Positions 1-64,000 are shown, counted from the stretch's first letter. The stretch: DNA of 64,000 nucleotides from a candidate division WOR-3 bacterium UBA5631 (GCA_002421425.1 DIJZ01000020.1:825-64824), one strand, 5' to 3'. Notes: generated by a model from the sequence alone, not told the origin. A program made the numbers and translations.

Positions 1-1239
1 TCTTGGCTCTATTGCCATAGAAATCAGCGGCTCAGGGAAATGCATACCTTCAAAGAAAATCGGATCCTCAGGATCGCAGAGGGTATCACCAGTTTTCACA
101 TCTCTTACTCCGACAATTCCCACGATCTCACCAGCTTTTGCCTCTTTTAGAGGCTCCTTCTTGTCAGCATGGATCAGGTATATCCTGAGTGCCCTTTCCA
201 CCTTTCCAGTTGAGGCATTTAATACTTTCTGATTCACAGATAACTTACCCGAATAAACCCTTGTAAAAAGAATATTTCCTGCGTGAGGGTCGTTCTGAAT
301 CTTAAACACCACCGAAGAAAAAGGCTCAGTATAGGATGGCGTCCGGGAACGGTGTTCCCCACTCTTGGGATCAACACCTGGAATTTCTCCCTTGTCCAGC
401 GGTGAGGGAAGGTAATCAACGATGGCGTTGAGAAGCGGCTGGATACCTTTATTTCTAAGCGCAGAACCCATTAAAATGGGAACTGCTTTTAAACTGAGAG
501 TAGCTTTTCTCACGGCTTTCCTTAGTAGATCTGCGGGCACCTCTTCTCCATCCAGAACATACCTGATAATTTCTTCATCAACCTCGGAAAGTTTCTCGAT
601 CAATTCATTACGTACTCTGTTTACTTCCTCGGAATCCGCGTGTTCAATCCTGAACTGTTCGCCTGTTTCATCAACATCCCAGATGTACTTTTTTTGTTCA
701 ATAACGTCAATTATGCCTTTGAAACTTTCTTCAATGCCAACAGGAATCTGAACAGGAAGAGCAACTTTGTTAAACTTCTCTTCAATTTCTTTAATGACTC
801 TAAAGGGATCTGCGCCAACTCTATCAAGCTTGTTCACAAAGACAATTCTCGGGACTTTGTATCTTTCTGCTTGGTGCCAGACAGTTTCTGATTGAGGTTG
901 AACTCCAGCAACGCCACAGAATATGACTATTAAACCGTCAAGCACTCGAAGGGACCTCTCCACTTCCACTGTAAAGTCCACGTGCCCTGGAGTATCAATT
1001 ATATTAATTCGATGACCATTCCAATAACAGCTAACGGCCGCACTTGTGATGGTAATTCCCCTTTCCTTCTCCTGTAACAAATAATCGGTGGTGGCAGTAC
1101 CCTCATCCACGTCGCCCAGACGGTGAATTTTTTTCGTATAATATAGAATTCTTTCTGTAGTTGTTGTTTTTCCAGCGTCAATATGAGCAGCGAAACCGAT
1201 GTTTCGCAGGTTAGTTATGTTATCAATCACGTTATCCAT
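1..1239 (-). CDS. fusA: Elongation factor G, N-terminal ~413 codons; the 3' end runs off the window edge
   Basis: Minus-strand translation reads MDNVIDNITNLRNIGFAAHIDAGKTTTTERILYYTKKIHRLGDVDEGTATTDYLLQEKERGITITSAA, the EF-G G-domain. The ATG at 1237-1239 sits just downstream of the rpsG stop. Confidence 0.9.
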   Translation of the reverse strand, partial: MDNVIDNITNLRNIGFAAHIDAGKTTTTERILYYTKKIHRLGDVDEGTATTDYLLQEKERGITITSAAVSCYWNGHRINIIDTPGHVDFTVEVERSLRVLDGLIVIFCGVAGVQPQSETVWHQAERYKVPRIVFVNKLDRVGADPFRVIKEIEEKFNKVALPVQIPVGIEESFKGIIDVIEQKKYIWDVDETGEQFRIEHADSEEVNRVRNELIEKLSEVDEEIIRYVLDGEEVPADLLRKAVRKATLSLKAVPILMGSALRNKGIQPLLNAIVDYLPSPLDKGEIPGVDPKSGEHRSRTPSYTEPFSSVVFKIQNDPHAGNILFTRVYSGKLSVNQKVLNASTGKVERALRIYLIHADKKEPLKEAKAGEIVGIVGVRDVKTGDTLCDPEDPIFFEGMHFPEPLISMAIEPR

Positions 1240-1241
1240 TC

Positions 1242-1724
<483 letters not shown>

Positions 1725-2099
1725 TTACTTTTTGGGCTTCTTGGCCCCGTAGAGGGACCTTGAATTCTTTCTATTCTCAACACCTGCGGTGTCGTATTTC
1801 CCTCTTATTATGTGGTACTTAACACCGGGAAGGTCTTTCACTCTACCGCCCCTCACGAGAACTACGGAGTGTTCCTGAAGATTATGACCTTCTCCTGGAA
1901 TGTACGCAATGACTTCCTTTCCGTTAGACAAACGAACTTTGGCCACCTTCCGCAGCGCAGAATTAGGCTTCTTTGGTGTAGTGGTATAAACTCTTATACA
2001 AACACCTCTCTTTTGAGGGCACCCTTCGAGCGCAGGCGCCTTTGATTTTTTCCTTTTTGGCATCCTTCCATGCCTCACAAGTTGACTAATTGTTGGCAT
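1725..2099 (-). CDS. rpsL: 30S ribosomal protein S12
   Basis: 124 aa ORF: [12 protein letters not shown]...[11 protein letters not shown]...[17 protein letters not shown]. Confidence 0.95.
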
Positions 2100-2110
2100 A
2101 ATACTTCCCC

Positions 2111-2140
2111 CTTTAAAAAGCAGTGTTAAATTTTACTGCT
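2111..2140 (-). terminator. Weak intrinsic terminator or pause hairpin between rpoC and rpsL
   Basis: On the minus strand: AGCAGUaaaauuuaacACUGCU (6 bp stem) followed by UUUUAAAG. Confidence 0.3.
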
Positions 2141-2193
2141 ATATCAATAAACGTTCAAGATTTATATTCTTTTTTATAAATGCGATCTTGAAG

Positions 2194-5100
2194 TTATTCC
2201 TCCCTGTTCTCTTCAAGTTCTTCTTTTTCCTCTAACTCTGCTTCTTCTTCCATATATATGTTCCTGTATTTCTTAAAGCCCGTACCTGCAGGAATAAGGT
2301 TTCCAATAATCACATTCTCCTTGAGCCCTTCAAGTCTATCTTCTTTCCCTGCAATGGCTGCCTCTGTGAGCACTTTCGTAGTCTCCTGGAAAGATGCAGC
2401 AGAAAGGAAACTTTCCGAGGCAAGGGCAGCTCTTGTAATTCCAAGAAGCTGAAATTCGTAAGTTGCAGGCCGCCCTCCTTTATCAAGAACTTCTCTGTTC
2501 TCATCCTCCACAACATTTATATCGACAATGTCACCTTCAACAAGATTCCTGGTATCACCTGAATCCTTAATTCTTACCTTTCTCAGCATCTGCCTTACAA
2601 TGATCTCCACATGGGCGTCATCGATTTTAACATTTGATAACCTGTATACCTCAAGAATCCTATCCAGCAAGAACTCCTGAACCGCATCAATTCCTTTTAC
2701 TTTGAGAATGTCGTGGGGGTCTATTGGACCTTCAGTAATAGGCTCTCCTGCCTCAATCCAGTCACCATCAGCCACGTGTAGATATTTTCCATAGGGAATT
2801 GTGTATTCTCTAGTGTCTCCAGATTCACTTATTACTTTAACAACGATGCCCCTTTCTCGGCCTTCTCTGACAAACTCAACTTTTACTATACCACTAATCT
2901 CCGAGAGAACAGCCTTGTCTTTCGGGACTCTCGCTTCAAAGTAGTCCTCCACTTGGGGTAATCCACCTGTGATATCTCTGGTTTTCGCAGCACTCCTGGG
3001 TACCTTTGCAACTATATCTCCAGGTTCAATCCGGTCACCATCTATAGCTATCAGCGTTGCTTCTCTAACAAGGAGGATCTCCTCAAGGATTTCGCCTGTT
3101 TCCGGATCAACAATGTGCAATCTCGGGAATAGCTTCTTTTCTCGATCAAGTTCAATCATTCTCTCAATCTTTCCAGATGGAAGGGCTACTTCTTTAAGTG
3201 TAACTCCATCAATAACATCTATAAACTTCACAATACCTTTAGACGTTGATAAAATTGGCAAACTATAGGGTTCCCATTCACAGAACCTGTCACCTTTCTT
3301 AAGTTTTGCACTGTCTTCGAAAAGTATTCTCGCGCCGTAAGGTATTCCATACTTCCTCTCGAATTTTCCATCAGTGGTTCTAAAGATAATATTAGCTTTC
3401 CTACTAATATTCACTAAACCAATTCTGGGGTTCCGCACCACTCTCACGCCATCATAGACAATAATTCCGTCGTATGGAGCTTCGTGATAAGATTCTTCAG
3501 CGATTCTTTCGGCAGTACCACCGGTGTGGAAAGTCCTTAAAGTCAGCTGAGTACCAGGTTCGCCGATGGACTGAGCAGCCATAACACCTACTGCTTCACC
3601 TACCTCAACCAGTCTTCCTGTAGCAAGGTTTCTACCATAACACCTTGTGCAAACACCTTTCCTTGATCTACACCTTAGAACTGACCTTACTTCAACTTCA
3701 GCAATACCAGCCTCTTCAATCTTCTTCGCTGCTTCCTCATCAATCTCTTTCCCTTCCTCTACTATCAGTTCCTCAGTTATAGGATGATATATGTCATTCA
3801 CTGCTATTCTTCCTACGATTCTTTCAGATAGAGGTTTAATTACCTTCTCGCCATCGGTAAGAGCCGTCAACTTTCTTCCTGTGAGGGTTCCGCAATCTTC
3901 CTCAGTTACAACTATATTATGCGCAATATCTACGAGCCTTCTGGTGAGATAACCTGCATCTGCGGTTTTCAAAGCAGTATCAGACAAACCTTTTCTCGAA
4001 CCGTGGGTTGAAATGAAGTATTCGAGGACTCTTAACCCTTCCTTGAAGTTCGAAATAATTGGATTTTCAATCAGCTCACCAGCTTCTTTACCTTTGCCAG
4101 GCCTTGCCATCAGACCCCTCATTCCGGCCAGCTGTTTCACCTGATCTTCGTTTCCTCTTGCGCCTGAAGTTAACATCAAATATATGGGATTGAATCCACT
4201 CTTATCTTTGCTCATCATGTCTAACATCTCTCTCTTCACGGTCTCAGCTGTCCTGGTCCATATGTCAAGAACGTTCTGATACTTTTCCATAGCAGAAAGA
4301 GTCCCTCTCTCAAAAGCACGTTCAAATCTCTCCACGTCATGCTTTGCCCTTTCCACAATGTCCTTCTTCCTCTCCGGGATTACCATGTCATCAATTCCAA
4401 AAGTAATACCTGACACTGTACAGTATTTGAAGCCAAGATCCTTCAGAGCATCAAGAAGTTCTGCGGCTCTCGCTGCTCCAAGACGGTAATGTGCCTGGGA
4501 CACCAGATCTGAAAGTTCGTTCTTCTTCATTTCTTTGTTGATGAATTTAAGCTCGTCAGGTAAGTAATCGTTAAAAATGATTCTACCGATAGTTGTCTCA
4601 AGAAGTTCTCCTTTTATGAGCACCTTTATCTTCGCTCTAAGTCCAACAAGACCATTTTCGAAAGCCACCATTGCTTCTTCAGGAGAAGAAAATATCTTAC
4701 CTTCTCCCTTGTCACCAGGTAACATTTTGGTTAGATAGTTCAGGCCAAGAACGATATCTCTTGTGGGTGCGGCCAGAGGACCACCGTGGGCAGGAGATAG
4801 AATATTGTTTATAGAAAGTATCAATCCGTAGCTTTCCAGCTGTGCTTCATAAGAAATTGGCACGTATACACTCATAGTGTCCCCATCAAAGTCGGCATTG
4901 TAAGCTGCGCAAACCAGGGGATGAAGACCAATGGCCTTGTTTTCCCATAGCACCGGCTCAAAGGCCTGTATGGATACTCTATGAAGTGTTGGGGCTCTGT
5001 TAAGAAGCACCGGATGGTCTTTTATTATCTTCTCCAGCATATCCCATATCGCAGGGTCCCTCTGCCTCAATTTCGCCTCAGCTTCTTTCATTCCGCTTGC

Positions 5101-6567
5101 AAGTCCCGATTCGTTCAATTTGTGCTCCACCATCGGTCTGAAAAGTTCCAGTGCCATCTCTTTCGGGAGAGCTACTTGATTAAGTTTGAGTTCAGGAGCA
5201 ACAACAATGACGGAACGGCCAGAATAATCGACACGCTTCCCAAGGAGGTTCCTTCTGAGAAGCCCCTTCTTTCCTCTGAGGACATCAGAGATAGACTTGA
5301 GTTTCTTCCCGCCTTTTGGAGAGGTAACGGGCCTTCTCCTCTTTGAATTGTCTAGAAGAGCCTCCACTGCTTCCTGTAAGTTTCTCTTTTCGTTGTGAAT
5401 AATGATCTCAGGAGCACCCTGTTCCATTAACTGTTTTAAACGATTATTCCGCATTATTACTCTTCTGTACAGCTGATTTATTTCAGTCGTGGCTATCTGC
5501 CCATTCTCCAAAAATACAATCGGGCGGAGGTCCGGTGGAATTACGGGCAGTACCTCAAGAATCATCCATTCGGGCCTTGTTTTTGAGTTAAGAAATGCCT
5601 CAACAACTTTGTATTTCTTTAAGAATCTCGCCCTCTTAATTGGGGACTGCTCTTTCTTGATTTTTACCCTGAGCTCATTTCTCAGATCTTCAAGATTGAG
5701 ACCTGCAAGAATTTTCTTAATTCCAGGAGCACCCATTTCGGCTTCAAACTGGTTTCCATATCGCTTCTTATATTCCTCATATTCACTCACCGAGAGCACT
5801 TCACCCACTCTTAATCTTTCACCAGCCTCAAGGTATCTTTCAACATCTATCTCAACCGTCTGTGCGACTTCATTGAACTCCTGCACGAGGTCCTCTGGAA
5901 TATTTGGAGAGTTATCTTCCAGGGCTTTACGGCATCTTTCAATATTCCTGGTTAAATCCTTTTGAATCCGCTCATCAGAATTATCGAGGGAATGCTTAAG
6001 CTCCCGGAAGTCTTTCTCAAGATCCTCAGGAATTACATCCAGAATGCTTCCCACAATCTTGGCTAGTCTGAATAGATTGATACCCAGTTCCTCTGGAACT
6101 TTTTGTTCCCCAAATCTTCTTCCATGCCTTGCGATATCCTCAGAAACCTTAGTTACAATATACGCATCATAATAGACAACCCGCTCGAGGTCCTTAACAC
6201 TCAAATCAAGAAGTATTCCAACAGGAGAAGGAATTGCCTTATAAAACCAAATGTGGGCAACAGGAATAGCAAGCTCGATGTGTCCCATTCTTTCTCTTCT
6301 AACCTTCTTCTCGGTGACTTCCACTCCGCAACGATCACACTTAACTCCCTTGTATTTCTTGCCATGAAACTTTCCACAACTACACTCGTAGTCCTTAACT
6401 GGCCCAAATATCTTTTCGCAGAAAAGTCCACCGGGTTCAGGCTTTTGAGTCCTGTAGTTAATAGTCTCTGAACTCGTTACTTCACCACGAGACCAGCTTC
6501 TAATGGTCTCTGGCGAAGCTATTTTAACCTTAATTGACAGTAAATTTTTCGGTAAAATTTTTTCCAT
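2194..6567 (-). CDS. rpoC: DNA-directed RNA polymerase beta' subunit
   Basis: ~1457 aa ORF with beta' hallmarks (NADFDGD, zinc-binding cysteines). The ATG at 6565-6567 is preferred because it is preceded by GGAGAAGG. The alternative ATG at 6577-6579 overlaps the rpoB stop. Confidence 0.95.
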   Translation of the reverse strand: MEKILPKNLLSIKVKIASPETIRSWSRGEVTSSETINYRTQKPEPGGLFCEKIFGPVKDYECSCGKFHGKKYKGVKCDRCGVEVTEKKVRRERMGHIELAIPVAHIWFYKAIPSPVGILLDLSVKDLERVVYYDAYIVTKVSEDIARHGRRFGEQKVPEELGINLFRLAKIVGSILDVIPEDLEKDFRELKHSLDNSDERIQKDLTRNIERCRKALEDNSPNIPEDLVQEFNEVAQTVEIDVERYLEAGERLRVGEVLSVSEYEEYKKRYGNQFEAEMGAPGIKKILAGLNLEDLRNELRVKIKKEQSPIKRARFLKKYKVVEAFLNSKTRPEWMILEVLPVIPPDLRPIVFLENGQIATTEINQLYRRVIMRNNRLKQLMEQGAPEIIIHNEKRNLQEAVEALLDNSKRRRPVTSPKGGKKLKSISDVLRGKKGLLRRNLLGKRVDYSGRSVIVVAPELKLNQVALPKEMALELFRPMVEHKLNESGLASGMKEAEAKLRQRDPAIWDMLEKIIKDHPVLLNRAPTLHRVSIQAFEPVLWENKAIGLHPLVCAAYNADFDGDTMSVYVPISYEAQLESYGLILSINNILSPAHGGPLAAPTRDIVLGLNYLTKMLPGDKGEGKIFSSPEEAMVAFENGLVGLRAKIKVLIKGELLETTIGRIIFNDYLPDELKFINKEMKKNELSDLVSQAHYRLGAARAAELLDALKDLGFKYCTVSGITFGIDDMVIPERKKDIVERAKHDVERFERAFERGTLSAMEKYQNVLDIWTRTAETVKREMLDMMSKDKSGFNPIYLMLTSGARGNEDQVKQLAGMRGLMARPGKGKEAGELIENPIISNFKEGLRVLEYFISTHGSRKGLSDTALKTADAGYLTRRLVDIAHNIVVTEEDCGTLTGRKLTALTDGEKVIKPLSERIVGRIAVNDIYHPITEELIVEEGKEIDEEAAKKIEEAGIAEVEVRSVLRCRSRKGVCTRCYGRNLATGRLVEVGEAVGVMAAQSIGEPGTQLTLRTFHTGGTAERIAEESYHEAPYDGIIVYDGVRVVRNPRIGLVNISRKANIIFRTTDGKFERKYGIPYGARILFEDSAKLKKGDRFCEWEPYSLPILSTSKGIVKFIDVIDGVTLKEVALPSGKIERMIELDREKKLFPRLHIVDPETGEILEEILLVREATLIAIDGDRIEPGDIVAKVPRSAAKTRDITGGLPQVEDYFEARVPKDKAVLSEISGIVKVEFVREGRERGIVVKVISESGDTREYTIPYGKYLHVADGDWIEAGEPITEGPIDPHDILKVKGIDAVQEFLLDRILEVYRLSNVKIDDAHVEIIVRQMLRKVRIKDSGDTRNLVEGDIVDINVVEDENREVLDKGGRPATYEFQLLGITRAALASESFLSAASFQETTKVLTEAAIAGKEDRLEGLKENVIIGNLIPAGTGFKKYRNIYMEEEAELEEKEELEENREE

Positions 6568-6578
6568 AGCCTTCTCCA

Positions 6579-9500
6579 TTATTGTTGTTTTTCCCTCAAG
6601 CCCTGTTTTGTCTTACTTTCCAGAGTCTTGAGTTCCACGTCAAGACAGAGCCCTTTAAGGTGATTCACAAGAACATTGAAGGATGCAGGAAGACCAGGCT
6701 CTTTCGGCCTCTTCCCGAGCTGCAAGTCTTTATAAAGAATGTTCCTTCCATCAATGTCATCGGATTTTATCGTAAGCATTTCCTGAAGGGTGTAAGCAGC
6801 TCCGTGAGACTCAAGTGCCCATACTTCCATTTCCCCGAATCTCTGGCCTCCAAAGTGGGACTTACCACCCACCGGCTGCTGAGTGATCGAAGAATATGGA
6901 CCAATGGCTCTTGCGTGGAGCTTGTCCTCCACCATATGTATTAACTTGATAATGTACATGAAACCAACGGTAACTGGATAATGAAATCTCTCACCAGTTC
7001 TTCCATCTCTGAGATGAACCTTCCCTGGGTAAGTGAGGCCCGCCTCTTCCATTTCTCTCTTTATTTCATCAATAGTCATACCCTCAAAGACCGGAGTCGC
7101 GTAATACTCACCTTTAATTTTCCCTGCCCATCCGAGAATAGTTTCAAGAATCTGACCGACGTTCATACGAGAAGGAACCCCAAGGGGGCTCAGCACAATA
7201 TCCACAGGAGTGCCATCCTCAAGGAAAGGCATATCCTCTACAGGTGCAATCTTTGCCACTACACCCTTGTTTCCATGTCTTCCCGTGATCTTATCGCCCA
7301 CTTCTAACCTTCGCTTCTGGGCAACGTAAACTTTGATCAGCTGATTTACACCAGGAGGAAGTTCGTCGCCTCTCTCGATTTCTTCAAACTTCTGAGTCAG
7401 CCTTTCATCAATCTCTTTCTCTTTGCTGTGCGAATCTGCAATCAAATGTCTTATTCTTTCGAGGGTATCTGCCTCCACTACGGGAATATCATAATCCAGT
7501 CTCGCAATATCTACGTTCATTTTCTCCGTTATTTCCTCAAGGACTTCCTTAGTCATTACCGTGCCTTTCGTCAGTATGACCCTGCCATCCTTTGTTTTGA
7601 GGTCTTCCAGTAAAATCTGATCTAGAAGGAGTTCAAATATGAAGTCCCTTAGCCTTGCTCTAACCATTCTCTTCTCTTCTTCAGACCTTCTCTGTGCTTT
7701 TTCCTTACGTTCCTTTATAACGCTTAGAGATAGAGAGTCATTTTTCGTCTTTGTTAAAATAACTACATCCACCACATAACCTGAAACTCCAGGAGGTACC
7801 CTCTTCGAGGTATCCTTTACTTCCTGTTCGTATCCAGCCACTGTAAGAAGTAATCTCTTTTCAGGGGGCAGTTCCTCTTCCTCACCCTTCGGAGTTACCT
7901 TACCGACCAGAATGTCCCTGGGTTTTACCTCGGCTCCGATTCTAATTATACCAAAGTGGTCAAGGTTTCTGAGATCCTCATCTCTCACTCCCGGGATATC
8001 TACTGTGACTTCCTCGGGACCAAGTGCAGTTTCCCTAACTTCAACCTCAAACTCGAGAATATGGAGTGAAGTAAAAGTATCGTTTTTCAGGACATTCTCA
8101 GAAACAACAATTGCGTCCTCATAGTTATAACCATACCAGGGGAGAAAGGCTATTAACACGTTCTTCCCGAGGGCGAGTTCTCCATTCTTTGTCGCTGAAG
8201 CATCTGCAATGATATCACCTTTCTTAACCTTTTCGCCAATTTTAACTAGTGGCCTCATGTTGATAAGGGTATTCTGGTTAGATCTCCTGAACTTTACAAG
8301 ATTATACTCATCGAGTTCTTCTTCAAATTTCGATATTTTCTTACCTCTTTTTGAAACCCTTATCACGATCCGGTTTGCATCCACATAAACCACTGTTCCT
8401 GAATTTCTGGCAATAACCAGGGTCCCCGAATCCCTTGCTACCTTTCCTTCCATCCCGGTACCAACAATGGGTGGCTCAGGGTCAATCAGTGGAACAGCCT
8501 GTCGCTGCATGTTGCAACCCATAAGGGCTCTAAGAGCATCGTCGTTCTCCAAAAAAGGTATCAGCGAAGCAGACGGGGAAACAACCTGCCGTGGTGATAT
8601 GTCCATATACTGGACCTGTTCCCTCGGTACAAGTGGATATCCGTTCTTCGCTCTAACCCACACCTTCTCATCTTTTATCAAACCAGTCTCAGGATCAAAT
8701 TCAGTATCAGAAGAAGCAATGAAAGCATCTTTCTCTTCAATTGGAGACAGCTCAACGATTTTGTCCGTGACCTTTCCATTTTCAACCACTCTCAAAGGGG
8801 TTCTAATAAATCCGAGCTCATCGACCCTAGCATAGGTTGTCAGTGAATTTATAAGACCGATATTCTGGCCTTCCGGTGTTTCAATGGGACACAATCTACC
8901 ATAATGAGAAGGATGCACGTCTCTAACTTCAAATCCTGCAGTTTCCCTCGTTAAACCACCCTTTCCAAGGGCTGATATACGCCGCTTATGCGTAAGCTCT
9001 GCAAGAGGGTTCGTCTGATCAAGGAACTGCGAGAGTCTTTCCCTCATAAAGTAATTAATGAGAGTGTTGGTAATCACTTTGGGATCAATTAGATTCTTCG
9101 GTACAATCCTTGATTCTTCAGTTATTGAAAGTATCTTCTCCGAAATGTTCCTGATAAGTTTTCTTGCGAAGGCCTCCCTGATCTGCTCATACAGTAACTC
9201 GCCAACGCTTCTAATTCTTCTGTTGGAAAGATCATCAACATCGTCTTCTTTCTCTTCACCTTTATACAGTTTTATAAGTCTCTTAACGATTTCTGCAAGA
9301 TCTTCTACCGTCAGAGTCTGTTCCTTCCTATCCTGATTTTCGTATAGCCTTAGATTCAGCTTGTATCTTCCAACTTCACCAAGGAAGAAATATGACTCCT
9401 TAAGGAAGAAACTCTTTATGTAATCCCTCGCTTCCTCTATGTTGCTTGGTGGCTGACTGAATTTTAGCGTTCTGTATATGTTCCCGATAGCATCTATTTC

Positions 9501-10388
9501 CTTCTTAAGCCTATCCTGTCTGTAAGTCGTGTAAAGCACGCCAGCTTCAGGGGACTCGAGATCAAAAACCTCGATACTGCTGATCTTTCTCTCTTTGAGT
9601 TCCTTAAGAACACCTAAATCGATCTCCTTAAGAGCTTCGAAAATTACTTCACCTGTCTTCACATCTATAATATCTTCTGCAAGGATGTACGAATTACTCT
9701 CATTAAGGTCGCTCAACTTGAGTTTCTGAACAGGTAAAAACATTCTGAAGATTCCGCCCATAGAAAGCCCTGTCAGTGCACGAAGCAACCTTGTAAAAGG
9801 TATTTTCCTTCTCTTGGAAACTGTCACCGTCAAATTTCTATTTCCATCAATGTTAAACTCAATCCAGGGGCCTCTATAAGGTACAAGCAGAGCCCGGTAC
9901 GTAACAGTTCCTTTCTCTTCCGTTTCAAAATAGACACCCGGAGACCTGTGAATCTGGCTGACAAGAACCCTTTCAACTCCATTTATAACAAAAGTACCCC
10001 TTTCGGTCATATAAGGTATTTCACCCATATAAACTTCCTGGGTTACACTCTCCTCAAATTCCTTCGTTTCGGGGTTCTTCTTTGAAAGTCTAAATCTGGC
10101 TTTCAAAGGTACGGAATACGTCAAACTTTTCTCCTTACACTCCTCTGGGTCGAAACGGGGACTACCAATGGAATAATCTAGATACTCAAGTTTGTAAACT
10201 CCATTTTTATCTGTCACAGGGAAATATTCTCGAAAAATGTACTCCAGACTGCCTGTTGCCCTCTCTTCCTTCTGAATTCCTTCAGAGAGAAGCCTCTTAA
10301 AAGAATCCAGTTGAATGAAGAGCAGGTCAGGCATCTCATACTTTTCCGGTTTGTAACCTTTCCTTATAATTTTGTCCATAATAGACAA
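6579..10388 (-). CDS. rpoB: DNA-directed RNA polymerase beta subunit
   Basis: 1269 aa ORF with full-length beta subunit similarity (GEMEVWALE, PSRMNVGQ motifs). Confidence 0.95.
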   Translation of the reverse strand: MSIMDKIIRKGYKPEKYEMPDLLFIQLDSFKRLLSEGIQKEERATGSLEYIFREYFPVTDKNGVYKLEYLDYSIGSPRFDPEECKEKSLTYSVPLKARFRLSKKNPETKEFEESVTQEVYMGEIPYMTERGTFVINGVERVLVSQIHRSPGVYFETEEKGTVTYRALLVPYRGPWIEFNIDGNRNLTVTVSKRRKIPFTRLLRALTGLSMGGIFRMFLPVQKLKLSDLNESNSYILAEDIIDVKTGEVIFEALKEIDLGVLKELKERKISSIEVFDLESPEAGVLYTTYRQDRLKKEIDAIGNIYRTLKFSQPPSNIEEARDYIKSFFLKESYFFLGEVGRYKLNLRLYENQDRKEQTLTVEDLAEIVKRLIKLYKGEEKEDDVDDLSNRRIRSVGELLYEQIREAFARKLIRNISEKILSITEESRIVPKNLIDPKVITNTLINYFMRERLSQFLDQTNPLAELTHKRRISALGKGGLTRETAGFEVRDVHPSHYGRLCPIETPEGQNIGLINSLTTYARVDELGFIRTPLRVVENGKVTDKIVELSPIEEKDAFIASSDTEFDPETGLIKDEKVWVRAKNGYPLVPREQVQYMDISPRQVVSPSASLIPFLENDDALRALMGCNMQRQAVPLIDPEPPIVGTGMEGKVARDSGTLVIARNSGTVVYVDANRIVIRVSKRGKKISKFEEELDEYNLVKFRRSNQNTLINMRPLVKIGEKVKKGDIIADASATKNGELALGKNVLIAFLPWYGYNYEDAIVVSENVLKNDTFTSLHILEFEVEVRETALGPEEVTVDIPGVRDEDLRNLDHFGIIRIGAEVKPRDILVGKVTPKGEEEELPPEKRLLLTVAGYEQEVKDTSKRVPPGVSGYVVDVVILTKTKNDSLSLSVIKERKEKAQRRSEEEKRMVRARLRDFIFELLLDQILLEDLKTKDGRVILTKGTVMTKEVLEEITEKMNVDIARLDYDIPVVEADTLERIRHLIADSHSKEKEIDERLTQKFEEIERGDELPPGVNQLIKVYVAQKRRLEVGDKITGRHGNKGVVAKIAPVEDMPFLEDGTPVDIVLSPLGVPSRMNVGQILETILGWAGKIKGEYYATPVFEGMTIDEIKREMEEAGLTYPGKVHLRDGRTGERFHYPVTVGFMYIIKLIHMVEDKLHARAIGPYSSITQQPVGGKSHFGGQRFGEMEVWALESHGAAYTLQEMLTIKSDDIDGRNILYKDLQLGKRPKEPGLPASFNVLVNHLKGLCLDVELKTLESKTKQGLREKQQ

Positions 10389-10404
10389 AACCCACCTCCC
10401 TTCA

Positions 10405-10441
10405 ATATTAAAAATAAATAGCTAAATGGGGCATAAGCCCC
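10405..10441 (-). terminator. rplL-rpoB intergenic attenuator-like hairpin
   Basis: Minus strand: GGGGCuuauGCCCC followed by a U-rich run (AUUUAGCUAUUUAUUUUU). It sits where the classic L7/L12-rpoB attenuator lies. Confidence 0.4.
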
Positions 10442-10490
10442 AACTTTAGCCCCCTCATTAATCTCGTAAACAATGCTTACTCGTGGGAAA

Positions 10491-10880
10491 TTATTTTATC
10501 TCAATCTTAGCACCGAGCTTTTCAAAATGCTGTTTTATCTTTTCCGCTTCTTCCTTTGTGGCTCCTTCCTTAAGAGGCTTGGGAAGATTGTCAACAAAGT
10601 CCTTGGCTTCCTTAAGTCCCAGCCCTGTTAACGCCCTCACTTCTTTAAGGACATTAATTCTATCCTGTCCAGCATCTGCAAGAATAACGTCAAACTCTGT
10701 TTTTTCCTCAACCACAGCAGCTTGCGCAGCACCCTGAACAGCCACTGCCCCAGCCATAACTGGCATCTGTGCAGAAACTCCAAACTTATTCTCCAGTTCT
10801 TTTACCAGCTCTGAGAGCTCAAGAACGGATAAAGACTCGATCATCTCAACGATCTCGGCAACACTCTTCTTCTCTACCAT
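10491..10880 (-). CDS. rplL: 50S ribosomal protein L7/L12
   Basis: [37 protein letters not shown]...KIEIK. GGAGG lies upstream of the internal ATG at 10878-10880. The longer ORF to 10931 is an upstream extension. Confidence 0.9.
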
Positions 10881-10881
10881 T

Positions 10882-11406
10882 TTACTTAACCTCCTCTTTT
10901 TGTTTTCTAACCTGTTCCAAAGTTGAAACAAGGGCCTGTAAAGGCCAGTTCAATGCATACACAAGTTTAAAGATGGGAGCATTAAGGGTACTCACCACCT
11001 TTGCCTGAAGTTCTTTCTTTCCAGGTAAATTCGCAATTATGTTAAGTTCCTTTGGGCCGTAAACCTTCCCCTCAATCCACCCTGCTTTGAAAGACATCTT
11101 TGAGAGTTCTTTTGAATATTCAAAAGCAGCTTTTAGAGGTTCTAGCTCGTCCTGGTATGCAAACAGGACTGCCGTGGGACCAGGCAAGTATTCCTGCATT
11201 TCCTCACACTTTCTTTCCTTCAGTGCGAAATATAGAGTGGTGTTCTTAATGACTTTAAAATGAGCGCCTTTTTCACGCAGCTTTCTTCTAAGCTCTGTTA
11301 TCTCGGCCACCGTGAGTCCTGCATAATCGCAAAGATAAAAAGCCTTTGCTTTATCAAGATGTTCTTTTACCTGATTAACTTTCTCTACCTTTTCAGTTCT
11401 TATCAT
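10882..11406 (-). CDS. rplJ: 50S ribosomal protein L10
   Basis: 174 aa ORF directly upstream of rplL: [17 protein letters not shown]... Confidence 0.9.
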
Positions 11407-11407
11407 A

Positions 11408-12118
11408 TTACATCCTCTCCAGTTGCTGCATTATGCTGTTCAAATCTAACTTGATGCTTGGACCCATCGTAGAAGAAATATAAGCCTGCTTTATATAGGT
11501 CCCTTTCATGGTTTTCGGTTTTGCGTTCAAAAGTTCGTGAAAGAATGCCATTATATTTGCCTTCAAGGCATCTTCAGAAAAAGATACTTTCCCTACCGGA
11601 ACGTGAACATTTCCTGTCTTGTCTACCTTGAATTCCACCCGTCCCATTTTCAGTTCTTTTACAACTTGTCCAACCTCTTTGGTTACCGTGCCTGTCTTTG
11701 GAGAAGGCATTAATCCACGAGGTCCCAGAATCTTACCGAGTTTTGCAAGCTCTGGCATTACGTCGGGGGTGGCAACAAGAGCATCAAAATCGAGCCAGCC
11801 ATTTTTAATCTTCTCAATCAAATCCTGATAACCTACAAAGTCGGCACCTGCTTCAACTGCTTCCTTCTCTTCGTCACCTCTTGTGATAACTGCAACCCTT
11901 ACTGACTTTCCAAGACCGCTGGGTAATACGGCAGAACCTCTAACCATCTGGTCAGCCTTTCTCGGGTCTACTCCAAGCTGCACAGCAAGTTCAACAGTCT
12001 CATCAAACTTGGCGGTACCAATTTCTTTGATCTTCTTTAAGGCCTCATCAAGTGAATATTCCTTCTCTCTTTCGATTTTCTCAAGCAATGCAGCGTATCT
12101 TTTACCATGTCTTCGCAT
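11408..12118 (-). CDS. rplA: 50S ribosomal protein L1
   Basis: [14 protein letters not shown]...[15 protein letters not shown]...[10 protein letters not shown]. Start chosen at the ATG at 12116-12118; the listed ORF extends to a TTG at 12133. Confidence 0.92.
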
Positions 12119-12119
12119 T

Positions 12120-12557
12120 TTAACCCTCCACAATTTCTATACCCATACTGCGGGCAGTACCTTCAATTATCTTCATCGCAGCATCAATGTCATTTGCATT
12201 GAGATCTACCATTTTGAGCTCAGCAATCTTACGAACCTCAGACCTCTTAACTTTCCCCACCTTAACTTTGTTGGGTTCACCTGAACCTTTGACGATGCCG
12301 GCTGACCTCTTAAGAAGTTCCGAAGCAAGGGGAGTCTTTACCTCAAAAGTAAAAGATCTATCTTTATAAACAGAAACAACTACGGGAACAACTAAACCCT
12401 GTTTATCCCTCGTTCTATCATTAAACTCCTTAACAAACTGCATAAGATTAACACCATGCTGACCCAGCGCAGGACCAACAGGTGGAGCAGGAGTCGCCTG
12501 TCCCGCCGGTAACTGTAATTTAACCTGTGCAACAATTTCCTTCTTTTTCGGGGGCAT
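12120..12557 (-). CDS. rplK: 50S ribosomal protein L11
   Basis: [46 protein letters not shown]... Confidence 0.95.
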
Positions 12558-12568
12558 CTTGTCCTCCT

Positions 12569-13174
12569 TTAATCAGCTTTCTCCACCCCGTCAAAATCAA
12601 GAATCACCGGAGTGGATCTATTCATTAAATTCACTACAACTTTTAATTTCCGCTTTTGAGGATATACTTCCTGAACTGTTCCAATTACACCTTCAAGGTT
12701 CCCCATAACGATCTTAACCCTTTCGCCTTCAAGATAGGGCACCTTTTGTTCCTTCTTCTGCTGTTCTACTTGAATTTTCTGTTTGAGGTCATTAACCTCT
12801 TCTTCTCTGAGGAAAGCATATATAGGTTCGCCCGTTTTTTCGTCTCTCTTTGTGAGAGCTCTCATAAGCCTTGTCTCAGTGAAAAGATTTACTACCTTAT
12901 CAATAAGTCCCCTATCGCCACTGACTCCTACGAATACATAGCCTCTGTATATTGGCTTCTCTATATTTATTCTTACTCTTTCTCTGTGTTCACCTTTACC
13001 ACGAGTTACAACCTTGGAAACAAATTCCATCGGAACAATAGGTTCTACGAGGCCTTCAAGATTGTGCTCTTTAATAATTTTATGAGCAGCGCTTAATGCC
13101 TTTTTCTCTTTCCCAGAGTATGTCTGAAAAATCAACCACTTCCTTTCTACTGATTCCACTGGCTTTTCCGTCAT
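12569..13174 (-). CDS. nusG: Transcription termination/antitermination factor NusG
   Basis: 201 aa ORF with an NGN domain ([14 protein letters not shown]) plus a KOW domain. Canonical position between secE and rplK. Confidence 0.85.
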
Positions 13175-13178
13175 TGTA

Positions 13179-13361
13179 TCACCCCAGCACCAACTGAATG
13201 AGCTTCGATACTATGAAATCTATAAGGAACATAAATAATATGAAAAACAGTGATATTAGCACGACTCCAAGGGTCCCACCCCACAGACTTTCTTTGGTGG
13301 GCCAGGTAATCTTGCGAAACTCCAGGAAGGATTCCTTCAAAAATTCAATGAGCTTCTTCAT
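13179..13361 (-). CDS. secE: Preprotein translocase subunit SecE
   Basis: 60 aa single-TM protein ([24 protein letters not shown]) in the conserved position. Confidence 0.85.
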
Positions 13362-13507
13362 ACCTTCGACTCCTTATGGAGTGTGTGCTTGCCGCAAAAC
13401 TTACAAAACTTTTTCAGTTCAACTTTTTCCTTTTTGTCCTTATTTTTTGTTGTGTAGTAATTTTTGCGCTTACATTCCGAACAGACCAATGCAATTTTCA
13501 CTCTCAT
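13358..13507 (-). CDS. rpmG: 50S ribosomal protein L33
   Basis: Hand translation of the minus strand gives [49 protein letters not shown], 49 aa with a Cys4 zinc ribbon. It is missed by the >=60 aa ORF track. Its stop overlaps the secE start (ATGA). Confidence 0.85.
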
Positions 13508-13520
13508 ATTTCCCCCTTAA

Positions 13521-13595
13521 CAGGCCTGGAGGGACTTGAACCCCCAACCACTGGATTTGGAGTCCAGCGCTCTAGCCGAATTGAGCTACAGGCCT
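13521..13595 (-). tRNA. tRNA-Trp (anticodon CCA)
   Basis: Reverse complement folds as a cloverleaf: AGGCCTG acceptor, GCTC/GAGC D-stem, CTGGA-CTCCAAA-TCCAG anticodon arm, GGGGG-TTCAAGT-CCCTC T-arm. Confidence 0.85.
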
Positions 13596-13645
13596 ATGAA
13601 AGTTTCTCAATTATAATTTAAATACAATAGACAGTCAAGCGACAA

Positions 13646-13719
13646 TGCCCCCGAGAGGATTCGAACCTCTGGCCTGCGGTTTAGGAAACCGCCGCTCTAT
13701 CCTTCTGAGCTACGGGGGC
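13646..13719 (-). tRNA. tRNA-Arg (anticodon CCT)
   Basis: Reverse complement: GCCCCCG acceptor, GCTC-AGAAGGATA-GAGC D-arm, GCGGT-TTCCTAA-ACCGC anticodon arm, AGAGG-TTCGAAT-CCTCT T-arm, discriminator A. Confidence 0.8.
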
Positions 13720-14100
13720 AAGCAGAGAAAATGATAAAGTCAGGTGGCAGAAAATTCAAACTTGGTGTAATTTTACGCTTATAAACTTAAACCCCATGTG
13801 CATAAACTTTTCAAAACTAATTCAAGCAACCTCAGCTCAATTTAGAGACACTAATTTACGAGTAAGTTTCCCTTAATAAAACGTCATTATAAGCACCTCC
13901 GATGGGAAAACCTTTCCCATACAAAAGCCCACCTAAAGTCAATATCGAAATTAACTGTAAGAGCCTACGAAATATTATTACCACCCCCGAAATATTCTAT
14001 TTCTTTTTTCTGGTTTGTCAATAGTGCCGCATTTCGCTAAACTGAATGAAAGGAGCTGCCATAATTTCCAAATTCACAATACTCTTGTTAAAATTCCCTT

Positions 14101-14814
14101 ATGCCAGTATTCGAACCACCAATTAAAGAAGAAATCCTCGGCGGAGGCCTAGTTCTACTCGAAGAAATGTTAGGAGATGACCTGACTCCAGCAAAAATAG
14201 CTCGCATTTCTTATCTATCCGAAGGAGACGAAGAAGCCAACAGAAAACTCCTTATTAAGCTGCTCCATATGAAACACTTTTCACCCTTTGAACAACAGGT
14301 TTTCCGCTTTAAGATTGAAGGCATTCCAATGTATATTGGAGAACAGCTTCTCCGCCATAGAATTGCTAGCCCCCTGAAACGTTCCTTTAGATTCACCAGC
14401 CCGGACAAAGGCACCACCATCGAATATACTCCAGATAGCCTCAACAAAATAGTCCACATTCCACCCGAATTTTTCAATCTCAGAGAATCTCACATTGATA
14501 ACAAAGATGAACTAATCCAGGATATCATCAATCACATTAGAAAATCTGTGGAGCTATATCAGAAACTTGTTGAATCGGGACTTCGAAAGGAGGCAGCAAG
14601 GACCGTCCTTCCCGCAGGACTGAGAACTTCCCTTTACTGGACTATAAATATGAGAAGCCTTATGAACTTTTTGGAACAGAGGCTTTCTCCAAAAGCACAG
14701 TGGGAAATAAGGGAACTTGCAAAAGCAGTGGTAAGAATCTTATACCGTGTAGTACCGTTAACAATAGATAATTTCCTGAAAATCAGCGGGTTGGAAAAAT
14801 ATTACAGGGAGTGA
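14101..14814 (+). CDS. thyX: FAD-dependent thymidylate synthase ThyX
   Basis: The ThyX signature RHRIASPLKRS (RHR-x7-S) is present. The N-terminus GGGLVLLEEMLGDDL aligns with Thermotoga ThyX. 237 aa. Confidence 0.85.
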   Translation: MPVFEPPIKEEILGGGLVLLEEMLGDDLTPAKIARISYLSEGDEEANRKLLIKLLHMKHFSPFEQQVFRFKIEGIPMYIGEQLLRHRIASPLKRSFRFTSPDKGTTIEYTPDSLNKIVHIPPEFFNLRESHIDNKDELIQDIINHIRKSVELYQKLVESGLRKEAARTVLPAGLRTSLYWTINMRSLMNFLEQRLSPKAQWEIRELAKAVVRILYRVVPLTIDNFLKISGLEKYYRE

Positions 14815-14843
14815 AGGTTCAACTCGAACTTCGATGTTCCTCC

Positions 14844-17003
14844 TCACTCAACAACTAGAACTTTTACCGACTTATCCAAGTTTTTGCTTTCAATCCTTAA
14901 GAAGTAAATACCACCTGGAACCTGCCTGATATCAAGGGTGAAGCGGCTTCCAGTCCCTACGGTATATCCTCTTACACGCTGCCCAAGGGCATCATAGAGC
15001 GAGAGATTCAACATTTCTTTTACTGGTTCCAGAAAAATCAATTCTATTACCTCTGAATTTGGATTATGGAGTAACTTTATCACTCCAGCTGGATTTCTGT
15101 ATCGCTCTTCGATCCCTATGCCCAAAAACTCGCAAATCTGAATACCAGCTGAATAATCAGCAACAAAAATATAAGAACCTACAGCGTAAACATTCATCGC
15201 GCTCCCAGGCGTATCATAAAAGCCAACCTCATACGGATTTGATGGATCCGATACGTCAATTATTCTAACTCCACCTGCGTAATTTGCAACATAAGCGTAT
15301 GATCCCGAAACGTGCAAACCGAAAGCATAACTTGGGGTCAAACAATATCCAATCTCAACAGGAGCTATAGGATTTGAAACATCAATTATCCGGAAGCCAA
15401 AATATTGATCCGTGATATAAGCATACGAACCGGAGACGCAAACGCTGTAAGTCTCACCAGGTGTGTCATAATACCCCACTTCATAAGGATTTGATGGGTT
15501 TGCAATACTAATGATTCGAAGACCCGAACTACCATCCGCAACGTATGCATAAGAGCCCGAAACATAGACATCGTTTGCAGCGCCAGGGGTATCAAAATAA
15601 CCAACTTCAAAAGGATTAGACGGACTCGTTATATTAATTATACGAAGACCCTCAGTATAATCTGCAACATAAGCGTAAGGGCCAGAAACATAAATATCAT
15701 TGACAATGCCAGGAGTATCATAATATCCAACCTCTTGAGGATTCGAAGGGTTTGATACATCAATAATATGAAGACCTCCGTAGCCTCCCGCGAGATAAGC
15801 AATAGTACCCGACAGGAAAACTCCATATCCGCCGGTAGGAACATAACAACGCCCGACTTCCATTGGACTTGAGGGTGTTGAAATATCAATAACGCGAAGG
15901 CCATACCAATAATCTCCGATGTAAGCATAAGACCCTGAAACACTTATTCCCAAAGCTAAACCGAGGGCACGGTAATAACCTACTTCCTGAGGACTTGAGG
16001 GGCTTGAAATATTTACTATACGAACACCCTCCCAGTCGTCAGCAACGTAAGCATAAGAGCCAAAAACACAAACTCCATCAGCATTACCGGGGGTATTACA
16101 AAAACCAGTTTCAGAAGGATTTGCCGGGTCCGAGATATTAACAACCCTTAAACCCTCCCAGGCATCTGCAACATAAGCATATGAACCTAACACATAAACA
16201 CCACGAGCCACACCAGGAGTATCGTAATACCCAGCCTCCAAGGGATGTGATGGATTTGATATATTTATTATACGAAGTCCAGACCCCCAATCTGCGACAT
16301 AAGCATATGAACCTGAAACAAAAATGCCCCGAGCGTCGCCAGGCGTGTCATAATATCCTGATTCTGAAGGATTTGAAGGATCTGATATATTTATTATTCG
16401 AAGACCCTGAAAAGCATCCGCAACGTAAGCATACGAACCTGATACATAAACACTATAGGCTATACCAGGAGTATCATAATATCCAACCTCTGAAGGATTT
16501 GATATATTCGATATATCAACTACTCTCAGTCCAGAATTTCCGCCTGCAACGTAAGCATACGAACCTGAGACATAAACACCGTAAGCATCTCCAGAAATGA
16601 AGTATGAACCCAATTTAACAGGATCTGTTGAATTCGCTATATTCCATATCTCGATACCACCCTGACCCGCTGCAATGTAAAGCCTTTGAGTTGCTGACTG
16701 ATAAGAAAGCTCATGTACTACTCCCCTTGTGCGAATTTCTGAAATTTTCTGAGGATTTGCTGGGTTCGAAACGTCAAGTACATAGACACCACCACCTGAC
16801 CCACAGAAAACAAGATTTCTCGAAGGGTCAAAACTTACTGCATAAGTAACGCCAAAGGGCCAGTTTCCAATAAATCTTGTATTCAGAGAATCAAAACCTG
16901 CATATGTCCGGGGATCCGATATCTGTTCAGTGCGATAACGAGCTACCTGTGCAAAAAGCACTGAAAAGGGAAGGATTATGATTACTACAACCTTTTTCAG
17001 CAT
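14844..17003 (-). CDS. LVIVD-repeat beta-propeller protein with T9SS C-terminal sorting domain
   Basis: Signal peptide MLKKVVVIIILPFSVLFAQ, with AAGGAGGTGGTG upstream of the ATG at 17001-17003. About 12 tandem ~43 aa repeats (VSGSYAYVAD..GLRIINIS.PSNP.EVGYYDTPG). C-terminus ...GIYFLRIESKNLDKSVKVLVVE is Por-secretion-tail-like. Confidence 0.8.
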   Translation of the reverse strand: MLKKVVVIIILPFSVLFAQVARYRTEQISDPRTYAGFDSLNTRFIGNWPFGVTYAVSFDPSRNLVFCGSGGGVYVLDVSNPANPQKISEIRTRGVVHELSYQSATQRLYIAAGQGGIEIWNIANSTDPVKLGSYFISGDAYGVYVSGSYAYVAGGNSGLRVVDISNISNPSEVGYYDTPGIAYSVYVSGSYAYVADAFQGLRIINISDPSNPSESGYYDTPGDARGIFVSGSYAYVADWGSGLRIINISNPSHPLEAGYYDTPGVARGVYVLGSYAYVADAWEGLRVVNISDPANPSETGFCNTPGNADGVCVFGSYAYVADDWEGVRIVNISSPSSPQEVGYYRALGLALGISVSGSYAYIGDYWYGLRVIDISTPSSPMEVGRCYVPTGGYGVFLSGTIAYLAGGYGGLHIIDVSNPSNPQEVGYYDTPGIVNDIYVSGPYAYVADYTEGLRIINITSPSNPFEVGYFDTPGAANDVYVSGSYAYVADGSSGLRIISIANPSNPYEVGYYDTPGETYSVCVSGSYAYITDQYFGFRIIDVSNPIAPVEIGYCLTPSYAFGLHVSGSYAYVANYAGGVRIIDVSDPSNPYEVGFYDTPGSAMNVYAVGSYIFVADYSAGIQICEFLGIGIEERYRNPAGVIKLLHNPNSEVIELIFLEPVKEMLNLSLYDALGQRVRGYTVGTGSRFTLDIRQVPGGIYFLRIESKNLDKSVKVLVVE
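14950..16700 (-). repeat. Intragenic near-identical tandem coding repeats (~129 nt unit, about 12 copies)
   Basis: Recurrent DNA strings such as gcataagaacc/gcatatgaacc/gcatacgaacc tgaaac, at roughly 130 nt periodicity inside the LVIVD gene. Confidence 0.7.
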
Positions 17004-17625
17004 AATCACCACCTCCTTTACATAGACTTCGTATATAATATAAATTACGATTTTTAGCCCGTCAAGATCCAATATGTGTGACAGAAAGATTATTCACTTC
17101 AGAAGACAAAACACAGCAGGTGTAGTTCAAACGGTTAATCTAAGGTTTTTAGTTCTACCGAGCCAAAGCTGCAAAACAATCCATAAAGTTAATTTAATAG
17201 CAGAACATCGCTCTTCCCGTCCTTCTTCTATTTCGTTCAATTTTCTAAATTTAATGCTTCAAAAAAGCACTTTCAACCCTCCCTAAGGCACTTTTTGACC
17301 AGGCAAACTTACGCGGCGAATGCGACACAGCAATTCCAAAAATTTTAAGCCAACACACTTGACTGCTGAAGAGTATGAATTGGTTTCTGTATTTGAAACA
17401 GAAGAAAAACCCCGTACGAAAAATCTTAAAGACCTCTCGAATATCCATACAATCGACATAATCGGTTCTCAAACTCTAAAATCTTTATTCGATGCATTAC
17501 AGCAAATGCGAATAATCTGGCTTTTATGCCAAGTTTTCGGTATAATAAACACACATTGAAAGAAGCGAGATGAAGGGGCTTTTAGGAAGTGCTGAAGAAA
17601 GCCTCCTAAAATCAAAAGAGAGACC

Positions 17626-18180
17626 ATGAATAGAAAACTTATCCTCGCCTCTGGATCTCCACGAAGGATTGCGGTGCTCAAAAAATTCGGCTACGAGTTT
17701 GAGGTGGTAAAGCCAAAGGTTGAGGAAGTGATTTTAAAAGTCGATGATTGCTTGAAGGCTGCAGAAGATAAGGCGTTAAGCATCGAGGCTGAAGGCATAA
17801 TCCTTTCCTGCGACACCATCGTGGTCCTTGGAGAAAGAATTCTTGGAAAGCCACAAAACTATGAGGAAGCAAAAGAATTTCTAAAGAAACTCTCGGGCAA
17901 ATGGCACGATGTTTATACGGGATATTACATTAAAAGCGATGAAGAGATTAAGAAAAACATCGTAAGAACCAGAGTAAAGTTCGCGCCACTAAAAGACTTC
18001 GAAATCGAATTCATTCTTAAAAATGGTGATCCCCTCGACAAGGCTGGAGGGTACGGCATTCAAGAAGTGGCAGGACTCTTTGTAGAAGAAATCAAAGGTT
18101 CTTACTACAATGTGGTCGGAATTCCAATTGAATATATTTACTGGGATTTAAAAACCCTGGGAATCCTGCCTAAGAGATAA
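17626..18180 (+). CDS. maf: Maf-like nucleoside triphosphate pyrophosphatase
   Basis: MNRKLILASGSPRRIAVLKKFGY...GIQE; Maf family. Confidence 0.85.
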   Translation: MNRKLILASGSPRRIAVLKKFGYEFEVVKPKVEEVILKVDDCLKAAEDKALSIEAEGIILSCDTIVVLGERILGKPQNYEEAKEFLKKLSGKWHDVYTGYYIKSDEEIKKNIVRTRVKFAPLKDFEIEFILKNGDPLDKAGGYGIQEVAGLFVEEIKGSYYNVVGIPIEYIYWDLKTLGILPKR

Positions 18181-18237
18181 GTGTCGGAAGGTACAGGGTA
18201 ATTTTTATAAAAACGAACCTTTTAAGGTATAATATCT

Positions 18238-19584
18238 TTGATGCAGGACGAAAACATATTACGTGAAAAAGCCGCAGAACCCCTGAAAAAGGCTGAAAAA
18301 TTACATCCTCTCTATAAAGGAAAAATAGAGGTAATTCCGAAAGTCCCCGTCTCAAATCTCGACTACTTTTCCGTATGGTACACTCCGGGCGTGTCATCGG
18401 TGTGCCGGAAAATTGTTGAAAACACCGATAATTCTTTTGAATATACGTCTCGTTGGAATACCGTTGCAGTCATCTCAGATGGTACAAGGGTACTGGGGCT
18501 TGGTAATATTGGCCCAGAGGCCGCTTTACCAGTTATGGAGGGCAAGGCTTTACTATTTAAATTCCTCGGCGGAGTTGATGCCTTCCCCATATGTATAAGA
18601 GAAAAAGACCCCGAAAAAATAGTAGAAATTGTAAAAACACTCGAACCATCTTTTGGTGGAATTAACCTGGAAGATATAGAAAAACCCAAATGCTTTTACA
18701 TCCTGGAAACTCTCAGAAAGGAAATGGAGATCCCTGTGTGGCATGATGACCAACAGGGTACTGCAACCATAACCCTTTCAGCCCTCTACAATGCATCAAA
18801 AATTGTCGGAAAGAATTTTAGTGATTTAAAGATCTTCATCTTAGGCGCGGGGTCAGCAGGTATTGCAACTCTCAAACTTTTAGTAAAGGCGGAAGTTGAC
18901 CCCGGAAATATTCTAATGGCGGACAAAAAGGGAGTTATAAGCAGAGATAGGACGGATTTAGAAGAAAAATTCGGGGTATATGCTGAACTAATTCGCCAAA
19001 CCAATCGGGAAAATAAAAAAGGAGATTATCACGAGGGCTTCGAAGGTGCAGATGCATTCATAGGCTTTTCCACCCCGGGACCTGGGGTCGTTACTAAGGA
19101 TGACATAAGGAAAATGGCAAAGGATCCAATCGTTTTCGCCTGTGCAAATCCAACTCCAGAGATATGGCCATGGGAAGCAAAAGAGGCTGGCGCAAAAATA
19201 GTGGCCACAGGCAGGTCTGACTTCCCCAATCAGGTAAATAATTCCCTTGTATTTCCCGGTATGTTCAGGGGTGTCCTGGATGTAGCCGCAAAAACTATTA
19301 CCGACACAATGTGCATTGAGGTGGCAAAGTCAATCGCCGGATACGCTGAAGAAAAAGGCTTAAGTGAAGAATACATCGTTCCAAGAATGGACGAATGGGA
19401 CTTATTCCCGAGAATTGCTGCCTCCGCTGCCTCCTCAGCAGTCAGAGAAGGAATCGCAAGGAAAGAATTGACCCATGAGGAAGAACTGGAAAACGCTACC
19501 AGGACAATTACAAGAACCAGAAATCTCATGGAAAATCTTGAAATTACAGGTTTGGTAAAAAATTTTTTCCATGAGACGGATTAA
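18238..19584 (+). CDS. NAD(P)-dependent malic enzyme (short form)
   Basis: 448 aa ORF with WYTPGV, FKFLGGVDAFPI and GAGSAG (Rossmann) motifs. Confidence 0.85.
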   Translation: MMQDENILREKAAEPLKKAEKLHPLYKGKIEVIPKVPVSNLDYFSVWYTPGVSSVCRKIVENTDNSFEYTSRWNTVAVISDGTRVLGLGNIGPEAALPVMEGKALLFKFLGGVDAFPICIREKDPEKIVEIVKTLEPSFGGINLEDIEKPKCFYILETLRKEMEIPVWHDDQQGTATITLSALYNASKIVGKNFSDLKIFILGAGSAGIATLKLLVKAEVDPGNILMADKKGVISRDRTDLEEKFGVYAELIRQTNRENKKGDYHEGFEGADAFIGFSTPGPGVVTKDDIRKMAKDPIVFACANPTPEIWPWEAKEAGAKIVATGRSDFPNQVNNSLVFPGMFRGVLDVAAKTITDTMCIEVAKSIAGYAEEKGLSEEYIVPRMDEWDLFPRIAASAASSAVREGIARKELTHEEELENATRTITRTRNLMENLEITGLVKNFFHETD

Positions 19585-20413
19585 AACAGAAGAAATTAAA
19601 AATAAAATTATAGATGCTTTAACTAAAGCCAATTTTTACCTCGTCCCTGAATTCCATGAGTTTCTAAAATATGCTCTCACCGAAGAAACATCGGAGACAG
19701 GAAGACAGGTACTTAAAGACCTACTTGAAAATGCAGAAATTGCGGAAAAAGAAAGGCTACCCCTGTGCCAGGACACCGGAATGGTTAATGTTTACATAGA
19801 GCTCGGGCAAGAGGTATTTCTGGAAGGGAAACTTCTCACCGACGTTATTACAGAAGCTGTTCGAGAAGTGTACACTCAAAACTATTTGAGACCTTCAGTG
19901 GTAAATGACCCTTTAAGAAGGCTAAACACAAAAGACAACACTCCTCCAATAGTCCACTTCGAAGTAGTACCTGGTGACAAAGTAAAAATCCTTCTGGTTC
20001 CGAAGGGTGGAGGAAGCGAGCAGATGTGTCAGGTAGCAATGCTTGCACCTCATCAGGGAATGGAAGGTGTGAAAGAGCTTGTTATCTCTTCAGTTAAAAG
20101 AGCAGGTCCAAATCCTTGCCCGCCTGTCATAGTCGGAATCGGAATAGGAGGTAATTTCGATTATGTCGCCTATTTGGCAAAGAAAGCTATATTGAGGCCC
20201 TGGGGGACGAGAAACACTGATCCTTTCTACGCAAACCTTGAGCTTGAACTGCTTAAAGAAATTAATGCCCTTGGGCTTGGACCCGGTGGACTGGGTGGAA
20301 AGTTCTACGCCATTGATGTGAGAATAGAAACTTATCCCACCCATATTGCCCAGCTCCCGGTAGCTGTGGCTTTTAACTGCAACAGTTTCAGACTGGCAAA
20401 AATTGAAATTTAG
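19571..20413 (+). CDS. Class I fumarate hydratase / L(+)-tartrate dehydratase, alpha subunit (Fe-S hydro-lyase)
   Basis: 280 aa ORF with LPLCQDTGMVNVY (cluster-ligand Cys) and ...GGNFD. Overlaps the malic enzyme stop by 14 nt. No beta subunit is adjacent. Confidence 0.75.
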   Translation: MRRIKTEEIKNKIIDALTKANFYLVPEFHEFLKYALTEETSETGRQVLKDLLENAEIAEKERLPLCQDTGMVNVYIELGQEVFLEGKLLTDVITEAVREVYTQNYLRPSVVNDPLRRLNTKDNTPPIVHFEVVPGDKVKILLVPKGGGSEQMCQVAMLAPHQGMEGVKELVISSVKRAGPNPCPPVIVGIGIGGNFDYVAYLAKKAILRPWGTRNTDPFYANLELELLKEINALGLGPGGLGGKFYAIDVRIETYPTHIAQLPVAVAFNCNSFRLAKIEI

Positions 20414-20422
20414 GAGGGTATT

Positions 20423-21349
20423 ATGGCAAAAATAAATGAAGCAAAGTTCATCTGGATGTCAGGTAATATGGTCCCATGGCATGAAGCGAAAGTACACGTG
20501 TTAACCCACGCCCTCCACTATGGTTCAGCAGTCTTTGAGGGAATCAGGGCTTATAAAACGAAAAGGGGGACCGCAGTCTTCAGACTGAGAGAACATATGA
20601 AACGCCTTCTGGATTCGGCGAAGATTTACAGAATGGAATCCCCTTATACCCTCGAGGAACTGATTAACGCAACCATCGAGATCATAACAGCCAACGAACT
20701 GGAGGAGTGCTATATAAGGCCCTTAATTTACAGAGGGTACTACAATCTCGGAGTTAACCCAATGGAATGCCCCGTGGAAGTTTCAATCGCAGCATGGAAA
20801 TGGGGAAAATACTTAGGTCCTGAAGCCCTGGAAGCTGGAGTCGATGTGATGGTTTCCAGCTGGAACCGAATGGCGCCCAATACTTTTCCAGCAATGGCTA
20901 AAGCCACTGCTAACTATGCGAACTCGCAACTTATAAAGATGGAAGCTATTGAGTACGGTTTTTCGGAAGGCATTGCCCTTAACGCATATGGAACAGTCTC
21001 AGAAGGGTCAGGAGAGAACATCTTCCTGATAAAGGATGGAGTAATCTACACCCCAACTCTTGATTCAGCGGTACTTCCTGGAATAACTCGCCTCACCGTG
21101 ATGGAAATCGCCAGATCGATGGGGATAGAAGTGAAGGAATGCCTGATTCCCCGTGAAATGCTTTACCTTGCTGACGAACTCTTCTTTACTGGAACCGCAG
21201 CGGAGGTTACCCCAATTCGATCCGTAGACAAAATTACCATCGGGAACGGAAAAATTGGACCCATAACCAGAAAAATACAACGGGAATTTTTTAGAATCAT
21301 AGAGGAAGCAGATGAAAAATATGAGCACTATTTTACATGGGTGAGGTAA
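20423..21349 (+). CDS. ilvE: Branched-chain amino acid aminotransferase
   Basis: 308 aa PLP fold-type IV protein: [44 protein letters not shown]. Confidence 0.85.
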
Positions 21350-21350
21350 A

Positions 21351-21794
21351 ATGAAACTGGCTATCGGTTCAGACCATAGGGGTTATAAATTGAAGGAATT
21401 CCTGAAGCAAAAACTCTCAATTTCTCATGAAGTACAAGATTTTGGAGTATCAAGCGAAGAACCGTCAGATTACCCTGATATCGCAATCCCGCTTGCTGAA
21501 AGAGTGGCGAAAGGAGATTTTGCCTTCGGAATTTTGATATGTTATACCGGAATAGGGATGTCTATTGCTGCAAACAAAGTAAAGGGAATACGTGCAGCCC
21601 ACGTGACTGATGAAAGATACGCAATCATTTCAAGAAAACACAACAATGCTAATGTAATATGCCTTCCAGGAGGTTTTATCAAAGAAGAAGACGCGTTGAA
21701 CGCTGTAATTCTTTTCCTTGAAACAGAATTTGAGGGCGGGCGCCATAACAGGAGATTGGATAAAATAGCAAATTACGAACGCTCCACTAAATGA
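21351..21794 (+). CDS. rpiB: Ribose-5-phosphate isomerase B
   Basis: MKLAIGSDHRGYKLKEFL...; RpiB/LacAB family, 147 aa. Confidence 0.85.
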   Translation: MKLAIGSDHRGYKLKEFLKQKLSISHEVQDFGVSSEEPSDYPDIAIPLAERVAKGDFAFGILICYTGIGMSIAANKVKGIRAAHVTDERYAIISRKHNNANVICLPGGFIKEEDALNAVILFLETEFEGGRHNRRLDKIANYERSTK

Positions 21795-22792
21795 AATTTC
21801 TATTCCCCCTCCTCTCATTCAAAAAGCACGGTGGCATCAGGGTCCTCTCTGCTCTAATGAACGGGCTGACTCGAAACGGTCACGAAGTTTATCTAGCAGT
21901 TCCAAGGAATAATTATGAAGACTTTTATAAACTTAACCCTTCTGTGAAAAAGATCCTTCTTGATTCCACAACTAAGGGCCCTCCCGGAGTGATAAAAACC
22001 CTTCTGCGTCTTTTCCTTAACACACCTAATGTCGACTTTGTGGTTGTCAGCTTTTTCCCAACTTACTATCCTGCGCTTCTTCACAAAATTTTCAAAAAAT
22101 CAAGGATTATCTATTTCCGTGAAGACGCTGAGCAATACTTCTATCCATTCCCATTTTCAATTTTTGCCGAACTGTCTTATCTTCTACCCCAGGACTATAC
22201 ACCCTCCATTTCAAAATGGGTCTTAAGAAAAACCAGAGCAAAAGGCCCTATCCTTCACCCTCCTATCGACAGAAATTTCATTGAACATCCACAAACGAAA
22301 GAAAGAGACTTTTCAACCATCATTATATTCTTTCGAAAGGATCGGCGTAAAGGTCCTGGAGCCGCATTAGAAATAATGAGGAACTCCCTTTTCAACAATT
22401 ACCAATTTATCGTGGTAGGTGAAGACCCAGAAATAAGAGCCCAAAACATAAAACACCTGGGTTTTCTAAGCACTCGAGAACTGCTAAAAGTTTACGACTC
22501 CAGCGGATTCATTATACTCACCTCAAAATTCGAGGGTTTCGGCCTACCGCCCCTGGAGGCAATGGCCAGAGGATGCATACCCTTTATTTTTACTAAAACT
22601 GGACCCCTGGAATATATCAAAAGCGGCAAAAACGGTTTTTTAGTCAGCTCACCTCATGAGATAGCACCGATTCTGGCTCGACTTAAAGATGACATACCAA
22701 AAATTCAGCAGATCTCGAAGAACGCCATAGATACTGCAAAGGAATTCACCGAGGAACGATTTATCTCAAACTTTCTGAAAATGCTGAGCTAA
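21791..22792 (+). CDS. Glycosyltransferase family 4 (GT1 superfamily)
   Basis: C-terminal EGFGLPPLEAMARGCIP motif. ATGA overlap with rpiB. Confidence 0.75.
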   Translation: MKFLFPLLSFKKHGGIRVLSALMNGLTRNGHEVYLAVPRNNYEDFYKLNPSVKKILLDSTTKGPPGVIKTLLRLFLNTPNVDFVVVSFFPTYYPALLHKIFKKSRIIYFREDAEQYFYPFPFSIFAELSYLLPQDYTPSISKWVLRKTRAKGPILHPPIDRNFIEHPQTKERDFSTIIIFFRKDRRKGPGAALEIMRNSLFNNYQFIVVGEDPEIRAQNIKHLGFLSTRELLKVYDSSGFIILTSKFEGFGLPPLEAMARGCIPFIFTKTGPLEYIKSGKNGFLVSSPHEIAPILARLKDDIPKIQQISKNAIDTAKEFTEERFISNFLKMLS

Positions 22793-22841
22793 ATAATCTC
22801 TTTCTTTTGAAAAGCCATAACCTCTTCTTTAAGATTATTCA

Positions 22842-23411
22842 ATGCCTGATTTATTTTACTTTTTAGAAAATGTTTACAGACTCAAAAGGACTCCCCGAGC
22901 TGGATTCTGGTATTACGGAGTCAGAGACCCCGAAACCGTGGCTGATCACATTTTTGGTGTAGCTATTCTTACTTACGTCTTCTGTCATCACCTGAACTCT
23001 GAACAAAAGATGGAATTAAACATTGAAAAAGCATTAAAAATGGCAATAATCCACGAACTCGGGGAAGCCCTCATCGGTGACCTGCACCTTGAATCACGAA
23101 AATACCTTGGTAAATGTGTCGAGGAAGGTGAAAGAAAGGCATTCAGTGAAATGGCTGAATCCCTCCCTGAAAATCTAAAAGAAGAAGTAAAGAACCTGTA
23201 CGAAGAATTTGAAAAAGGCGAGACACCTGAAGCAATGCTGGTAAGGTCTTTGGATAAAGTGGACCTCCTGCTGCAGGCTTACGTTTATGAGAAGTCAGGG
23301 TACAGGAATCTGGACAAATTTTTTGGCGAAAAGAAAAACTTCGAGTTCATTGAAAGAATACCCCAGATTAGGGAATTCATTGCGGAAATGAAAAACAGGA
23401 GAGAAAAATGA
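22842..23411 (+). CDS. HD-domain phosphohydrolase (YfbR-like 5'-deoxynucleotidase)
   Basis: HIFGVAIL...IIHELGEALIGD, the HD metal-binding pattern. 189 aa. Confidence 0.7.
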   Translation: MPDLFYFLENVYRLKRTPRAGFWYYGVRDPETVADHIFGVAILTYVFCHHLNSEQKMELNIEKALKMAIIHELGEALIGDLHLESRKYLGKCVEEGERKAFSEMAESLPENLKEEVKNLYEEFEKGETPEAMLVRSLDKVDLLLQAYVYEKSGYRNLDKFFGEKKNFEFIERIPQIREFIAEMKNRREK

Positions 23412-24046
23412 AGGTATCACCATCAATTCTTGCATGTGATTTTTCAAAACTGAAAGAAGAGGTCAAAAGCGTGGAAGGTGCTGATTTTCTGCACCTCGAT
23501 GTAATGGATGGCGTTTTTGTCCCGAACCTCACCTTCGGACCATTTATGGTTGAAGTAATAAATAAACTCACCAGTATTCCGCTGGAATCTCATCTAATGA
23601 TTATAGATCCGCTGAAGTATATAGATGCTTTCGCTGAAGCAGGATCAGATACGATTATAGTCCATGTAGAATCACGCTCCGACATGATCAAGACCCTGAA
23701 AAAAATAAAAAGCAGGGGAATAAAGTCTGGAATTTGTTTAAATCCTGAGACTCCCTTGAGAACTCTCCTACCACTTTTTGAACTGGTGGATCTGGTTCTC
23801 GTGATGACCGTTAATCCGGGATTCTACGGTCAGAAATTTATGCCCCAGGTCCTTCCAAAACTTGAAAAACTAAGGGAAATCAAAGAAAGTAAGAAATACA
23901 ATTTTTTAATTGAAGTTGATGGTGGTATTAATGAAGAGACCGCAAAAATTGTAGCACCCTACGTGGACATTATTGTTTCTGGAGCCTTTATCTTCTCTTC
24001 AGAAAATAGGGAAGAGAAAATCAACTACTTGAAAAAACTGTCGTGA
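23408..24046 (+). CDS. rpe: Ribulose-phosphate 3-epimerase
   Basis: MKVSPSILACDFSKLKEEV...LHLDVMDGVFVPNLTFG. Confidence 0.9.
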   Translation: MKVSPSILACDFSKLKEEVKSVEGADFLHLDVMDGVFVPNLTFGPFMVEVINKLTSIPLESHLMIIDPLKYIDAFAEAGSDTIIVHVESRSDMIKTLKKIKSRGIKSGICLNPETPLRTLLPLFELVDLVLVMTVNPGFYGQKFMPQVLPKLEKLREIKESKKYNFLIEVDGGINEETAKIVAPYVDIIVSGAFIFSSENREEKINYLKKLS

Positions 24047-24057
24047 TAGGCTATAAT
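24029..24057 (+). promoter_or_regulatory. Sigma70-like promoter of the rpsP-trmD-rplS operon
   Basis: TTGAAA (24029-24034), 17 nt spacer, TATAAT (24052-57), then GGAGG and a GTG start at 24084. It is embedded in the rpe 3' end. Confidence 0.5.
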
Positions 24058-24083
24058 ATTGCACAACGGAAGAGGAGGTAATT

Positions 24084-24335
24084 GTGGTAAAGGTCAGGCT
24101 ACAGCGAATCGGGAAAAGCGGAAGAGCTATCTACAGAATTGTTGTCCAGGAATCAAGGGTTCACAGAGATGGCAAAGTAATAGATGTGATCGGTCATTAC
24201 GATCCTGTTAAAGACATAACGGAAGTAAATTGCGAACTCCTTGAAAAGTGGCTTTCACAGGGGGCACAGATGACCCCCAGAGTCGCAAAACTCTACAAAT
24301 TTTACAAAAAAACAAGGGAAATAGGTGTACAATAA
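24084..24335 (+). CDS. rpsP: 30S ribosomal protein S16
   Basis: GTG start after GGAGG: MVKVRLQRIGKSGRAIYRIVV... Confidence 0.9.
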   Translation: MVKVRLQRIGKSGRAIYRIVVQESRVHRDGKVIDVIGHYDPVKDITEVNCELLEKWLSQGAQMTPRVAKLYKFYKKTREIGVQ

Positions 24336-24347
24336 GGAGGTATAAAG

Positions 24348-24587
24348 ATGGCTGAACTGAAAGAATTGCTCGAGTACATAGTAAAAGAACTCGTAGACAC
24401 TCCGGACCACGTATCAGTAAAAGAGATACCCGGCGAAAAGACAGTGATATTCGAACTGAGAGTAGGCTCTGGCGACCTCGGAAAGGTAATTGGCCGTGAA
24501 GGAAGAACAGCAAAAGCCATTAGGCAGCTCATCCAGGCTGCTGCCATGAGGAGGGGCAAGAGGGCCCACATAGAGATCCTTGAATAA
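24348..24587 (+). CDS. KH-domain RNA-binding protein (YlqC/UPF0109)
   Basis: KVIGREGRTAKAIRQL; 79 aa; canonical position between rpsP and rimM. Confidence 0.8.
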   Translation: MAELKELLEYIVKELVDTPDHVSVKEIPGEKTVIFELRVGSGDLGKVIGREGRTAKAIRQLIQAAAMRRGKRAHIEILE

Positions 24588-25104
24588 AGAGAATCTCACT
24601 GTTGTAGGAAGAATAATAAAAGCCTTTGGACTTCGGGGTGAACTCAAGGTTCACCCCGAAGTGTTTTATGACCACTTTTTCAAATTCAAGCGCTTTATTG
24701 TTATAAGCCCGAGGGGCGGTGAAAAGGTCCTGAGGCCGCTGGAATTTCGCAGTGGTGCAGGGAAAACAATAATAGTGAAGTTCAAGGAAATTGACTCCCG
24801 CGAACTTGCTGAAAAACTTGGGGGGCTTGAACTTATGGTCCCCACTGATGAACTCCCCGAAACTGGTCCCAACGAGTTCTACGTGAAGGACCTTATTGGC
24901 TGTACCGTCTTATTCAATAATGAAGTGGTTGGAAAGGTAAAAGATTTTCTTTTCCAAGGATTTACAGGAAGTATTGTCGTTGAAACCAACGAGCAAAAGG
25001 AAGTTTTCGTTCCCTTCGTTCGACGGTTCGTGAAAGAAGTTAAGACAATGGAAAAGGAAATCTTTTTGGTTGATTTTGATGAACTTTCAAGCATAAATCC
25101 ATGA
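24580..25104 (+). CDS. rimM: Ribosome maturation factor RimM
   Basis: VVGRIIKAFGLRGELKV...; PRC barrel. The TTG start overlaps the KH gene stop. Confidence 0.85.
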   Translation: MNKENLTVVGRIIKAFGLRGELKVHPEVFYDHFFKFKRFIVISPRGGEKVLRPLEFRSGAGKTIIVKFKEIDSRELAEKLGGLELMVPTDELPETGPNEFYVKDLIGCTVLFNNEVVGKVKDFLFQGFTGSIVVETNEQKEVFVPFVRRFVKEVKTMEKEIFLVDFDELSSINP

Positions 25105-25841
25105 AATTCAATATTATCACACTCTTTCCCGAAATCTTTAAGCCATACCTTGAAACTGGTCCTGTAAGAAAGGCCATCGAACTTGGTCAGATAAATGTTG
25201 AGACTTATAATCTCCGTGATTTCGCTCCTTCTCCAAAGGAAGTAGACGATTACCCATTTGGTGGATTCAGCGGTATGGTTCTTAAAATTGGCCCTATTCA
25301 GAAAGTATTGAACAGCATTAGTGATCCAGGCTTTGTAGTCCTTCCATCGCCTCAGGGTAAGATTCTCAATCAGAAAATTGTCGAGGATCTTGCAGAAAAA
25401 AATGTAATTACAGTTATCTGTGGAAGATACAAGGGTATCGATGAAAGAATTATGAAATTCGTGGATTTAGAGCTCTCCTGTGGAGATTATATCCTCTCAG
25501 GAGGAGAAATTCTTGCCTTGATTCTCATCGATGCTATTTCGCGCCTTAAAGAAGGAACACTTGGTGATAAGGATTCCTGTTTGACCGATTCTATCATTTC
25601 CAGTATACTTGATGCACCTTATTATACTCGCCCGAGAAGTTTTATGGGTGAAAAAATCCCTGAGGTTCTCGTATCAGGGGATCATGCGAAGGTAGCAAAA
25701 TGGGCGAGAAAAGAGGCGTTAAGAAGAACGGTTTTAAAAAGGCCGGAACTTCTATATAGTGCAGATCTTACAAAAGAAGATGCGAAGATCTTAAAGGAAA
25801 TTGAGGAGGAGGCTAAAAATGGCAGAAATCAGAGAGATTGA
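25101..25841 (+). CDS. trmD: tRNA (guanine37-N1)-methyltransferase
   Basis: [27 protein letters not shown]...; SPOUT fold. Confidence 0.9.
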
Positions 25842-26190
25842 AAAAGAATTTATGAGGACTGACATTCCAGACTTTGGACCCGGTGACACTGTCAGGGTTC
25901 ATGTGAAGATAAAGGAACTAAAAGAAGACCCAAAATCAAAACAGCTGGTAGAAAAGGTTAGAACCCAGCCCTTCGAAGGTGTTGTAATCAGAAGAAGGGG
26001 AAGTGGACTTTCAGAAACTTTCACTGTCAGAAAGGTTACCCAGGGAGTAGGAATTGAGAAAGTTTTTCCTGTCCATTCGCCAGTCATTGAAAAGATCGAA
26101 GTTCTTAGAAAAGGAAAAGTTAGAAGGGCAAGGATTTACTATCTAAGGGAAAGAAAAGGCAAGAAAGCAAGAATTCGTGAAAAGATTTGA
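25819..26190 (+). CDS. rplS: 50S ribosomal protein L19
   Basis: [31 protein letters not shown]..., preceded by GAGGAGGAGG. The ORF track's TTG at 25801 is an upstream extension. Confidence 0.9.
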
Positions 26191-26623
26191 GGTAATCTTT
26201 TTCCTTATTGTCTTTGCCTGCTGCTCCGGACCGAAGAAGATAAATATAGCAAAACCTCTAACTCAAATCAAGATTAAAAATAGGATTCTTTATGTCCGTA
26301 TAGCTTCTTCTCCAGAGGAATGGGAAAAGGGATTAATGTTCACTGAATCCCTTCCAGACTCCGAAGGGATGCTCTTTATTTTTCCTGAACCCAGAATAGC
26401 ATCCTTCTGGATGAAAAACACCCCCATAGACCTTTCCATCGCATACATTGACTCCTCTGGAATTATTCAGGAAATTCACGACCTAAAGGCATATAGCGAA
26501 GATCCAGCTATCTCAAAAAGCCTGGTCAAATATGCCCTTGAGGTAAATAAAGGATGGTTCACGGAAAACCAAATCCACATATTAGATACTGTAGAATTCC
26601 CTGAGGAATTTAAATCTCCCTGA
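26177..26623 (+). CDS. DUF192 family protein (secreted or lipoprotein)
   Basis: N-terminal hydrophobic plus CC; core ...[29 protein letters not shown] is DUF192-like. Confidence 0.55.
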
Positions 26624-26651
26624 AAGTCTTCAGGCGTAAATTCTTATATCT

Positions 26652-27206
26652 TTAGAACTGAACTCTTGGTGCTTCCCTCTCTCCAGGCTCTCCTATCTCG
26701 AAGAAAGTCTCCGCTTTAAAGCCAAACATTGAGGCTACGATATTAGATGGGAACACCATGATTCTCGTGTTATAGTCTCTGACCACAGCGTTGTAATATC
26801 TTCTCGCACTCTGAATAGCCTCTTCAATGTTGGAAAGCTCCTGCTGAAGCATAATGAAGTTTTCGTTGGCTTTGAGATTGGGATAGTTTTCAACAACCGC
26901 AAAGAGCTGGCGCAGGGCCTGGGTCAACACATTCTCGGACTTCATCTTCTCATCTGGTCCCTGAGCTTGCACGGCCATTTGCCTTGCTTTAATTACGTTT
27001 TCAAGGGTTGTCCTTTCATGGGCGGCATAACCTTTAACGGTTTCTACCAGGTTAGGAACCAGGTCATGTCTTTTCTTCAGCTGAACATCAATATCTGCAA
27101 AGGCATTCCTGACGAGAACTTTCAGTCGCACAAGGCTGTTGTAGATGGAAATGAATACTACGAGAAGAATTCCAATTATTAAAAGTGCTATTAGAAATCC
27201 GCTCAT
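26652..27206 (-). CDS. lemA: LemA family membrane protein
   Basis: N-terminal TM then NSLVRLKVLVRNAFADIDVQLKKRHDLVPNLVETVKGYAAHE, the LemA signature. Confidence 0.8.
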   Translation of the reverse strand: MSGFLIALLIIGILLVVFISIYNSLVRLKVLVRNAFADIDVQLKKRHDLVPNLVETVKGYAAHERTTLENVIKARQMAVQAQGPDEKMKSENVLTQALRQLFAVVENYPNLKANENFIMLQQELSNIEEAIQSARRYYNAVVRDYNTRIMVFPSNIVASMFGFKAETFFEIGEPGEREAPRVQF

Positions 27207-27565
27207 TTCAAAAATCCTTTCCTGAAATACACGGCGTCATCAAGGTTCCTCGCACCGTATATACCTACTTTCTCTTTCCCTCTGACCTCCATCCGGATGA
27301 AGACGTCTTCCCCAAATTGCGGTAAATCCTTAAAATTAAAACTTCTCTTGTCAACTTTCACAGGTCTTTCGTTTATGTACACGTAATTAGAATCACTGGA
27401 GACCCCCATAAACATACCGCTAACGGTATTAATGAGCGCCTCATGCTCCTCCTCGGTAAGTACGCTTTTCTGCAGAACCTTAGGCATTATAACACTCTGA
27501 GTAACCTCTATGCCGCCGGTCTGCCCAAAAATTATCATTGAAAATATTATCGCGATCATATTCAA
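27203..27565 (-). CDS. Hypothetical small exported/membrane protein, last gene before lemA in the pilus operon
   Basis: 120 aa; N-terminal hydrophobic segment MNMIAIIFSMIIFGQ. ATGA overlap with lemA. No recognisable family. Confidence 0.4.
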   Translation of the reverse strand: MNMIAIIFSMIIFGQTGGIEVTQSVIMPKVLQKSVLTEEEHEALINTVSGMFMGVSSDSNYVYINERPVKVDKRSFNFKDLPQFGEDVFIRMEVRGKEKVGIYGARNLDDAVYFRKGFLK

Positions 27566-27571
27566 ACCTCC

Positions 27572-30500
27572 TTAAAAGTTTGCTGGTCTCCAGATTCTGG
27601 CACCACTTTTTGGACTGAAAGGAAGTTCCGTCTGAATCTGAACAATTTCACCAGTAGCCGTTTGCACAAAGGCCGTAGCTTCCTGTCGAGAACCAATCTG
27701 AACTGCAGGGGATGCAGGCATACCTTCCACCTGAATTTTCGTGATCGCATATTGCTGCAGGTTCAATCCAAGAGGTGCATTAGAGGCGGCAGTACCAGTT
27801 TTGTAAAAGAGAACATATAGCCACCCCTGACCACCAAATCCGCAGGGATCATCTACAACCTTGTATGTAGTGAAAAATACAGCGCCACCAAGAACCAGAG
27901 GAAAGTTTAGACTTTTCTCCCCGGCAGCCAGTTGAATGTACCAGCCCTTATATTTCCGGTTCACTGAATCTACGAAGGCCGCATAGGAGAGATTCCCCAT
28001 TCCCGGAATATTTTCTACCGTAACATTTCCCGAAGCTGTATCCGCTTTGACTCTTATGGCTGTGGCATTTAGAAAATCTGACAGGGAATGGCTTGGCGAT
28101 GTTTGGCTTGTGTATCCGCCATTCCAATAGTTATCCCTAAAACCGATGAAATAATGGTTCAGGTTATCCGCCTCATCCTCGTCGGTGAAGTACTTTCCGC
28201 TTCCGAAGAAGACCCAGAGGTTTCCATACTCATCCATTGAGACTGCAGACCCGGACGTAAGTGGCCTGTCAAGCCTTACTGCCATTGAAAGCTGCCAGTC
28301 ATTAGGATTTATTTTGTTACCTGTAACAATTCTGTAAAGAGCACCTTTTTCATTTACAGTGTTGCCCTGCGTTTCAAAATAGGTTGTCGGAAGATAGATT
28401 ACGTCACAACTATAATCAAGCCTGACGTCAACTGAAACGGGGTTACCACAGAAGGCCCCAACAGTCTGATTTGAAGGGTAAGGAATCGTAATTTTTCTAA
28501 GAAGCTGACCAGTGGCAAGGTCAAGGATATAAAAATATGCATTCTGATCAGAACTATGGCCAGTTGGAGTACTGGTGGTACCTGATCCAAATACAACAAA
28601 CCACTTTTCCTGACCGCCCTCTATAACTTTCAGCACCGACGGATAAGATATCGTATATCCAAGATCTGGATCTGTGAACTCCCACAGAATTCTCGGGTTA
28701 TCTGGGTTTGAAATGTCCAGCATAAAGTATGAAGACTTAAAAGTATTTATGCCAACAGTAATTGGAGTTCCACCAAACCTCATCCCTACGATGGCCACAG
28801 TACCCCAACCCTCAGGGTGGTCTCCATCATCAGCAAAGATCTTGACATCGGTTATCTTTGGCTTCAGATCAACGTAATACACGTGGCAGTACCGTGGGTC
28901 CCTAAGCCATTTGAGATGTGGTAAAAGGTTCATAGGAATAACTGCCCAGAGCTCTTCTCCAAGATTCTTTCCCAGGCCTCTGAGCTCCCTTTGAGCAGTA
29001 TCAAACACACCCGCATTGAAGGCATGGAGCATGCCGTCGTTTGCCCCAACTAATACAATATTTCGCCTGTCTTTCTTCTCGTTATAGAACTCTCTGTAGG
29101 AAACGTCATCATAGATCAAATCATATCTTTCTGTTGGTTTCCCAACAAAAGACGGCGTCGAATAAACTATATCACCAAGTTTCCAGACTTTGTTTGGCTC
29201 ATAAAGTCTTGAACGCCATTCAGGATTATTGTATTCAACACCTCTAATGTATTCAATCAAGGAATCCTTGAAGGCATCAGACCCCTGCAAATACTGTGAA
29301 AAGACAGTCCGGTTGGAAACTGTAAAGTCCACAAGATTAAAGGTAGACCCACTTTTCACTACAGCTTTTATGTTTCTCCGAGCTGGGTCAGCGTTCAGAA
29401 GTCGAGTACCCGCGTTCCAGAGAAAGTTCAACTCCCAGATTCCTTTCTCGTCAACCTTGTAGATAGGAGTATCATTTTCCACATACCATCTCTCAGCCTT
29501 TGTTTCGTTCCCTTCAACCTTGAATTTTATTATGTAATCATTATCAGTGAGTTTCGCATTACCGTCGGTATCTTCTCTCAAATTTCCGTATTTATCAACG
29601 AAGTAAGCGCCAAGCTGACCAATCCAGTTCAACTCACCAAAAACAGTGTTGATGGAGGGCTGGAAGAAGGCCTGATACATAGTTCCCTCACCTTTTTGAG
29701 TTTGAGAAATGACCGATACAGCAGTAGCAGAACCTACTCTTCTCATAATGTCGAGAATAGCGTTCATTATTGCTCTTTCTACTTCCCATCCGTCCTCAGC
29801 TTCATAGTAAGTATCAGGTACACCATCGCCGTTCTGGTCCCACTCTCTATCCAGATCCGGCCTTCTATTTCCATTGTAGTCGATAAAACCGCCATCCTTA
29901 CAAGCTTCTCTTAAAAGGCCATGCCCTCTTCCAAAGACATAGACACCGTACAGTGTAAGTTCCTGGGTACCAGCTATGCCTGCTCTAAGGTCATTGGTGT
30001 GCATCCAAAGAGCCACATCGTCAAGATAGTGTCCGTTGTAAGGATCAATACTGCCATCTATGTAAGAAGGTTCGTTTCCATCACCATCGTAGTCACCCAC
30101 ATACTGCTGAAGTTTAATGTCCCTATCCCTTGTAGCTTCACCATCGGTGAGCAGTAATACAAAGGACTTTCTGCACCAGTAGGTGCTATCCATCGGATCC
30201 CATTGCTTCCCTGTTTTATAATTTGTTTTATCAAAATAAGGTGCCCTTTGCTGGAAATACCCTGCTGTTTCAAGAAGACACTCTGCCAGAGGTGTCCAGG
30301 TTTCCGGGCTTGTATTTTGTATTGCATTTACAAAGTCACTCATCGAGGAATTGTCCTGATAATAGCTCGTCACGCTACCTGCATCATGGTCGTTTAAACC
30401 ACTCACTTCCTGCCCTGACGCATTCATCTCCTTTCCATTACCTTTATTGTTAAAGTTTATGAGCCAGAATCTCGCTGCATCATCATCCCATCTGCCGTCG

Positions 30501-31150
30501 GCATCTTTATCACCAAGCTTTTGAATTACACCTCGGGAGAAGGTTGAGTCAATCTCAACCTTATTTGTAGCGGAAGAGATCACCGTACTCCAGTTTTGGG
30601 TCCCTACCTGACGCCTTTCTATTGTAATATTATTTGTCTGTCCTGCAGTTCCCCATACATAAAATTCGTACTGATAATCAATTCCCCCCACTCTGAAAGT
30701 TGCATATTTTGTCCAATTACCTCTGGATTCACACTCAATCGTATGAGCAAAACCGCGAACACTTCTGGCCAAAGCTTTACCGCCAACTAAAACCTTCTTG
30801 AGAACGCTCATTCTGGACATTATCGCCCAGTTCAGTACGTTTCCTGGCCAATAGTTATAATAATCTGCAGGTTGATTTACAGGCTCCCAACCGTTGGAAT
30901 ACCGATAAACGGCGTTCGGATCAAAATATCCATAGTAACTCCGAGATGGATCGTAATTATCATATGTGTTTGCAGACCAGTTCCAGTAGGCAGGATCCCC
31001 CATGGAACCGGAATTATCCATTATTACAAAGATATTGGGATTTACTTTCTGGGCTAAAAAGGGTGGAATGTTGCAGGGCATTCCAGCCTCCTGAGCCCAT
31101 AGCCACGACATTCCTAACAATATAATTAACAGAATTTTTTTGTTTAACAT
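27572..31150 (-). CDS. pilY1: PilY1-like type IV pilus tip adhesin (N-terminal vWA plus C-terminal PilC/PilY1 beta-propeller)
   Basis: 1192 aa. Signal peptide ...SWLWAQ. MIDAS IFVIMDNSGSMGD. C-terminal FFGSGKYFTDEDEADN propeller motif. Lies downstream of pilVWX-like genes. Confidence 0.7.
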   Translation of the reverse strand: MLNKKILLIILLGMSWLWAQEAGMPCNIPPFLAQKVNPNIFVIMDNSGSMGDPAYWNWSANTYDNYDPSRSYYGYFDPNAVYRYSNGWEPVNQPADYYNYWPGNVLNWAIMSRMSVLKKVLVGGKALARSVRGFAHTIECESRGNWTKYATFRVGGIDYQYEFYVWGTAGQTNNITIERRQVGTQNWSTVISSATNKVEIDSTFSRGVIQKLGDKDADGRWDDDAARFWLINFNNKGNGKEMNASGQEVSGLNDHDAGSVTSYYQDNSSMSDFVNAIQNTSPETWTPLAECLLETAGYFQQRAPYFDKTNYKTGKQWDPMDSTYWCRKSFVLLLTDGEATRDRDIKLQQYVGDYDGDGNEPSYIDGSIDPYNGHYLDDVALWMHTNDLRAGIAGTQELTLYGVYVFGRGHGLLREACKDGGFIDYNGNRRPDLDREWDQNGDGVPDTYYEAEDGWEVERAIMNAILDIMRRVGSATAVSVISQTQKGEGTMYQAFFQPSINTVFGELNWIGQLGAYFVDKYGNLREDTDGNAKLTDNDYIIKFKVEGNETKAERWYVENDTPIYKVDEKGIWELNFLWNAGTRLLNADPARRNIKAVVKSGSTFNLVDFTVSNRTVFSQYLQGSDAFKDSLIEYIRGVEYNNPEWRSRLYEPNKVWKLGDIVYSTPSFVGKPTERYDLIYDDVSYREFYNEKKDRRNIVLVGANDGMLHAFNAGVFDTAQRELRGLGKNLGEELWAVIPMNLLPHLKWLRDPRYCHVYYVDLKPKITDVKIFADDGDHPEGWGTVAIVGMRFGGTPITVGINTFKSSYFMLDISNPDNPRILWEFTDPDLGYTISYPSVLKVIEGGQEKWFVVFGSGTTSTPTGHSSDQNAYFYILDLATGQLLRKITIPYPSNQTVGAFCGNPVSVDVRLDYSCDVIYLPTTYFETQGNTVNEKGALYRIVTGNKINPNDWQLSMAVRLDRPLTSGSAVSMDEYGNLWVFFGSGKYFTDEDEADNLNHYFIGFRDNYWNGGYTSQTSPSHSLSDFLNATAIRVKADTASGNVTVENIPGMGNLSYAAFVDSVNRKYKGWYIQLAAGEKSLNFPLVLGGAVFFTTYKVVDDPCGFGGQGWLYVLFYKTGTAASNAPLGLNLQQYAITKIQVEGMPASPAVQIGSRQEATAFVQTATGEIVQIQTELPFSPKSGARIWRPANF

Positions 31151-31169
31151 TTTGCACCCCTTTCCTAAT

Positions 31170-31619
31170 TTATTGTGCTATTACACCAATAACCCTTCTA
31201 TATAGGACTTCAAGTTCAATTCTATCCTCAGGTCCAGCCTGGGCCCGAGAAAGAATCCCGTAGAATATCGCGGCACCGCCTCCACCCACTCCTCTACCCA
31301 ATCCTTCATAAGCTGCTGCAAATTCTAGAGAACCTCCCTTCTCCGTTACCACAAAAAGCCTTTGAGGAGTTGCCACTACGTTTCTTCCCCCGATCTCCCG
31401 ATTTATCGCATCCATTTGTCTCCCCTCATTCTCTGCAGCCCAGATCTCACTTACCGCCAGTTCAACCCCTCCCTCAGCAGCTTCGAAAGTAGTTAAAGCA
31501 CGTCTTGAAATTCCGGTTATCTTCATGCCTCTCTGCACCAGAACCGCTGTAATACCAGCTATAACTACAATAAATGCAGTCACAAGTATTACCGTAATTA
31601 AAGCAATTCCCTTTCTCAT
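31170..31619 (-). CDS. pilX: PilX-like minor pilin
   Basis: MRKG|IALITVILVTAFIVVIAGI, a prepilin-like hydrophobic N-terminus lacking E5 (as in PilX). ATGA overlap with the upstream gene. Confidence 0.5.
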   Translation of the reverse strand: MRKGIALITVILVTAFIVVIAGITAVLVQRGMKITGISRRALTTFEAAEGGVELAVSEIWAAENEGRQMDAINREIGGRNVVATPQRLFVVTEKGGSLEFAAAYEGLGRGVGGGGAAIFYGILSRAQAGPEDRIELEVLYRRVIGVIAQ

Positions 31620-32518
31620 CGCACATTCCTCACTTTTACGTCTATGGAATAAAATCTTCTCCGCCTCATCTTTGCTTCTGTTCCGAGATTGTAGGTATGG
31701 TCCTCAACTGTGATCTGGTCTTGGGGGAACGTATATTCTCTGTCTATGTTTCCAACAAGAACGATATTGGGCCTTACGGTCTTTAGTAAGGAATTGAAAT
31801 CTGCAATCCCCTGAGGATTCCATAGCCTTTCACCCGTGTTCTCTACACCATTCCTGTTAAAATCTACCCAGTACGCCAGCTGAAAGTCCTCAACCCCCGT
31901 TAGAAAAGGTTCATTGTTCCTGAATAATGTGTCATTTCGAAGCCAATAGATTACCTGCGCTACCTGTCCGCCAGGAACTGTATATACGAAGTTTCCTGCA
32001 GCAGTCTGGACATTTTGCGAAAGAGAAAGCCTGTAGGCTGGCAGGGTATTGTAGGTGAGAACCTCTCTATCTGTCACACGAACGGGCTGGGTAACTATAA
32101 GGTTCTTTTTATCGTCCATAACAATAACATAGTCATCCTTATGGATATCTACCCTGTCGTCACCCCACCTTCTCACAATAATCTCATTAGCGGCAAAGAT
32201 ATCAAGGGTATAACTCCACCTTGTGGTTCCACCAACCACGAAGCCGGTGCTTCTAAGTATCAAAGAGTCTGGAGCATTGCTTTTGTTAATTCCGGCAACC
32301 GGGTTTACCGACGCCGGGACTCCATATCCAGCCATCAGAATATCCCACTTCATAATGTTAAAGGCCTGCTGAATGTCGGTTTGAAGCATCGAGATGCTCT
32401 GCTGTGTAGATGCAGTTCGGATCTGAGAACGGTATACCACAAAAACACCCGTGAGCAAAACACTCAGGATACCTAATGCTACAATTATTTCAATTAGTGT
32501 AACTCCCCTTCTCTTCAT
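31616..32518 (-). CDS. pilW: PilW-like minor pilin
   Basis: MKRRG|VTLIEIIVALGILSVLL, a class III signal with E5. 300 aa. Confidence 0.6.
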   Translation of the reverse strand: MKRRGVTLIEIIVALGILSVLLTGVFVVYRSQIRTASTQQSISMLQTDIQQAFNIMKWDILMAGYGVPASVNPVAGINKSNAPDSLILRSTGFVVGGTTRWSYTLDIFAANEIIVRRWGDDRVDIHKDDYVIVMDDKKNLIVTQPVRVTDREVLTYNTLPAYRLSLSQNVQTAAGNFVYTVPGGQVAQVIYWLRNDTLFRNNEPFLTGVEDFQLAYWVDFNRNGVENTGERLWNPQGIADFNSLLKTVRPNIVLVGNIDREYTFPQDQITVEDHTYNLGTEAKMRRRRFYSIDVKVRNVR

Positions 32519-32563
32519 GAGTTAAGAACTCCTTTTGCAGTGTAGCGCATATTTCAGGATCCC

Positions 32564-32983
32564 CTACATCTCATACTGGCTCCTTACCGTTGTAACTCTG
32601 TATTCCCTTTGAATTCCGGTCCTCGCATCAAGCCATCGGATTATTGTTCTGATAGTGCGAGTTCCATCTGCATTTTCTGCAATATTCCACATTGTCGTGA
32701 AAGCGATGTTATCAAGAGTATCAACCACGGAATGGTCTGGGTTGTCAACATCATCAAGATCATTGTTATCTCCGTCATTAGCAAGTTCAGGAGCATCAAA
32801 AGATACTCCCTTCAGAGCTTCAGAATGGCGCTCTGCCAGAAACCGGGCATTTAACATCTGATTCTGGAGATTGTTGAGCCTTATCGTAGCAATGGCCAGA
32901 GGAATCACGCCCATAAGTCCAATTGTGAGTATAGTAAGTGCCACCAATACTTCGATCAATGTGTAACCTTTACTTTTCTTCAT
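32564..32983 (-). CDS. pilV: PilV-like minor pilin
   Basis: MKKSKG|YTLIEVLVALTILTIGLMGV. The internal Met is the preferred start; the ORF track extends to 33028. Confidence 0.6.
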   Translation of the reverse strand: MKKSKGYTLIEVLVALTILTIGLMGVIPLAIATIRLNNLQNQMLNARFLAERHSEALKGVSFDAPELANDGDNNDLDDVDNPDHSVVDTLDNIAFTTMWNIAENADGTRTIRTIIRWLDARTGIQREYRVTTVRSQYEM

Positions 32984-33512
32984 GCCATGCTCCCCTCCAG
33001 GAGTATACCCTGACCTGTCCAAAGGCATTTACTCCGATACACATCAGATTCCTGTTATCGTTGATGTAAATTTCACCCGGCGTCTCACAGAGGCCGAAAA
33101 CGGAAAATACCACCATGTTGTTTTCAGACCCCGTGCCAAACATAATCCCATCGGAGTCAATAGTACCTCCACCTAAACTAGTAGCAGAACCCAATCCGCC
33201 AAGATTCACCCTAGGACTAAAATAATTAGGATAACTGGCGAGGGTAGAATCAAGATTTGGCAAAGGCTTGTTCTGGTCCTCTATTCTAATTGTCACATTT
33301 TTACCATTAAAAATCAACGCTCGCCTGTTGCTGGCAGACATAGCTGTGGTTCTCTCTGTCTCAAGAAGGGCTTTGACCTTGAAGGCCTCATTTCGTAGCC
33401 TGTTTCTTGCAACCCACCGGTTACCTCCCCAGAAGGGAATCGCAATAACGACACTCATAATAAAGATCACAAGCAATATCTCAATGAGAGTCATGCCCTT
33501 CTTGAGCTTCAT
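32970..33512 (-). CDS. fimT: FimT/FimU/GspH-like minor pilin
   Basis: MKLKKG|MTLIEILLVIFIMSVVIAI; 180 aa. Confidence 0.6.
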   Translation of the reverse strand: MKLKKGMTLIEILLVIFIMSVVIAIPFWGGNRWVARNRLRNEAFKVKALLETERTTAMSASNRRALIFNGKNVTIRIEDQNKPLPNLDSTLASYPNYFSPRVNLGGLGSATSLGGGTIDSDGIMFGTGSENNMVVFSVFGLCETPGEIYINDNRNLMCIGVNAFGQVRVYSWRGAWHEEK

Positions 33513-33523
33513 CTTTCACATCC

Positions 33524-34720
33524 TTATTCTCTCACAACACTTGGTGTGAGGAATATCAAAATCTCTGACTTGCTCTTATCTACTTGATCTCTACCGAACA
33601 GATATCTGATAATAGGGATCCGCAGAATCAGCGGTAATCCTGACTTTGCTCTTTTGTCCTTGTCAACGATAACTCCACCTATCATGACTGTTTCGCCGTC
33701 GGAGATGGTAACTTTTGTCTCAGCCCCTCTTTTTGATGTAATAGGCTGACCTGCAGCTGAGTATCCAGTTAGATCGCCTGTCTCGGTCTTGATAGCCATA
33801 ACTACTTTTCCATCCGGGATTATATGTGGGGTGACTTCCAGAAGAACACCCGTCTCTTCAAACTGGACAATGGTGTTTCCAGCCATATCCCTTGATATTA
33901 CCGGAACCCTAATTTTTGAGTAGATGGATGCCTTTTCATTATCAAGTACCATAATCTTCGGTTCTGATATGGTATTTGCTTTGCTCTGCCCCTCAAGAGC
34001 TTCAATGGCTGCAGCAACTCTGTGCACATTCGTTCCGATGTATGCAACGGTAAGGAAATTTGGATTTTCGGGTGCATAATCATCAAGATTGACCGTCTGC
34101 CTATTTACATTCAACTGAGCACCCGGGTTACCACCATAGGTCAATCCAAACTGCGTACCAAGTTTTCTTGATTCATTGTAATCAACTTCGACAATTTTCC
34201 CCTGTATTAGAACCTGGGGATAAGGTTTATCTACCTGACTCAAAAGGTCTTCAATCTTGTAAATGTTGACTCTCAAATCGGTTACAATAAGGGCATTGGA
34301 AGATTCGTCTACCTTTATGTCACCTCTTGGAGAAAGTTGTGACTTCAGGACTTCAGCAACTCTGCGTGCGTCGGCATACCTCACCTTCAAAACCTTGATA
34401 TCCAGATCTGCGGCGGTTTTCAGCTGACCGAACTCCGATTGAGTCATAATGGTAATAACCCCCTCACTCTCTATCATTGCAAGACCATACGCATCGAGTA
34501 GAGATTTAAGTGCTAGCCTCCACGGAACATCCTTGATATTGAAAGTAACCTTCTGCGTAACGGAGGGGGTAGTAATTATATTAACTCTCCCGACTTCTGC
34601 AAAAGCTCTTAAAACAGTCTTTATATCCGCCTGCTCAACGCTCATAGTAATTCTGGCTTCCTGCGCGTAGACCAGCGACACAGCCATCAGTAAAAACACA
34701 AATTTTTTAAATAACTTCAT
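33524..34720 (-). CDS. pilQ: Type IV pilus secretin PilQ (short form, no AMIN domains)
   Basis: Signal ...SLVYAQ. Secretin C-domain ...VMIGGVIVDKDKRAKSGLPLILRIPIIRYLFGRDQVDKSKSEILIFLTPSVV. Confidence 0.8.
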   Translation of the reverse strand: MKLFKKFVFLLMAVSLVYAQEARITMSVEQADIKTVLRAFAEVGRVNIITTPSVTQKVTFNIKDVPWRLALKSLLDAYGLAMIESEGVITIMTQSEFGQLKTAADLDIKVLKVRYADARRVAEVLKSQLSPRGDIKVDESSNALIVTDLRVNIYKIEDLLSQVDKPYPQVLIQGKIVEVDYNESRKLGTQFGLTYGGNPGAQLNVNRQTVNLDDYAPENPNFLTVAYIGTNVHRVAAAIEALEGQSKANTISEPKIMVLDNEKASIYSKIRVPVISRDMAGNTIVQFEETGVLLEVTPHIIPDGKVVMAIKTETGDLTGYSAAGQPITSKRGAETKVTISDGETVMIGGVIVDKDKRAKSGLPLILRIPIIRYLFGRDQVDKSKSEILIFLTPSVVRE

Positions 34721-34734
34721 TACTAAACCTCCTT

Positions 34735-35520
34735 TTATTTTTTCTCTTCTGCTAATTTTAGTTCAATCCTTCTTGTGAATCCAAAATCTACAGTGGCAAA
34801 AATTACACGGTCGGACTCAATTTTCACAACCCGACCGTTTCTAACCCTATCCCCTTCTTTGAGTACGTAACCTACTCCCCTCCGATCCTGCAGCAGGGCA
34901 ACGTCTCCCTCTTCACTTCTAATCACACCAAGGAGTTTTGCCTCACTAACGTTCAAAAGTTCCTCTTCTCCTTCCATAGCTTCGGGCCGGAAAGGATCTT
35001 TTTTACCTCTTGACGAGTAGAAATACTTTTCTCCCAGTTCCAGTTTGTAAGCCTCTGCTTTGGGTTTCTCGGAAGGTTTCGCAGGCTCAGTATAAGTTTT
35101 CTGAGGTTCTTGCGTCTCCGTTCTATACGGTTCCTGGGTAACGCCTCCTACGAGAATCGTCAGCTTCCCCTCAGACTGTGCAACGGTGTAGGTCCGAAAG
35201 CCATCTACATCGAGGACAACTCTAGCCACAGGCACCGGGTCTCTTTGAAACTGTGCTCCTCTCATACGCTCAATGCCGCCTCTACCAACTACAAAGAGCT
35301 TCTCGCCGAGACCATAAGATACATTTATAAGGTCAATGACAATCCTGGGAGGGTTGGAAAGAGTAAAATGTTTGTATTCAGGGATACCCCCTGTGAATTG
35401 AAGCTCAACAAGAATACCTTCAGGTGTCTCCTTTATCGAATATGCACTGAGAGTATTTTGAGCCTGCAGAACTCCAGCAGAAAAGACAAAAAACGCTATA
35501 AAAGATAGTATTCTCTTCAT
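34735..35520 (-). CDS. pilP: AMIN-domain plus PilP-like pilotin/alignment protein
   Basis: Signal ...GVLQAQ. N-terminal half carries AMIN-like motifs (PPRIVIDLINV; ARVVLDVDGF). C-terminal ...EGDRVRNGRVVKIESDRVIFA resembles the PilP beta-domain. Confidence 0.5.
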   Translation of the reverse strand: MKRILSFIAFFVFSAGVLQAQNTLSAYSIKETPEGILVELQFTGGIPEYKHFTLSNPPRIVIDLINVSYGLGEKLFVVGRGGIERMRGAQFQRDPVPVARVVLDVDGFRTYTVAQSEGKLTILVGGVTQEPYRTETQEPQKTYTEPAKPSEKPKAEAYKLELGEKYFYSSRGKKDPFRPEAMEGEEELLNVSEAKLLGVIRSEEGDVALLQDRRGVGYVLKEGDRVRNGRVVKIESDRVIFATVDFGFTRRIELKLAEEKK

Positions 35521-36101
35521 TTCTTAGCACCTCCGCTAACACCGGCCGCAGGGTTGTATATGTAGCAAATCACTGTAAGTCTACCTCTCACGGTCTGCTG
35601 ACTTTCCTTGTCAGAACCAGAAAGTCGTTCAATCTGCAAATTTTCCACACTCATTATTCTCTCGGAGTTAGCAATAAAACTTATGAAGGTCCCGAGTTCA
35701 TGAAAACCACCCTGTACATCCATACTTACAGGATATTCCACGTACAACTCTTTTGGCCTTGCTGCCTGGGGTTTGAATCCCGTAATCTGAACTCCAGAAG
35801 TTATTGCCATACCCGTTATCTGAGCAAGCCACTCCTCCATTTTCTCTTCCTGTGGAAGGTATTTCTGAGTTTCCTGCCACAGAGCAAGGAGGGAATCTTT
35901 TTCCCTGATTATCCGGTCATAATCTTTGACATAATCCCTTAGATTCTGTACTTTTGTATATTGAGTTTTATACTGGCTCTCAACTTTCTTCAGTTCCCTG
36001 GATTTTGAAGCATAAACTGAATTCCAGAGAAAAAGAAAGGTGAGAACATAAACTATAACAGCTAACAACCATATTACTATCGGCGATTTAAGTTTCTCCA
36101 T
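35517..36101 (-). CDS. pilO: Type IV pilus assembly protein PilO
   Basis: N-terminal TM, coiled coil, then a ferredoxin-like C-domain. ATGA overlap with pilP. Confidence 0.65.
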   Translation of the reverse strand: MEKLKSPIVIWLLAVIVYVLTFLFLWNSVYASKSRELKKVESQYKTQYTKVQNLRDYVKDYDRIIREKDSLLALWQETQKYLPQEEKMEEWLAQITGMAITSGVQITGFKPQAARPKELYVEYPVSMDVQGGFHELGTFISFIANSERIMSVENLQIERLSGSDKESQQTVRGRLTVICYIYNPAAGVSGGAKK

Positions 36102-36109
36102 ATTCCCCT

Positions 36110-36556
36110 CTAATCAGTTTGGCGCTTAAGGTAAATTGTTGGAAGATTAGCATCTTTCCCCGGTGTGAGAGTATATCCAGTAATTTCTCCGTATCCCGGA
36201 CCCAGAACATTATCAAAATAGAATGCCTGAATTTTGACACCAATGTTTGATACCGGAGGGAATCCCTCGTAACCTGTTGTTGGATAAACGACAAAAGAAT
36301 AATCGCCAGTAGAATTGGTAGTAGTTTCAAGGACTGGACCCGTATATGGGTAGTCAGTAGATGGATCTCCTACAAGATAAAGTCTTGCGCCCACAGCCGG
36401 TGTCTCCACAAAGGTCGTTTCATTATGAACCGTATCTATGTACGCAATGATATAAGCAACCTTACCATTTAATGTCACGGACTTGTCGACATAATCACAA
36501 GACGAAAATAAAATAGCAACCACTACTGCAATACCAAGATATAAATACTTCTTCAT
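36110..36556 (-). CDS. Lipoprotein with carboxypeptidase-regulatory-like/transthyretin-like beta-sandwich, inserted between pilN and pilO
   Basis: Lipobox ...LFSSC. LNGKVAYI...STGDYSF pattern typical of CarboxypepD_reg folds. Confidence 0.45.
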   Translation of the reverse strand: MKKYLYLGIAVVVAILFSSCDYVDKSVTLNGKVAYIIAYIDTVHNETTFVETPAVGARLYLVGDPSTDYPYTGPVLETTTNSTGDYSFVVYPTTGYEGFPPVSNIGVKIQAFYFDNVLGPGYGEITGYTLTPGKDANLPTIYLKRQTD

Positions 36557-36570
36557 AATTGAACCTCCTT

Positions 36571-38187
36571 TTATTTCAGTTTTACATTTAACTCAAAACT
36601 TGCGTACCGCTCCTCCTGACTCCCTGCAACTTCAATAGACAGGAGGCTCACTGAATCTACAATTGCTGATTTCTTGAGATTTGTCATAAATTGTGAAATT
36701 CTCATGTTAGAAAGGGCCGCACCGGAAATATTAAGATAATCCCCGCTTCTCTTCAAAGAAGAAAGCCAGCATCCTGAAGGTAGCACCCTGTTAACCTCAT
36801 CAAGAAGTTGTACGTACCTTGTCCGGCCAATTTGAAGTTCTTTTATCAAATCAATTTTTCTTCTTGCGTCTTCGATCTCTCTTTTGAACCCACTAATTTC
36901 ATCAGCCTTCTTCTGAAGTTCCACCTCTTCAGCCTGAAGAGCCACAATTTGCTTCTTCAGTCCTGAAATTCTTCTTGAAGTGCCTATCGTAAGTCCCAGA
37001 ATTCCAATAACGATGAGTAACCATATAAACAGAGCTCCGACTACATGCGGGAGTATTGAGACCTCTTCTACAGCACCCACCGCTTCCATGCCACCTTCTT
37101 GTGGTATAAGGTTTATCCTGTGTTCTTTTCTGTAAAAGTGCAAAACATCCCCGAGGACTATTGGAAGTAGATGAATATTCTCCTTGAGTCCTTTGACTGG
37201 CTCTTCAACCGCAAACAGAGTCCCGAGATCCAGGAACTTTAGGTCTACTCCGTATTTGTTCTTAACAAAGGTACCAACACCGTAGAGCTGGCTTCCTCCT
37301 CCAGAAAGATAGAAATTGAATTTTGCACCAGCCTCTCCAAGGACAGGAACGAACTTCTCCGGGGAAAGGAACCGGTCGTGTAGGGACTCCATAGTCTCTT
37401 CGAAGGAACTCTTTTCGATATTAGCAGTCGGACCATTTATAGCAACCTCTTCAGCTTCTTCTACCCTGAGATCATAGAACCTCGATAGGTTATCGACATA
37501 GGATTTTATTCCCGAGGGAACTTCGAGCATCTGTTGGATTTGTCCATCTTTAATATGGATCAACAGTGCAACTTCGTACCCCATATGGAAGAACACATTA
37601 TCACCGGGTATGTTCTTAAGCCCAAGAGCTTCTATCACCCTGTACAGAGAGACAAGATCCGTAGTAACCATTACGGGTTCCAGTCCAGAAGCTCTCACGA
37701 TGTCCATTATATCGTAAATAAGGCTTAATTTTGCCGTCCCAACAAGAATATCCACTGACTCGGCAATCTGGCTCATGCCAAGTATTTCATAATCCCTGAC
37801 AATTTCCGTCGGATCAACGTGCAACTCTTCTTTTATCTTCCAGTCCACTGCTTCAGCAAGCTTCTCTTTCTTCTTATAGTAGGGAATCACCATCGCTTTA
37901 GACTTTACCTCTCCGCCGGCAACATTTACAATAACATTCGATACATCGGTACCCATTTTGGCAAAAGCATCCCTGATTTTATCTATTAAGACTTGCCTGT
38001 CAATTATGTCCTTCCCGAGAATGACATCAGGAGGAATTTTTTCCATGGAGAAAGCCCTCAAGATGATTTCTTTCTTGACTTTCTCAAAAAGAGCTAATTT
38101 TATGTACTTTGACCCTATATCTAACACAATCACGGGTCCTCTGGCTTTCCCCTTTAAGCCTTTCGTTACATTACCGATAAAAGCCAT
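36571..38187 (-). CDS. pilMN: PilM-PilN fusion protein (actin-like ATPase-fold PilM, then TM plus PilN periplasmic domain)
   Basis: VIVLDIGSKYIKLALFE (PilM) at the N-terminus. INLIPQEGG, TM ALFIWLLIVIGILGL and a C-terminal PilN-like domain. Confidence 0.75.
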   Translation of the reverse strand: MAFIGNVTKGLKGKARGPVIVLDIGSKYIKLALFEKVKKEIILRAFSMEKIPPDVILGKDIIDRQVLIDKIRDAFAKMGTDVSNVIVNVAGGEVKSKAMVIPYYKKKEKLAEAVDWKIKEELHVDPTEIVRDYEILGMSQIAESVDILVGTAKLSLIYDIMDIVRASGLEPVMVTTDLVSLYRVIEALGLKNIPGDNVFFHMGYEVALLIHIKDGQIQQMLEVPSGIKSYVDNLSRFYDLRVEEAEEVAINGPTANIEKSSFEETMESLHDRFLSPEKFVPVLGEAGAKFNFYLSGGGSQLYGVGTFVKNKYGVDLKFLDLGTLFAVEEPVKGLKENIHLLPIVLGDVLHFYRKEHRINLIPQEGGMEAVGAVEEVSILPHVVGALFIWLLIVIGILGLTIGTSRRISGLKKQIVALQAEEVELQKKADEISGFKREIEDARRKIDLIKELQIGRTRYVQLLDEVNRVLPSGCWLSSLKRSGDYLNISGAALSNMRISQFMTNLKKSAIVDSVSLLSIEVAGSQEERYASFELNVKLK

Positions 38188-38201
38188 TCTAAAACCCCCT
38201 T

Positions 38202-39449
38202 TTATTTGCTTTCCTCAACGAAAGCATTCAAAACCTTGTTTAATAAAACTTCATCGATCTTTTCCCCTAACCTCTTGTACGTCAAAAGCTCTCTAACCAC
38301 TGTCTCAATCTTTTTCAGATTCAACCCCGGCCTTTTAACTATTTGATCAATTATGCTCACCGGAAGCCCTTCTTCACCCATAAAGTTCTTAACAACTTCT
38401 CTTTTGAGTTCCACTGTAGGCTCCTCAATCCCTATGCCCATAAATCCATTTAGTAACGACTTTATTTTCTTACTGAGAGTAGGCATATCTTTTAAAGGCT
38501 GGGCGGAAGTAATAACCACCTGTTTATCCTGCGAAACAAGTTCAGAAAGAACTGTAAAGAGGGCTTCCTGAGCGAAGTCTTTTCCAACCAGAAAATCAAG
38601 ATCATCAAAAAGAAGAAGGTCAGTGTCGCTCAACATGCCAAGGTACCTCTCCAGCTCCCTTTCAGTCTTAAGCCCTTTCAAAGTCGTTACAAACTTAAAG
38701 GCATCAATGTATATAAAACGCCTTAGCGCTTCATTCTCAAGAATATAGTTGGCAATGGACTGCAAAAGATGTGTTTTGCCCGTTCCATCATGTCCGTAAA
38801 TGAAAACCCTTCTTTCTGCTACCCCTCTGGTCTCTGCAAGGTCTTTACACAATAGAAAAGCATGCCGATTAGATTCACCGGTAACATAATTCTCAAAGAC
38901 TTTATCCTTCGCTATTAGAACTCCAATTTCTCTTCTCACTCTCTCCACACCAAACGGTTCCTGGATTCTCTCCTCTCCTCCTGCTTCGACGTAATATTTT
39001 TCGATGGCTTCCCGGATTTCGCTGATGGTTGAGATAAATGGCCTTATCTTCAAATCAGTTACGTTCTTTATCTCAGCAAGCATTTCTTTGTTAACAGGGT
39101 TTGCCATGGCAACGGCGAGAGACTTGCCCTTCTTTCTTATTGGAATCAAAAGATACTTTCTTGCAACTCTTCCTGGGATATGCTCAACTGCTTCGGGGTC
39201 TATATCAATATCCTTGAGCCTTACATAGTGAAGCATTGGAAAACTATCAAGAATGAACTTTACAAGTTGCTCCTCGTTTAGAAATCCCTTTTCCACTAAA
39301 ATCTCTTCAAGGGTCCCTCCCCTTTCCCATTGCTCAGTAAGGGCTGTTTTTATAGCTTCCTTAGTTATAACTCCGCTCTTTTCCAGCAAATCTATAAAGG
39401 TAACCTTAGTACCGGTTTTCTCATCAGCTTTCACATCTTTCCTTATCAT
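38202..39449 (-). CDS. Fusion of a T2SSE_N/MshEN-like N-terminal domain with a DnaA/Hda-type AAA+ module (no DnaA domains I, II or IV)
   Basis: Residues ~15-150 resemble the GspE/PilB N1 domain with two MshEN-like 24-mer halves (TFIDLLEKSGVITKEAIKTALTEQ and TLEEILVEKGFLNEEQLVKFILDSF). The C-terminal module shows DnaA domain III traits. These are ENYVTGESNRHAF, Walker A GHDGTGKTHLL, Walker B LLLFDDLDFL, sensor-1 VVITSAQ, and box VII/sensor-2 ...NLKKIETVVREL. Confidence 0.7.
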   Translation of the reverse strand: MIRKDVKADEKTGTKVTFIDLLEKSGVITKEAIKTALTEQWERGGTLEEILVEKGFLNEEQLVKFILDSFPMLHYVRLKDIDIDPEAVEHIPGRVARKYLLIPIRKKGKSLAVAMANPVNKEMLAEIKNVTDLKIRPFISTISEIREAIEKYYVEAGGEERIQEPFGVERVRREIGVLIAKDKVFENYVTGESNRHAFLLCKDLAETRGVAERRVFIYGHDGTGKTHLLQSIANYILENEALRRFIYIDAFKFVTTLKGLKTERELERYLGMLSDTDLLLFDDLDFLVGKDFAQEALFTVLSELVSQDKQVVITSAQPLKDMPTLSKKIKSLLNGFMGIGIEEPTVELKREVVKNFMGEEGLPVSIIDQIVKRPGLNLKKIETVVRELLTYKRLGEKIDEVLLNKVLNAFVEESK

Positions 39450-41200
39450 TGTACACTACTCCTTAAAGATTTAACCTTTTCCGCCACACTCTTAAAATTT
39501 GAATCAAAGACGTAAACCCTGGTATACAACTCCTTTGCCTCCAGAAACCTTTTCATGCTTTCAAGGGTCTGGGCAAGATAATAATACGCTTCAAGGTAAT
39601 CCTTCTCCATATATCCTACCTCCTCAACAGCCTTTCTCAGTATAACCTCAGCAAATTCTAAATCACCCCTTTCATAGAAGATCTTCCCAAGGAGTATCAT
39701 AGCCTGAAGCCGAAACCTCGGATCATTAAGCAGCTTCTGAAGTTCCTCCACCGCCGCCTGATAAAGCTTCATCTCATAGTACTCCTTCGCCACGTCAAAA
39801 GCAGGATCCTGAGGATATGGCCATTCTTCGAAAGTGAGGATGTCTTCCTTCAACTCTCTAAGTACTTTAAGTAAATACTCAAAATGTTCCCTGTCGGGTA
39901 TTCTCTCAACCCTCTCATAAATGGGTTGTTCCTCCTTCTTGCCTTCTTCTGTCTCTACCTCAGGTGGTCTCTTCTGGGTGGTTTTTGTGACAGGTTCGGA
40001 CTTTATTTCCATCACTTCCTGAGGGATCTTTAACTCCTCTCGCTTTTCTGTTACTTTACGCTTCTCTGTTTCTTTCTTCTCAGTAATCTTCAAAAATTCC
40101 TCAAAAGATTTCCTTAAAACTTCGGGGTTCTCTTCCGACTTCAAAACCTCCTCCAGAGCAGGGGGCTTCTCTTCGGTGATAATTTCCTCTTCCTTTTTCG
40201 GAACTTCTTCAGGAACAACTTTCTCCCACAGCTTTTGCTCTTCCTCAACTTCTTCAGGGACCTCCTCCTCCACTACAGTCTTGAATCCTTCCGCTGGAGG
40301 TGCCTCCTTCGCAATAACAGGCTCTTCAACTACTTGTGTTTTTTCAGATACTTCCTCAACGGGCATTGCCTCCTGCGGAGGCGGTGTCTCTACAACTTCA
40401 GGTTGCTGCAACGGGACTTCCTCAGAAGGCTTCTCAACCCCGAGGAAATCTGCAAAACCAGATGATGTGATAAAGGTTTCTGGTTCTTCCTCTTCTTTTT
40501 CCACGAATTCAACCTTTTCGACTTCTTGCTCCTCTTCTCTCTTTTTTGCAGCCTTCTTTTCCACTTCAGAAGTTCCACCGTGTTCCTCGGGTCCAAAAAA
40601 ACCACCATATGAACCAAAATCACCCTTTTCAAAGAACTCCTGAGGTTCTGCAAATTCTATGCCCCCATCCAGACTCATTATAGAAAGGGACTCTGCCAGC
40701 TCCTGTAGTCGAACAAATAACCTCTCAAACTTTGCGGCTTGCTCGGTGTTCTCCTGAATCGCATTCGCAAATTCATTTATTAATCTTAGCAGTTTACCAA
40801 CATATGTCGGGTCAATAGTCGGCAGCTTAATAAGTTCCAGTGCCCAGTCCAGTGCCTTATCGACATTCCCGTTCTCCAGTTCCATTTCTACGAGGTCAAG
40901 ATACGTATCATATTTTTCTTTATCGAGTCTAATTATCTTCTTTGCAATGGAGATAGCGATTTCTCTGAAGTCCTGTTCCTTATACATTCTGTAAGCTTTT
41001 TCTAAGTTTTCCAGCGCAAGTTCGTGGTTCTGCTTCCGAATATAAAGGTCTCCGATAGAGTTGAATACTTCGGGATCCGCTGTAACTTTTGCCAAATCTT
41101 TGAGAACCTGCAAAGCTTCATCGTACTTGCCCTGACCAATTAGTTTTTGAGCCTGCAGTTTTAGTTTTTTAACGTCAGAACCACCACTCTTAAATATCAT
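39446..41200 (-). CDS. TPR-repeat protein with central polyacidic E/P/V-rich low-complexity region
   Basis: TPR-like helices at both ends. Residues ~200-420 are rich in EEV/PEE repeats. ATGA coupling to the downstream MshEN-DnaA gene. Confidence 0.6.
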   Translation of the reverse strand: MIFKSGGSDVKKLKLQAQKLIGQGKYDEALQVLKDLAKVTADPEVFNSIGDLYIRKQNHELALENLEKAYRMYKEQDFREIAISIAKKIIRLDKEKYDTYLDLVEMELENGNVDKALDWALELIKLPTIDPTYVGKLLRLINEFANAIQENTEQAAKFERLFVRLQELAESLSIMSLDGGIEFAEPQEFFEKGDFGSYGGFFGPEEHGGTSEVEKKAAKKREEEQEVEKVEFVEKEEEEPETFITSSGFADFLGVEKPSEEVPLQQPEVVETPPPQEAMPVEEVSEKTQVVEEPVIAKEAPPAEGFKTVVEEEVPEEVEEEQKLWEKVVPEEVPKKEEEIITEEKPPALEEVLKSEENPEVLRKSFEEFLKITEKKETEKRKVTEKREELKIPQEVMEIKSEPVTKTTQKRPPEVETEEGKKEEQPIYERVERIPDREHFEYLLKVLRELKEDILTFEEWPYPQDPAFDVAKEYYEMKLYQAAVEELQKLLNDPRFRLQAMILLGKIFYERGDLEFAEVILRKAVEEVGYMEKDYLEAYYYLAQTLESMKRFLEAKELYTRVYVFDSNFKSVAEKVKSLRSSVQ

Positions 41201-41205
41201 AATGT

Positions 41206-43068
41206 TTAATTATACTCAAAATGCTTGTCAGTGTCAAGAAGTAATTCAAACAATCTCCTGAGAAAACAAAAAAAGGCGGGGAATCTATCGCTGAAAACTG
41301 CTACATCTGAAACCAATAAGGAAAGACCAGAGGGAATGAACTTTTCAAAATATTTCTTTCCTTTAACCCTTGATAGATATCCGTATGCACCCAGAGCCTG
41401 CATGTGCCTCTGAATCCTCGTAAAGTTCAACTCTTTATATAAGTCCTCAGAAGAAAGATCTATACCCGATAATTCGGAGCAGTTGAGTATATATGAATTT
41501 ATTGCATCCTCTCTAATCTTGCTGGATACATCTGTGTATGGGTCAAACAGCAGGGATGCCAGGTCATAACTTCTTGGACCCCATCTGAGCCCTATGAAGT
41601 CCGTTACGCCCAGCTCCCCGTTTTGTCTAACCATCAAGTTCTGGCTCTGAAAATCTCTATGGAGAACTACATGCGGAAATTTCGAACATTCCACTGCAAT
41701 AGAGTCAAGTTCCTCCATAACCTCTTCAGGAACTTCCAGGCGCCCGTAGGGAAGTACAAAATTATTGATAAAATGAGCCTGTTCCCAGCGGAAATATTCC
41801 ACGTCAAATACAAAACTGCCGAAATCTTTTGATAAAGAAATAGTGGGACCCAGGGAGTGAAGTTGCGCAAGGATACGTGCGGCCTTTCTGTAATAATCTG
41901 GTGCGTTTTTCTGATTCGGAGGATATTTTAAAAATGTATACAAAGTGATATCTCCGAAGTCTTCCATCCAGATCAGGTTTCTTAAAACATCCACGTCGAG
42001 TATTTCCGGCACAGGAACCCCACAAAAACGAAGAAATTCTGACGCCTTAAGGTGCTTATTGAAATTTTCAACATCATCACCGTAATCGCACAAAATTATT
42101 CTCTTTCTACCCTGGAGTACTCTGAAAAATTTTCTGTCTGACCCACCATGTCCAATGGAATATTTGTTCCCGTGGCCACCCATAGCCAGAACTTCATCAA
42201 AGGAAAGTTCTCCAGACGGTGATAGGATCATGTTCTCGTAGCGCCCCACTCGTAGGCTGCTTCCTGGTAAGATTATTGCATTTCTGAAAAACGCCCTGCC
42301 CTCAATACGACACTCCCCTTCCATTATTAGAAATCCATCAAACTTAATATCAGGAAACTCCGGCTTACGCAAGTTCTGGAACAGGTTCTCACCCCTCTTC
42401 TTCAGCAAATAAAACACTGTGCGGGCATAACCTTCCGGAGTACCGATGTCAGACCAGAATACATCCCCAATATCGTATACACTCACTTTAAGACCTCTAT
42501 TGAGGGCGTCAAGCCAGATGGTTTTTGCATCGAGGAATTCGACAGTGAATTTCTCAAAAACATCTTTTTTGTAAACTGCTATCCCCGCAAATCCAGTTAA
42601 GCCTGTGTGTTCGTCAATCCCGGTAAACCTTTCATCCGAAACTACGAGGTTCCTCTTAGGAACGTTCCTGCTCACTGCGAGAGTAATATTAGACTCCGTT
42701 CTTAAGAAGAATTCGATTATCTCTCTAAGATCAGTTTCACAGTACACGTCTCCATTATGAACAAGAATTACGTTACTTCTAAAAAGACTGGACATATTGA
42801 CCAGCGCACCTCCAGTCCCGAGAATTTCCCGTTCCTCAATAAAAGTTAACTCATTTCCAGTAGAACAAAGGTGTTCTCGAATTACATTACCCATATAATG
42901 GAGGTTAACCAGAACCTGAGTGGGATTCAACTCTTCAATTTTTGAGTGAATCTTTTCAAAACAGGTCTCTCCGAGGATGGGAAGTAGTACTTTTGGGATC
43001 GAATAAGTAATTGGTCTGAGTCTCTCTCCCAGCCCTGCAGAAAGAATCACGGCATCAAAATTAGTCAT
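41206..43068 (-). CDS. Bifunctional MurNAc-1-P uridylyltransferase / anomeric MurNAc(GlcNAc) kinase (MurU-AmgK fusion)
   Basis: N-terminus AVILSAGLGERLRPIT is sugar-nucleotidyltransferase GxGxRL. The C-terminal half is an APH-like kinase (VLHRDFQSQNLMV, DFIGL). The start is taken at the internal MTNFDAVIL Met (43066-68). Confidence 0.65.
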   Translation of the reverse strand: MTNFDAVILSAGLGERLRPITYSIPKVLLPILGETCFEKIHSKIEELNPTQVLVNLHYMGNVIREHLCSTGNELTFIEEREILGTGGALVNMSSLFRSNVILVHNGDVYCETDLREIIEFFLRTESNITLAVSRNVPKRNLVVSDERFTGIDEHTGLTGFAGIAVYKKDVFEKFTVEFLDAKTIWLDALNRGLKVSVYDIGDVFWSDIGTPEGYARTVFYLLKKRGENLFQNLRKPEFPDIKFDGFLIMEGECRIEGRAFFRNAIILPGSSLRVGRYENMILSPSGELSFDEVLAMGGHGNKYSIGHGGSDRKFFRVLQGRKRIILCDYGDDVENFNKHLKASEFLRFCGVPVPEILDVDVLRNLIWMEDFGDITLYTFLKYPPNQKNAPDYYRKAARILAQLHSLGPTISLSKDFGSFVFDVEYFRWEQAHFINNFVLPYGRLEVPEEVMEELDSIAVECSKFPHVVLHRDFQSQNLMVRQNGELGVTDFIGLRWGPRSYDLASLLFDPYTDVSSKIREDAINSYILNCSELSGIDLSSEDLYKELNFTRIQRHMQALGAYGYLSRVKGKKYFEKFIPSGLSLLVSDVAVFSDRFPAFFCFLRRLFELLLDTDKHFEYN

Positions 43069-44233
43069 AAAGCAGAAAATCCTTACGTATGTTTTCGTTG
43101 AAACTTTCGCTTTGGGCTTGCCACCAGGCTTCCATCTCGTCCAGCTTTTCACGCCTCTCAAGTTTCAGTCGCAACTCATCGGTTCCCACAAGGATATCGA
43201 AGGGAAGCTTCACGTACTCGTACTCATAAGGGGGCTGCTTCCAGCGAAACTCTTGAGGGTAAAGCTCCATCATCGCCTTTATCACGGCAACCCCAATTTT
43301 AAAGGGCTTCACTTTTTCTTTGCTTAAGATGTGAATCTGCACTCCACCACACTTTTCGCCAGCAAATTTATTGAAAGTTGGGATAAAATAAAGGGGGCGA
43401 AACGTTGTGCCATCAAGCCCAAGGGTACTGAGATAGTCTGCAAGAGAAAAAGGCTCTATAAATGGTGCACCAAAGATTTCAAAGGGTCTCGTAGTACCCC
43501 TTCCCTCACTGATATTCGTGGCCTCAAGAAGACACATACCTGGGTACAAAATTGCCGTCTTCTCTGAAGGCATATTGGGCGATGGATTCACCCAATCAAG
43601 CCCTGTATCCTGCCAGAAATGTCTTCTACTCCACCCCTCCATTTTTATTACTCTCAATTCTAAGTCAGAAAGGTATTTGTGCTTGAAATAAGATGCAATT
43701 TCGCCAATAGTCATTCCATGTCTAACAGGCAGCGGCTTAAGGCCAACAAAAGAGGCAAATTCTTCTTTCAAAACCGGACCTTCAACAAGAGAACCTGAAA
43801 TTGGGTTTGGACGGTCTAGCACTACAATAAATTTGCCGCATTCCATGGCAGCTTCCATGGTGAGGTATAAAGACCAGATATAAGTATAATATCTTGACCC
43901 AACGTCCTGAAGGTCGACCACCACTCCATCAACCTCCAGAAGGACTTCAAGGGGCGGCTTCCTTGCCTTCCCGTAAAGGCTGTACACAGGAATGCCCGTC
44001 CTGAGATCACGATAACCTTCCCACTCTATCATATTGTCTTGCGTTTCACCAAAGAGGCCGTGCTGGGGAGCGAAAACGGATTTAACACTAACTTTTTCAA
44101 ACCCCAAAAACGCATCCAGAGTGCTCTTCAGATTACCAAGGTAAGAGGCAGAGTGAATGAGGAGTGCAACTCTCACTCCCTCAAATTCCGAAGGCCATTC
44201 TTTTTGAAACAGGTCCACACCCAGTTTAGTCAC
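43061..44233 (-). CDS. namZ: DUF1343 family exo-beta-N-acetylmuramidase (NamZ-like)
   Basis: 390 aa; the call is based on family-level resemblance to DUF1343. 8 nt overlap with the upstream gene. Confidence 0.55.
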   Translation of the reverse strand: MTKLGVDLFQKEWPSEFEGVRVALLIHSASYLGNLKSTLDAFLGFEKVSVKSVFAPQHGLFGETQDNMIEWEGYRDLRTGIPVYSLYGKARKPPLEVLLEVDGVVVDLQDVGSRYYTYIWSLYLTMEAAMECGKFIVVLDRPNPISGSLVEGPVLKEEFASFVGLKPLPVRHGMTIGEIASYFKHKYLSDLELRVIKMEGWSRRHFWQDTGLDWVNPSPNMPSEKTAILYPGMCLLEATNISEGRGTTRPFEIFGAPFIEPFSLADYLSTLGLDGTTFRPLYFIPTFNKFAGEKCGGVQIHILSKEKVKPFKIGVAVIKAMMELYPQEFRWKQPPYEYEYVKLPFDILVGTDELRLKLERREKLDEMEAWWQAQSESFNENIRKDFLLYD

Positions 44234-44903
44234 AGAGAGACCTCTCCTTGAAAAAAGAACAAATGGCTTTTAAAGGGCAGCCAGGGCAGTCTGGGTCTCT
44301 TTTTGTGCAGTGAGTCTTCCCCAGGCGCACAAGTAGCGCATGATACTCATTGAACTTCATAACATCGTGATCCAGATTTTCCATAAAAAAACGCTGGACT
44401 TCCTGATAAGAAAGGTCTGAACCTTCGAAAATCCCCAACCTGGAAAAAATTCTCCGCGTATAAGCATCTACAACGAAAATTGGCTTACCAAAGGCGTAAA
44501 GAGCTATGGAATCCGCCGTTTCAGGCCCAATTCCATCAATTTCAAGAAGCCTGCCCCTCAGCTCCTGGATGCCCATCCTTTTAAACCTTTCAATACCACC
44601 CGAATCGACCAGCGCCTTTATCAATTCTTTCAGCCTCGCAGCCTTTATCCGGTAAAAACCGCTGGGCCTTATCAGTTTTGCAAGTTCTTCAACGGAAATT
44701 TTATGCAACGAATCCAGGTCCAGAAGACCTGCTTCCTTTAGGTTCCATATTGCCCTTTCAACGTTTCTCCACGATGTGTTCTGAGTAAGGACAGCTCCTA
44801 CGATAATTTCAAGTTCCCCGTCCCCAGGCCACCAGTGTTGAGGTCCGAAGCGAGAATAAAGAAGTGAAAAGACCTTCTCAAGAATCTCCCTCATCTTCTT
44901 CAT
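44226..44903 (-). CDS. HhH-GPD superfamily DNA glycosylase with [4Fe-4S] FCL motif (EndoIII/MagIII-like)
   Basis: LTQNTSWRNVERA and CTKRDPDCPGCPLKAIC (C-x6-C-x2-C-x5-C). Start uncertain within 44894-44951. Confidence 0.6.
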   Translation of the reverse strand: MKKMREILEKVFSLLYSRFGPQHWWPGDGELEIIVGAVLTQNTSWRNVERAIWNLKEAGLLDLDSLHKISVEELAKLIRPSGFYRIKAARLKELIKALVDSGGIERFKRMGIQELRGRLLEIDGIGPETADSIALYAFGKPIFVVDAYTRRIFSRLGIFEGSDLSYQEVQRFFMENLDHDVMKFNEYHALLVRLGKTHCTKRDPDCPGCPLKAICSFFKERSLCD

Positions 44904-45807
44904 AATCGAGGAGACTTTCACCTTCCACAATATCGTAAAGCCCCGATACAAGTTCGCCCAAAAAACCCATAAGGAAGAAAATAAGACCAGAAATGAGCAA
45001 AAACATTACCAGGTAAAGCAATGGCCTATAGCCAAAATGCTTGAAAATTCTCAGATACAAAGCGACAACTCCTGCAAGTACACCAAGAACAAGCGATGCA
45101 AGACCGAGTCCACCGAAGAAGAACATCGGTTTTCTTCTAAAAGTAATTAAGAATTTCACAGATATAAGATCAAAGACACCCACCAGTACCCTTCCCACAC
45201 CTCTGTACTTACTTACACCATGCATCCTTGGCCTGAGAATAACTCTCTCTTCTCCTACCCTGAAGCCCAGTTCCTTTGCCCATGGAATAATATAGCGGTG
45301 CCAATCTTTACGAAGTGGAAGGAGTTCGAGCACTTCGCGCCTCATAACCTTTATGCTATTCATATCGTGGATTTTGATGCCGAACAACATTCGCACAAGG
45401 AAGTTATATATACTGGATACCACTTTCTTCTCATATTTACCAAGTTTCCAACCTGCCACGAGATCTAATCCATCGGTCTCAATCCTGGAAACCATCCTTT
45501 CCACGTCCTCGAGCGTGAATTGGAGGTCGGCAGGGAAAAAGGCCACAAGGGGCGCCTCAGAGTGCTTCAGGGCAGTTTTAAGTGCGTGAGTAACGCCAAG
45601 ATTTCTTCTGTGGCGGAAATACTTGACATTTCTATATTCCGGCACCAGGCGCTTCAACTCTTCATAAGTTCCATCGGTAGATCCGTCGTCTACGATAATC
45701 ATTTCCCAATCAACATGCCGCCTTTCAACAAAGCCCTTGAAATAGTCAAGTAAGGGCCTGATGTTGTCCCGTTCGTCCTTTGCAGGAACCAGAATTGAAA
45801 GTCTCAT
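44878..45807 (-). CDS. GT2 polyprenyl-phosphate glycosyltransferase (GtrB/DPM1-like) with 2 C-terminal TM helices
   Basis: LSILVPAKDERDNI...IIVDDGSTDGT, and a C-terminal double TM helix. Confidence 0.75.
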   Translation of the reverse strand: MRLSILVPAKDERDNIRPLLDYFKGFVERRHVDWEMIIVDDGSTDGTYEELKRLVPEYRNVKYFRHRRNLGVTHALKTALKHSEAPLVAFFPADLQFTLEDVERMVSRIETDGLDLVAGWKLGKYEKKVVSSIYNFLVRMLFGIKIHDMNSIKVMRREVLELLPLRKDWHRYIIPWAKELGFRVGEERVILRPRMHGVSKYRGVGRVLVGVFDLISVKFLITFRRKPMFFFGGLGLASLVLGVLAGVVALYLRIFKHFGYRPLLYLVMFLLISGLIFFLMGFLGELVSGLYDIVEGESLLDYEEDEGDS

Positions 45808-45871
45808 GCTTCAATTATACATTCAACGGAAAGCCAATGCAACGAAAATTTCAGGTTTTTTCGATGTCATC

Positions 45872-46786
45872 CTATTTTTCCCTGAGTCGTCCTTTTTCAA
45901 AAAAGGCGAAAGCAAAAAGGAATAATATAAAATCACCAAGCACAAGAGCTACTCTTGTTAGGATTGAAAAAGCAGATGCAACCTCTCCGCTGTATGTACC
46001 TCTGAGGAGAGTCATAAGAATTGACTCCCTGACGCCAAGGCCGGCAGGTGCAATAATGGTCAGATATCCAAGAATCCAGGAGATAGGGTAAGTTGTTACT
46101 GAATCCAGAAGGCTTACCCGAATAGAGGACCCCTGAATCATTACCCAGAAGGAGACGCCGGTTAGTATCCAGAGCACGAAGTATAAAACAAAAACAACAA
46201 GGTTTCTCCTTAGGTTGAGGTTTATTCTGGATAGATCCATTTCCACTTTTCTCAGACGCGCGTACAATTTTAAGAAGAACTTAATAAAAGAAGGGTGCTG
46301 AAGGGTAAGAAGTACAAGAAAAAGCAAAGAAGCATATAAAAGCCAAAGCTGAGATACATTGCCGCGCAAAAAAAATCTAATGAAAAACACCATAATAGCT
46401 GCTGCACTGGAAATTATCACTTCAAGGAAAACGGTCGTTAGTGTAATTTCGGGTTTTATTTTCTTGGTTAGAGCAACTCTCCCGACGAACTGCCACACTT
46501 TACCAGGGATGTACTTTCCTACATTAGAGTAAATCCAGGAGATAATTGAAGTCTTCAGAGGAAGTTCATACCCAAATCCCTGGACTATGTACCTCCACAC
46601 AAAGGGATAGGCAGATATTATGAAAGCCAGCATAAGTAAGCCTGCGCAAAGACACAGAGGTTTCAATGTTAGGAAAGTATCGCTAAAGGCTTTAGCATTC
46701 CTGACAAGAGGTGAAGCAACATAGTAGAAAAGAAACAGAACTAAAAGAACCTGTGCTACTCTAAGTAGAATTACCTTTGCGCTCAT
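45872..46786 (-). CDS. Polytopic membrane protein, flippase-like (UPF0104/LPG-synthase TM-like)
   Basis: 8-9 predicted TM helices; no soluble domain. Confidence 0.4.
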   Translation of the reverse strand: MSAKVILLRVAQVLLVLFLFYYVASPLVRNAKAFSDTFLTLKPLCLCAGLLMLAFIISAYPFVWRYIVQGFGYELPLKTSIISWIYSNVGKYIPGKVWQFVGRVALTKKIKPEITLTTVFLEVIISSAAAIMVFFIRFFLRGNVSQLWLLYASLLFLVLLTLQHPSFIKFFLKLYARLRKVEMDLSRINLNLRRNLVVFVLYFVLWILTGVSFWVMIQGSSIRVSLLDSVTTYPISWILGYLTIIAPAGLGVRESILMTLLRGTYSGEVASAFSILTRVALVLGDFILFLFAFAFFEKGRLREK

Positions 46787-49188
46787 CAGGGTTTTCTTAT
46801 AACCAGTACCAGGGCGAACAGAGATATCAAAAATCCTGCAGCAGATAGCGCAAATCCAACTTTGTGGAAAATTGAATCAAACTTCATCAAAATTGTGTGT
46901 TCTCCTGCAGGGCAATATACGGCTCTGAAGGCGTAGTTTGCAGTGTACACTTCCGTTTGCTTGCCATCAATGTAGCATTTCCAGCCAGGATGATAGTTTT
47001 CAGAAAACACGACAAATCCCGCTTTGGGAAGGTCTACTTTCACGTCAATTCTATTTGCATCATATCTTGTAAGTTCAATTACTGGACTTCCCGCTTGCGT
47101 AGCCGCTGAAACGGGAATTCGGGGATCTTTTTCCAGAAAAACGAAACTTTTCAGAGAATCTGAGGGTAGCACCTTCAACATCGCCAGGATTGAATCCGGA
47201 GGAAGAACTCTGTACGCCTCAGCAAAGTACACCCTCCCAAGATTACTGGAGTTTTCATAAAGGGCAAATTGCCCCAGGGGCGATACCAGTCTGAAATTCC
47301 CCAGATACTGGATCCACTCCCTTATAGCCTTTCTTGTAGCCTCATCGTACCTTAAAGTATCGATTATCTGGAAGTTATAAGCAATTACATATTTAACATC
47401 CAGGAGATTTAGCATCTCCGGGTGTGAAATTAGGTTCTGCGGGTTGAACATCACGCTCTGCCCAGCCCCAATAAATTCCTGATACCTCCTTGGTGGAGAA
47501 CTTGTATACCCTCCAATAGAGCTAACTCTATGTATTATTAGTGTCCCATCGTTGGCCCTCGGGTACATAAGGGGAAAGATTCTGAAAATACCTGCTTCGT
47601 TCTTAATTGTTTTTATCACAGGATCTTCTCCATACATTTCATCCATGCTGCGTCCCGTATCAACAATGAAATTTCTATTCACAAGATACAGGTCAAGGAA
47701 AACGAGCAAGGATAGCCCTATGGATAAAGAAAGTGCCTCTCTTCTTTTCTTTGAAATAACCACAAGAATCGCATATGCAAGTCCTGCAATGACCAATGAA
47801 AGTAAATAGGATCCGAGAAGTTTCCCGTACCCTTCACCAAGAATGAATATTTTGTCCTTCACATTGCCTGCATCCTTTGCTCTTTGAAGCATTCCAGAAA
47901 ACATACTTATTATTCCACTCTTGAACATCAATAGAATAAGAAATAGTACAGAAAATGCACCCAGGAGATAGAGACCTTCTTTCACGAGCTTTTTTAATTC
48001 TAACTCACCCCTCAAAACACCTTTTATACAAATAGAAGCCAGTATGACCGATATATAATTAAAGATAAAAAACATTAAACTTGGAGCTCTAAACCTTTTT
48101 ACCATCGGAAGAACATAATAGAAAATTTTATAGAAAGGCGTAAAACCTCCCCACACGTAAAGGAGCACAAATACGGCATAAATTGTCAAAAATCTTACCA
48201 GCTTATCTTTCTTCATTTTCGTTACTATCGTCGTCAGAGCGAGGAAGAGTGTAATTATTCCCATATACTCTGTGTGCAGCTTGAAATAGTTTCTTCCCCA
48301 GTATTCATCAAGAATTCCTGAAAAACGGGGCGTAATTAAATTGAGAATTTCCTCGGGAGGCATTGACCAGCTCACCGCATATTCATATCCCCTCTCAGCA
48401 CCCCTCGCAGTGAAAGGCAAATTTTCAAAGACAGGGAGCAGGTAAAAACTGTACATTAGTGCCGCAACTAACCCTCCAAGAACTGAATATAGGGCATAAA
48501 TATAGAATTTTTTGCTTTTCAGGTTGTTTCCCTGAGTGATGTTGTAAAAAACGAAGAAGCATATCAAAAACAAGACTCCATAGTAAGTCATTTGAGGATG
48601 TCCGTTCAAAAACGAGAATCCTACCGCCGCACCCATTAACAAAAAATACCCCAGCTTGCCTGAGTCAATACCTTTAACAAGGAGAGCAAGATATAAAGGC
48701 AGGAGTGCCATGCTGGTCAGACGGCCCAGATGTCCAGCATAAGTCGTGGAGACAAGAACGCCAGAAAATCCATACATTACTCCACCAATTAAGGCTGTAA
48801 GGTCATCTTTCAGGAATTCTCTCAGAAAAAAGTAAGTAGAAATCCCCGCAATGGTTATCATAAATATAAAACCAAGAACGTGCGATATGTGCACTGGAAA
48901 TACAAAAGTACTCAAGAACCTGAGAGTCAAGATTTCAGGGAAAAAAGCTCCAATTGTAGGCATCCCGGAGAAGACATAAATATTCCAGAAAGGAAGTGAA
49001 TGATTCGCTTTAATGTAATCCCTCATAAAAACCCAGTTTGCGTATCCTCCATTCAGCCAGTCAGTACCCATTAGATTTTTTGATGGTGAGAGAAAAGCAA
49101 CATACAACACAAGTGAAAGGGTTAAATAGGCAAGAAATACTACGTACGGCTTCAACTTGAAAACCTTCTCCTGAACAGTTCGTGCCAT
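46786..49188 (-). CDS. YfhO-like GT-C fold membrane glycosyltransferase
   Basis: 800 aa with many N-terminal TM helices and a large C-terminal extracytoplasmic domain, ending in a C-terminal TM helix. Size and architecture match YfhO. Confidence 0.5.
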   Translation of the reverse strand: MARTVQEKVFKLKPYVVFLAYLTLSLVLYVAFLSPSKNLMGTDWLNGGYANWVFMRDYIKANHSLPFWNIYVFSGMPTIGAFFPEILTLRFLSTFVFPVHISHVLGFIFMITIAGISTYFFLREFLKDDLTALIGGVMYGFSGVLVSTTYAGHLGRLTSMALLPLYLALLVKGIDSGKLGYFLLMGAAVGFSFLNGHPQMTYYGVLFLICFFVFYNITQGNNLKSKKFYIYALYSVLGGLVAALMYSFYLLPVFENLPFTARGAERGYEYAVSWSMPPEEILNLITPRFSGILDEYWGRNYFKLHTEYMGIITLFLALTTIVTKMKKDKLVRFLTIYAVFVLLYVWGGFTPFYKIFYYVLPMVKRFRAPSLMFFIFNYISVILASICIKGVLRGELELKKLVKEGLYLLGAFSVLFLILLMFKSGIISMFSGMLQRAKDAGNVKDKIFILGEGYGKLLGSYLLSLVIAGLAYAILVVISKKRREALSLSIGLSLLVFLDLYLVNRNFIVDTGRSMDEMYGEDPVIKTIKNEAGIFRIFPLMYPRANDGTLIIHRVSSIGGYTSSPPRRYQEFIGAGQSVMFNPQNLISHPEMLNLLDVKYVIAYNFQIIDTLRYDEATRKAIREWIQYLGNFRLVSPLGQFALYENSSNLGRVYFAEAYRVLPPDSILAMLKVLPSDSLKSFVFLEKDPRIPVSAATQAGSPVIELTRYDANRIDVKVDLPKAGFVVFSENYHPGWKCYIDGKQTEVYTANYAFRAVYCPAGEHTILMKFDSIFHKVGFALSAAGFLISLFALVLVIRKP

Positions 49189-49206
49189 TGTTTCCTCCTC
49201 AGGGTA

Positions 49207-49235
49207 ATAATAAAGATGGTGCTTTGACTATTCAA
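49207..49235 (-). promoter_or_regulatory. Sigma70-like promoter for the minus-strand envelope/pilus mega-operon
   Basis: Minus strand: TTGAAT (rc of 49230-35), 17 nt spacer, TATTAT (rc of 49207-12), GAGGAGG, then the ATG at 49188. Confidence 0.4.
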
Positions 49236-49252
49236 ACCCTCCGATTTATAAT
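49224..49252 (+). promoter_or_regulatory. Near-consensus sigma70 promoter of the aminotransferase operon
   Basis: TTGACT (49224-29), 17 nt spacer, TATAAT (49247-52). AAAGGAGG SD, then the ATG at 49277. It is back-to-back with the divergent promoter. Confidence 0.55.
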
Positions 49253-49276
49253 TGCTTATCAATTAAAGGAGGTAAA

Positions 49277-50599
49277 ATGGCCTTAAAACCTGAATTAAAA
49301 ACTTCCCTTCCTGGACCACGAGCCAAAGAACTCTTGAAGAAAGACGAAGACTTTATATCACCTTCCTATACAAGAAGCTATCCAGCAGTCATTGAAAAAG
49401 GAAACGGTGTTTGGGTGTATGATGTGGATGGTAACCGATTCCTCGATATGGCTGCAGGGATTGCTGTACTTACAACAGGTCACTGCCACCCCGAGGTCGT
49501 AAAAGCAGTTCAAGAGCAGGCAGCAAAACTAATACATATGTCAGGAACTGATTTCTATTATCCCTATCAAATAGAACTCGCAGAAAAACTCGCTGAGATT
49601 GCTCCAGGATCCAAAAACAAAAGGGTTTTCTTCTCCAATTCAGGCACTGAAGCAAATGAGGCAGCTTTAAAACTTGCAAGGTACAAGACGAGAAGGCCAA
49701 TTTTTGTTGCCTTCTTTGGTGCCTTTCATGGAAGAACCTTTGGTTCTATGAGTATTTCTGCGTCTAAGGCGATACACAGGAGGCACTTTAGCCCCTTGGT
49801 GCCCCAGGTGGTTCATGTGCCCTACCCCAATCCTTACAGACCATTTTTTGGAGTGGCTCCAGAAAAGCTCACCGATACACTGCTTGACTACATCGAAAAC
49901 TACGTTTTTAATACCATTGCACCACCTGAGGATGTCGCTGCCTTCATTTTTGAGCCGGTTCAGGGTGAAGGAGGCTACGTAGTACCTCCACAGGATTTCT
50001 TCCCAAAGCTCAAGAATCTGGCCGAAAAATTCGAGATTCTTCTTATAGATGACGAAGTCCAGGCCGGGATGGGACGGACGGGAAGAATGTTTGCCATCGA
50101 ACACTTTGATATAATTCCCGATATAGTTACCTTAGCAAAAGGAATTGCATCGGGATTCCCCCTTGGAGCTACAATTGCGAAAAAATCGTTGATGGACTGG
50201 GAATCAGGTACCCATGCCAGTACCTTCGGAGGCAACCCCGTTTCCTGTGTTGCAGCTCTCAAGACTATTGAGCTTCTCGAAAGGGGCCTTGTGGAAAACG
50301 CCAGGGTCGTTGGAGGATACCTGAAGGAAAAATTGTTGGAATTGAAGGAAGAGTTTGAGTTTATTGGGGATGTGAGAGGGCTGGGACTTATGATTGGAGT
50401 GGAGATTGTAAAAGACAAGACCTCCAAAACCCCCGATGCAAAACTCAGGAATAAGATCGTAGATGAGGCATTCTACAAAGGGCTTTTGCTCCTCGGTGCA
50501 GGACCGAACACGGTGAGATGGTGCCCTGCACTTGTTGTAACAAAGGAAGAGCTTGATGTAGCACTCGAAATCTTTAGAGATGTCTTGAAAAAAATATGA
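49277..50599 (+). CDS. Class III PLP-dependent aminotransferase (GABA/ornithine/acetylornithine-type)
   Basis: 440 aa with LIDDEVQAGMGRTGRMFA and the PLP lysine in TLAKGIASGFPLGA. Confidence 0.8.
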   Translation: MALKPELKTSLPGPRAKELLKKDEDFISPSYTRSYPAVIEKGNGVWVYDVDGNRFLDMAAGIAVLTTGHCHPEVVKAVQEQAAKLIHMSGTDFYYPYQIELAEKLAEIAPGSKNKRVFFSNSGTEANEAALKLARYKTRRPIFVAFFGAFHGRTFGSMSISASKAIHRRHFSPLVPQVVHVPYPNPYRPFFGVAPEKLTDTLLDYIENYVFNTIAPPEDVAAFIFEPVQGEGGYVVPPQDFFPKLKNLAEKFEILLIDDEVQAGMGRTGRMFAIEHFDIIPDIVTLAKGIASGFPLGATIAKKSLMDWESGTHASTFGGNPVSCVAALKTIELLERGLVENARVVGGYLKEKLLELKEEFEFIGDVRGLGLMIGVEIVKDKTSKTPDAKLRNKIVDEAFYKGLLLLGAGPNTVRWCPALVVTKEELDVALEIFRDVLKKI

Positions 50600-50618
50600 T
50601 GAAGAGGAGGTACCCGTA

Positions 50619-51944
50619 ATGAGGAAAAGAGTAATTATAATGGGCGCTGCCGGAAGAGATTTTCACAACTTTAACGTATTTTTCAGAGACAATGACGAAT
50701 ACGAAGTCGTGGCTTTCACTGCAACTCAAATCCCGGACATTGCAGGCAGAAAGTATCCTGCAGAACTTGCAGGGAAGCTCTACCCAGAAGGTATTCCCAT
50801 TTACCATGAGGACGACCTTGATAATCTCATTAAGGAAAACAAAGTTGACTTCGTCGTATTTTCTTACTCCGACGTATCCCACGAATATGTAATGAACAGA
50901 GCTTCCAAAGCACTGGCAGCCGGAGCCAACTTCATGCTACTCGGCCCTGGATCCACGATGGTGAAATCTGTAAAACCTGTTATTTCTGTGTGTGCCGTAA
51001 GAACAGGTGCAGGGAAGAGTCAGACCACAAGAAGAGTAGCAGAAATCCTCAGAAAACTTGGCAAGAAAACCGTGGTGGTTCGGCACCCGATGCCTTACGG
51101 AGACCTTACAAAACAGGTGGTTCAGAGGTTCGCAAGTCTTGAAGATCTGGACAAACACCACTGTACCATTGAAGAAAGAGAAGAATACGAACCCCATATT
51201 GACCGTGGAAATGTAGTCTATGCGGGTGTGGATTATGAAAAGATCTTAAGACAGGCAGAGCAGGAGGCTGATGTGGTTCTGTGGGATGGAGGTAATAACG
51301 ACTTTCCGTTCTTCAAAACTGACCTCCACATTGTTGTCGCAGATCCGCACAGACCAGGACATGAGGTTACATACCATCCAGGAGAAACGAATTTGCGGAT
51401 GGCTGATATCATTATAATAAATAAGGTAGACACAGCCTACCCTGAAGACATTCAAATGGTTCGAGAGAATGCAAGATCTGCCAACCCTAAAGCGATAATC
51501 ATTGATGCGGCATCTCCTATATACGTTGAAAACCATGAATCCATTAAAGGGAAAAAGGTGCTCGTGATCGAAGATGGACCCACATTGACCCATGGCGAGA
51601 TGGCTTACGGAGCTGGCTATGTTGCGGCGGAAAAATATGGAGCCGCAGAAATTATTGATCCAAGACCTTACGCTGTGGGATCGATAAAGAAAACTTATCA
51701 AAAATTCACCCAGCTTGAGATGATCCTGCCTGCTATGGGATACTCTCCAAAACAACTCAGTGAACTTGAAGAAACCATTAACTCAGTACCTGCAGATCTG
51801 GTAATTGTTGCCACTCCAATTAACCTTGGAAAGATCCTCAAGATTAATAAACCTTACGTGCGAGTGAAATATGAACTTCAGGAAATTGGAAAGCCCGATC
51901 TTGAGGACATTATCAAGGAATTTTTTGCTACCAGGGAGAAATAA
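50619..51944 (+). CDS. P-loop NTPase domain protein, tentatively cyclic 2,3-diphosphoglycerate synthetase-like
   Basis: GAAGRDFHNFN N-terminus and Walker A CAVRTGAGKSQTT. 441 aa. The family assignment is from memory and is not verified. Confidence 0.3.
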   Translation: MRKRVIIMGAAGRDFHNFNVFFRDNDEYEVVAFTATQIPDIAGRKYPAELAGKLYPEGIPIYHEDDLDNLIKENKVDFVVFSYSDVSHEYVMNRASKALAAGANFMLLGPGSTMVKSVKPVISVCAVRTGAGKSQTTRRVAEILRKLGKKTVVVRHPMPYGDLTKQVVQRFASLEDLDKHHCTIEEREEYEPHIDRGNVVYAGVDYEKILRQAEQEADVVLWDGGNNDFPFFKTDLHIVVADPHRPGHEVTYHPGETNLRMADIIIINKVDTAYPEDIQMVRENARSANPKAIIIDAASPIYVENHESIKGKKVLVIEDGPTLTHGEMAYGAGYVAAEKYGAAEIIDPRPYAVGSIKKTYQKFTQLEMILPAMGYSPKQLSELEETINSVPADLVIVATPINLGKILKINKPYVRVKYELQEIGKPDLEDIIKEFFATREK

Positions 51945-51947
51945 TCA

Positions 51948-53705
51948 ATGGAAGGAAACTGGGAAGAGTTCAAGGAGAGGATAAGTAAAGAGCTGGAGGA
52001 GGCCGTAAAGACACTCTTCCAGAAAACGACCCAGGAAATTGAAGAAATTCTTTCATCATCAAAGTCAAGGATAGAGGAGATCCTTAAGAACTTTGAAGAT
52101 GAAAACCTGAACCCTGAGAAGATCAAAGAAAGCCTTAATGAATTTACTAAGGAAATTCTTGAAGATCGAAAGAGCCAGCTTGAATCTGTTTTGAAGTTAG
52201 AGGAAGACGCAATAAAGAGTGAACTTGACGAAACAAGAGAGAAAATTAAATCCAAGATAGAGGATCGTTTGACGCAGGTGGAACAGGAACTGGACTCCCA
52301 TATCAGAGAAGCCATTGAACCTGACAACATAAGAGGGATACTGGAAGAAAAAATTAAACGGTTTATTGAAGAGGAGACCCACATATTCGAAGAAGAGATA
52401 AAAGGCCTCGCAAAGGAAGTTTTAGAGAAGAACCAGAAAGACATTAGAAAAAGCATAGACAAGAATCTGAAGGCTTTTGTTGATGCTGAAGATGGCCTGA
52501 GAAAAGTGATAGGAGAACTCGTCAGAAATCAAAGCGATTACGTTGCTTCTGAACTCAAGGAGAAAATTAGCGAGCTTATTTCTTCCAGCTCTAGGGAGCT
52601 CCTTATGGAGTCTCCACTTTCCGAGCGAATTGCCGAAGTCGTCGGTTACGAAATGAAAAAATACTTTTCAGAGATAGAGAATCTAAAATCTTCTCTTGAT
52701 ATCCTTGAGATGAAGATAAAAATTCTTTCGGAATCGCCAAAATCCGAAATGGAAACTTCAGTTGATAGGATGCCCCTTGCGGAAGAAGCCATTGAAATTC
52801 CCAAGGTAGATATTTTTCCAGAGGACACTGGCGTTGAAGAAGTTATGGAAAACCTTGTTACTCCAGAGAACATTTCCGATCTATCCATAAAAGAAGAACC
52901 CACAGAGTTGGAGAGGAAGGAACCTCAAGAAGAGGTTGAAAAGGTCGAACCCCAGATTTCAGAGATACAAATCGTTGAGGAAGCGCCTGCTCCAAAGAAA
53001 GAAAAAGGAGTAAAGGAAAGAAGGTTTAAACTGGAGACCCCCATTGAAGTTACTTATTTCGGACATGCTGCATTTCTAATTTCTGCTAAAAACGCAAAAA
53101 TCCTGACAGATCCGTATAAACATATGGCCCTTAACAACTCCATAAAATACGCTCCCATAGATGTGGAAGCAGATTTTGTTACAGTAAGTCATATGCATAT
53201 GGATCAGGGGGCATGGAAGGAGATTCCAGGGAGTCCAAAACTCGTGGAAGTTGCTGGAGAAAAAACTTTTGCAGATTACCCCTACCTAAAATTCAAAGGC
53301 ATTCATACTTATCACGACAACGCTGAAGGAAACGTCAGAGGTTCAAATATGGTGTATAACATTGAGATTACTGGTATCAGAATTACGCACCTGGGCGCTT
53401 TGGGACATATCCTTACAAAAGAACAGGTCAGAGAAATCGGAAGACCTGTAGATATTCTAATAATACCCGTCGGAGGCTATGACACATTACCCGTGAAGGA
53501 TGCCTGGGAAGTTGTCGGACAGCTGGATCCATTAGTCGTAATCCCTATGAGATTTAAGACCGACGCCTGCGATCTTCCCCTCGCTGAAGTGGATGCTTTT
53601 ACGAGCCTTGCTAACTGCCCGGTGAAATTGCTGAATTCATCCTTAACCATCGAGGCGCTGCCGACCTCCCTTGAGATATGGGTTATGAAGCCTCTGAAAA
53701 TGTAG
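51948..53705 (+). CDS. Fusion of an N-terminal ~330 aa polyacidic coiled-coil region with a C-terminal MBL-fold (UPF0173-like) metal-dependent hydrolase
   Basis: The N-terminal region is E/K/L-rich heptad-like (EEILKNFEDENL...). The C-terminal region has YFGHAAFLI...VSHMHMDQ...HLGALGH. Confidence 0.6.
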   Translation: MEGNWEEFKERISKELEEAVKTLFQKTTQEIEEILSSSKSRIEEILKNFEDENLNPEKIKESLNEFTKEILEDRKSQLESVLKLEEDAIKSELDETREKIKSKIEDRLTQVEQELDSHIREAIEPDNIRGILEEKIKRFIEEETHIFEEEIKGLAKEVLEKNQKDIRKSIDKNLKAFVDAEDGLRKVIGELVRNQSDYVASELKEKISELISSSSRELLMESPLSERIAEVVGYEMKKYFSEIENLKSSLDILEMKIKILSESPKSEMETSVDRMPLAEEAIEIPKVDIFPEDTGVEEVMENLVTPENISDLSIKEEPTELERKEPQEEVEKVEPQISEIQIVEEAPAPKKEKGVKERRFKLETPIEVTYFGHAAFLISAKNAKILTDPYKHMALNNSIKYAPIDVEADFVTVSHMHMDQGAWKEIPGSPKLVEVAGEKTFADYPYLKFKGIHTYHDNAEGNVRGSNMVYNIEITGIRITHLGALGHILTKEQVREIGRPVDILIIPVGGYDTLPVKDAWEVVGQLDPLVVIPMRFKTDACDLPLAEVDAFTSLANCPVKLLNSSLTIEALPTSLEIWVMKPLKM

Positions 53706-53708
53706 TTA

Positions 53709-54743
53709 ATGCCTGAAAATCTTGTAACACTGAAGCCTGCAGAACTGCAAAAAGTTCTGGGTGAAATCAAAGAACCCCCTTACAGAATACGACAAATTTA
53801 TAAGTGGGTCTGGGGTAAAAGCAGTAATGAAATTTTAAATTTTTCGGATTTACCCACCCGACTTCGTGAGCATCTCTCAAGGAATTACTACATAAGACGG
53901 GCGGAATTGGTTTCTGCCCTTCATTCATCTGACGGAGCAATAAAATTCCTTCTAAGACTGGAAAACCAGGACCAGATAGAATCTGTTTTCATTCCAGATG
54001 CAGAGAGAAACACTGTTTGCGTCTCGTCCCAGGTAGGCTGTCCGCTGAAGTGCACCTTCTGCGCCACCGGAAAACTTGGATACACAAGGAATCTTAAGTT
54101 CCATGAAATACTGGAGCAGGTTCGAATAGTGCGGGATTATGTAAATACAAGGATTACAAATGTTGTTTTTATGGGTATGGGAGAGCCGCTCCTGAACTAT
54201 GAAGAAGTCATTGAGGCCGCAAGGATTCTGAATGACAACTATACTTTTGGGATAGGTGCAAGGAAAATTACCATATCCACGGCGGGGATAATTCCCGGAA
54301 TCAGGAAGTTAATGAAGGAGCCCGAACAGTTCAAGCTCGCAGTCTCTCTTAACTCTGCCATCCAGGAAAAAAGAGAAATGCTCATGCCAGTTGCAAAAAA
54401 ATTCACCCTGTTGAGTTTGAAAGAGAGTCTTATTGAATTTTACGAAGCCAAAAAGCGATGGATTACCTTTGAATATATCCTGATTCCTGAAGTGAACGAT
54501 TCGAAAGAGGACCTTGAGGCACTGGCGGATTATGTTAATTCTATACCCTCAAAACTCAACCTGATACCCTACAACCCTCATCCATACTCGGAATTCAGAG
54601 CACCAACGGATCAGGAAGTGGAGAAATTCCTGAAAGGACTCCGAAAACGCATTCTCAGAGCGGTAACCCTGAGAAAGTCAAAGGGACAGGATATTCAGGG
54701 CGCTTGCGGCCAGCTGGCTTACTTTGTGAAACCGAAAGAATAA
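53709..54743 (+). CDS. rlmN: 23S rRNA/tRNA adenine-C2 methyltransferase RlmN (radical SAM)
   Basis: CPLKCTFCATG (CxxxCxxC). N-terminus YRIRQIYKWVW; 344 aa. Confidence 0.85.
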   Translation: MPENLVTLKPAELQKVLGEIKEPPYRIRQIYKWVWGKSSNEILNFSDLPTRLREHLSRNYYIRRAELVSALHSSDGAIKFLLRLENQDQIESVFIPDAERNTVCVSSQVGCPLKCTFCATGKLGYTRNLKFHEILEQVRIVRDYVNTRITNVVFMGMGEPLLNYEEVIEAARILNDNYTFGIGARKITISTAGIIPGIRKLMKEPEQFKLAVSLNSAIQEKREMLMPVAKKFTLLSLKESLIEFYEAKKRWITFEYILIPEVNDSKEDLEALADYVNSIPSKLNLIPYNPHPYSEFRAPTDQEVEKFLKGLRKRILRAVTLRKSKGQDIQGACGQLAYFVKPKE

Positions 54744-55114
54744 GGCAAAAAATCCCGTACGGTTTTTTGGACAAGACCTTCAGAAGTCCTTATCAAAATG
54801 AGCATTTCCTTCGAAAACTCCGCAAGGACCTGCAGACATGCACCACACGGAAAAGGCGACACCGATGCGTTGTCGGCTACAATTGCAATAGCCTTAAAGT
54901 TTCTTTTGCCATCAGAGATGGCTTTGAATAGAGCCACTCTTTCTGCACAAATGGTAAGTCCGTACGAACTGTTTTCTACATTTACACCTGTATATACAGA
55001 ACCGTCCTCGCATAAAATAGCCGCTCCAACCCTGTAATTAGAATACGGTGCATACGCATTCCCAAGGGCACCCTCTGCTCTTTTTACAAGCTCCTCAATC
55101 TCTCCACGTAGCAT
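54719..55114 (-). CDS. cdd: Cytidine deaminase
   Basis: CAERVALFKAISDG and PCGACLQVLAEF zinc ligands. Confidence 0.85.
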   Translation of the reverse strand: MLRGEIEELVKRAEGALGNAYAPYSNYRVGAAILCEDGSVYTGVNVENSSYGLTICAERVALFKAISDGKRNFKAIAIVADNASVSPFPCGACLQVLAEFSKEMLILIRTSEGLVQKTVRDFLPYSFGFTK

Positions 55115-55329
55115 TGATCCTGACTCCTGAAATACTCAATCCGAAAGGAAGACCCATCTTCCAGCACTACTTTGTGTACTTCCCTTTCGTTTCCCATAAA
55201 ATCTCTCACTGTTCCCACGGGTATCCATTTCTCCACCAAAAGCTTCTTCCCTTCTACAATAATAGCCACAGGTCGCTCACAGACCTTTTCTCCATCATGC
55301 CAGACCACGTCAAAAGGATCCACTTTCAT
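55084..55329 (-). CDS. Small hypothetical protein (81 aa)
   Basis: An ORF between cvpA and cdd, overlapping cdd by 31 nt. No recognisable family. Confidence 0.3.
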   Translation of the reverse strand: MKVDPFDVVWHDGEKVCERPVAIIVEGKKLLVEKWIPVGTVRDFMGNEREVHKVVLEDGSSFRIEYFRSQDQCYVERLRSL

Positions 55330-55820
55330 TCTGTTCCAATGTTTTCGAAGAATTCCTTTACGTCTGCAAAATATCTTACCACATAGTGCTCATAAAAGGA
55401 AGATACTCTCCAGGCATAGACAGTCTTTTCAATGTATTGCCTTGTAAATTCAAATCTTCCCGCAAAATATAGAATTGTTCCTGCGAATACGAAACCTTCA
55501 AAAAAACCGAAAAGCAGACCGAGAATTCTGTCCATAAACCCTATTACTTTTGGCTTCAGAAGCTTCCTGAGCAGAAAAATAACCAGCTGGGTAAGCATTA
55601 TTATGAGAACAAAAAGAATCAAAATACTCAAAACCTTGAGGAGCAGCGGGTCTTTTATACCTCTTAGATAAAAACCCATCACATCGTTAAATCTTAGTGA
55701 AATGAAGACTGCAAGTATGAGACCAACCAGGGAAAGAAGTTCTTTCAGGAATCCTACGAGAAGACCTCTCAGCGAAAAGAATAGAAGAAGAATCAGCACG
55801 AAAATATCAATACCATTCAT
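55326..55820 (-). CDS. cvpA: CvpA family membrane protein
   Basis: MNGIDIFVLILLLFFSLRGLLVGF... Start taken at the internal Met, which gives a 4 nt overlap with the upstream gene. Confidence 0.7.
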   Translation of the reverse strand: MNGIDIFVLILLLFFSLRGLLVGFLKELLSLVGLILAVFISLRFNDVMGFYLRGIKDPLLLKVLSILILFVLIIMLTQLVIFLLRKLLKPKVIGFMDRILGLLFGFFEGFVFAGTILYFAGRFEFTRQYIEKTVYAWRVSSFYEHYVVRYFADVKEFFENIGTE

Positions 55821-56314
55821 ATTCTTATTTCTCTTAATTCGTAAGCATGCTTCCTGGAATCGTAGATCACAAAAGTTTTGCTCCCCGTTAGGTACCCGCA
55901 AGCCTCCCCTGGATTTACGATAAGTGTTTTCCCAATCTGTTCCAGGTGAACCTTGTGGGTATGACCATAAGCGACAATATCAAACCTTTGAGTTTCCGCT
56001 AGCTCCCTGACCATAAAAGGTTCATGCATTACAATGAGCTTTAGACCGCTTATTTCAAGTTCCGTTGGGATTTTCAATATAGAAATACTATGCTCTTTTG
56101 CCATTTCCGAAAGGTATAACTTCTCTCCATCGTTATTCCCAAAGATCATATAAAGGCTCCCCCCGTACACCTCACGTACAAACTTAAAATTGAAGGGAGA
56201 AATAAGGTCCCCAAGATGTATTACATTCTTTATACCTTCGCTTTCAAAAATCTTGAACGCTTCGTATATTACTTCCTTATGGTCGTGGGTATCAGAAATA
56301 AAACCAATCTTCAC
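55817..56314 (-). CDS. Metallophosphoesterase (YfcE/MJ0936 family)
   Basis: MKIGFISDTHDH...GDLISP...YGHTHK. Confidence 0.8.
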   Translation of the reverse strand: MKIGFISDTHDHKEVIYEAFKIFESEGIKNVIHLGDLISPFNFKFVREVYGGSLYMIFGNNDGEKLYLSEMAKEHSISILKIPTELEISGLKLIVMHEPFMVRELAETQRFDIVAYGHTHKVHLEQIGKTLIVNPGEACGYLTGSKTFVIYDSRKHAYELREIRI

Positions 56315-57129
56315 AACGTTCCTCCCACCAGAATTGCAAGAAGCACAAATATCATAAAGGTTTTGAAAAAAACACTCAATCGGGAAAAGGACCTTTCCCT
56401 TAAAACCTTGAAAGCAAGATATACAAGAATAACCAGCATCGAAATCAGGAAAATAGGGTTATGAAATACACTTAGAAAAGCAACAAAAGTCAAAATCACC
56501 AGTACAGCCAACAGCAGTACACCGAAGATGCGTATCCCCTTTTCTCCAATGTAGAAGGGAAGAGTTCTGTATCCAAACCTTTGATCTACTTTGAAATCTT
56601 CCATATCTTTCAGAGATTCACGCACCAAATTATATAGAATTGAGCAACTAACAGGAAACCACAATATTCTGAAATTAGAAATTTCCAGACCCATCAGCAA
56701 GAACGGAAAGGAGGTGAGTATACTTACCGCGAAATTCCCGAAAAATACAATTTTCTTTAAATAAAAATCGTAGAGGACTGCAAGAAAGAAACCCGCAACG
56801 AAAATAACCTTTGTAAGATTTCCGCGGTACAACAAAGCACTACCAAGGGTCAGAACCCCGAGAGCTATTGTGAATAATCTGGATTCCCTGATAGAGATTT
56901 CACCACGCGGGATTGGCCTCGATGGATGCGCCTCAAAGTCAAGTTCTGCATCAAGACAGTCATTAAGACTATTGGAAAATGCAGCCAGCAAAATTAGAGG
57001 CGTCACAAAAGATAAAAATTTTGCAGGGTCTCCACAGAAACCAGAAATTACAAAGGAAACAAAAGTAGCAAGAATGACGATGAGTAAGTTCAACGGTCTT
57101 ACAAGCTTATATGCTGCCACCAGTCTCAT
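56311..57129 (-). CDS. UbiA-family prenyltransferase
   Basis: 8-9 TM helices and the NSLNDCLDAELD aspartate-rich motif. Confidence 0.7.
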   Translation of the reverse strand: MRLVAAYKLVRPLNLLIVILATFVSFVISGFCGDPAKFLSFVTPLILLAAFSNSLNDCLDAELDFEAHPSRPIPRGEISIRESRLFTIALGVLTLGSALLYRGNLTKVIFVAGFFLAVLYDFYLKKIVFFGNFAVSILTSFPFLLMGLEISNFRILWFPVSCSILYNLVRESLKDMEDFKVDQRFGYRTLPFYIGEKGIRIFGVLLLAVLVILTFVAFLSVFHNPIFLISMLVILVYLAFKVLRERSFSRLSVFFKTFMIFVLLAILVGGTL

Positions 57130-57706
57130 AAATAATTCCTTCCTGCTTCAGAATCTTAAAAAGACCCTCCCTTAATTCCTCAAAGGTGCCGTTATTTGAA
57201 AGAATGAAGTATTTCCCCTCTAAAACTTCCCTTTCCTGGTTCTTTAAAACACTTTCAATCTTCTCAGTGCTCCAACCTTTCTGCTGAAGTCTTTCTTTAA
57301 TCTTTTCAGGAGAAGATTCGACTACTATGGAAAAATCTGCATAAGGGAAAAGCCCGAGTTTATGCGGTATAGCCACGTCCAGAACAATATGCCCTTTTCT
57401 TGAGTTTATAATATCCTTCAGCTTCTCCACAAGAATTGGGTGTACGACCCTTTCGAGAACCTCTAACTGGTTCTTATCACGGAAAACAATCCTTCCGAGA
57501 GCCTCCCGATTTACTTCGCCCGATTTTCCTACTATGACTGGCCCAAAGATGGATACCAGGTCGTCCTTCTTCTCTTCCAGTACTTCGTGAGCAACGTGGT
57601 CCACATCAACAACCTCAAATCCCATACCCTTGAAGATTTCTGCCAGTGTTGACTTTCCTGCACCTGCCTTTCCAGTAATAATTATGACCAATCCCCTTTC
57701 TTTCAA
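57107..57706 (-). CDS. coaE: Dephospho-CoA kinase
   Basis: IIITGKAGAGKSTLAEIF P-loop; 199 aa. Confidence 0.8.
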   Translation of the reverse strand: MKERGLVIIITGKAGAGKSTLAEIFKGMGFEVVDVDHVAHEVLEEKKDDLVSIFGPVIVGKSGEVNREALGRIVFRDKNQLEVLERVVHPILVEKLKDIINSRKGHIVLDVAIPHKLGLFPYADFSIVVESSPEKIKERLQQKGWSTEKIESVLKNQEREVLEGKYFILSNNGTFEELREGLFKILKQEGIIYETGGSI

Positions 57707-57707
57707 A

Positions 57708-59312
57708 TCATTTCCCCTGTATAATTTCCCGGTGCCTGAGGACTTCGGGATCTTCTGCGCCCCCTGAAATCACTGCCTTTTCAATGTATTCCATCGCATC
57801 ATCGATTCTACCCATTTTGAAAAGCACCCAGGCCTTCGTATCAAGAAAGTGAAAATCACCCGGCTCAGCTTCAAGAGCTTTGTTCACAAGCTCCAACGCC
57901 CTATCAAGGTCTCTTCCCACCTGAGCTAATGCATACGCAAGATTATTGTACTGCACGGGATCTGAAATTCCTGACTTCAAAAGGGCTTCAAGAATTAGAA
58001 TTGCAAAGTTGTATTCCTCTACATCCATTGCTATGTATGAAACAAAGATGGAATCATCTCTGCTGTTTGCTACAGAGAGGGCCCTATTAAGAAACTCAGG
58101 ATACGATACTTTAATTCCAGACGATCTGGCGTGCACTAGGTAATCAGCGTATCTTTTCAGATTCTTACTATCGAGGGTAAGAGCTTTAAGAAAGTTCCTA
58201 CTGGCGTTGATCTTATCTCCTTTGCTGTTCAGAGCCTCAGCTTTCAGGTAAAAAAGATACGCATCTTCACCAAATCTTAGTTCAGCACTGTAAATCTCTC
58301 TAAGAGCTTCATCGACCTTTGTCCCTACAAGGAGCAAATATATTTTGTAAAACAGATATTCCCTGGAGTCTGGATTAATTCTTATAGCAATCTGTATTTC
58401 CCTTAAAGCATCATTATTTACTCCCAAGGCTGCAAGAGTTCTTGCAAGGTAGTAGTGCACTTCTGGGTCACTATCCAGAAGGCCAGAAGAAACCAGGAGT
58501 TCGGAAAGTGCACGTTCATAATCACCCTTTCGATAGAAATGCATACCCGCAACCTTTCGAACATCCCAGCTAAAAGGGTTACGCTTCAGTAGAAAATCTA
58601 CAATAGTGTCACCTGCCTCGAAAATCCCATCTTCATCAAGAAGTTGCAGAAAAACTTTTAGAAAGTTCTCATCTCTATAATTCTGCTTATAGTACAGCTC
58701 GCGAAACATCTGAATCGCCTTTTCTCTTTCGCCCAGGAGTCGATAGTAAAGTCCTTTCAGAAAATTCACTTCCCTGTATTCTGAGTGCATGGCGTCGAGG
58801 TAAGAATATAACGAATCTTTCCTTTCCATCTTCCAAAGAAGGTCAAGATATGCCGAAATAAGGATTGGAAAATTCAGCACAAATCCCTTATTCCTTTCAA
58901 AATTAACCAAAGCTTCATAATTCTTACCCTGTAAGTAATAAATATATCCAAGGAAAACCGAGAGAGAGTCTGCAGAATATAATGACTTCTCAAGCACCTT
59001 GAGAAGAGTATCCAGCCTGTTAAGATTTTTCAAGATGGGCACCAACGCGAAGAATACCTGGGGATCAAATTCCCGCGATAAATACGCAAGCCCATATTTT
59101 AATCCATCCTGATTATTAGCAAGGGCTACCGAATAACCGAACATCTTTTTCAGGTAAAAGGGCTCGCGGGTCTTTTCGTACAGGGCTGAAGCCTCCTGGA
59201 ATGCTAGATCTACCCGATTTTGGGTTTCGTAGTAATTCATCATCATTTCCTGGGCAAGGGTATCTGTCTCAGGAACAACACAAAGAAGGAATAAAAGAAT
59301 TTTAATCAACAT
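57708..59312 (-). CDS. TPR-repeat protein (secreted)
   Basis: 534 aa with a signal peptide and multiple 34-residue Y/L/A-pattern repeats. Confidence 0.6.
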   Translation of the reverse strand: MLIKILLFLLCVVPETDTLAQEMMMNYYETQNRVDLAFQEASALYEKTREPFYLKKMFGYSVALANNQDGLKYGLAYLSREFDPQVFFALVPILKNLNRLDTLLKVLEKSLYSADSLSVFLGYIYYLQGKNYEALVNFERNKGFVLNFPILISAYLDLLWKMERKDSLYSYLDAMHSEYREVNFLKGLYYRLLGEREKAIQMFRELYYKQNYRDENFLKVFLQLLDEDGIFEAGDTIVDFLLKRNPFSWDVRKVAGMHFYRKGDYERALSELLVSSGLLDSDPEVHYYLARTLAALGVNNDALREIQIAIRINPDSREYLFYKIYLLLVGTKVDEALREIYSAELRFGEDAYLFYLKAEALNSKGDKINASRNFLKALTLDSKNLKRYADYLVHARSSGIKVSYPEFLNRALSVANSRDDSIFVSYIAMDVEEYNFAILILEALLKSGISDPVQYNNLAYALAQVGRDLDRALELVNKALEAEPGDFHFLDTKAWVLFKMGRIDDAMEYIEKAVISGGAEDPEVLRHREIIQGK

Positions 59313-60240
59313 TGACCTTTATGTTCATAAGCATCTGCATCATAAGCAATTTTTTATCCACGGACGAGCTTTTCAGCTGCGCGTCAAACCTCACAGTAAG
59401 CAGAAGCATTCTCAGCAAATCAGCCTGGCTGAACTTCAACCCCCGCGCACCAAGTTTATATTCCCTGATAAAATGATTAATAAGGGAAGAAGTCAAATAG
59501 GTGGGCTCTGATTCCTCAAAAACGCAGAGAAACTTTGAAAAAAACCCGGACTCCCCTGAAAGAACATCGTGCAATACTTCCCACACCCTCGCCGTCTCGT
59601 AATCGCTTATGATCTGCAAATCCTCCGAAGTCAAAAATTGCCTGTCCATAGAATACAACTCGAGTTTCTGTATCTCGTAAAAGGCACTCCTCAAATCCTC
59701 GGGCATCAACTCCACCATCCTTCGAATCAGGGTTGGAGAATTCACCTGCTTACCCATCTTTTTGATCTTGTCCTCGAGCCATTCTCCGTAGGATTGGCGA
59801 TCCAGAGGCCTAAAATTTATTACCTCAATATCTTTATGAATCGCAGGTTTTGCCTTCCATTCTTTCAATATGATAACAAAGTGCTCCCCAGCCCTGAGAA
59901 GGAGCTCAAGATACCTCAAAACCTTCTCTTCCCGATCCACAAACTTCACTACTAGAACCTTCGATTTCTGAAAAAGGCCACCCTGAAGATGAAGACCAAG
60001 TTCTCCTGCAAAATCCTTTGCGGAACCGTCGACAATATCCTTCTCAGCAGAAAGGGTCGCACAAATCTGGTCCACAGCGGTGTCCATCAGGTATGTTTCT
60101 GAACCCCAAAAAATATAGCCCTTTTTTATGGATGCAGGGTCCTTTAATCTCTTGAATAAATTTTTATATTCTTCCAGAGTTGGTGATTGCCTTGCCATCC
60201 AGAGAATTTTACAGTGGTGCTTATATTTTTCAAAATTCAT
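59302..60240 (-). CDS. holA: DNA polymerase III delta subunit
   Basis: GYIFWGSETYLMDTAV and an AAA+-lid-like fold. The start is ambiguous: 60198, 60240 or a TTG at 60303. Confidence 0.55.
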   Translation of the reverse strand: MNFEKYKHHCKILWMARQSPTLEEYKNLFKRLKDPASIKKGYIFWGSETYLMDTAVDQICATLSAEKDIVDGSAKDFAGELGLHLQGGLFQKSKVLVVKFVDREEKVLRYLELLLRAGEHFVIILKEWKAKPAIHKDIEVINFRPLDRQSYGEWLEDKIKKMGKQVNSPTLIRRMVELMPEDLRSAFYEIQKLELYSMDRQFLTSEDLQIISDYETARVWEVLHDVLSGESGFFSKFLCVFEESEPTYLTSSLINHFIREYKLGARGLKFSQADLLRMLLLTVRFDAQLKSSSVDKKLLMMQMLMNIKVNVD

Positions 60241-60277
60241 TTCGGCCACACTATAATTAAAAACAAAGGAGACAGAA

Positions 60278-60589
60278 ATGGACCTTAGATCAGAAATTAT
60301 CAAAAAATTAAAGGAAATATACGACCCTGAAATTCCAGTGGATATTTATAACCTCGGCTTGATTTACGGAATTGAAATAAACGGTAACAATGTAAATATA
60401 TTAATGACTCTCACAGCGCGAGGATGTCCCCTGGCTGGTACCCTATCGGAAGAAGTTCGCGAGAAACTTGCTGAAATTAACGGAATTGGTAACATTTCCG
60501 TCGAACTGACCTGGGAACCTCAATGGACTCCTGAGATGATAACGGAAGAAGGCCGGGAGAAACTCAGAAACTTTGGATATAATGTCTGA
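60278..60589 (+). CDS. DUF59/MIP18-family Fe-S cluster assembly protein (SufT-like)
   Basis: IYDPEIPVDIYNLGLIY...ARGCPLAG; AAGGAG SD. Confidence 0.75.
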   Translation: MDLRSEIIKKLKEIYDPEIPVDIYNLGLIYGIEINGNNVNILMTLTARGCPLAGTLSEEVREKLAEINGIGNISVELTWEPQWTPEMITEEGREKLRNFGYNV

Positions 60590-61901
60590 AAATATATTAA
60601 TCAAGGCCCGATACATTCTGATAAACGCCGAAAGATACATTGAGAATGGTTATGTTCTGATAAAAGACGGAATTATCGAAGGGGTCGGCAAAGCAGAAGA
60701 CTTAAATGAAGACGAAAATTACGCTCTATTTAATTTTGGAAATGCCATTGTTGCTCCTGGATTTATAAACACCCACACGCATGCCGCAATGGTGGGTATG
60801 AGAGGCATGGCTGACGATCTACCTCTCAAAACATGGCTGGAAAAATATATCTGGCCTGCTGAGCTGAAACTCGTAAACCGAGAGTTCATAATGAAAACCA
60901 TCCCTCTGGCCATAGCTGAAATGCTCTCCTCGGGGATCACAACTTTCGTGGATATGTACTTCTTTGAGGACCTTACTGCTGAGATTGTAAAATCAACAGG
61001 TATGCGTGCTGTTCTCGGCGAGGGCATTATTGATGGACCCACTCCAGCCTTTGAAAATCCCAAAAACGTAATGGATTTTGTTGAAGTATTCGCCCGCAAC
61101 TACGAGAAAGATTCCTTCATCTTCCCCGCCGTCGCACCTCACGCTCCCTACTCAACGAGTAAGGAGACCCTTTTGAAATCAAAACAATTGTCCGAAAAGT
61201 ATGGTATTCCCCTCTTAATTCACGTAGCCGAAACCAGGTGGGAATTTGAAGAAATAAAGACCAGATATGGTCTTGCACCCTTTTCATATCTTAATTCAAT
61301 TGGATTTCTGGACGAAAAAGTTATAGCCGCCCACTCCATATGGGTTGAAGAGTCGGAGCTTGAGATCCTGGGAAAAAGAAAGGTCAACATTTCCCATAAT
61401 CCCGAAAGTAACGCAAAGCTTTCCTCTGGAATTTGCCCCGTAAGTGATTTTCTTAAACACGGAATAAATGTGACCATAGGAACCGACGGTGCCTGCTCAA
61501 ACAATAATCTTGATATTATTGAAGAAATGAGAACGGCTTCCTTCATTCAGAAAATAAGAACAATGAACCCAGAAGCTCTTTCTGCAAGAGAAATATTCAA
61601 GATGGCAACAGAAAGCGGCGCCCGCGCTCTTGGTCTTGCGGAAAAATTGGGCACCATTGAAAAGGGAAAATGGGCAGACCTCGCCATCATATCTCTGGAC
61701 AGCCCAGGGTTGCAACCCATCTTCGATCCCTATTCCCACTTAGTTTATACATGCAAATCCTCTGATATTAAGGCAACTATGGTAGACGGCAAGTTCCTTT
61801 ACATTGGTGGACAGTATCACACAATAGATATAGACGCAGTCATGTACAACATTCAGAAAGTTGAGGAATTGATCCGGAAGGAAATCTTCAATGAACATTA
61901 G
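60573..61901 (+). CDS. mtaD: Amidohydrolase, MtaD-like 5-methylthioadenosine/S-adenosylhomocysteine deaminase family
   Basis: FINTHTHAAM metal-binding motif; TIM-barrel amidohydrolase. 442 aa. Confidence 0.65.
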   Translation: MDIMSENILIKARYILINAERYIENGYVLIKDGIIEGVGKAEDLNEDENYALFNFGNAIVAPGFINTHTHAAMVGMRGMADDLPLKTWLEKYIWPAELKLVNREFIMKTIPLAIAEMLSSGITTFVDMYFFEDLTAEIVKSTGMRAVLGEGIIDGPTPAFENPKNVMDFVEVFARNYEKDSFIFPAVAPHAPYSTSKETLLKSKQLSEKYGIPLLIHVAETRWEFEEIKTRYGLAPFSYLNSIGFLDEKVIAAHSIWVEESELEILGKRKVNISHNPESNAKLSSGICPVSDFLKHGINVTIGTDGACSNNNLDIIEEMRTASFIQKIRTMNPEALSAREIFKMATESGARALGLAEKLGTIEKGKWADLAIISLDSPGLQPIFDPYSHLVYTCKSSDIKATMVDGKFLYIGGQYHTIDIDAVMYNIQKVEELIRKEIFNEH

Positions 61902-63282
61902 TTTTTTGGGAGCGTGTGGAACCGTTACAGGCTCTCTGTACCTGATTGAGACCTCCTCGAATAAGAAGATACTTGTGGATGCAGGAATGTTTCAGGGTGA
62001 ATTTGAAGACCTGAATTTTGAACCATTCCCCTTTGATCCTTACGAAATAGACTTGATTCTCCTGACTCATGCTCACCTCGATCATACCGGTCTAATTCCG
62101 AAACTGGTCCGGAATGGATTTGAAGGAAAAATCCTTGGCACAACTCCCACTCTGGACTTGACCAGAATCATCCTGATGGATGCAGCAAAACTGCAATCAG
62201 AAGAGTTCGAATCCCTTGAAAAGAGAAATCTCAGAAAGGGAATAGAAACTCGTGAGCCACTGTATACCCTGGAAGATGCAATTTCTGCAATGTCTTATTT
62301 CACTCCCATCAGAGCCTATGACGAGGAAATTGAAATCTTTGATGATCTCAAGGTAACGTGGCGTGATGCAGGTCATATACTTGGATCTGCTTTCCTCGAA
62401 ATGAATGTGGATGGAAGGAAGGTTATCTTTTCAGGAGACCTTGGAAACAGAAACAAGCCTATCGTAAGGGACCCAGAGTCCATAAAGATGAAAGACGCCG
62501 ATGTTATCGTTGTAGAATCCACTTATGGATCCAGAATTCACAAAAGCGTTGAAGATTCAAAGGAAGAATTGCTGGGGGCGCTGCAAGATACACTGGACAA
62601 AGGAAATGTTATAATTCCCTCCTTCGCCATCGAAAGAGCCCAGGATCTTCTATATTACATAAGAGAATTTAAGGAAACCGGTGAACTCAGGAATGATATC
62701 AAGGTGTTCCTGGATAGTCCGCTGGCAATTTCTGCCACCAACATTTTTAGAGCGCACAAAGAAGTTTTCGACGATGATGCAAGGCAGCTTTTGAAGGAAA
62801 AGAAAGATATTTTCAGCTTTCCCAACCTTTTCTTCACTCGTTCACGAGAAGCCTCCGTGCAAATTAACAACATTACAAAGGGAGCCATCATTATTGCAGG
62901 TTCCGGGATGTGTACAGGAGGACGCATCAAGCACCATCTGAAACATAACCTGTGGAGAGATGAGTGCGCGGTGATATTCGTCGGCTATCAGGCAAATGGG
63001 ACTCTCGGAAGATCGCTGGTGGATGGCGCAAAGGAAGTTGAAATTTACGGAGAAACAATAAAAGTAAACTCAAGAATCTTCACCATAAATGGACTTTCAG
63101 CTCATGCAGACCAGCAGGAAATCCTTGATTGGATGGACTCTCTTGAAAGAGACTCACAAGTTTTTGTAACTCACGGCGAAAATACTGAAAGGGATACCTT
63201 AGCCGTGAAATTGCAGGAGCTGGGCTTTAAGACGGTCAGGAAACCGGCACTTAAGGAAAACTTTTTTTTGAAGGAGGCATAA
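61891..63282 (+). CDS. MBL-fold beta-CASP ribonuclease (CPSF73/RNase J-like)
   Basis: LILLTHAHLDHTG, with beta-CASP motifs and a C-terminal RNA-metabolising MBL domain. 463 aa. Confidence 0.75.
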   Translation: MNISFLGACGTVTGSLYLIETSSNKKILVDAGMFQGEFEDLNFEPFPFDPYEIDLILLTHAHLDHTGLIPKLVRNGFEGKILGTTPTLDLTRIILMDAAKLQSEEFESLEKRNLRKGIETREPLYTLEDAISAMSYFTPIRAYDEEIEIFDDLKVTWRDAGHILGSAFLEMNVDGRKVIFSGDLGNRNKPIVRDPESIKMKDADVIVVESTYGSRIHKSVEDSKEELLGALQDTLDKGNVIIPSFAIERAQDLLYYIREFKETGELRNDIKVFLDSPLAISATNIFRAHKEVFDDDARQLLKEKKDIFSFPNLFFTRSREASVQINNITKGAIIIAGSGMCTGGRIKHHLKHNLWRDECAVIFVGYQANGTLGRSLVDGAKEVEIYGETIKVNSRIFTINGLSAHADQQEILDWMDSLERDSQVFVTHGENTERDTLAVKLQELGFKTVRKPALKENFFLKEA

Positions 63283-64000
63283 TGGCTAATTTCAAAGAAG
63301 TATATGCAAGACTTTCGGAAATTAAAGACCCGGTGACGGGAGAAACCCTTTTCAAACTCGGGCTTATGAAGGATATTTCCCTTAACGAAGACATCCTCAC
63401 GCTTACCCTCATAGCATCCAGTGAAAGGGAGATGTCCAGCTTTGAACAGCTTACCAGAGAAGCATTAAAAGACACCGGGGTAAAGAAAATTGAAATCAAT
63501 AAAGTAATCAAAGAAATCGAAAGACCTAATCTGGAAAGGAGAGGCAAGATAAAAGAGAAAACCATCGAAGGTGTAAAAAACGTTATTGCAGTGGGAAGTG
63601 GCAAAGGCGGAGTTGGAAAATCTACCGTAGCAGCTAATCTTGCAGCAGCTCTATCGTTGAAAAATTTGAGAATAGGCCTATTCGACGGCGATATATACGG
63701 CCCTTCCATTTCCAGGATGTTCGGAATTGATGGTCTCGCGCCGATGGTAGAAAATCAAAAAATGCTTCCCACTGAAAGATTTGGAATCAGAATCCTATCT
63801 ATGGGTCAACTCGTAGAAGAAGAAACCCCGGTTCTATGGCGCGGACCTCTTGTGCATAAAGCATACGAACAATTCCTTTACGACACCGATTGGGGGCCCT
63901 TAGATATTCTTATAATAGATCTCCCACCGGGTACAGGTGATGCTCAGCTGAGTGCCATTCAGCTAATTAATCTGAACGGCGCGATCATTGTTACCACTCC
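63282..64000 (+). CDS. apbC: Mrp/ApbC Fe-S cluster carrier ATPase with N-terminal DUF59 domain (5' part; continues beyond the window)
   Basis: MANFKEVYARLSEIKDPVTGETL... then VIAVGSGKGGVGKSTVAANLAAAL (deviant Walker A). TAATG overlap with the upstream gene. Confidence 0.85.
   Translation, partial: MANFKEVYARLSEIKDPVTGETLFKLGLMKDISLNEDILTLTLIASSEREMSSFEQLTREALKDTGVKKIEINKVIKEIERPNLERRGKIKEKTIEGVKNVIAVGSGKGGVGKSTVAANLAAALSLKNLRIGLFDGDIYGPSISRMFGIDGLAPMVENQKMLPTERFGIRILSMGQLVEEETPVLWRGPLVHKAYEQFLYDTDWGPLDILIIDLPPGTGDAQLSAIQLINLNGAIIVTT

Follow-up and report, generated by a model that had tools for sequence, protein, structure and literature searches.

The question raised by this locus is whether three neighbouring genes of an uncultured WOR-3 bacterium act together in glycosylation outside the cytoplasm and, if so, which acceptor they could modify. 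Within the 64,000-nucleotide stretch of DNA analysed here (the window), three minus-strand ORFs, all co-directional, fill positions 44878-49188, exactly where the initial annotation had placed a GtrB-like, a flippase-like and a YfhO-like gene:

46786..49188, minus strand: YfhO-family GT-C glycosyltransferase, 800 aa (Pfam, AF2, Foldseek, residue conservation)
45872..46786, minus strand: polytopic membrane protein of the PF03706 / UPF0104 / PplT type, 304 aa (PF03706 in homologs, AF2, Foldseek, motifs)
44878..45807, minus strand: GT2 polyprenyl-phosphate glycosyltransferase-like enzyme of the GtrB/ArnC/DPMS type, 309 aa (PF00535, structure alignment, TM helices, motifs)

The co-located GT2, flippase candidate and GT-C make up a three-component set, and the identical trio is present in the related locus L004. 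Sequence comparisons and structure models tip the balance modestly towards a three-component-type extracytoplasmic glycosylation module, plausibly a known kind of periplasmic glycosylation system with an unusual flippase partner. Both the family assignments and the folds of the three proteins count for this reading.

The 800-aa protein belongs to the YfhO family and has a GT-C fold, as the initial annotation had proposed. PF09586 (YfhO) was its sole Pfam match (87.2 bits vs. a cut-off of 28.5), and its relatives are annotated as YfhO family; assignment to another GT-C family or to the transporters was checked, and neither applied (no other GT-C Pfam match). Approximately 13 TM helices at its N-terminus are followed by a beta-rich domain in the periplasm (approximately residues 508-772), and a further TM helix closes the C-terminus. 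All 35 best Foldseek PDB matches of the AF2 model (pLDDT 88.6) were GT-C enzymes, including STT3, AftD, ArnT, PglB, AglB, AftA, Emb, DPY19 and PMT, the PDB containing no YfhO-family structure to compare directly with the window protein. Among 120 homologs, D43 was 98% conserved and residues R262, E280, R367, D522 and R536 were invariant. D43 lies in the first periplasmic loop, after TM1 (residues 14-33), and thus sits at the GT-C catalytic position, where the first extracytoplasmic loop carries a conserved acidic residue. YfhO homologs form a very large family, common in WOR-3, Zixibacteria, Gemmatimonadota, Ignavibacteria and Bacteroidota, and reported to be phylum-wide in the last of these (bioRxiv 10.64898/2026.07.27.740950). 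With homologs abundant in many diderm phyla, the presence of YfhO in a diderm is not the peculiarity that it had been taken for.

The 304-aa protein had no Pfam match, even at E ≤ 10, but PF03706 was found in homologs 60-66% identical to it and in 17 of 18 aligned relatives, some of them with 56-64% identity, so that its membership in PF03706 follows by transitive homology. The top six Foldseek matches of its AF2 model (pLDDT 88.5) were all the MprF membrane domain (probability 1.00, TMq 0.59-0.67, best match MprF 7duw with TMq 0.67), later matches being noise, and the motifs GKYxPG and PxGxGxRE were invariant. The protein is an eight-helix MprF-type PF03706 protein, and the description of it as a polytopic flippase-like protein stands, although its type is MprF/UPF0104 and not the GtrA/GtcA of the systems originally cited for comparison. 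The flippases of characterised three-component systems are GtrA, Wzx, SMR or MATE proteins (PMC8035078, PMC11127046), and the position of the window candidate outside these families counts against the three-component reading. Within PF03706, lipid translocation has been demonstrated for MprF only, the roles of YbhN, GpgF and the AglD C-terminal domain being predictions. Moreover, the substrates so far experimentally tied to these domains are all glycerolipids (Lys-PG/Ala-PG, with GlcN-PG proposed) rather than polyprenyl-phosphate sugars, which also counts against it.

The 309-aa protein matched PF00535, and its residues 2-295 aligned with ArnC (9bhc) 9-303 and GtrB (5eke) 27-322, both C-terminal TM helices included (hydrophobic stretches at approximately 234-252 and 263-281), in agreement with the GT2 carrying a C-terminal double TM helix that had been described. 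The motifs DDGS, PADLQ, HDMNS and R..G.SKY were identified. The initial annotation had made the GT2 assignment depend on DXD motifs, and here the result was mixed: in 91-PADLQF-96 the metal-binding D93 and Q95 are kept, but the first Asp of DXD is replaced by Pro91, leaving no canonical DXD. Metal-binding roles have been described for this Asp and Gln, and the first DXD Asp (GtrB D94, ArnC D100, DPMS D89) is the proposed catalytic base (bioRxiv 10.1101/2025.01.29.634835). PADLQ replaces DADLQ across phyla, and since P-A-D is kept in eight relatives (L004, L027, L066, L071, L074, L075, L078 and L085), Pro91 represents a conserved variant rather than decay. D148 of HDMNS, equivalent to GtrB D157 (for which mutagenesis is reported in PMC4728340), and the nucleotide-binding R194..SKY were kept in all 14 aligned relatives. 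Conserved residues of the two enzymes (D43 and the invariant Arg and Glu of YfhO; DDGS, D93/Q95, D148 and R194..SKY of the GT2) count for the three-component reading, whereas Pro91 counts against it.

For the arrangement of transcription units, three promoter-like sites were relevant:

49207..49235, minus strand: promoter-like TTGAAT-17-TATTAT upstream of the YfhO gene (scan and conservation)
45814..45842, minus strand: promoter-like TTGCAT-17-TATAAT upstream of the GT2 gene (read directly from the sequence)
41209..41237, minus strand: sigma-70 consensus TTGACA-17-TATAAT upstream of a TPR gene (scan, 12/12 match)

The first lies in the divergent intergenic region common to the YfhO and aminotransferase genes, in a block conserved in L004 and L084. 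The second, read by eye and not listed by the promoter scan, ends 6 nt 5' of the start codon and is conserved in L004 as TTGATT-17-TATAAT; the GT2 gene may accordingly have a transcript of its own, which could be leaderless. The third, which precedes the start of the TPR gene by 8 nt and is conserved in L004 and L084, likely marks where the pilus-side transcription unit begins; the glycosylation-side unit would then extend no further downstream than this.

These sites bear on the claim that the cluster heads an envelope-pilus operon and on the corresponding explanation that it is a dedicated type IV pilin glycosylation system, co-transcribed with the downstream pilus genes. The host is a diderm as described, the window encoding both a T9SS Por_Secre_tail sorting-domain protein and a PilQ secretin, and co-directional, tightly spaced genes extend from YfhO to PilM/N/O/Q, minor pilins and PilY1 in an order kept in L004 and L084. 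However, the same order reaches equally into unrelated upstream genes (aminotransferase, RlmN and CoaE) and so amounts to local chromosome conservation within one family. In addition to the perfect promoter at the TPR gene, genes unrelated to pili (HhH-GPD DNA glycosylase and the MurNAc-salvage genes NamZ and MurU/AmgK) separate the GT2 from the pilus side, and the minor pilins are approximately 12 kb from the module, behind that separate conserved promoter. In the 76 loci of other, more distant species, the YfhO gene did not adjoin pilus genes, and homologs of PilMN or MshEN occurred less than 10 kb away in a single one, L052. The window contained no major pilin gene, and its minor pilins had no Ser/Thr-rich tails, so the proposal of pilin as the target found no support. 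No TfpW-type or Wzy_C-type (PglL/PilO) enzyme beside a major pilin gene was found, the only Pfam match of the GT-C being YfhO. A dedicated pilin system is thus extremely improbable; the cluster is probably not the head of a pilus operon, and no tie between the glycosylation module and the downstream pilus genes is demonstrable.

Comparison across related loci (one genome per species; 56 loci with full flanks) revealed which of the three genes belong together. A UPF0104 gene directly adjoined the YfhO homolog in 37 of the 56 loci (66%) and lay within 10 kb in seven more, the adjacency spanning at least six phyla in either gene order. In the window, the YfhO stop and the UPF0104 start share 1 nt (TGATG), i.e., the reading frames overlap. 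A Wzx-like Polysacc_synt flippase gene fills the neighbouring position in four other loci, a swap of flippase family that a flippase role predicts; the families frequently found next to YfhO did not include GtrA_DPMS_TM. The overlap, the recurrent adjacency and the flippase swap all count for the three-component reading. A GtrB-type GT2 (41-78% identity, full length) directly adjoined the module in L004, L053, L066 and L071, lay two genes upstream of YfhO in L085 (order GT2-GT4-YfhO) and was within 10 kb in about ten further loci, which also counts for it. On the other side, the 63%-identical ortholog locus L084 kept YfhO and UPF0104 but had no GT2, indicating that the trio is not a fixed unit and counting against the three-component reading. 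The conserved core is the YfhO and UPF0104 pair, with the GT2 as a variable add-on. The absence of the GT2 from L084, its own promoter-like site and the general phospholipid translocation proposed elsewhere for UPF0104 proteins would also be compatible with three neighbours that share no pathway, for example a general phospholipid translocase beside a GT2 serving another pathway. Nevertheless, such an arrangement is very unlikely, as the recurrent YfhO-UPF0104 adjacency and the frame overlap require selection for co-expression.

Under the favoured three-component reading, the GT2 would load polyprenyl (undecaprenyl) phosphate with one sugar at the cytoplasmic face, using a nucleotide sugar as donor, as its homology to GtrB, ArnC and DPMS suggests. 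The UPF0104 protein, judging from its fold, synteny and the gene-swap pattern, would carry a lipid-linked intermediate, most simply the polyprenyl-phosphate-sugar donor, to the periplasmic leaflet. There, by family and fold, the YfhO-family GT-C, whose first periplasmic loop contains the conserved Asp43, would take over. YfhO and UPF0104 would form the conserved, translationally coupled core and the GT2 an add-on with its own promoter-like site. Conceivable acceptors are Ser/Thr residues of proteins, lipoglycans or glycans of the LPS type, and other polymers of the envelope.

The analogy to the CsbB/YfhO and GtrABC three-component systems drawn in the initial annotation is sound, with differences in each case. 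The CsbB/GtcA/YfhO systems for LTA and wall-teichoic-acid glycosylation in Bacillus, Staphylococcus and Listeria likewise combine a GtrB-type membrane-anchored GT2 with a YfhO-family GT-C and follow the same logic, in which a C55-P-sugar is made inside, flipped and transferred outside (PMC5836110, PMC8035078). However, their flippase is the small GtrA-family GtcA encoded elsewhere, whereas that of the window is of the MprF-type PF03706 and translationally coupled to YfhO, in a diderm that is not known to have teichoic acids. Proteobacterial GtrA/GtrB/GtrC (O-antigen glucosylation) and ArnC/ArnEF/ArnT (lipid A modification) share the periplasmic GT-C three-component scheme, and the GtrB and ArnC structures align with the window GT2 over its full length; in contrast, the window GT-C is of the YfhO type and not Gtr-type or ArnT (PMT_2), their flippases are GtrA and SMR instead of PF03706, and their GT2 has DADLQ instead of PADLQ. 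All three protein classes also occur together in archaea, where UPF0104 genes adjoin AglD-like GT and PMT/STT3-like GT-C genes in predicted glycosylation pathways (arCOG00899 neighbourhoods) and AglD itself, of the Dol-P-sugar-synthase type, is a GT2 fused to a UPF0104 domain (PMC5898192), a precedent for the three-component reading. Those systems are dolichol-based, N-glycosylate S-layer proteins and flagellins and use another GT-C family, whereas the window components are bacterial, unfused and YfhO-linked.

A different cargo is suggested by the MprF flippase domain, Escherichia coli YbhN/PplT and Pseudomonas aeruginosa GpgF, which share fold and family with the 304-aa protein but are associated with glycerophospholipids (Lys-PG, cardiolipin context and GlcN-PG, respectively) and other synthase classes, none being GT-C-linked. 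The UPF0104 protein might therefore flip not the donor but a cytoplasm-made glyco- or glycerolipid acceptor, produced for example by a GT4, which YfhO would decorate periplasmically with the polyprenyl-phosphate sugar of the GT2 as its donor, yielding a membrane-anchored lipoglycan, in parallel to LTA glycosylation and mycobacterial PIM/LM/LAM assembly. A GT4 rather than a GT2 was directly upstream of 13 of the 37 UPF0104-YfhO pairs, which fits other lipid-linked substrates and counts against the three-component reading. Furthermore, L089 has the order GT2-GT2-GT4-UPF0104-YfhO and a Bifidobacterium GT2-GT4-UPF0104, gpgF lies in the GT4-containing gpgSDF operon, and lipid-anchored LTA is an acceptor of Firmicute YfhO enzymes (PMC5836110, PMC8035078). 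Flipping of the acceptor is nonetheless rather unlikely here, considering that the window cluster and its orthologs L004 and L084 all have no GT4, that AglD-type GT2-UPF0104 fusions speak for polyprenyl-phosphate-sugar flipping, and that replacement by Wzx-type proteins suits polyprenyl-linked and not glycerolipid substrates.

YfhO could alternatively act on proteins, as an O-glycosyltransferase or oligosaccharyltransferase for periplasmic, outer-membrane or T9SS-secreted proteins, although this is unlikely. No acceptor protein or sequon emerged, and the pilin-like proteins of the window have no Ser/Thr-rich tails. By one route, a monosaccharide would be transferred to Ser/Thr-rich regions. 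Streptococcal GtrB/PgtC2 and PgfS/PgfM1 also pair a GtrB-type GT2 with a YfhO-family GT-C and transfer single sugars outside the membrane, their targets being the Ser/Thr-rich stretches of membrane-associated proteins (bioRxiv 10.1101/2024.05.05.592596), and PgfS was the top NCBIfam match of the window GT2, though far under the cut-off. The streptococcal acceptors are, however, disordered regions of monoderm membrane proteins, and no UPF0104 partner is described there. By the other route, a flipped lipid-linked glycan would be transferred en bloc, as predicted for Bacteroidota, in which YfhO has been put forward as the missing O-OTase of the general glycosylation system (2026 preprint, bioRxiv 10.64898/2026.07.27.740950), a role itself just predicted. 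T9SS is common to WOR-3 and Bacteroidota, the T9SS-tailed protein of the window being a case in point, and the GT4 and Wzx genes that neighbour YfhO at related loci would suit lipid-linked oligosaccharide assembly.

Homology, fold and gene association together make a three-component-type glycosylation system the best-supported explanation of the locus, as the initial annotation had proposed, and the limits given there (44878-49188) were exact, three minus-strand open reading frames being found between them:

49188..46786, minus strand, YfhO-family GT-C, 800 aa (Pfam YfhO, PF09586)
46786..45872, minus strand, PF03706/UPF0104 relative, 304 aa (homologs carry PF03706)
45807..44878, minus strand, GtrB/ArnC-type GT2, 309 aa (Glycos_transf_2 match)

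PF03706 is the LPG_synthase_TM family, also called UPF0104 or the "flippase-like domain". For the 800-aa protein, PF09586 was the sole Pfam match, scoring 87.2 bits (cut-off 28.5). The 304-aa protein, whose frame shares one base with that of YfhO (TGATG), had no Pfam match of its own, even at E<=10; homologs sharing 60-66% identity with it carry PF03706, a model matched by 17 of 18 aligned relatives. Residues 2-295 of the GT2 aligned with the solved polyprenyl-phosphate glycosyltransferases ArnC (9bhc, 8vxh) and GtrB (5eke), covering the region with two C-terminal hydrophobic helices. In NCBIfam, neither the YfhO nor the 304-aa protein matched any model, and every match of the GT2 fell far under its cut-off, so that no sugar specificity was assignable. 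Candidate division WOR-3 / Hydrothermia is indicated as the origin of the window by the source names of close homologs and by identical contigs in one JGI and one ENA metagenome. The diderm, T9SS-using context was confirmed by the PilQ secretin and the protein with a T9SS sorting domain encoded in the window.

Sequence searches of the PDB, run both with a single sequence and with a profile, returned nothing for either the YfhO protein (16 sequences in the profile), with no solved YfhO-family structure detectable, or the 304-aa protein (18 sequences in the profile). AF2 models were compared at the level of fold, having been built from homolog alignments with pLDDT values of 88.5 and 88.6. Foldseek revealed the MprF membrane domain as the sole PDB match of the 304-aa model, with six MprF entries at a probability of 1.00 and TMq of 0.59-0.67 and only noise below them. 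The PDB matches of the 800-aa model were all GT-C enzymes (STT3, AftD, ArnT, PglB, AglB, AftA, EmbA/B, DPY19, and PMT). Among 120 YfhO homologs, Asp43 was kept in 98% and R262, E280, R367, D522, and R536 were invariant. The loop holding Asp43 is the first one past TM1 and, given the Lys/Arg-rich N-terminus, is periplasmic; the layout of these putatively catalytic residues is the usual one for a GT-C active site.

The GT2 keeps DDGS, HDMNS (D148, corresponding to GtrB D157), and the R..G.SKY nucleotide-binding segment, with residue roles mapped from previous work (PMC4728340; bioRxiv 10.1101/2025.01.29.634835). At residues 91-96, PADLQ replaces the DADLQ of GtrB, ArnC, and DPMS. In ArnC, the second Asp and the Gln of DADLQ bind the metal and the first Asp does not; the first Asp has been proposed as the catalytic base, and PfDPMS D89A is less active (bioRxiv 10.1101/2025.01.29.634835). 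Thus, of the DXD-type motif to which the initial annotation had looked, the metal-binding Asp and Gln are present, whereas the first Asp, the proposed base, is missing. PAD is common to the YfhO-near relatives in L004, L027, L066, L071, L074, L075, L078, and L085 (comparison loci from other genomes), which span at least three phyla (WOR-3, Zixibacteria, and Gemmatimonadota). Judged from these alignments, PADLQ is a conserved variant, not decay, and it bears on the catalytic-base role proposed for the first Asp in polyprenyl-phosphate glycosyltransferases. The motif was also considered as the mark of a dead GT2, which was rejected since it is kept across several phyla with the remaining active-site residues intact.

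The presence of YfhO in a diderm, an implied surprise in the initial annotation, turned out not to be unusual. Searched exhaustively with HMMER, 1.84 billion cluster representatives yielded 38,450 YfhO relatives with E<=0.001, of which 1,156 reached E<=1e-30, with named relatives in WOR-3, Hydrothermia, Cloacimonadota, Edwardsbacteria, Zixibacteria, and Gemmatimonadota. Scanning one genome per GTDB species yielded at least 578 confirmed YfhO loci, the best 80 of which also take in TA06, Ignavibacteria, Stahlbacteria, and Desulfuromonadaceae. A 2026 preprint reports that YfhO is largely conserved across Bacteroidota, where it is predicted to be the missing O-oligosaccharyltransferase of general protein glycosylation (bioRxiv 10.64898/2026.07.27.740950).

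Gene neighbourhoods were compared across 80 species loci (L004-L083) with the window proteins and profiles, 56 of which had enough flank on both sides. UPF0104 directly adjoined YfhO on the same strand in 37 of these 56 and lay within 10 kb in a further 7; a convergent, Pfam-confirmed Wzx-like Polysacc_synt gene abutted YfhO instead in 4, and neither gene was found by YfhO in the other 8. The order was UPF0104 then YfhO in most lineages; the reverse was seen only in the window, in L004 (71% identity) and in L084 (63%), the latter two being its close relatives. The GtrB-type GT2 (41-78% identity, full length) was less constant than the YfhO-UPF0104 pair: it stood directly beside the module in L004, L053, L066, and L071, two genes upstream of YfhO in L085 (GT2-GT4-YfhO), and within 10 kb in about 10 more loci, and it was absent from the otherwise collinear L084. 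GtrA-family proteins were absent from the frequent neighbour families of the YfhO loci. These adjacency counts and the variable GT2 indicate that the conserved core consists of YfhO and a partner of flippase type, in most cases UPF0104 and in some a Wzx-like protein, and that the sugar-activating enzymes vary. Replacement of UPF0104 by a convergent Wzx-like gene was observed in L008, L009, L011, L014, L073, L085, and L086, which belong to a YfhO subclade at ~36-45% identity; a GT4 gene often stands immediately upstream there, with a gene for a type I phosphodiesterase (PF01663) close by. Distant UPF0104 homologs also occur in other glycosyltransferase clusters: L089 (GT2-GT2-GT4-UPF0104-YfhO-GT2-GT2-methyltransferase), L088 of Bifidobacterium (GT2-GT4-UPF0104 adjoining a 720-aa protein), and L087 of Leptospira (methyltransferase-UPF0104 adjoining GT4, GT2, a GtrA-methyltransferase fusion, and a 760-aa protein). 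The YfhO profile did not match the polytopic UPF0104 neighbours in Leptospira (760 aa) or Bifidobacterium (720 aa).

In the three-component reading, the GT2 would charge polyprenyl phosphate with a sugar, the UPF0104 protein would translocate the lipid-linked intermediate, and YfhO would transfer the sugar on the periplasmic face. Three observations support the flippase role: the fold is that of the MprF domain, the adjacency to YfhO is very strong, and Wzx-type flippases take the same position in a related YfhO subclade. The substrates so far tied to the PF03706 domain are all glycerolipids, and GT4 genes frequently accompany the pair, which makes it a serious rival that YfhO decorates a glycolipid acceptor already flipped by UPF0104. 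GT4 made up 24 of 79 same-strand upstream neighbours, and in 13 of 37 loci it immediately preceded the pair; SAM methyltransferases made up 17 of 79, and further GT2s were found downstream in 17 of 80.

Three-component periplasmic glycosylation is well known; its flippase step is the least understood part, and GtrA, Wzx, SMR, and MATE proteins are the only ones to which it has been assigned, mostly without direct assays. With UPF0104 as translocator of the lipid-linked sugar, the proposed function of the locus would be similar to that of CsbB/GtcA/YfhO, GtrABC, and ArnC/EF/T, but the flippase candidate belongs to a family absent from characterised bacterial three-component systems, for which reviews name GtrA, Wzx, SMR, and MATE (PMC8035078, PMC11127046). 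For archaea, the same triad of protein classes has already been predicted: AglD joins a GT2 of the Dol-P-sugar-synthase type to a UPF0104 domain, and archaeal UPF0104 genes cluster with AglD-like glycosyltransferases and PMT/STT3-like GT-Cs, a clustering that led Makarova et al. to predict a glycosylation flippase (PMC5898192). COG0392 has also been named a predicted flippase. The window locus itself is a correctly recognised, fairly ordinary envelope glycosylation cluster, and the part worth following up is the cross-phylum YfhO-UPF0104 pairing, which, being tight and widespread, provides a concrete candidate for the flippase step and points to a function for the stand-alone UPF0104/PplT proteins of bacteria, about which debate continues.

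The acceptor may be a protein, as the YfhO-family streptococcal PgtC2 and PgfM1 work with GtrB and PgfS in protein O-glycosylation (bioRxiv 10.1101/2024.05.05.592596) and O-glycosylation is also predicted for Bacteroidota YfhO (bioRxiv 10.64898/2026.07.27.740950), or, by analogy with teichoic-acid glycosylation, it may be a glycan or lipoglycan. Because YfhO has been proposed as the Bacteroidota O-oligosaccharyltransferase, its conserved partners in related diderm phyla could help define that pathway. It is possible, if rather unlikely, that PF03706/PplT proteins are dedicated lipid-linked-sugar flippases of YfhO-type GT-C pathways in many diderm phyla (WOR-3, Zixibacteria, Gemmatimonadota, Ignavibacteria, TA06, and some Desulfuromonadaceae), and that the pair here could be a general envelope-protein O-glycosylation core; such a core in an FCB-related lineage would resemble the Bacteroidota system whose transferase is still missing. 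If true, three-component glycosylation would gain another flippase class in PF03706/PplT, and stand-alone bacterial UPF0104 would get its first defined non-phospholipid role. Elsewhere in the window (14844-17072, minus strand), a 742-aa protein carries eleven LVIVD repeats and, at its C-terminus, a T9SS sorting domain (Por_Secre_tail); it is probably T9SS cargo and, should secreted proteins be targets of the YfhO system, may be a glycosylation substrate.

A pilin target, suggested initially, found no support: a motif search detected only two type IV pilin-like N-termini (32564-33028 and 32970-33515), both minor-pilin-like and neither with a Ser/Thr-rich tail, and no major pilin was found in the window. 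The cluster adjoins the pilus genes but probably does not head their operon. The intergenic region upstream of YfhO carries back-to-back promoter-like sites, for YfhO and the divergent aminotransferase, kept in L004 and L084, and two further sites lie downstream:

45814-45842, minus strand, promoter-like TTGCAT-17-TATAAT, 6 nt before the GT2 start, conserved in L004
41209-41237, minus strand, perfect TTGACA-17-TATAAT, 8 nt upstream of the TPR gene, kept in L004 and L084

For the latter, a simple count gives ~0.005 such 12/12 matches expected by chance in a 14-kb stretch. The TPR gene begins the string MshEN/DnaA-PilMN-PilO-PilQ-minor pilin-PilY1, and between GT2 and the TPR promoter lie genes unrelated to pili, encoding an HhH-GPD DNA glycosylase, NamZ, and a MurU/AmgK fusion. 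Moreover, PilMN or MshEN homologs occurred within 10 kb in only 1 of 76 more distant YfhO loci (L052), and collinearity with L004 and L084 reaches equally far into unrelated upstream genes. Since the terminator scan between the MurU/AmgK and TPR genes gave none convincing, transcriptional read-through from upstream into the pilus genes may occur. The GT2 site was read directly from the sequence and was not listed by the promoter scan; together with the lack of GT2 in L084, it suggests that GT2 may be a separately expressed insertion or may have been lost in L084. The TPR-gene and GT2 sites are both strong promoter-like sequences of the sigma-70 type, and they end so close to the start codons (8 nt for the TPR gene, 6 nt for GT2), with no Shine-Dalgarno, that these mRNAs may be leaderless or near-leaderless; in L084, the TPR gene has its promoter farther upstream and a Shine-Dalgarno-like AAGGTGA ahead of its start.

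Other genes in the window were also noted. A 441-aa open reading frame (50619-51944, plus strand) has no Pfam match and lies between class III aminotransferase and metallo-beta-lactamase-fold protein genes, a position conserved in L001 and L084. On the pilus side (38202-39449 and 36571-38187, minus strand), a 415-aa protein in which an MshEN domain (c-di-GMP-binding type) is fused with an AAA+ ATPase domain like that of DnaA follows a TPR protein of 584 aa, whose long middle part is rich in Glu, Lys, and Pro, and is encoded directly upstream of a PilM-PilN fusion protein, an arrangement kept in L004 and L084 and partly in L052. Furthermore, at 41206-44233 (minus strand), the 390-aa exo-beta-N-acetylmuramidase NamZ, with no obvious signal peptide, is followed in an overlapping frame by a 620-aa fusion of a MurU-like nucleotidyltransferase and an AmgK-like sugar kinase, forming a compact MurNAc salvage route to UDP-MurNAc that is arranged in the same way in L004 and L084.

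Follow-up and report, generated by a model that had tools for sequence, protein, structure and literature searches.

What do the tightly linked genes at positions 49,277 to 53,705 of a 64,000-nucleotide stretch of DNA (the window) from the candidate division WOR-3 bacterium UBA5631 specify together? According to the original prediction, they encode a class III aminotransferase, a P-loop enzyme akin to cyclic 2,3-diphosphoglycerate synthetase (cDPGS) and a polyacidic metallo-beta-lactamase-fold (MBL) hydrolase, which together could specify an undescribed compatible-solute or cofactor pathway. The three plus-strand open reading frames, of 440, 441 and 585 aa, were recovered exactly where they had been placed, with intergenic gaps of 19 nt and then 3 nt (Table 1). 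Left out of that description was rlmN, which starts 3 nt past the stop codon of the MBL gene on the same strand and whose product scores 350.7 bits against TIGR00048 (cutoff 290). No terminator-like sites were found on the plus strand between 49277 and 54743. The locus is a four-gene operon of the WOR-3/Hydrothermia lineage, encoding an ornithine-type aminotransferase, a member of the ArcE family, an MBL-fold protein and RlmN, and, because rlmN shares the transcription unit, it is functionally mixed.

Table 1. Features of the aminotransferase-ArcE-MBL-RlmN operon (positions in the window).
Feature	Coordinates	Strand	Basis or remark
Sigma-70-type promoter, TTGACT-17 nt-TATAAT	49224..49252	+	11/12 consensus match
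Ribosome-binding site, AAGGAGG	49267..49273	+	Read from sequence; 3 nt before ATG at 49277
Class III PLP aminotransferase, PH1423/TK2101-type, probable ornithine delta/omega-aminotransferase	49277..50599	+	440 aa
ArcE-family arginine synthetase (ATP-forming arginine deiminase), predicted	50619..51944	+	441 aa
Walker A / P-loop GAGKSQTT, ArcE residues 130-137	51006..51029	+	Sequence motif
Glu-rich MBL protein, whole ORF	51948..53705	+	585 aa
Glu/Lys-rich N-terminal extension of MBL protein, residues 1-360	51948..53027	+	Composition
TM0207-like metallo-beta-lactamase-fold domain (Lactamase_B_3), motif HMHMDQ	53028..53705	+	Pfam PF13483
rlmN, dual-specificity RNA methyltransferase, fourth gene of the operon	53709..54743	+	TIGR00048

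The near-consensus promoter foreseen ahead of the aminotransferase gene is present, TTGACT-17-TATAAT being the sole 11/12 sigma-70 match in the 6.4 kb scanned (48900-55300). Its -35 region CTTTGACTATTCAAAC and its -10 box keep their position in four members of the ~88% clade (L083, L087, L091 and L093), with variable flanks. TTGACT also lies upstream in L085 and L098 and, with a 17-nt spacer to TAAAAT, in L084, L095 and L097, and the AAGGAGG upstream of the aminotransferase gene is kept in relatives as well. Across the clade the block and its promoter are retained as the flanks change; wherever a relative's contig is long enough, rlmN comes after the MBL gene, and in L085 and L099 the block additionally includes a RocD-type ornithine--oxo-acid transaminase (TIGR01885, 592 bits). 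Conservation of the four-gene block is restricted to this one WOR-3/Hydrothermia clade, and the aminotransferase-ArcE adjacency was not found in the other WOR-3 loci L003 to L007, nor in L168. Because the pairing is confined to one clade, the adjacency may be synteny kept by descent, with no functional significance.

As predicted, the first gene encodes a class III aminotransferase (Pfam Aminotran_3, E 1e-124). The 440-aa protein exceeds the curated equivalog cutoff of NCBIfam NF004426 (678.4 bits against 552) and stays below that of the argD profile (377.8 against 410.05). NF004426 itself bears the name 'acetyl ornithine aminotransferase family protein'. Among PDB entries the protein matches 7VNO, a 454-aa protein of P. 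horikoshii, best, over the full length and with 500 bits and 52.5% identity; we take this entry to be PH1423, the ornithine delta-aminotransferase of that archaeon. Racemases come far behind at 387 bits, followed by GABA aminotransferases (293) and acetylornithine aminotransferases (285). The protein is probably, on sequence similarity, an ornithine delta/omega-aminotransferase of the type of PH1423 and TK2101, which are characterised ornithine aminotransferases (PMC9986279). Because PH1423 accepts Lys, D-Orn, GABA and 5-aminovalerate in addition, specificity is not readable from homology alone.

The 441-aa protein carries both motifs named in the original prediction, GAAGRDFHNFN at residue 9 and the P-loop GAGKSQTT at residue 130, as well as WDGGNND at 222 and NKVD at 268; G132 and K133 of the P-loop are near-invariant in the 25 family members compared, down to 37% identity. 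With its AF2 model (pLDDT 83.5), the best folds found by Foldseek were those of cDPGS and of LpxK (4EHY; E 1e-7, TM 0.63 normalised on target). A DUF1611/DgcN identity was rejected, there being no Pfam match and the Foldseek hit to 2OBN (E 7e-5) having a TM of only 0.19-0.23 at 10% identity. A core like that of LpxK (4EHY), together with low similarity to cDPGS, has been described for ArcE, a family formerly annotated as hypothetical or putative GTPase, encoded near arcB/arcC and reported in Coprothermobacter, Caldisericum, Caldithrix, Chloroflexi, Thermotogae and Acidobacteria (PMC11032458). Its characterised member, TK2200 of Thermococcus kodakarensis, catalyses Arg + ADP + Pi <-> Cit + NH3 + ATP (Michimori et al., PNAS 2024; PMC11032458).

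Homologues of the window protein form a single tight orthologous group, with 65-89% identity to it among bacterial and archaeal phyla (WOR-3, Chloroflexota, Acidobacteriota, Calditrichota, Caldiserica, Thermoplasmatota, Bathyarchaeia and Heimdallarchaeota); the family is carried by at least 593 GTDB species and comprises 733 clusters (50% identity) with E<=1e-30. Public databases label its members 'GTPase' or 'predicted GTPase', and NCBI calls many of them 'cyclic 2,3-diphosphoglycerate synthase'. The family is mis-annotated there. Of the 69 GTDB loci over which gene neighbours were counted, 11 have a same-strand carbamate kinase gene directly downstream, five have an ornithine carbamoyltransferase (OTCase, OTC) gene downstream and 18 have ArgS upstream. 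The Coprothermobacteraceae locus L086, whose ArcE homologue is 76% identical, has the operon order arcE-OTC-CK (arcE-arcB-arcC), with OTC at 462 bits against TIGR00658 (cutoff 281) and carbamate kinase (CK) at 363.5 bits against TIGR00746 (cutoff 358). An aminotransferase is found near the gene in one of the 69 loci and an MBL gene in none, so the expected conservation of the triad with this family does not hold beyond the one clade.

No support was found for the proposal that the operon specifies an undescribed pathway for a compatible solute or cofactor: the P-loop protein belongs to a common family whose known function, that of the arginine synthetase ArcE (PMC11032458), is unrelated, and which clusters with carbamate kinase, OTCase and ArgS. 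Because this ArcE copy adjoins an ornithine-type aminotransferase, the operon is probably one for arginine/ornithine breakdown, pairing a putative arginine synthetase with a putative ornithine aminotransferase, and not a new solute pathway. The ArcE step would be a P-loop phosphoryl transfer on the ureido/guanidino group, by which L-arginine + ADP + Pi would be interconverted with L-citrulline + NH3 + ATP. Ornithine carbamoyltransferase would next cleave the citrulline, with carbamate kinase yielding a second ATP. Neither of these two enzymes, nor argG/argH or proC, was found in the 64-kb window (tblastn and Pfam inventory), so that the arginine pathway is incomplete as seen and the first two genes would have to sit elsewhere in the genome; in the relative L084, a sub-threshold carbamoyltransferase match lies 6 kb upstream. 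The aminotransferase would most likely convert ornithine + 2-oxoglutarate to glutamate 5-semialdehyde/P5C + glutamate, feeding the proline or glutamate pools, as has been demonstrated by genetics in T. kodakarensis (ArcE + OrnAT TK2101), where the ornithine for the OrnAT-dependent proline route comes from ArcE (PMC11032458).

The polyacidic MBL hydrolase of the original prediction is likewise recognisable: its N-terminal 360 residues contain 21.7% Glu (net charge -37, pI 4.6), which makes the label a fair one, and a Lactamase_B_3 domain follows at residues 367-534 (PF13483, 144 bits, cutoff 24, E 5e-42). The C-terminal 225 residues match PDB 1VJN (TM0207) with E 7e-36. H415, H417 and D419 are invariant among the relatives compared, and position 420, the final residue of HxHxDH, is Q in the window and L083 and H in L084 and L085. 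The Glu-rich extension is found in clade relatives with poorly conserved sequence and variable length; MBL homologues beyond the clade lack it and match residues ~360-585 only. The Glu-rich MBL protein is lineage-specific; like RlmN, it accompanies the other two proteins in this clade only, and neither has a demonstrated connection with arginine metabolism.

The same genes could also be read in the anabolic direction, as an arginine-making operon in which the aminotransferase is ArgD-like and ArcE, spending ATP, fixes ammonia onto citrulline in place of argininosuccinate synthetase/lyase. The reaction of ArcE runs both ways and sustains growth on citrulline in vivo, and an anabolic role has been suggested by the ArcE authors for organisms that lack ArgG/ArgH (PMC11032458). 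The name of NF004426 would fit such a role, as would the Anaerolineae, in which arcE adjoins argS in a biosynthesis-like association. Against this, the aminotransferase falls short of the argD cutoff and is much nearer to 7VNO, presumably the catabolic-type PH1423, than to the acetylornithine aminotransferases; the transaminase added to the block of L085 and L099 is of the catabolic RocD type; carbamate kinase, which is catabolic and yields ATP, predominates among the neighbours of the ArcE family; and no other arginine biosynthesis genes occur in the 64-kb window. We therefore consider an anabolic operon unlikely and retain arginine/ornithine breakdown.

It is highly improbable that the 441-aa protein is a G3E-type GTPase or metallochaperone for nucleotide-dependent metal insertion, for example into the neighbouring MBL protein. 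Its P-loop, WDGGNND and NKVD motifs and the 'predicted GTPase' label point that way, as do weak CobW/HypB/UreG matches (HypB in PDB at E 0.06, and at E 7e-4 when a profile was used), but the cobW match (PF02492) reaches 20.5 bits, under the Pfam gathering cutoff of 20.7, and covers 64 residues only (232-295). Moreover, the MBL partner is missing at all 69 ArcE-family loci elsewhere, and characterised TK2200/ArcE is a metabolic enzyme that prefers ADP, with 8.4% relative activity on GDP (PMC11032458).

The resemblance to cDPGS on which the original prediction was built is real, cDPGS structures being the best PDB matches both by sequence and by fold and the NCBI label pointing the same way, but it is remote: phmmer matches to 9SXB (E 1e-6) and 8ORK (E 1.5e-4) cover residues ~210-360 only, sequence similarity being confined to ~110-150 residues, and the Foldseek match to 8ORU (E 2e-17) has 16% identity. 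Full-length, family-level similarity to the Methanothermus fervidus enzyme was not found. K145 and R146 of the cDPGS P-loop, which bind 2,3-DPG (PMC10690619), are replaced by Thr-Gly: in an alignment anchored on GK[ST] in a weakly scoring segment, T129-G130 (RTGAGKS) face the two residues (GKRVGKT). No 2-phosphoglycerate kinase candidate was seen among the ORFs scanned in the 64-kb window. That the protein is a bacterial cDPGS or a related maker of cyclic phospho-solutes, acting with the aminotransferase and the MBL protein in a new pathway, is scarcely credible, given a family that spans hundreds of mesophilic and non-methanogen lineages, has arginine genes and not 2-phosphoglycerate kinase as genomic partners, travels with neither protein outside one clade and has a characterised member catalysing another reaction.

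Among known systems, the closest is ArcE/TK2200, with which the window protein shares a length of ~440 aa, the P-loop, the LpxK/cDPGS-like fold, low cDPGS similarity and the hypothetical/GTPase annotation history; relatives of both cluster with arcB (OTC) and arcC (CK). It differs in its bacterial (WOR-3/Hydrothermia) host, in having neither arcB nor arcC adjacent or within 64 kb, and in being co-transcribed with an aminotransferase, a Glu-rich MBL gene and rlmN, its activity being predicted from gene context and similarity. Its orthology to TK2200 is supported indirectly, by the tightness of the family and by the presence of the family in the taxa listed for ArcE. We know of no bacterial ArcE that has been assayed. 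Genetics in T. kodakarensis has demonstrated an ArcE-OrnAT partnership, which at this locus is mirrored by the gene order, and the aminotransferase shares with 7VNO/PH1423 and TK2101 the NF004426 equivalog family and with 7VNO the PLP-lysine motif (VTLAK aligned with VTVAK), while being bacterial and having a predicted substrate range.

As in the classical arginine deiminase pathway (arcABC), the route would run from Arg to Cit, then to Orn + carbamoyl-P and ATP, but its first step would be carried out by an ATP-making P-loop enzyme instead of the hydrolytic ArcA, in an operon without arcB or arcC. The MBL protein has the HxHxD metal motif of TM0207 (1VJN)/Lactamase_B_3 and differs by its 360-residue Glu/Lys-rich extension, exclusive to this clade, and by Gln instead of His as the fourth motif residue. 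The cDPGS of M. fervidus (8ORK/8ORU; PMC10690619), the best fold match, has in common with the window ArcE an N-terminal alpha/beta domain and a P-loop NTP-binding core, and both enzymes presumably transfer a phosphoryl group from ATP to a substrate oxygen, the phosphate then being displaced; they differ in substrate (2,3-DPG against the arginine/citrulline predicted for ArcE), in genomic partners and in taxonomic range.

The three linked reading frames of the original prediction were found with exactly the predicted boundaries, the first being a class III aminotransferase by Pfam as proposed, and they are separated by 19 nt (genes 1 and 2) and 3 nt (genes 2 and 3), with a further 3 nt between the metallo-beta-lactamase-fold (MBL) gene and rlmN. 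No terminator-like site was found on the plus strand from the first start codon to the rlmN stop, the gene beyond rlmN is convergent, and rlmN is predicted to belong to the same transcription unit as the aminotransferase, P-loop and MBL genes. The near-consensus promoter that had been proposed is TTGACT-17-TATAAT at 49224-49252 (11/12 consensus match), with AAGGAGG located 3 nt ahead of the aminotransferase ATG. The positions of the -35 region and -10 box are kept in relatives while the adjoining bases vary, which is stronger evidence for a promoter than the consensus match by itself. The element CTTTGACTATTCAAAC (window 49221-49236) overlaps the -35 box and is invariant among variable neighbouring bases in five genomes (the window and the relatives L083, L087, L091 and L093), and TTGACTATTCA is present upstream in the relatives L085 and L098 too. 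The conserved TTGACTATTCAA, a 10/12 self-palindrome, is a possible operator judging from its sequence; an ArgR-type operator was considered for this element, which holds the self-palindrome only and no ARG box.

Coordinates of the operon genes, of the type IV pilus cluster and of related features in other genomes (L handles are loci of relatives)
Feature	Location	Strand or position	Remarks
Class III aminotransferase	49277-50599	same strand as other two	440 aa; Pfam E 1e-124
P-loop protein (ArcE family)	50619-51944	same strand	441 aa
MBL protein	51948-53705	same strand	585 aa; Lactamase_B_3 at residues 367-534 (Pfam)
rlmN	53709-54743	fourth gene	TIGR00048, 350.7 bits against a cutoff of 290 (NCBIfam)
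RocD-type transaminase	L085 12095-13303	+	TIGR01885
RocD-type transaminase	L099 1860-2765		TIGR01885
argS (Anaerolineae/Chloroflexota)	L010, L011, L012, L015, L022, L026, L029, L033, L037	same strand	directly upstream of arcE
argS (Anaerolineae/Chloroflexota)	L039, L041, L042, L048, L053, L056, L059, L063, L074	same strand	directly upstream of arcE
PilM/N	36571-38187		type IV pilus cluster
PilO	35517-36101		type IV pilus cluster
AMIN	34735-35520		type IV pilus cluster
Secretin	33524-34720		type IV pilus cluster
Pilins	31616-33028		type IV pilus cluster
PilY1-like	27572-31150		type IV pilus cluster

The P-loop protein carries the expected GAAGRDFHNFN and GAGKSQTT motifs at residues 9 and 130. 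The profile assignment that had been suggested for it yielded no Pfam or NCBIfam model above cutoff, only a CobW/HypB match just below it (20.5 bits, cutoff 20.7) and a trace of HypB, and the family as a whole has no matching model in Pfam-A or NCBIfam release 20 and no solved structure in a PDB sequence search. Membership in DUF1611 was rejected from Pfam and Foldseek results and that in the G3E GTPases from the sub-threshold CobW/HypB match. The family is huge and extraordinarily conserved: with one genome scanned for each GTDB species, at least 593 relatives were confirmed, and a search of cluster representatives gave 733 clusters at 50% identity (E<=1e-30). The best 120 matches listed, all from WOR-3, Hydrothermia and Coprothermobacteraceae, are 100-71% identical, and the best 80 of the GTDB relatives are 65-73% identical to the window protein, their sources including Chloroflexota, Acidobacteriota, Aminicenantes, Calditrichota, Caldiserica, Zixibacteria, Petrotogaceae, Thermoplasmatota, Bathyarchaeia, Aenigmarchaeota and Heimdallarchaeota. 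Members are labelled 'predicted GTPase', 'GTPase' or 'cyclic 2,3-diphosphoglycerate synthase', the last being the NCBI label of many proteins (e.g. the homologues P0007, P0010, P0015 and P0121-P0154), and a literature search for COG2403 yielded no papers.

The genomic neighbourhood of this family was examined in 80 GTDB loci, in which reading frames were called and neighbours clustered, partner homologues being scored in 69 of them. Carbamate kinase (CK) lies near the P-loop gene in 14 loci, and in 11 of these, spread over six or more phyla, it is the next gene downstream and has the same orientation; ornithine carbamoyltransferase (OTC) is nearby in six, downstream in five. The Coprothermobacteraceae locus L086 displays a P-loop gene (76% identical to the window protein) followed by OTC (TIGR00658, 462 bits against a cutoff of 281) and CK (TIGR00746, 363.5 bits against 358). 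To our knowledge, TK2200 of Thermococcus kodakarensis is the one member of the ArcE family assayed so far. This protein was described in 2024 as 'arginine synthetase', and the purified enzyme is reported to convert arginine, ADP and Pi with Mg2+ into citrulline, NH3 and ATP and also to catalyse the reverse reaction, with specificity for L-arginine and free ammonia and a preference for ADP (GDP giving 8.4% relative activity); the same paper states that arcE was formerly annotated as hypothetical or putative GTPase, lies near arcB/arcC in some genomes, has a predicted structure like LpxK 4EHY with low family similarity to cDPG synthase, and occurs in Coprothermobacter, Caldisericum, Caldithrix, Chloroflexi, Thermotogae, Acidobacteria and others (PMC11032458). 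These taxa are the ones that yielded 66-76%-identical homologues here. A 2026 follow-up adds that the ArcE pathway is also a source of carbamoyl phosphate (PMC13260591).

Direct comparison with TK2200 was attempted through its C-terminal peptide ...CEKLKK, deduced from a primer in the 2026 paper, which matched 0/398 collected proteins, and a second homology search seeded with an Aciduliprofundum homologue returned no Thermococcales members; the clusters of 10 representatives that were looked up had no informative names either. The protein P0072, an NCBI 'GTPase [Thermococcus sp.]' 78% identical to the window protein, was rejected as a Thermococcus ArcE: on its contig L167 (JGI Ga0116200_10020783, 3294 bp) the genes follow the Hydrothermia-type order aminotransferase-ArcE-(MBL start), and the contig is therefore probably mis-binned. 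Taken together, the gene neighbourhood, the shared taxa, the history of annotation and the fold make it highly probable that the window P-loop protein is ArcE, and the undescribed solute or cofactor pathway initially proposed gives way to the arginine synthetase system described in 2024, of which this locus would be a bacterial representative.

The aminotransferase is consistent with this identification. Its score lies above the cutoff of the NCBIfam equivalog NF004426 (678 bits, cutoff 552) and below that of the NCBIfam argD model (377.8, cutoff 410.05). Among solved structures, 7VNO is by far the closest (500 bits over the full length, 52.5% identity); this is a 454-aa P. horikoshii protein annotated as GABA aminotransferase, which we take to be PH1423. 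PH1423 and TK2101, the corresponding protein of T. kodakarensis, have both been characterised as ornithine delta/omega-aminotransferases (PMC9986279), and the ArcE paper reports that the ornithine needed for proline synthesis by TK2101 is supplied by ArcE (PMC11032458), which suggests that the window gene pair encodes two enzymes of one route. In such a route arginine would be converted by ArcE to citrulline with gain of ATP, citrulline to ornithine by an OTC encoded elsewhere, and ornithine to glutamate semialdehyde/P5C by the window aminotransferase. In two more distant relatives, L085 and L099, a RocD-type ornithine--oxo-acid transaminase gene (592 bits against a cutoff of 378) directly follows rlmN, so that their block carries two different class III aminotransferases; this appended gene reinforces the ornithine theme and is also a caution that the first aminotransferase may accept a wider range of amines or a different one.

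As for the direction of flux, a catabolic, ATP-yielding one is favoured. No OTC, CK or ArgS was found in the 64-kb window by tblastn, and its Pfam inventory holds no argG/argH or proC and, beyond the operon, no arginine, proline or 2-phosphoglycerate-kinase genes. The relative L084 has a carbamoyltransferase (743-1753, minus strand) that reaches no NCBIfam cutoff (258.9 bits for the best model, OTC, with its cutoff at 280.85). It adjoins a PALP-family enzyme and lies beside genes for fumarase and malic enzyme, 6 kb upstream of the aminotransferase-ArcE block; matching fumarase and malic enzyme genes occur in the window (18238-20413), without the carbamoyltransferase. An anabolic role, with ArcE in place of ArgG/ArgH, is unlikely. 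In 19 loci arginyl-tRNA synthetase is among the neighbours of the P-loop gene, and in 18 of these, which are all Chloroflexota-type and mostly have arcE at ~6001-7300, it sits immediately upstream; this adjacency, of which the accessible part of the ArcE paper (PMC11032458) makes no mention, could be single-lineage synteny or the hint of an anabolic or regulatory link. The other window genes include rpoBC, ribosomal proteins, thyX, cell-envelope genes and a type IV pilus cluster, within which a 415-aa protein (38202-39449, minus strand) pairs MshEN (residues 74-157) with a DnaA-type AAA ATPase (181-334), an unusual combination. A 742-aa protein (14844-17072, minus strand) has 11 LVIVD repeats and a T9SS C-terminal sorting domain (Por_Secre_tail).

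The polyacidic character predicted for the MBL protein was confirmed, its N-terminal 360 residues being 21.7% Glu with a net charge of -37, ahead of the Lactamase_B_3 domain. In its C-terminal domain the protein resembles TM0207 of T. maritima (1VJN, E 7e-36), which was solved by structural genomics and has no assigned function. When metagenomes were scanned with the MBL alignment, 80 loci were obtained; the 13 with an MBL domain at least 50% identical all have the same gene order as far as contigs reach, with the MBL gene directly after arcE in 12 and MBL-rlmN in the truncated L099. In the remaining 67 (34-46% identity) the match is confined to the ~215-residue MBL domain (query residues ~360-585), and neither ArcE nor the aminotransferase nor RlmN is encoded within 5 kb of it. 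The Glu-rich extension is missing from these matches and is thus a clade-specific addition, which is fast-evolving (overall MBL identity of 61, 43 and 34% to three relatives, with indels) beside a well conserved catalytic domain. The metal motif (residues 415-420, window 53190-53207) is HMHMDQ in the window and its nearest relative L083, where Gln replaces the final His of the HAHMDH or HGHMDH seen in L084 and L085; this replacement may change metal stoichiometry or activity.

Conservation of the triad holds within the window's own clade, where the four-gene block is kept despite wholly different flanking genes (L085 compared with the window), but not elsewhere in the family, where a homologue of the aminotransferase lies near the P-loop gene in 1/69 GTDB loci (at 29% identity) and one of the MBL in 0/69. 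The block is also absent from other WOR-3 and Hydrothermota genomes with ArcE 70-73% identical (L003-L007, L168). It is unlikely that the Hydrothermia ArcE, the PH1423-type aminotransferase and the Glu-rich MBL form a dedicated functional module distinct from the Thermococcus arcE-arcB-arcC, possibly an anabolic shortcut with ArcE replacing ArgG/ArgH or a variant arginine/ornithine route with the MBL acting on an intermediate or serving ArcE as regulator or scaffold. The long-form MBL strictly accompanies arcE (13 of 13 loci, as far as contigs show), which is compatible with such a module; the predicted co-transcription of rlmN means that the operon is not purely metabolic, and guilt by association is therefore weak.

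The clade-specific arrangement ties ArcE to an ornithine-type aminotransferase, a link for which the earlier evidence was purely genetic and came from one archaeon; the locus thus adds independent, if modest, genomic support. An ATP-yielding arginine catabolism is predicted for WOR-3/Hydrothermia, which bears on the peptide-based life of these uncultured thermophiles. The advance is incremental and not surprising; its main value lies in this support and in correcting a misreading also made by public annotation pipelines ('cyclic 2,3-diphosphoglycerate synthase', 'GTPase').

The resemblance to cyclic 2,3-diphosphoglycerate synthetase (cDPGS) is real but remote homology, as the sequence and fold matches indicate. 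The only meaningful PDB sequence matches are cDPGS (9SXB, E 1e-6; 8ORK/8ORU, E 1.5e-4), restricted to residues ~210-360 with little gain from a family profile, and the AlphaFold2 model (pLDDT 83.5, pTM 0.84) retrieved cDPGS first (Foldseek E 2e-17, 16% identity), followed by the P-loop kinase LpxK 4EHY (E 1e-7). The original prediction was thus right about the likeness and wrong about the function, there being no family-level similarity and the 2,3-DPG-binding P-loop residues being replaced: whereas in cDPGS the pair Lys145-Arg146 binds 2,3-DPG (PMC10690619), the window protein has Thr129-Gly130 at the aligned positions.
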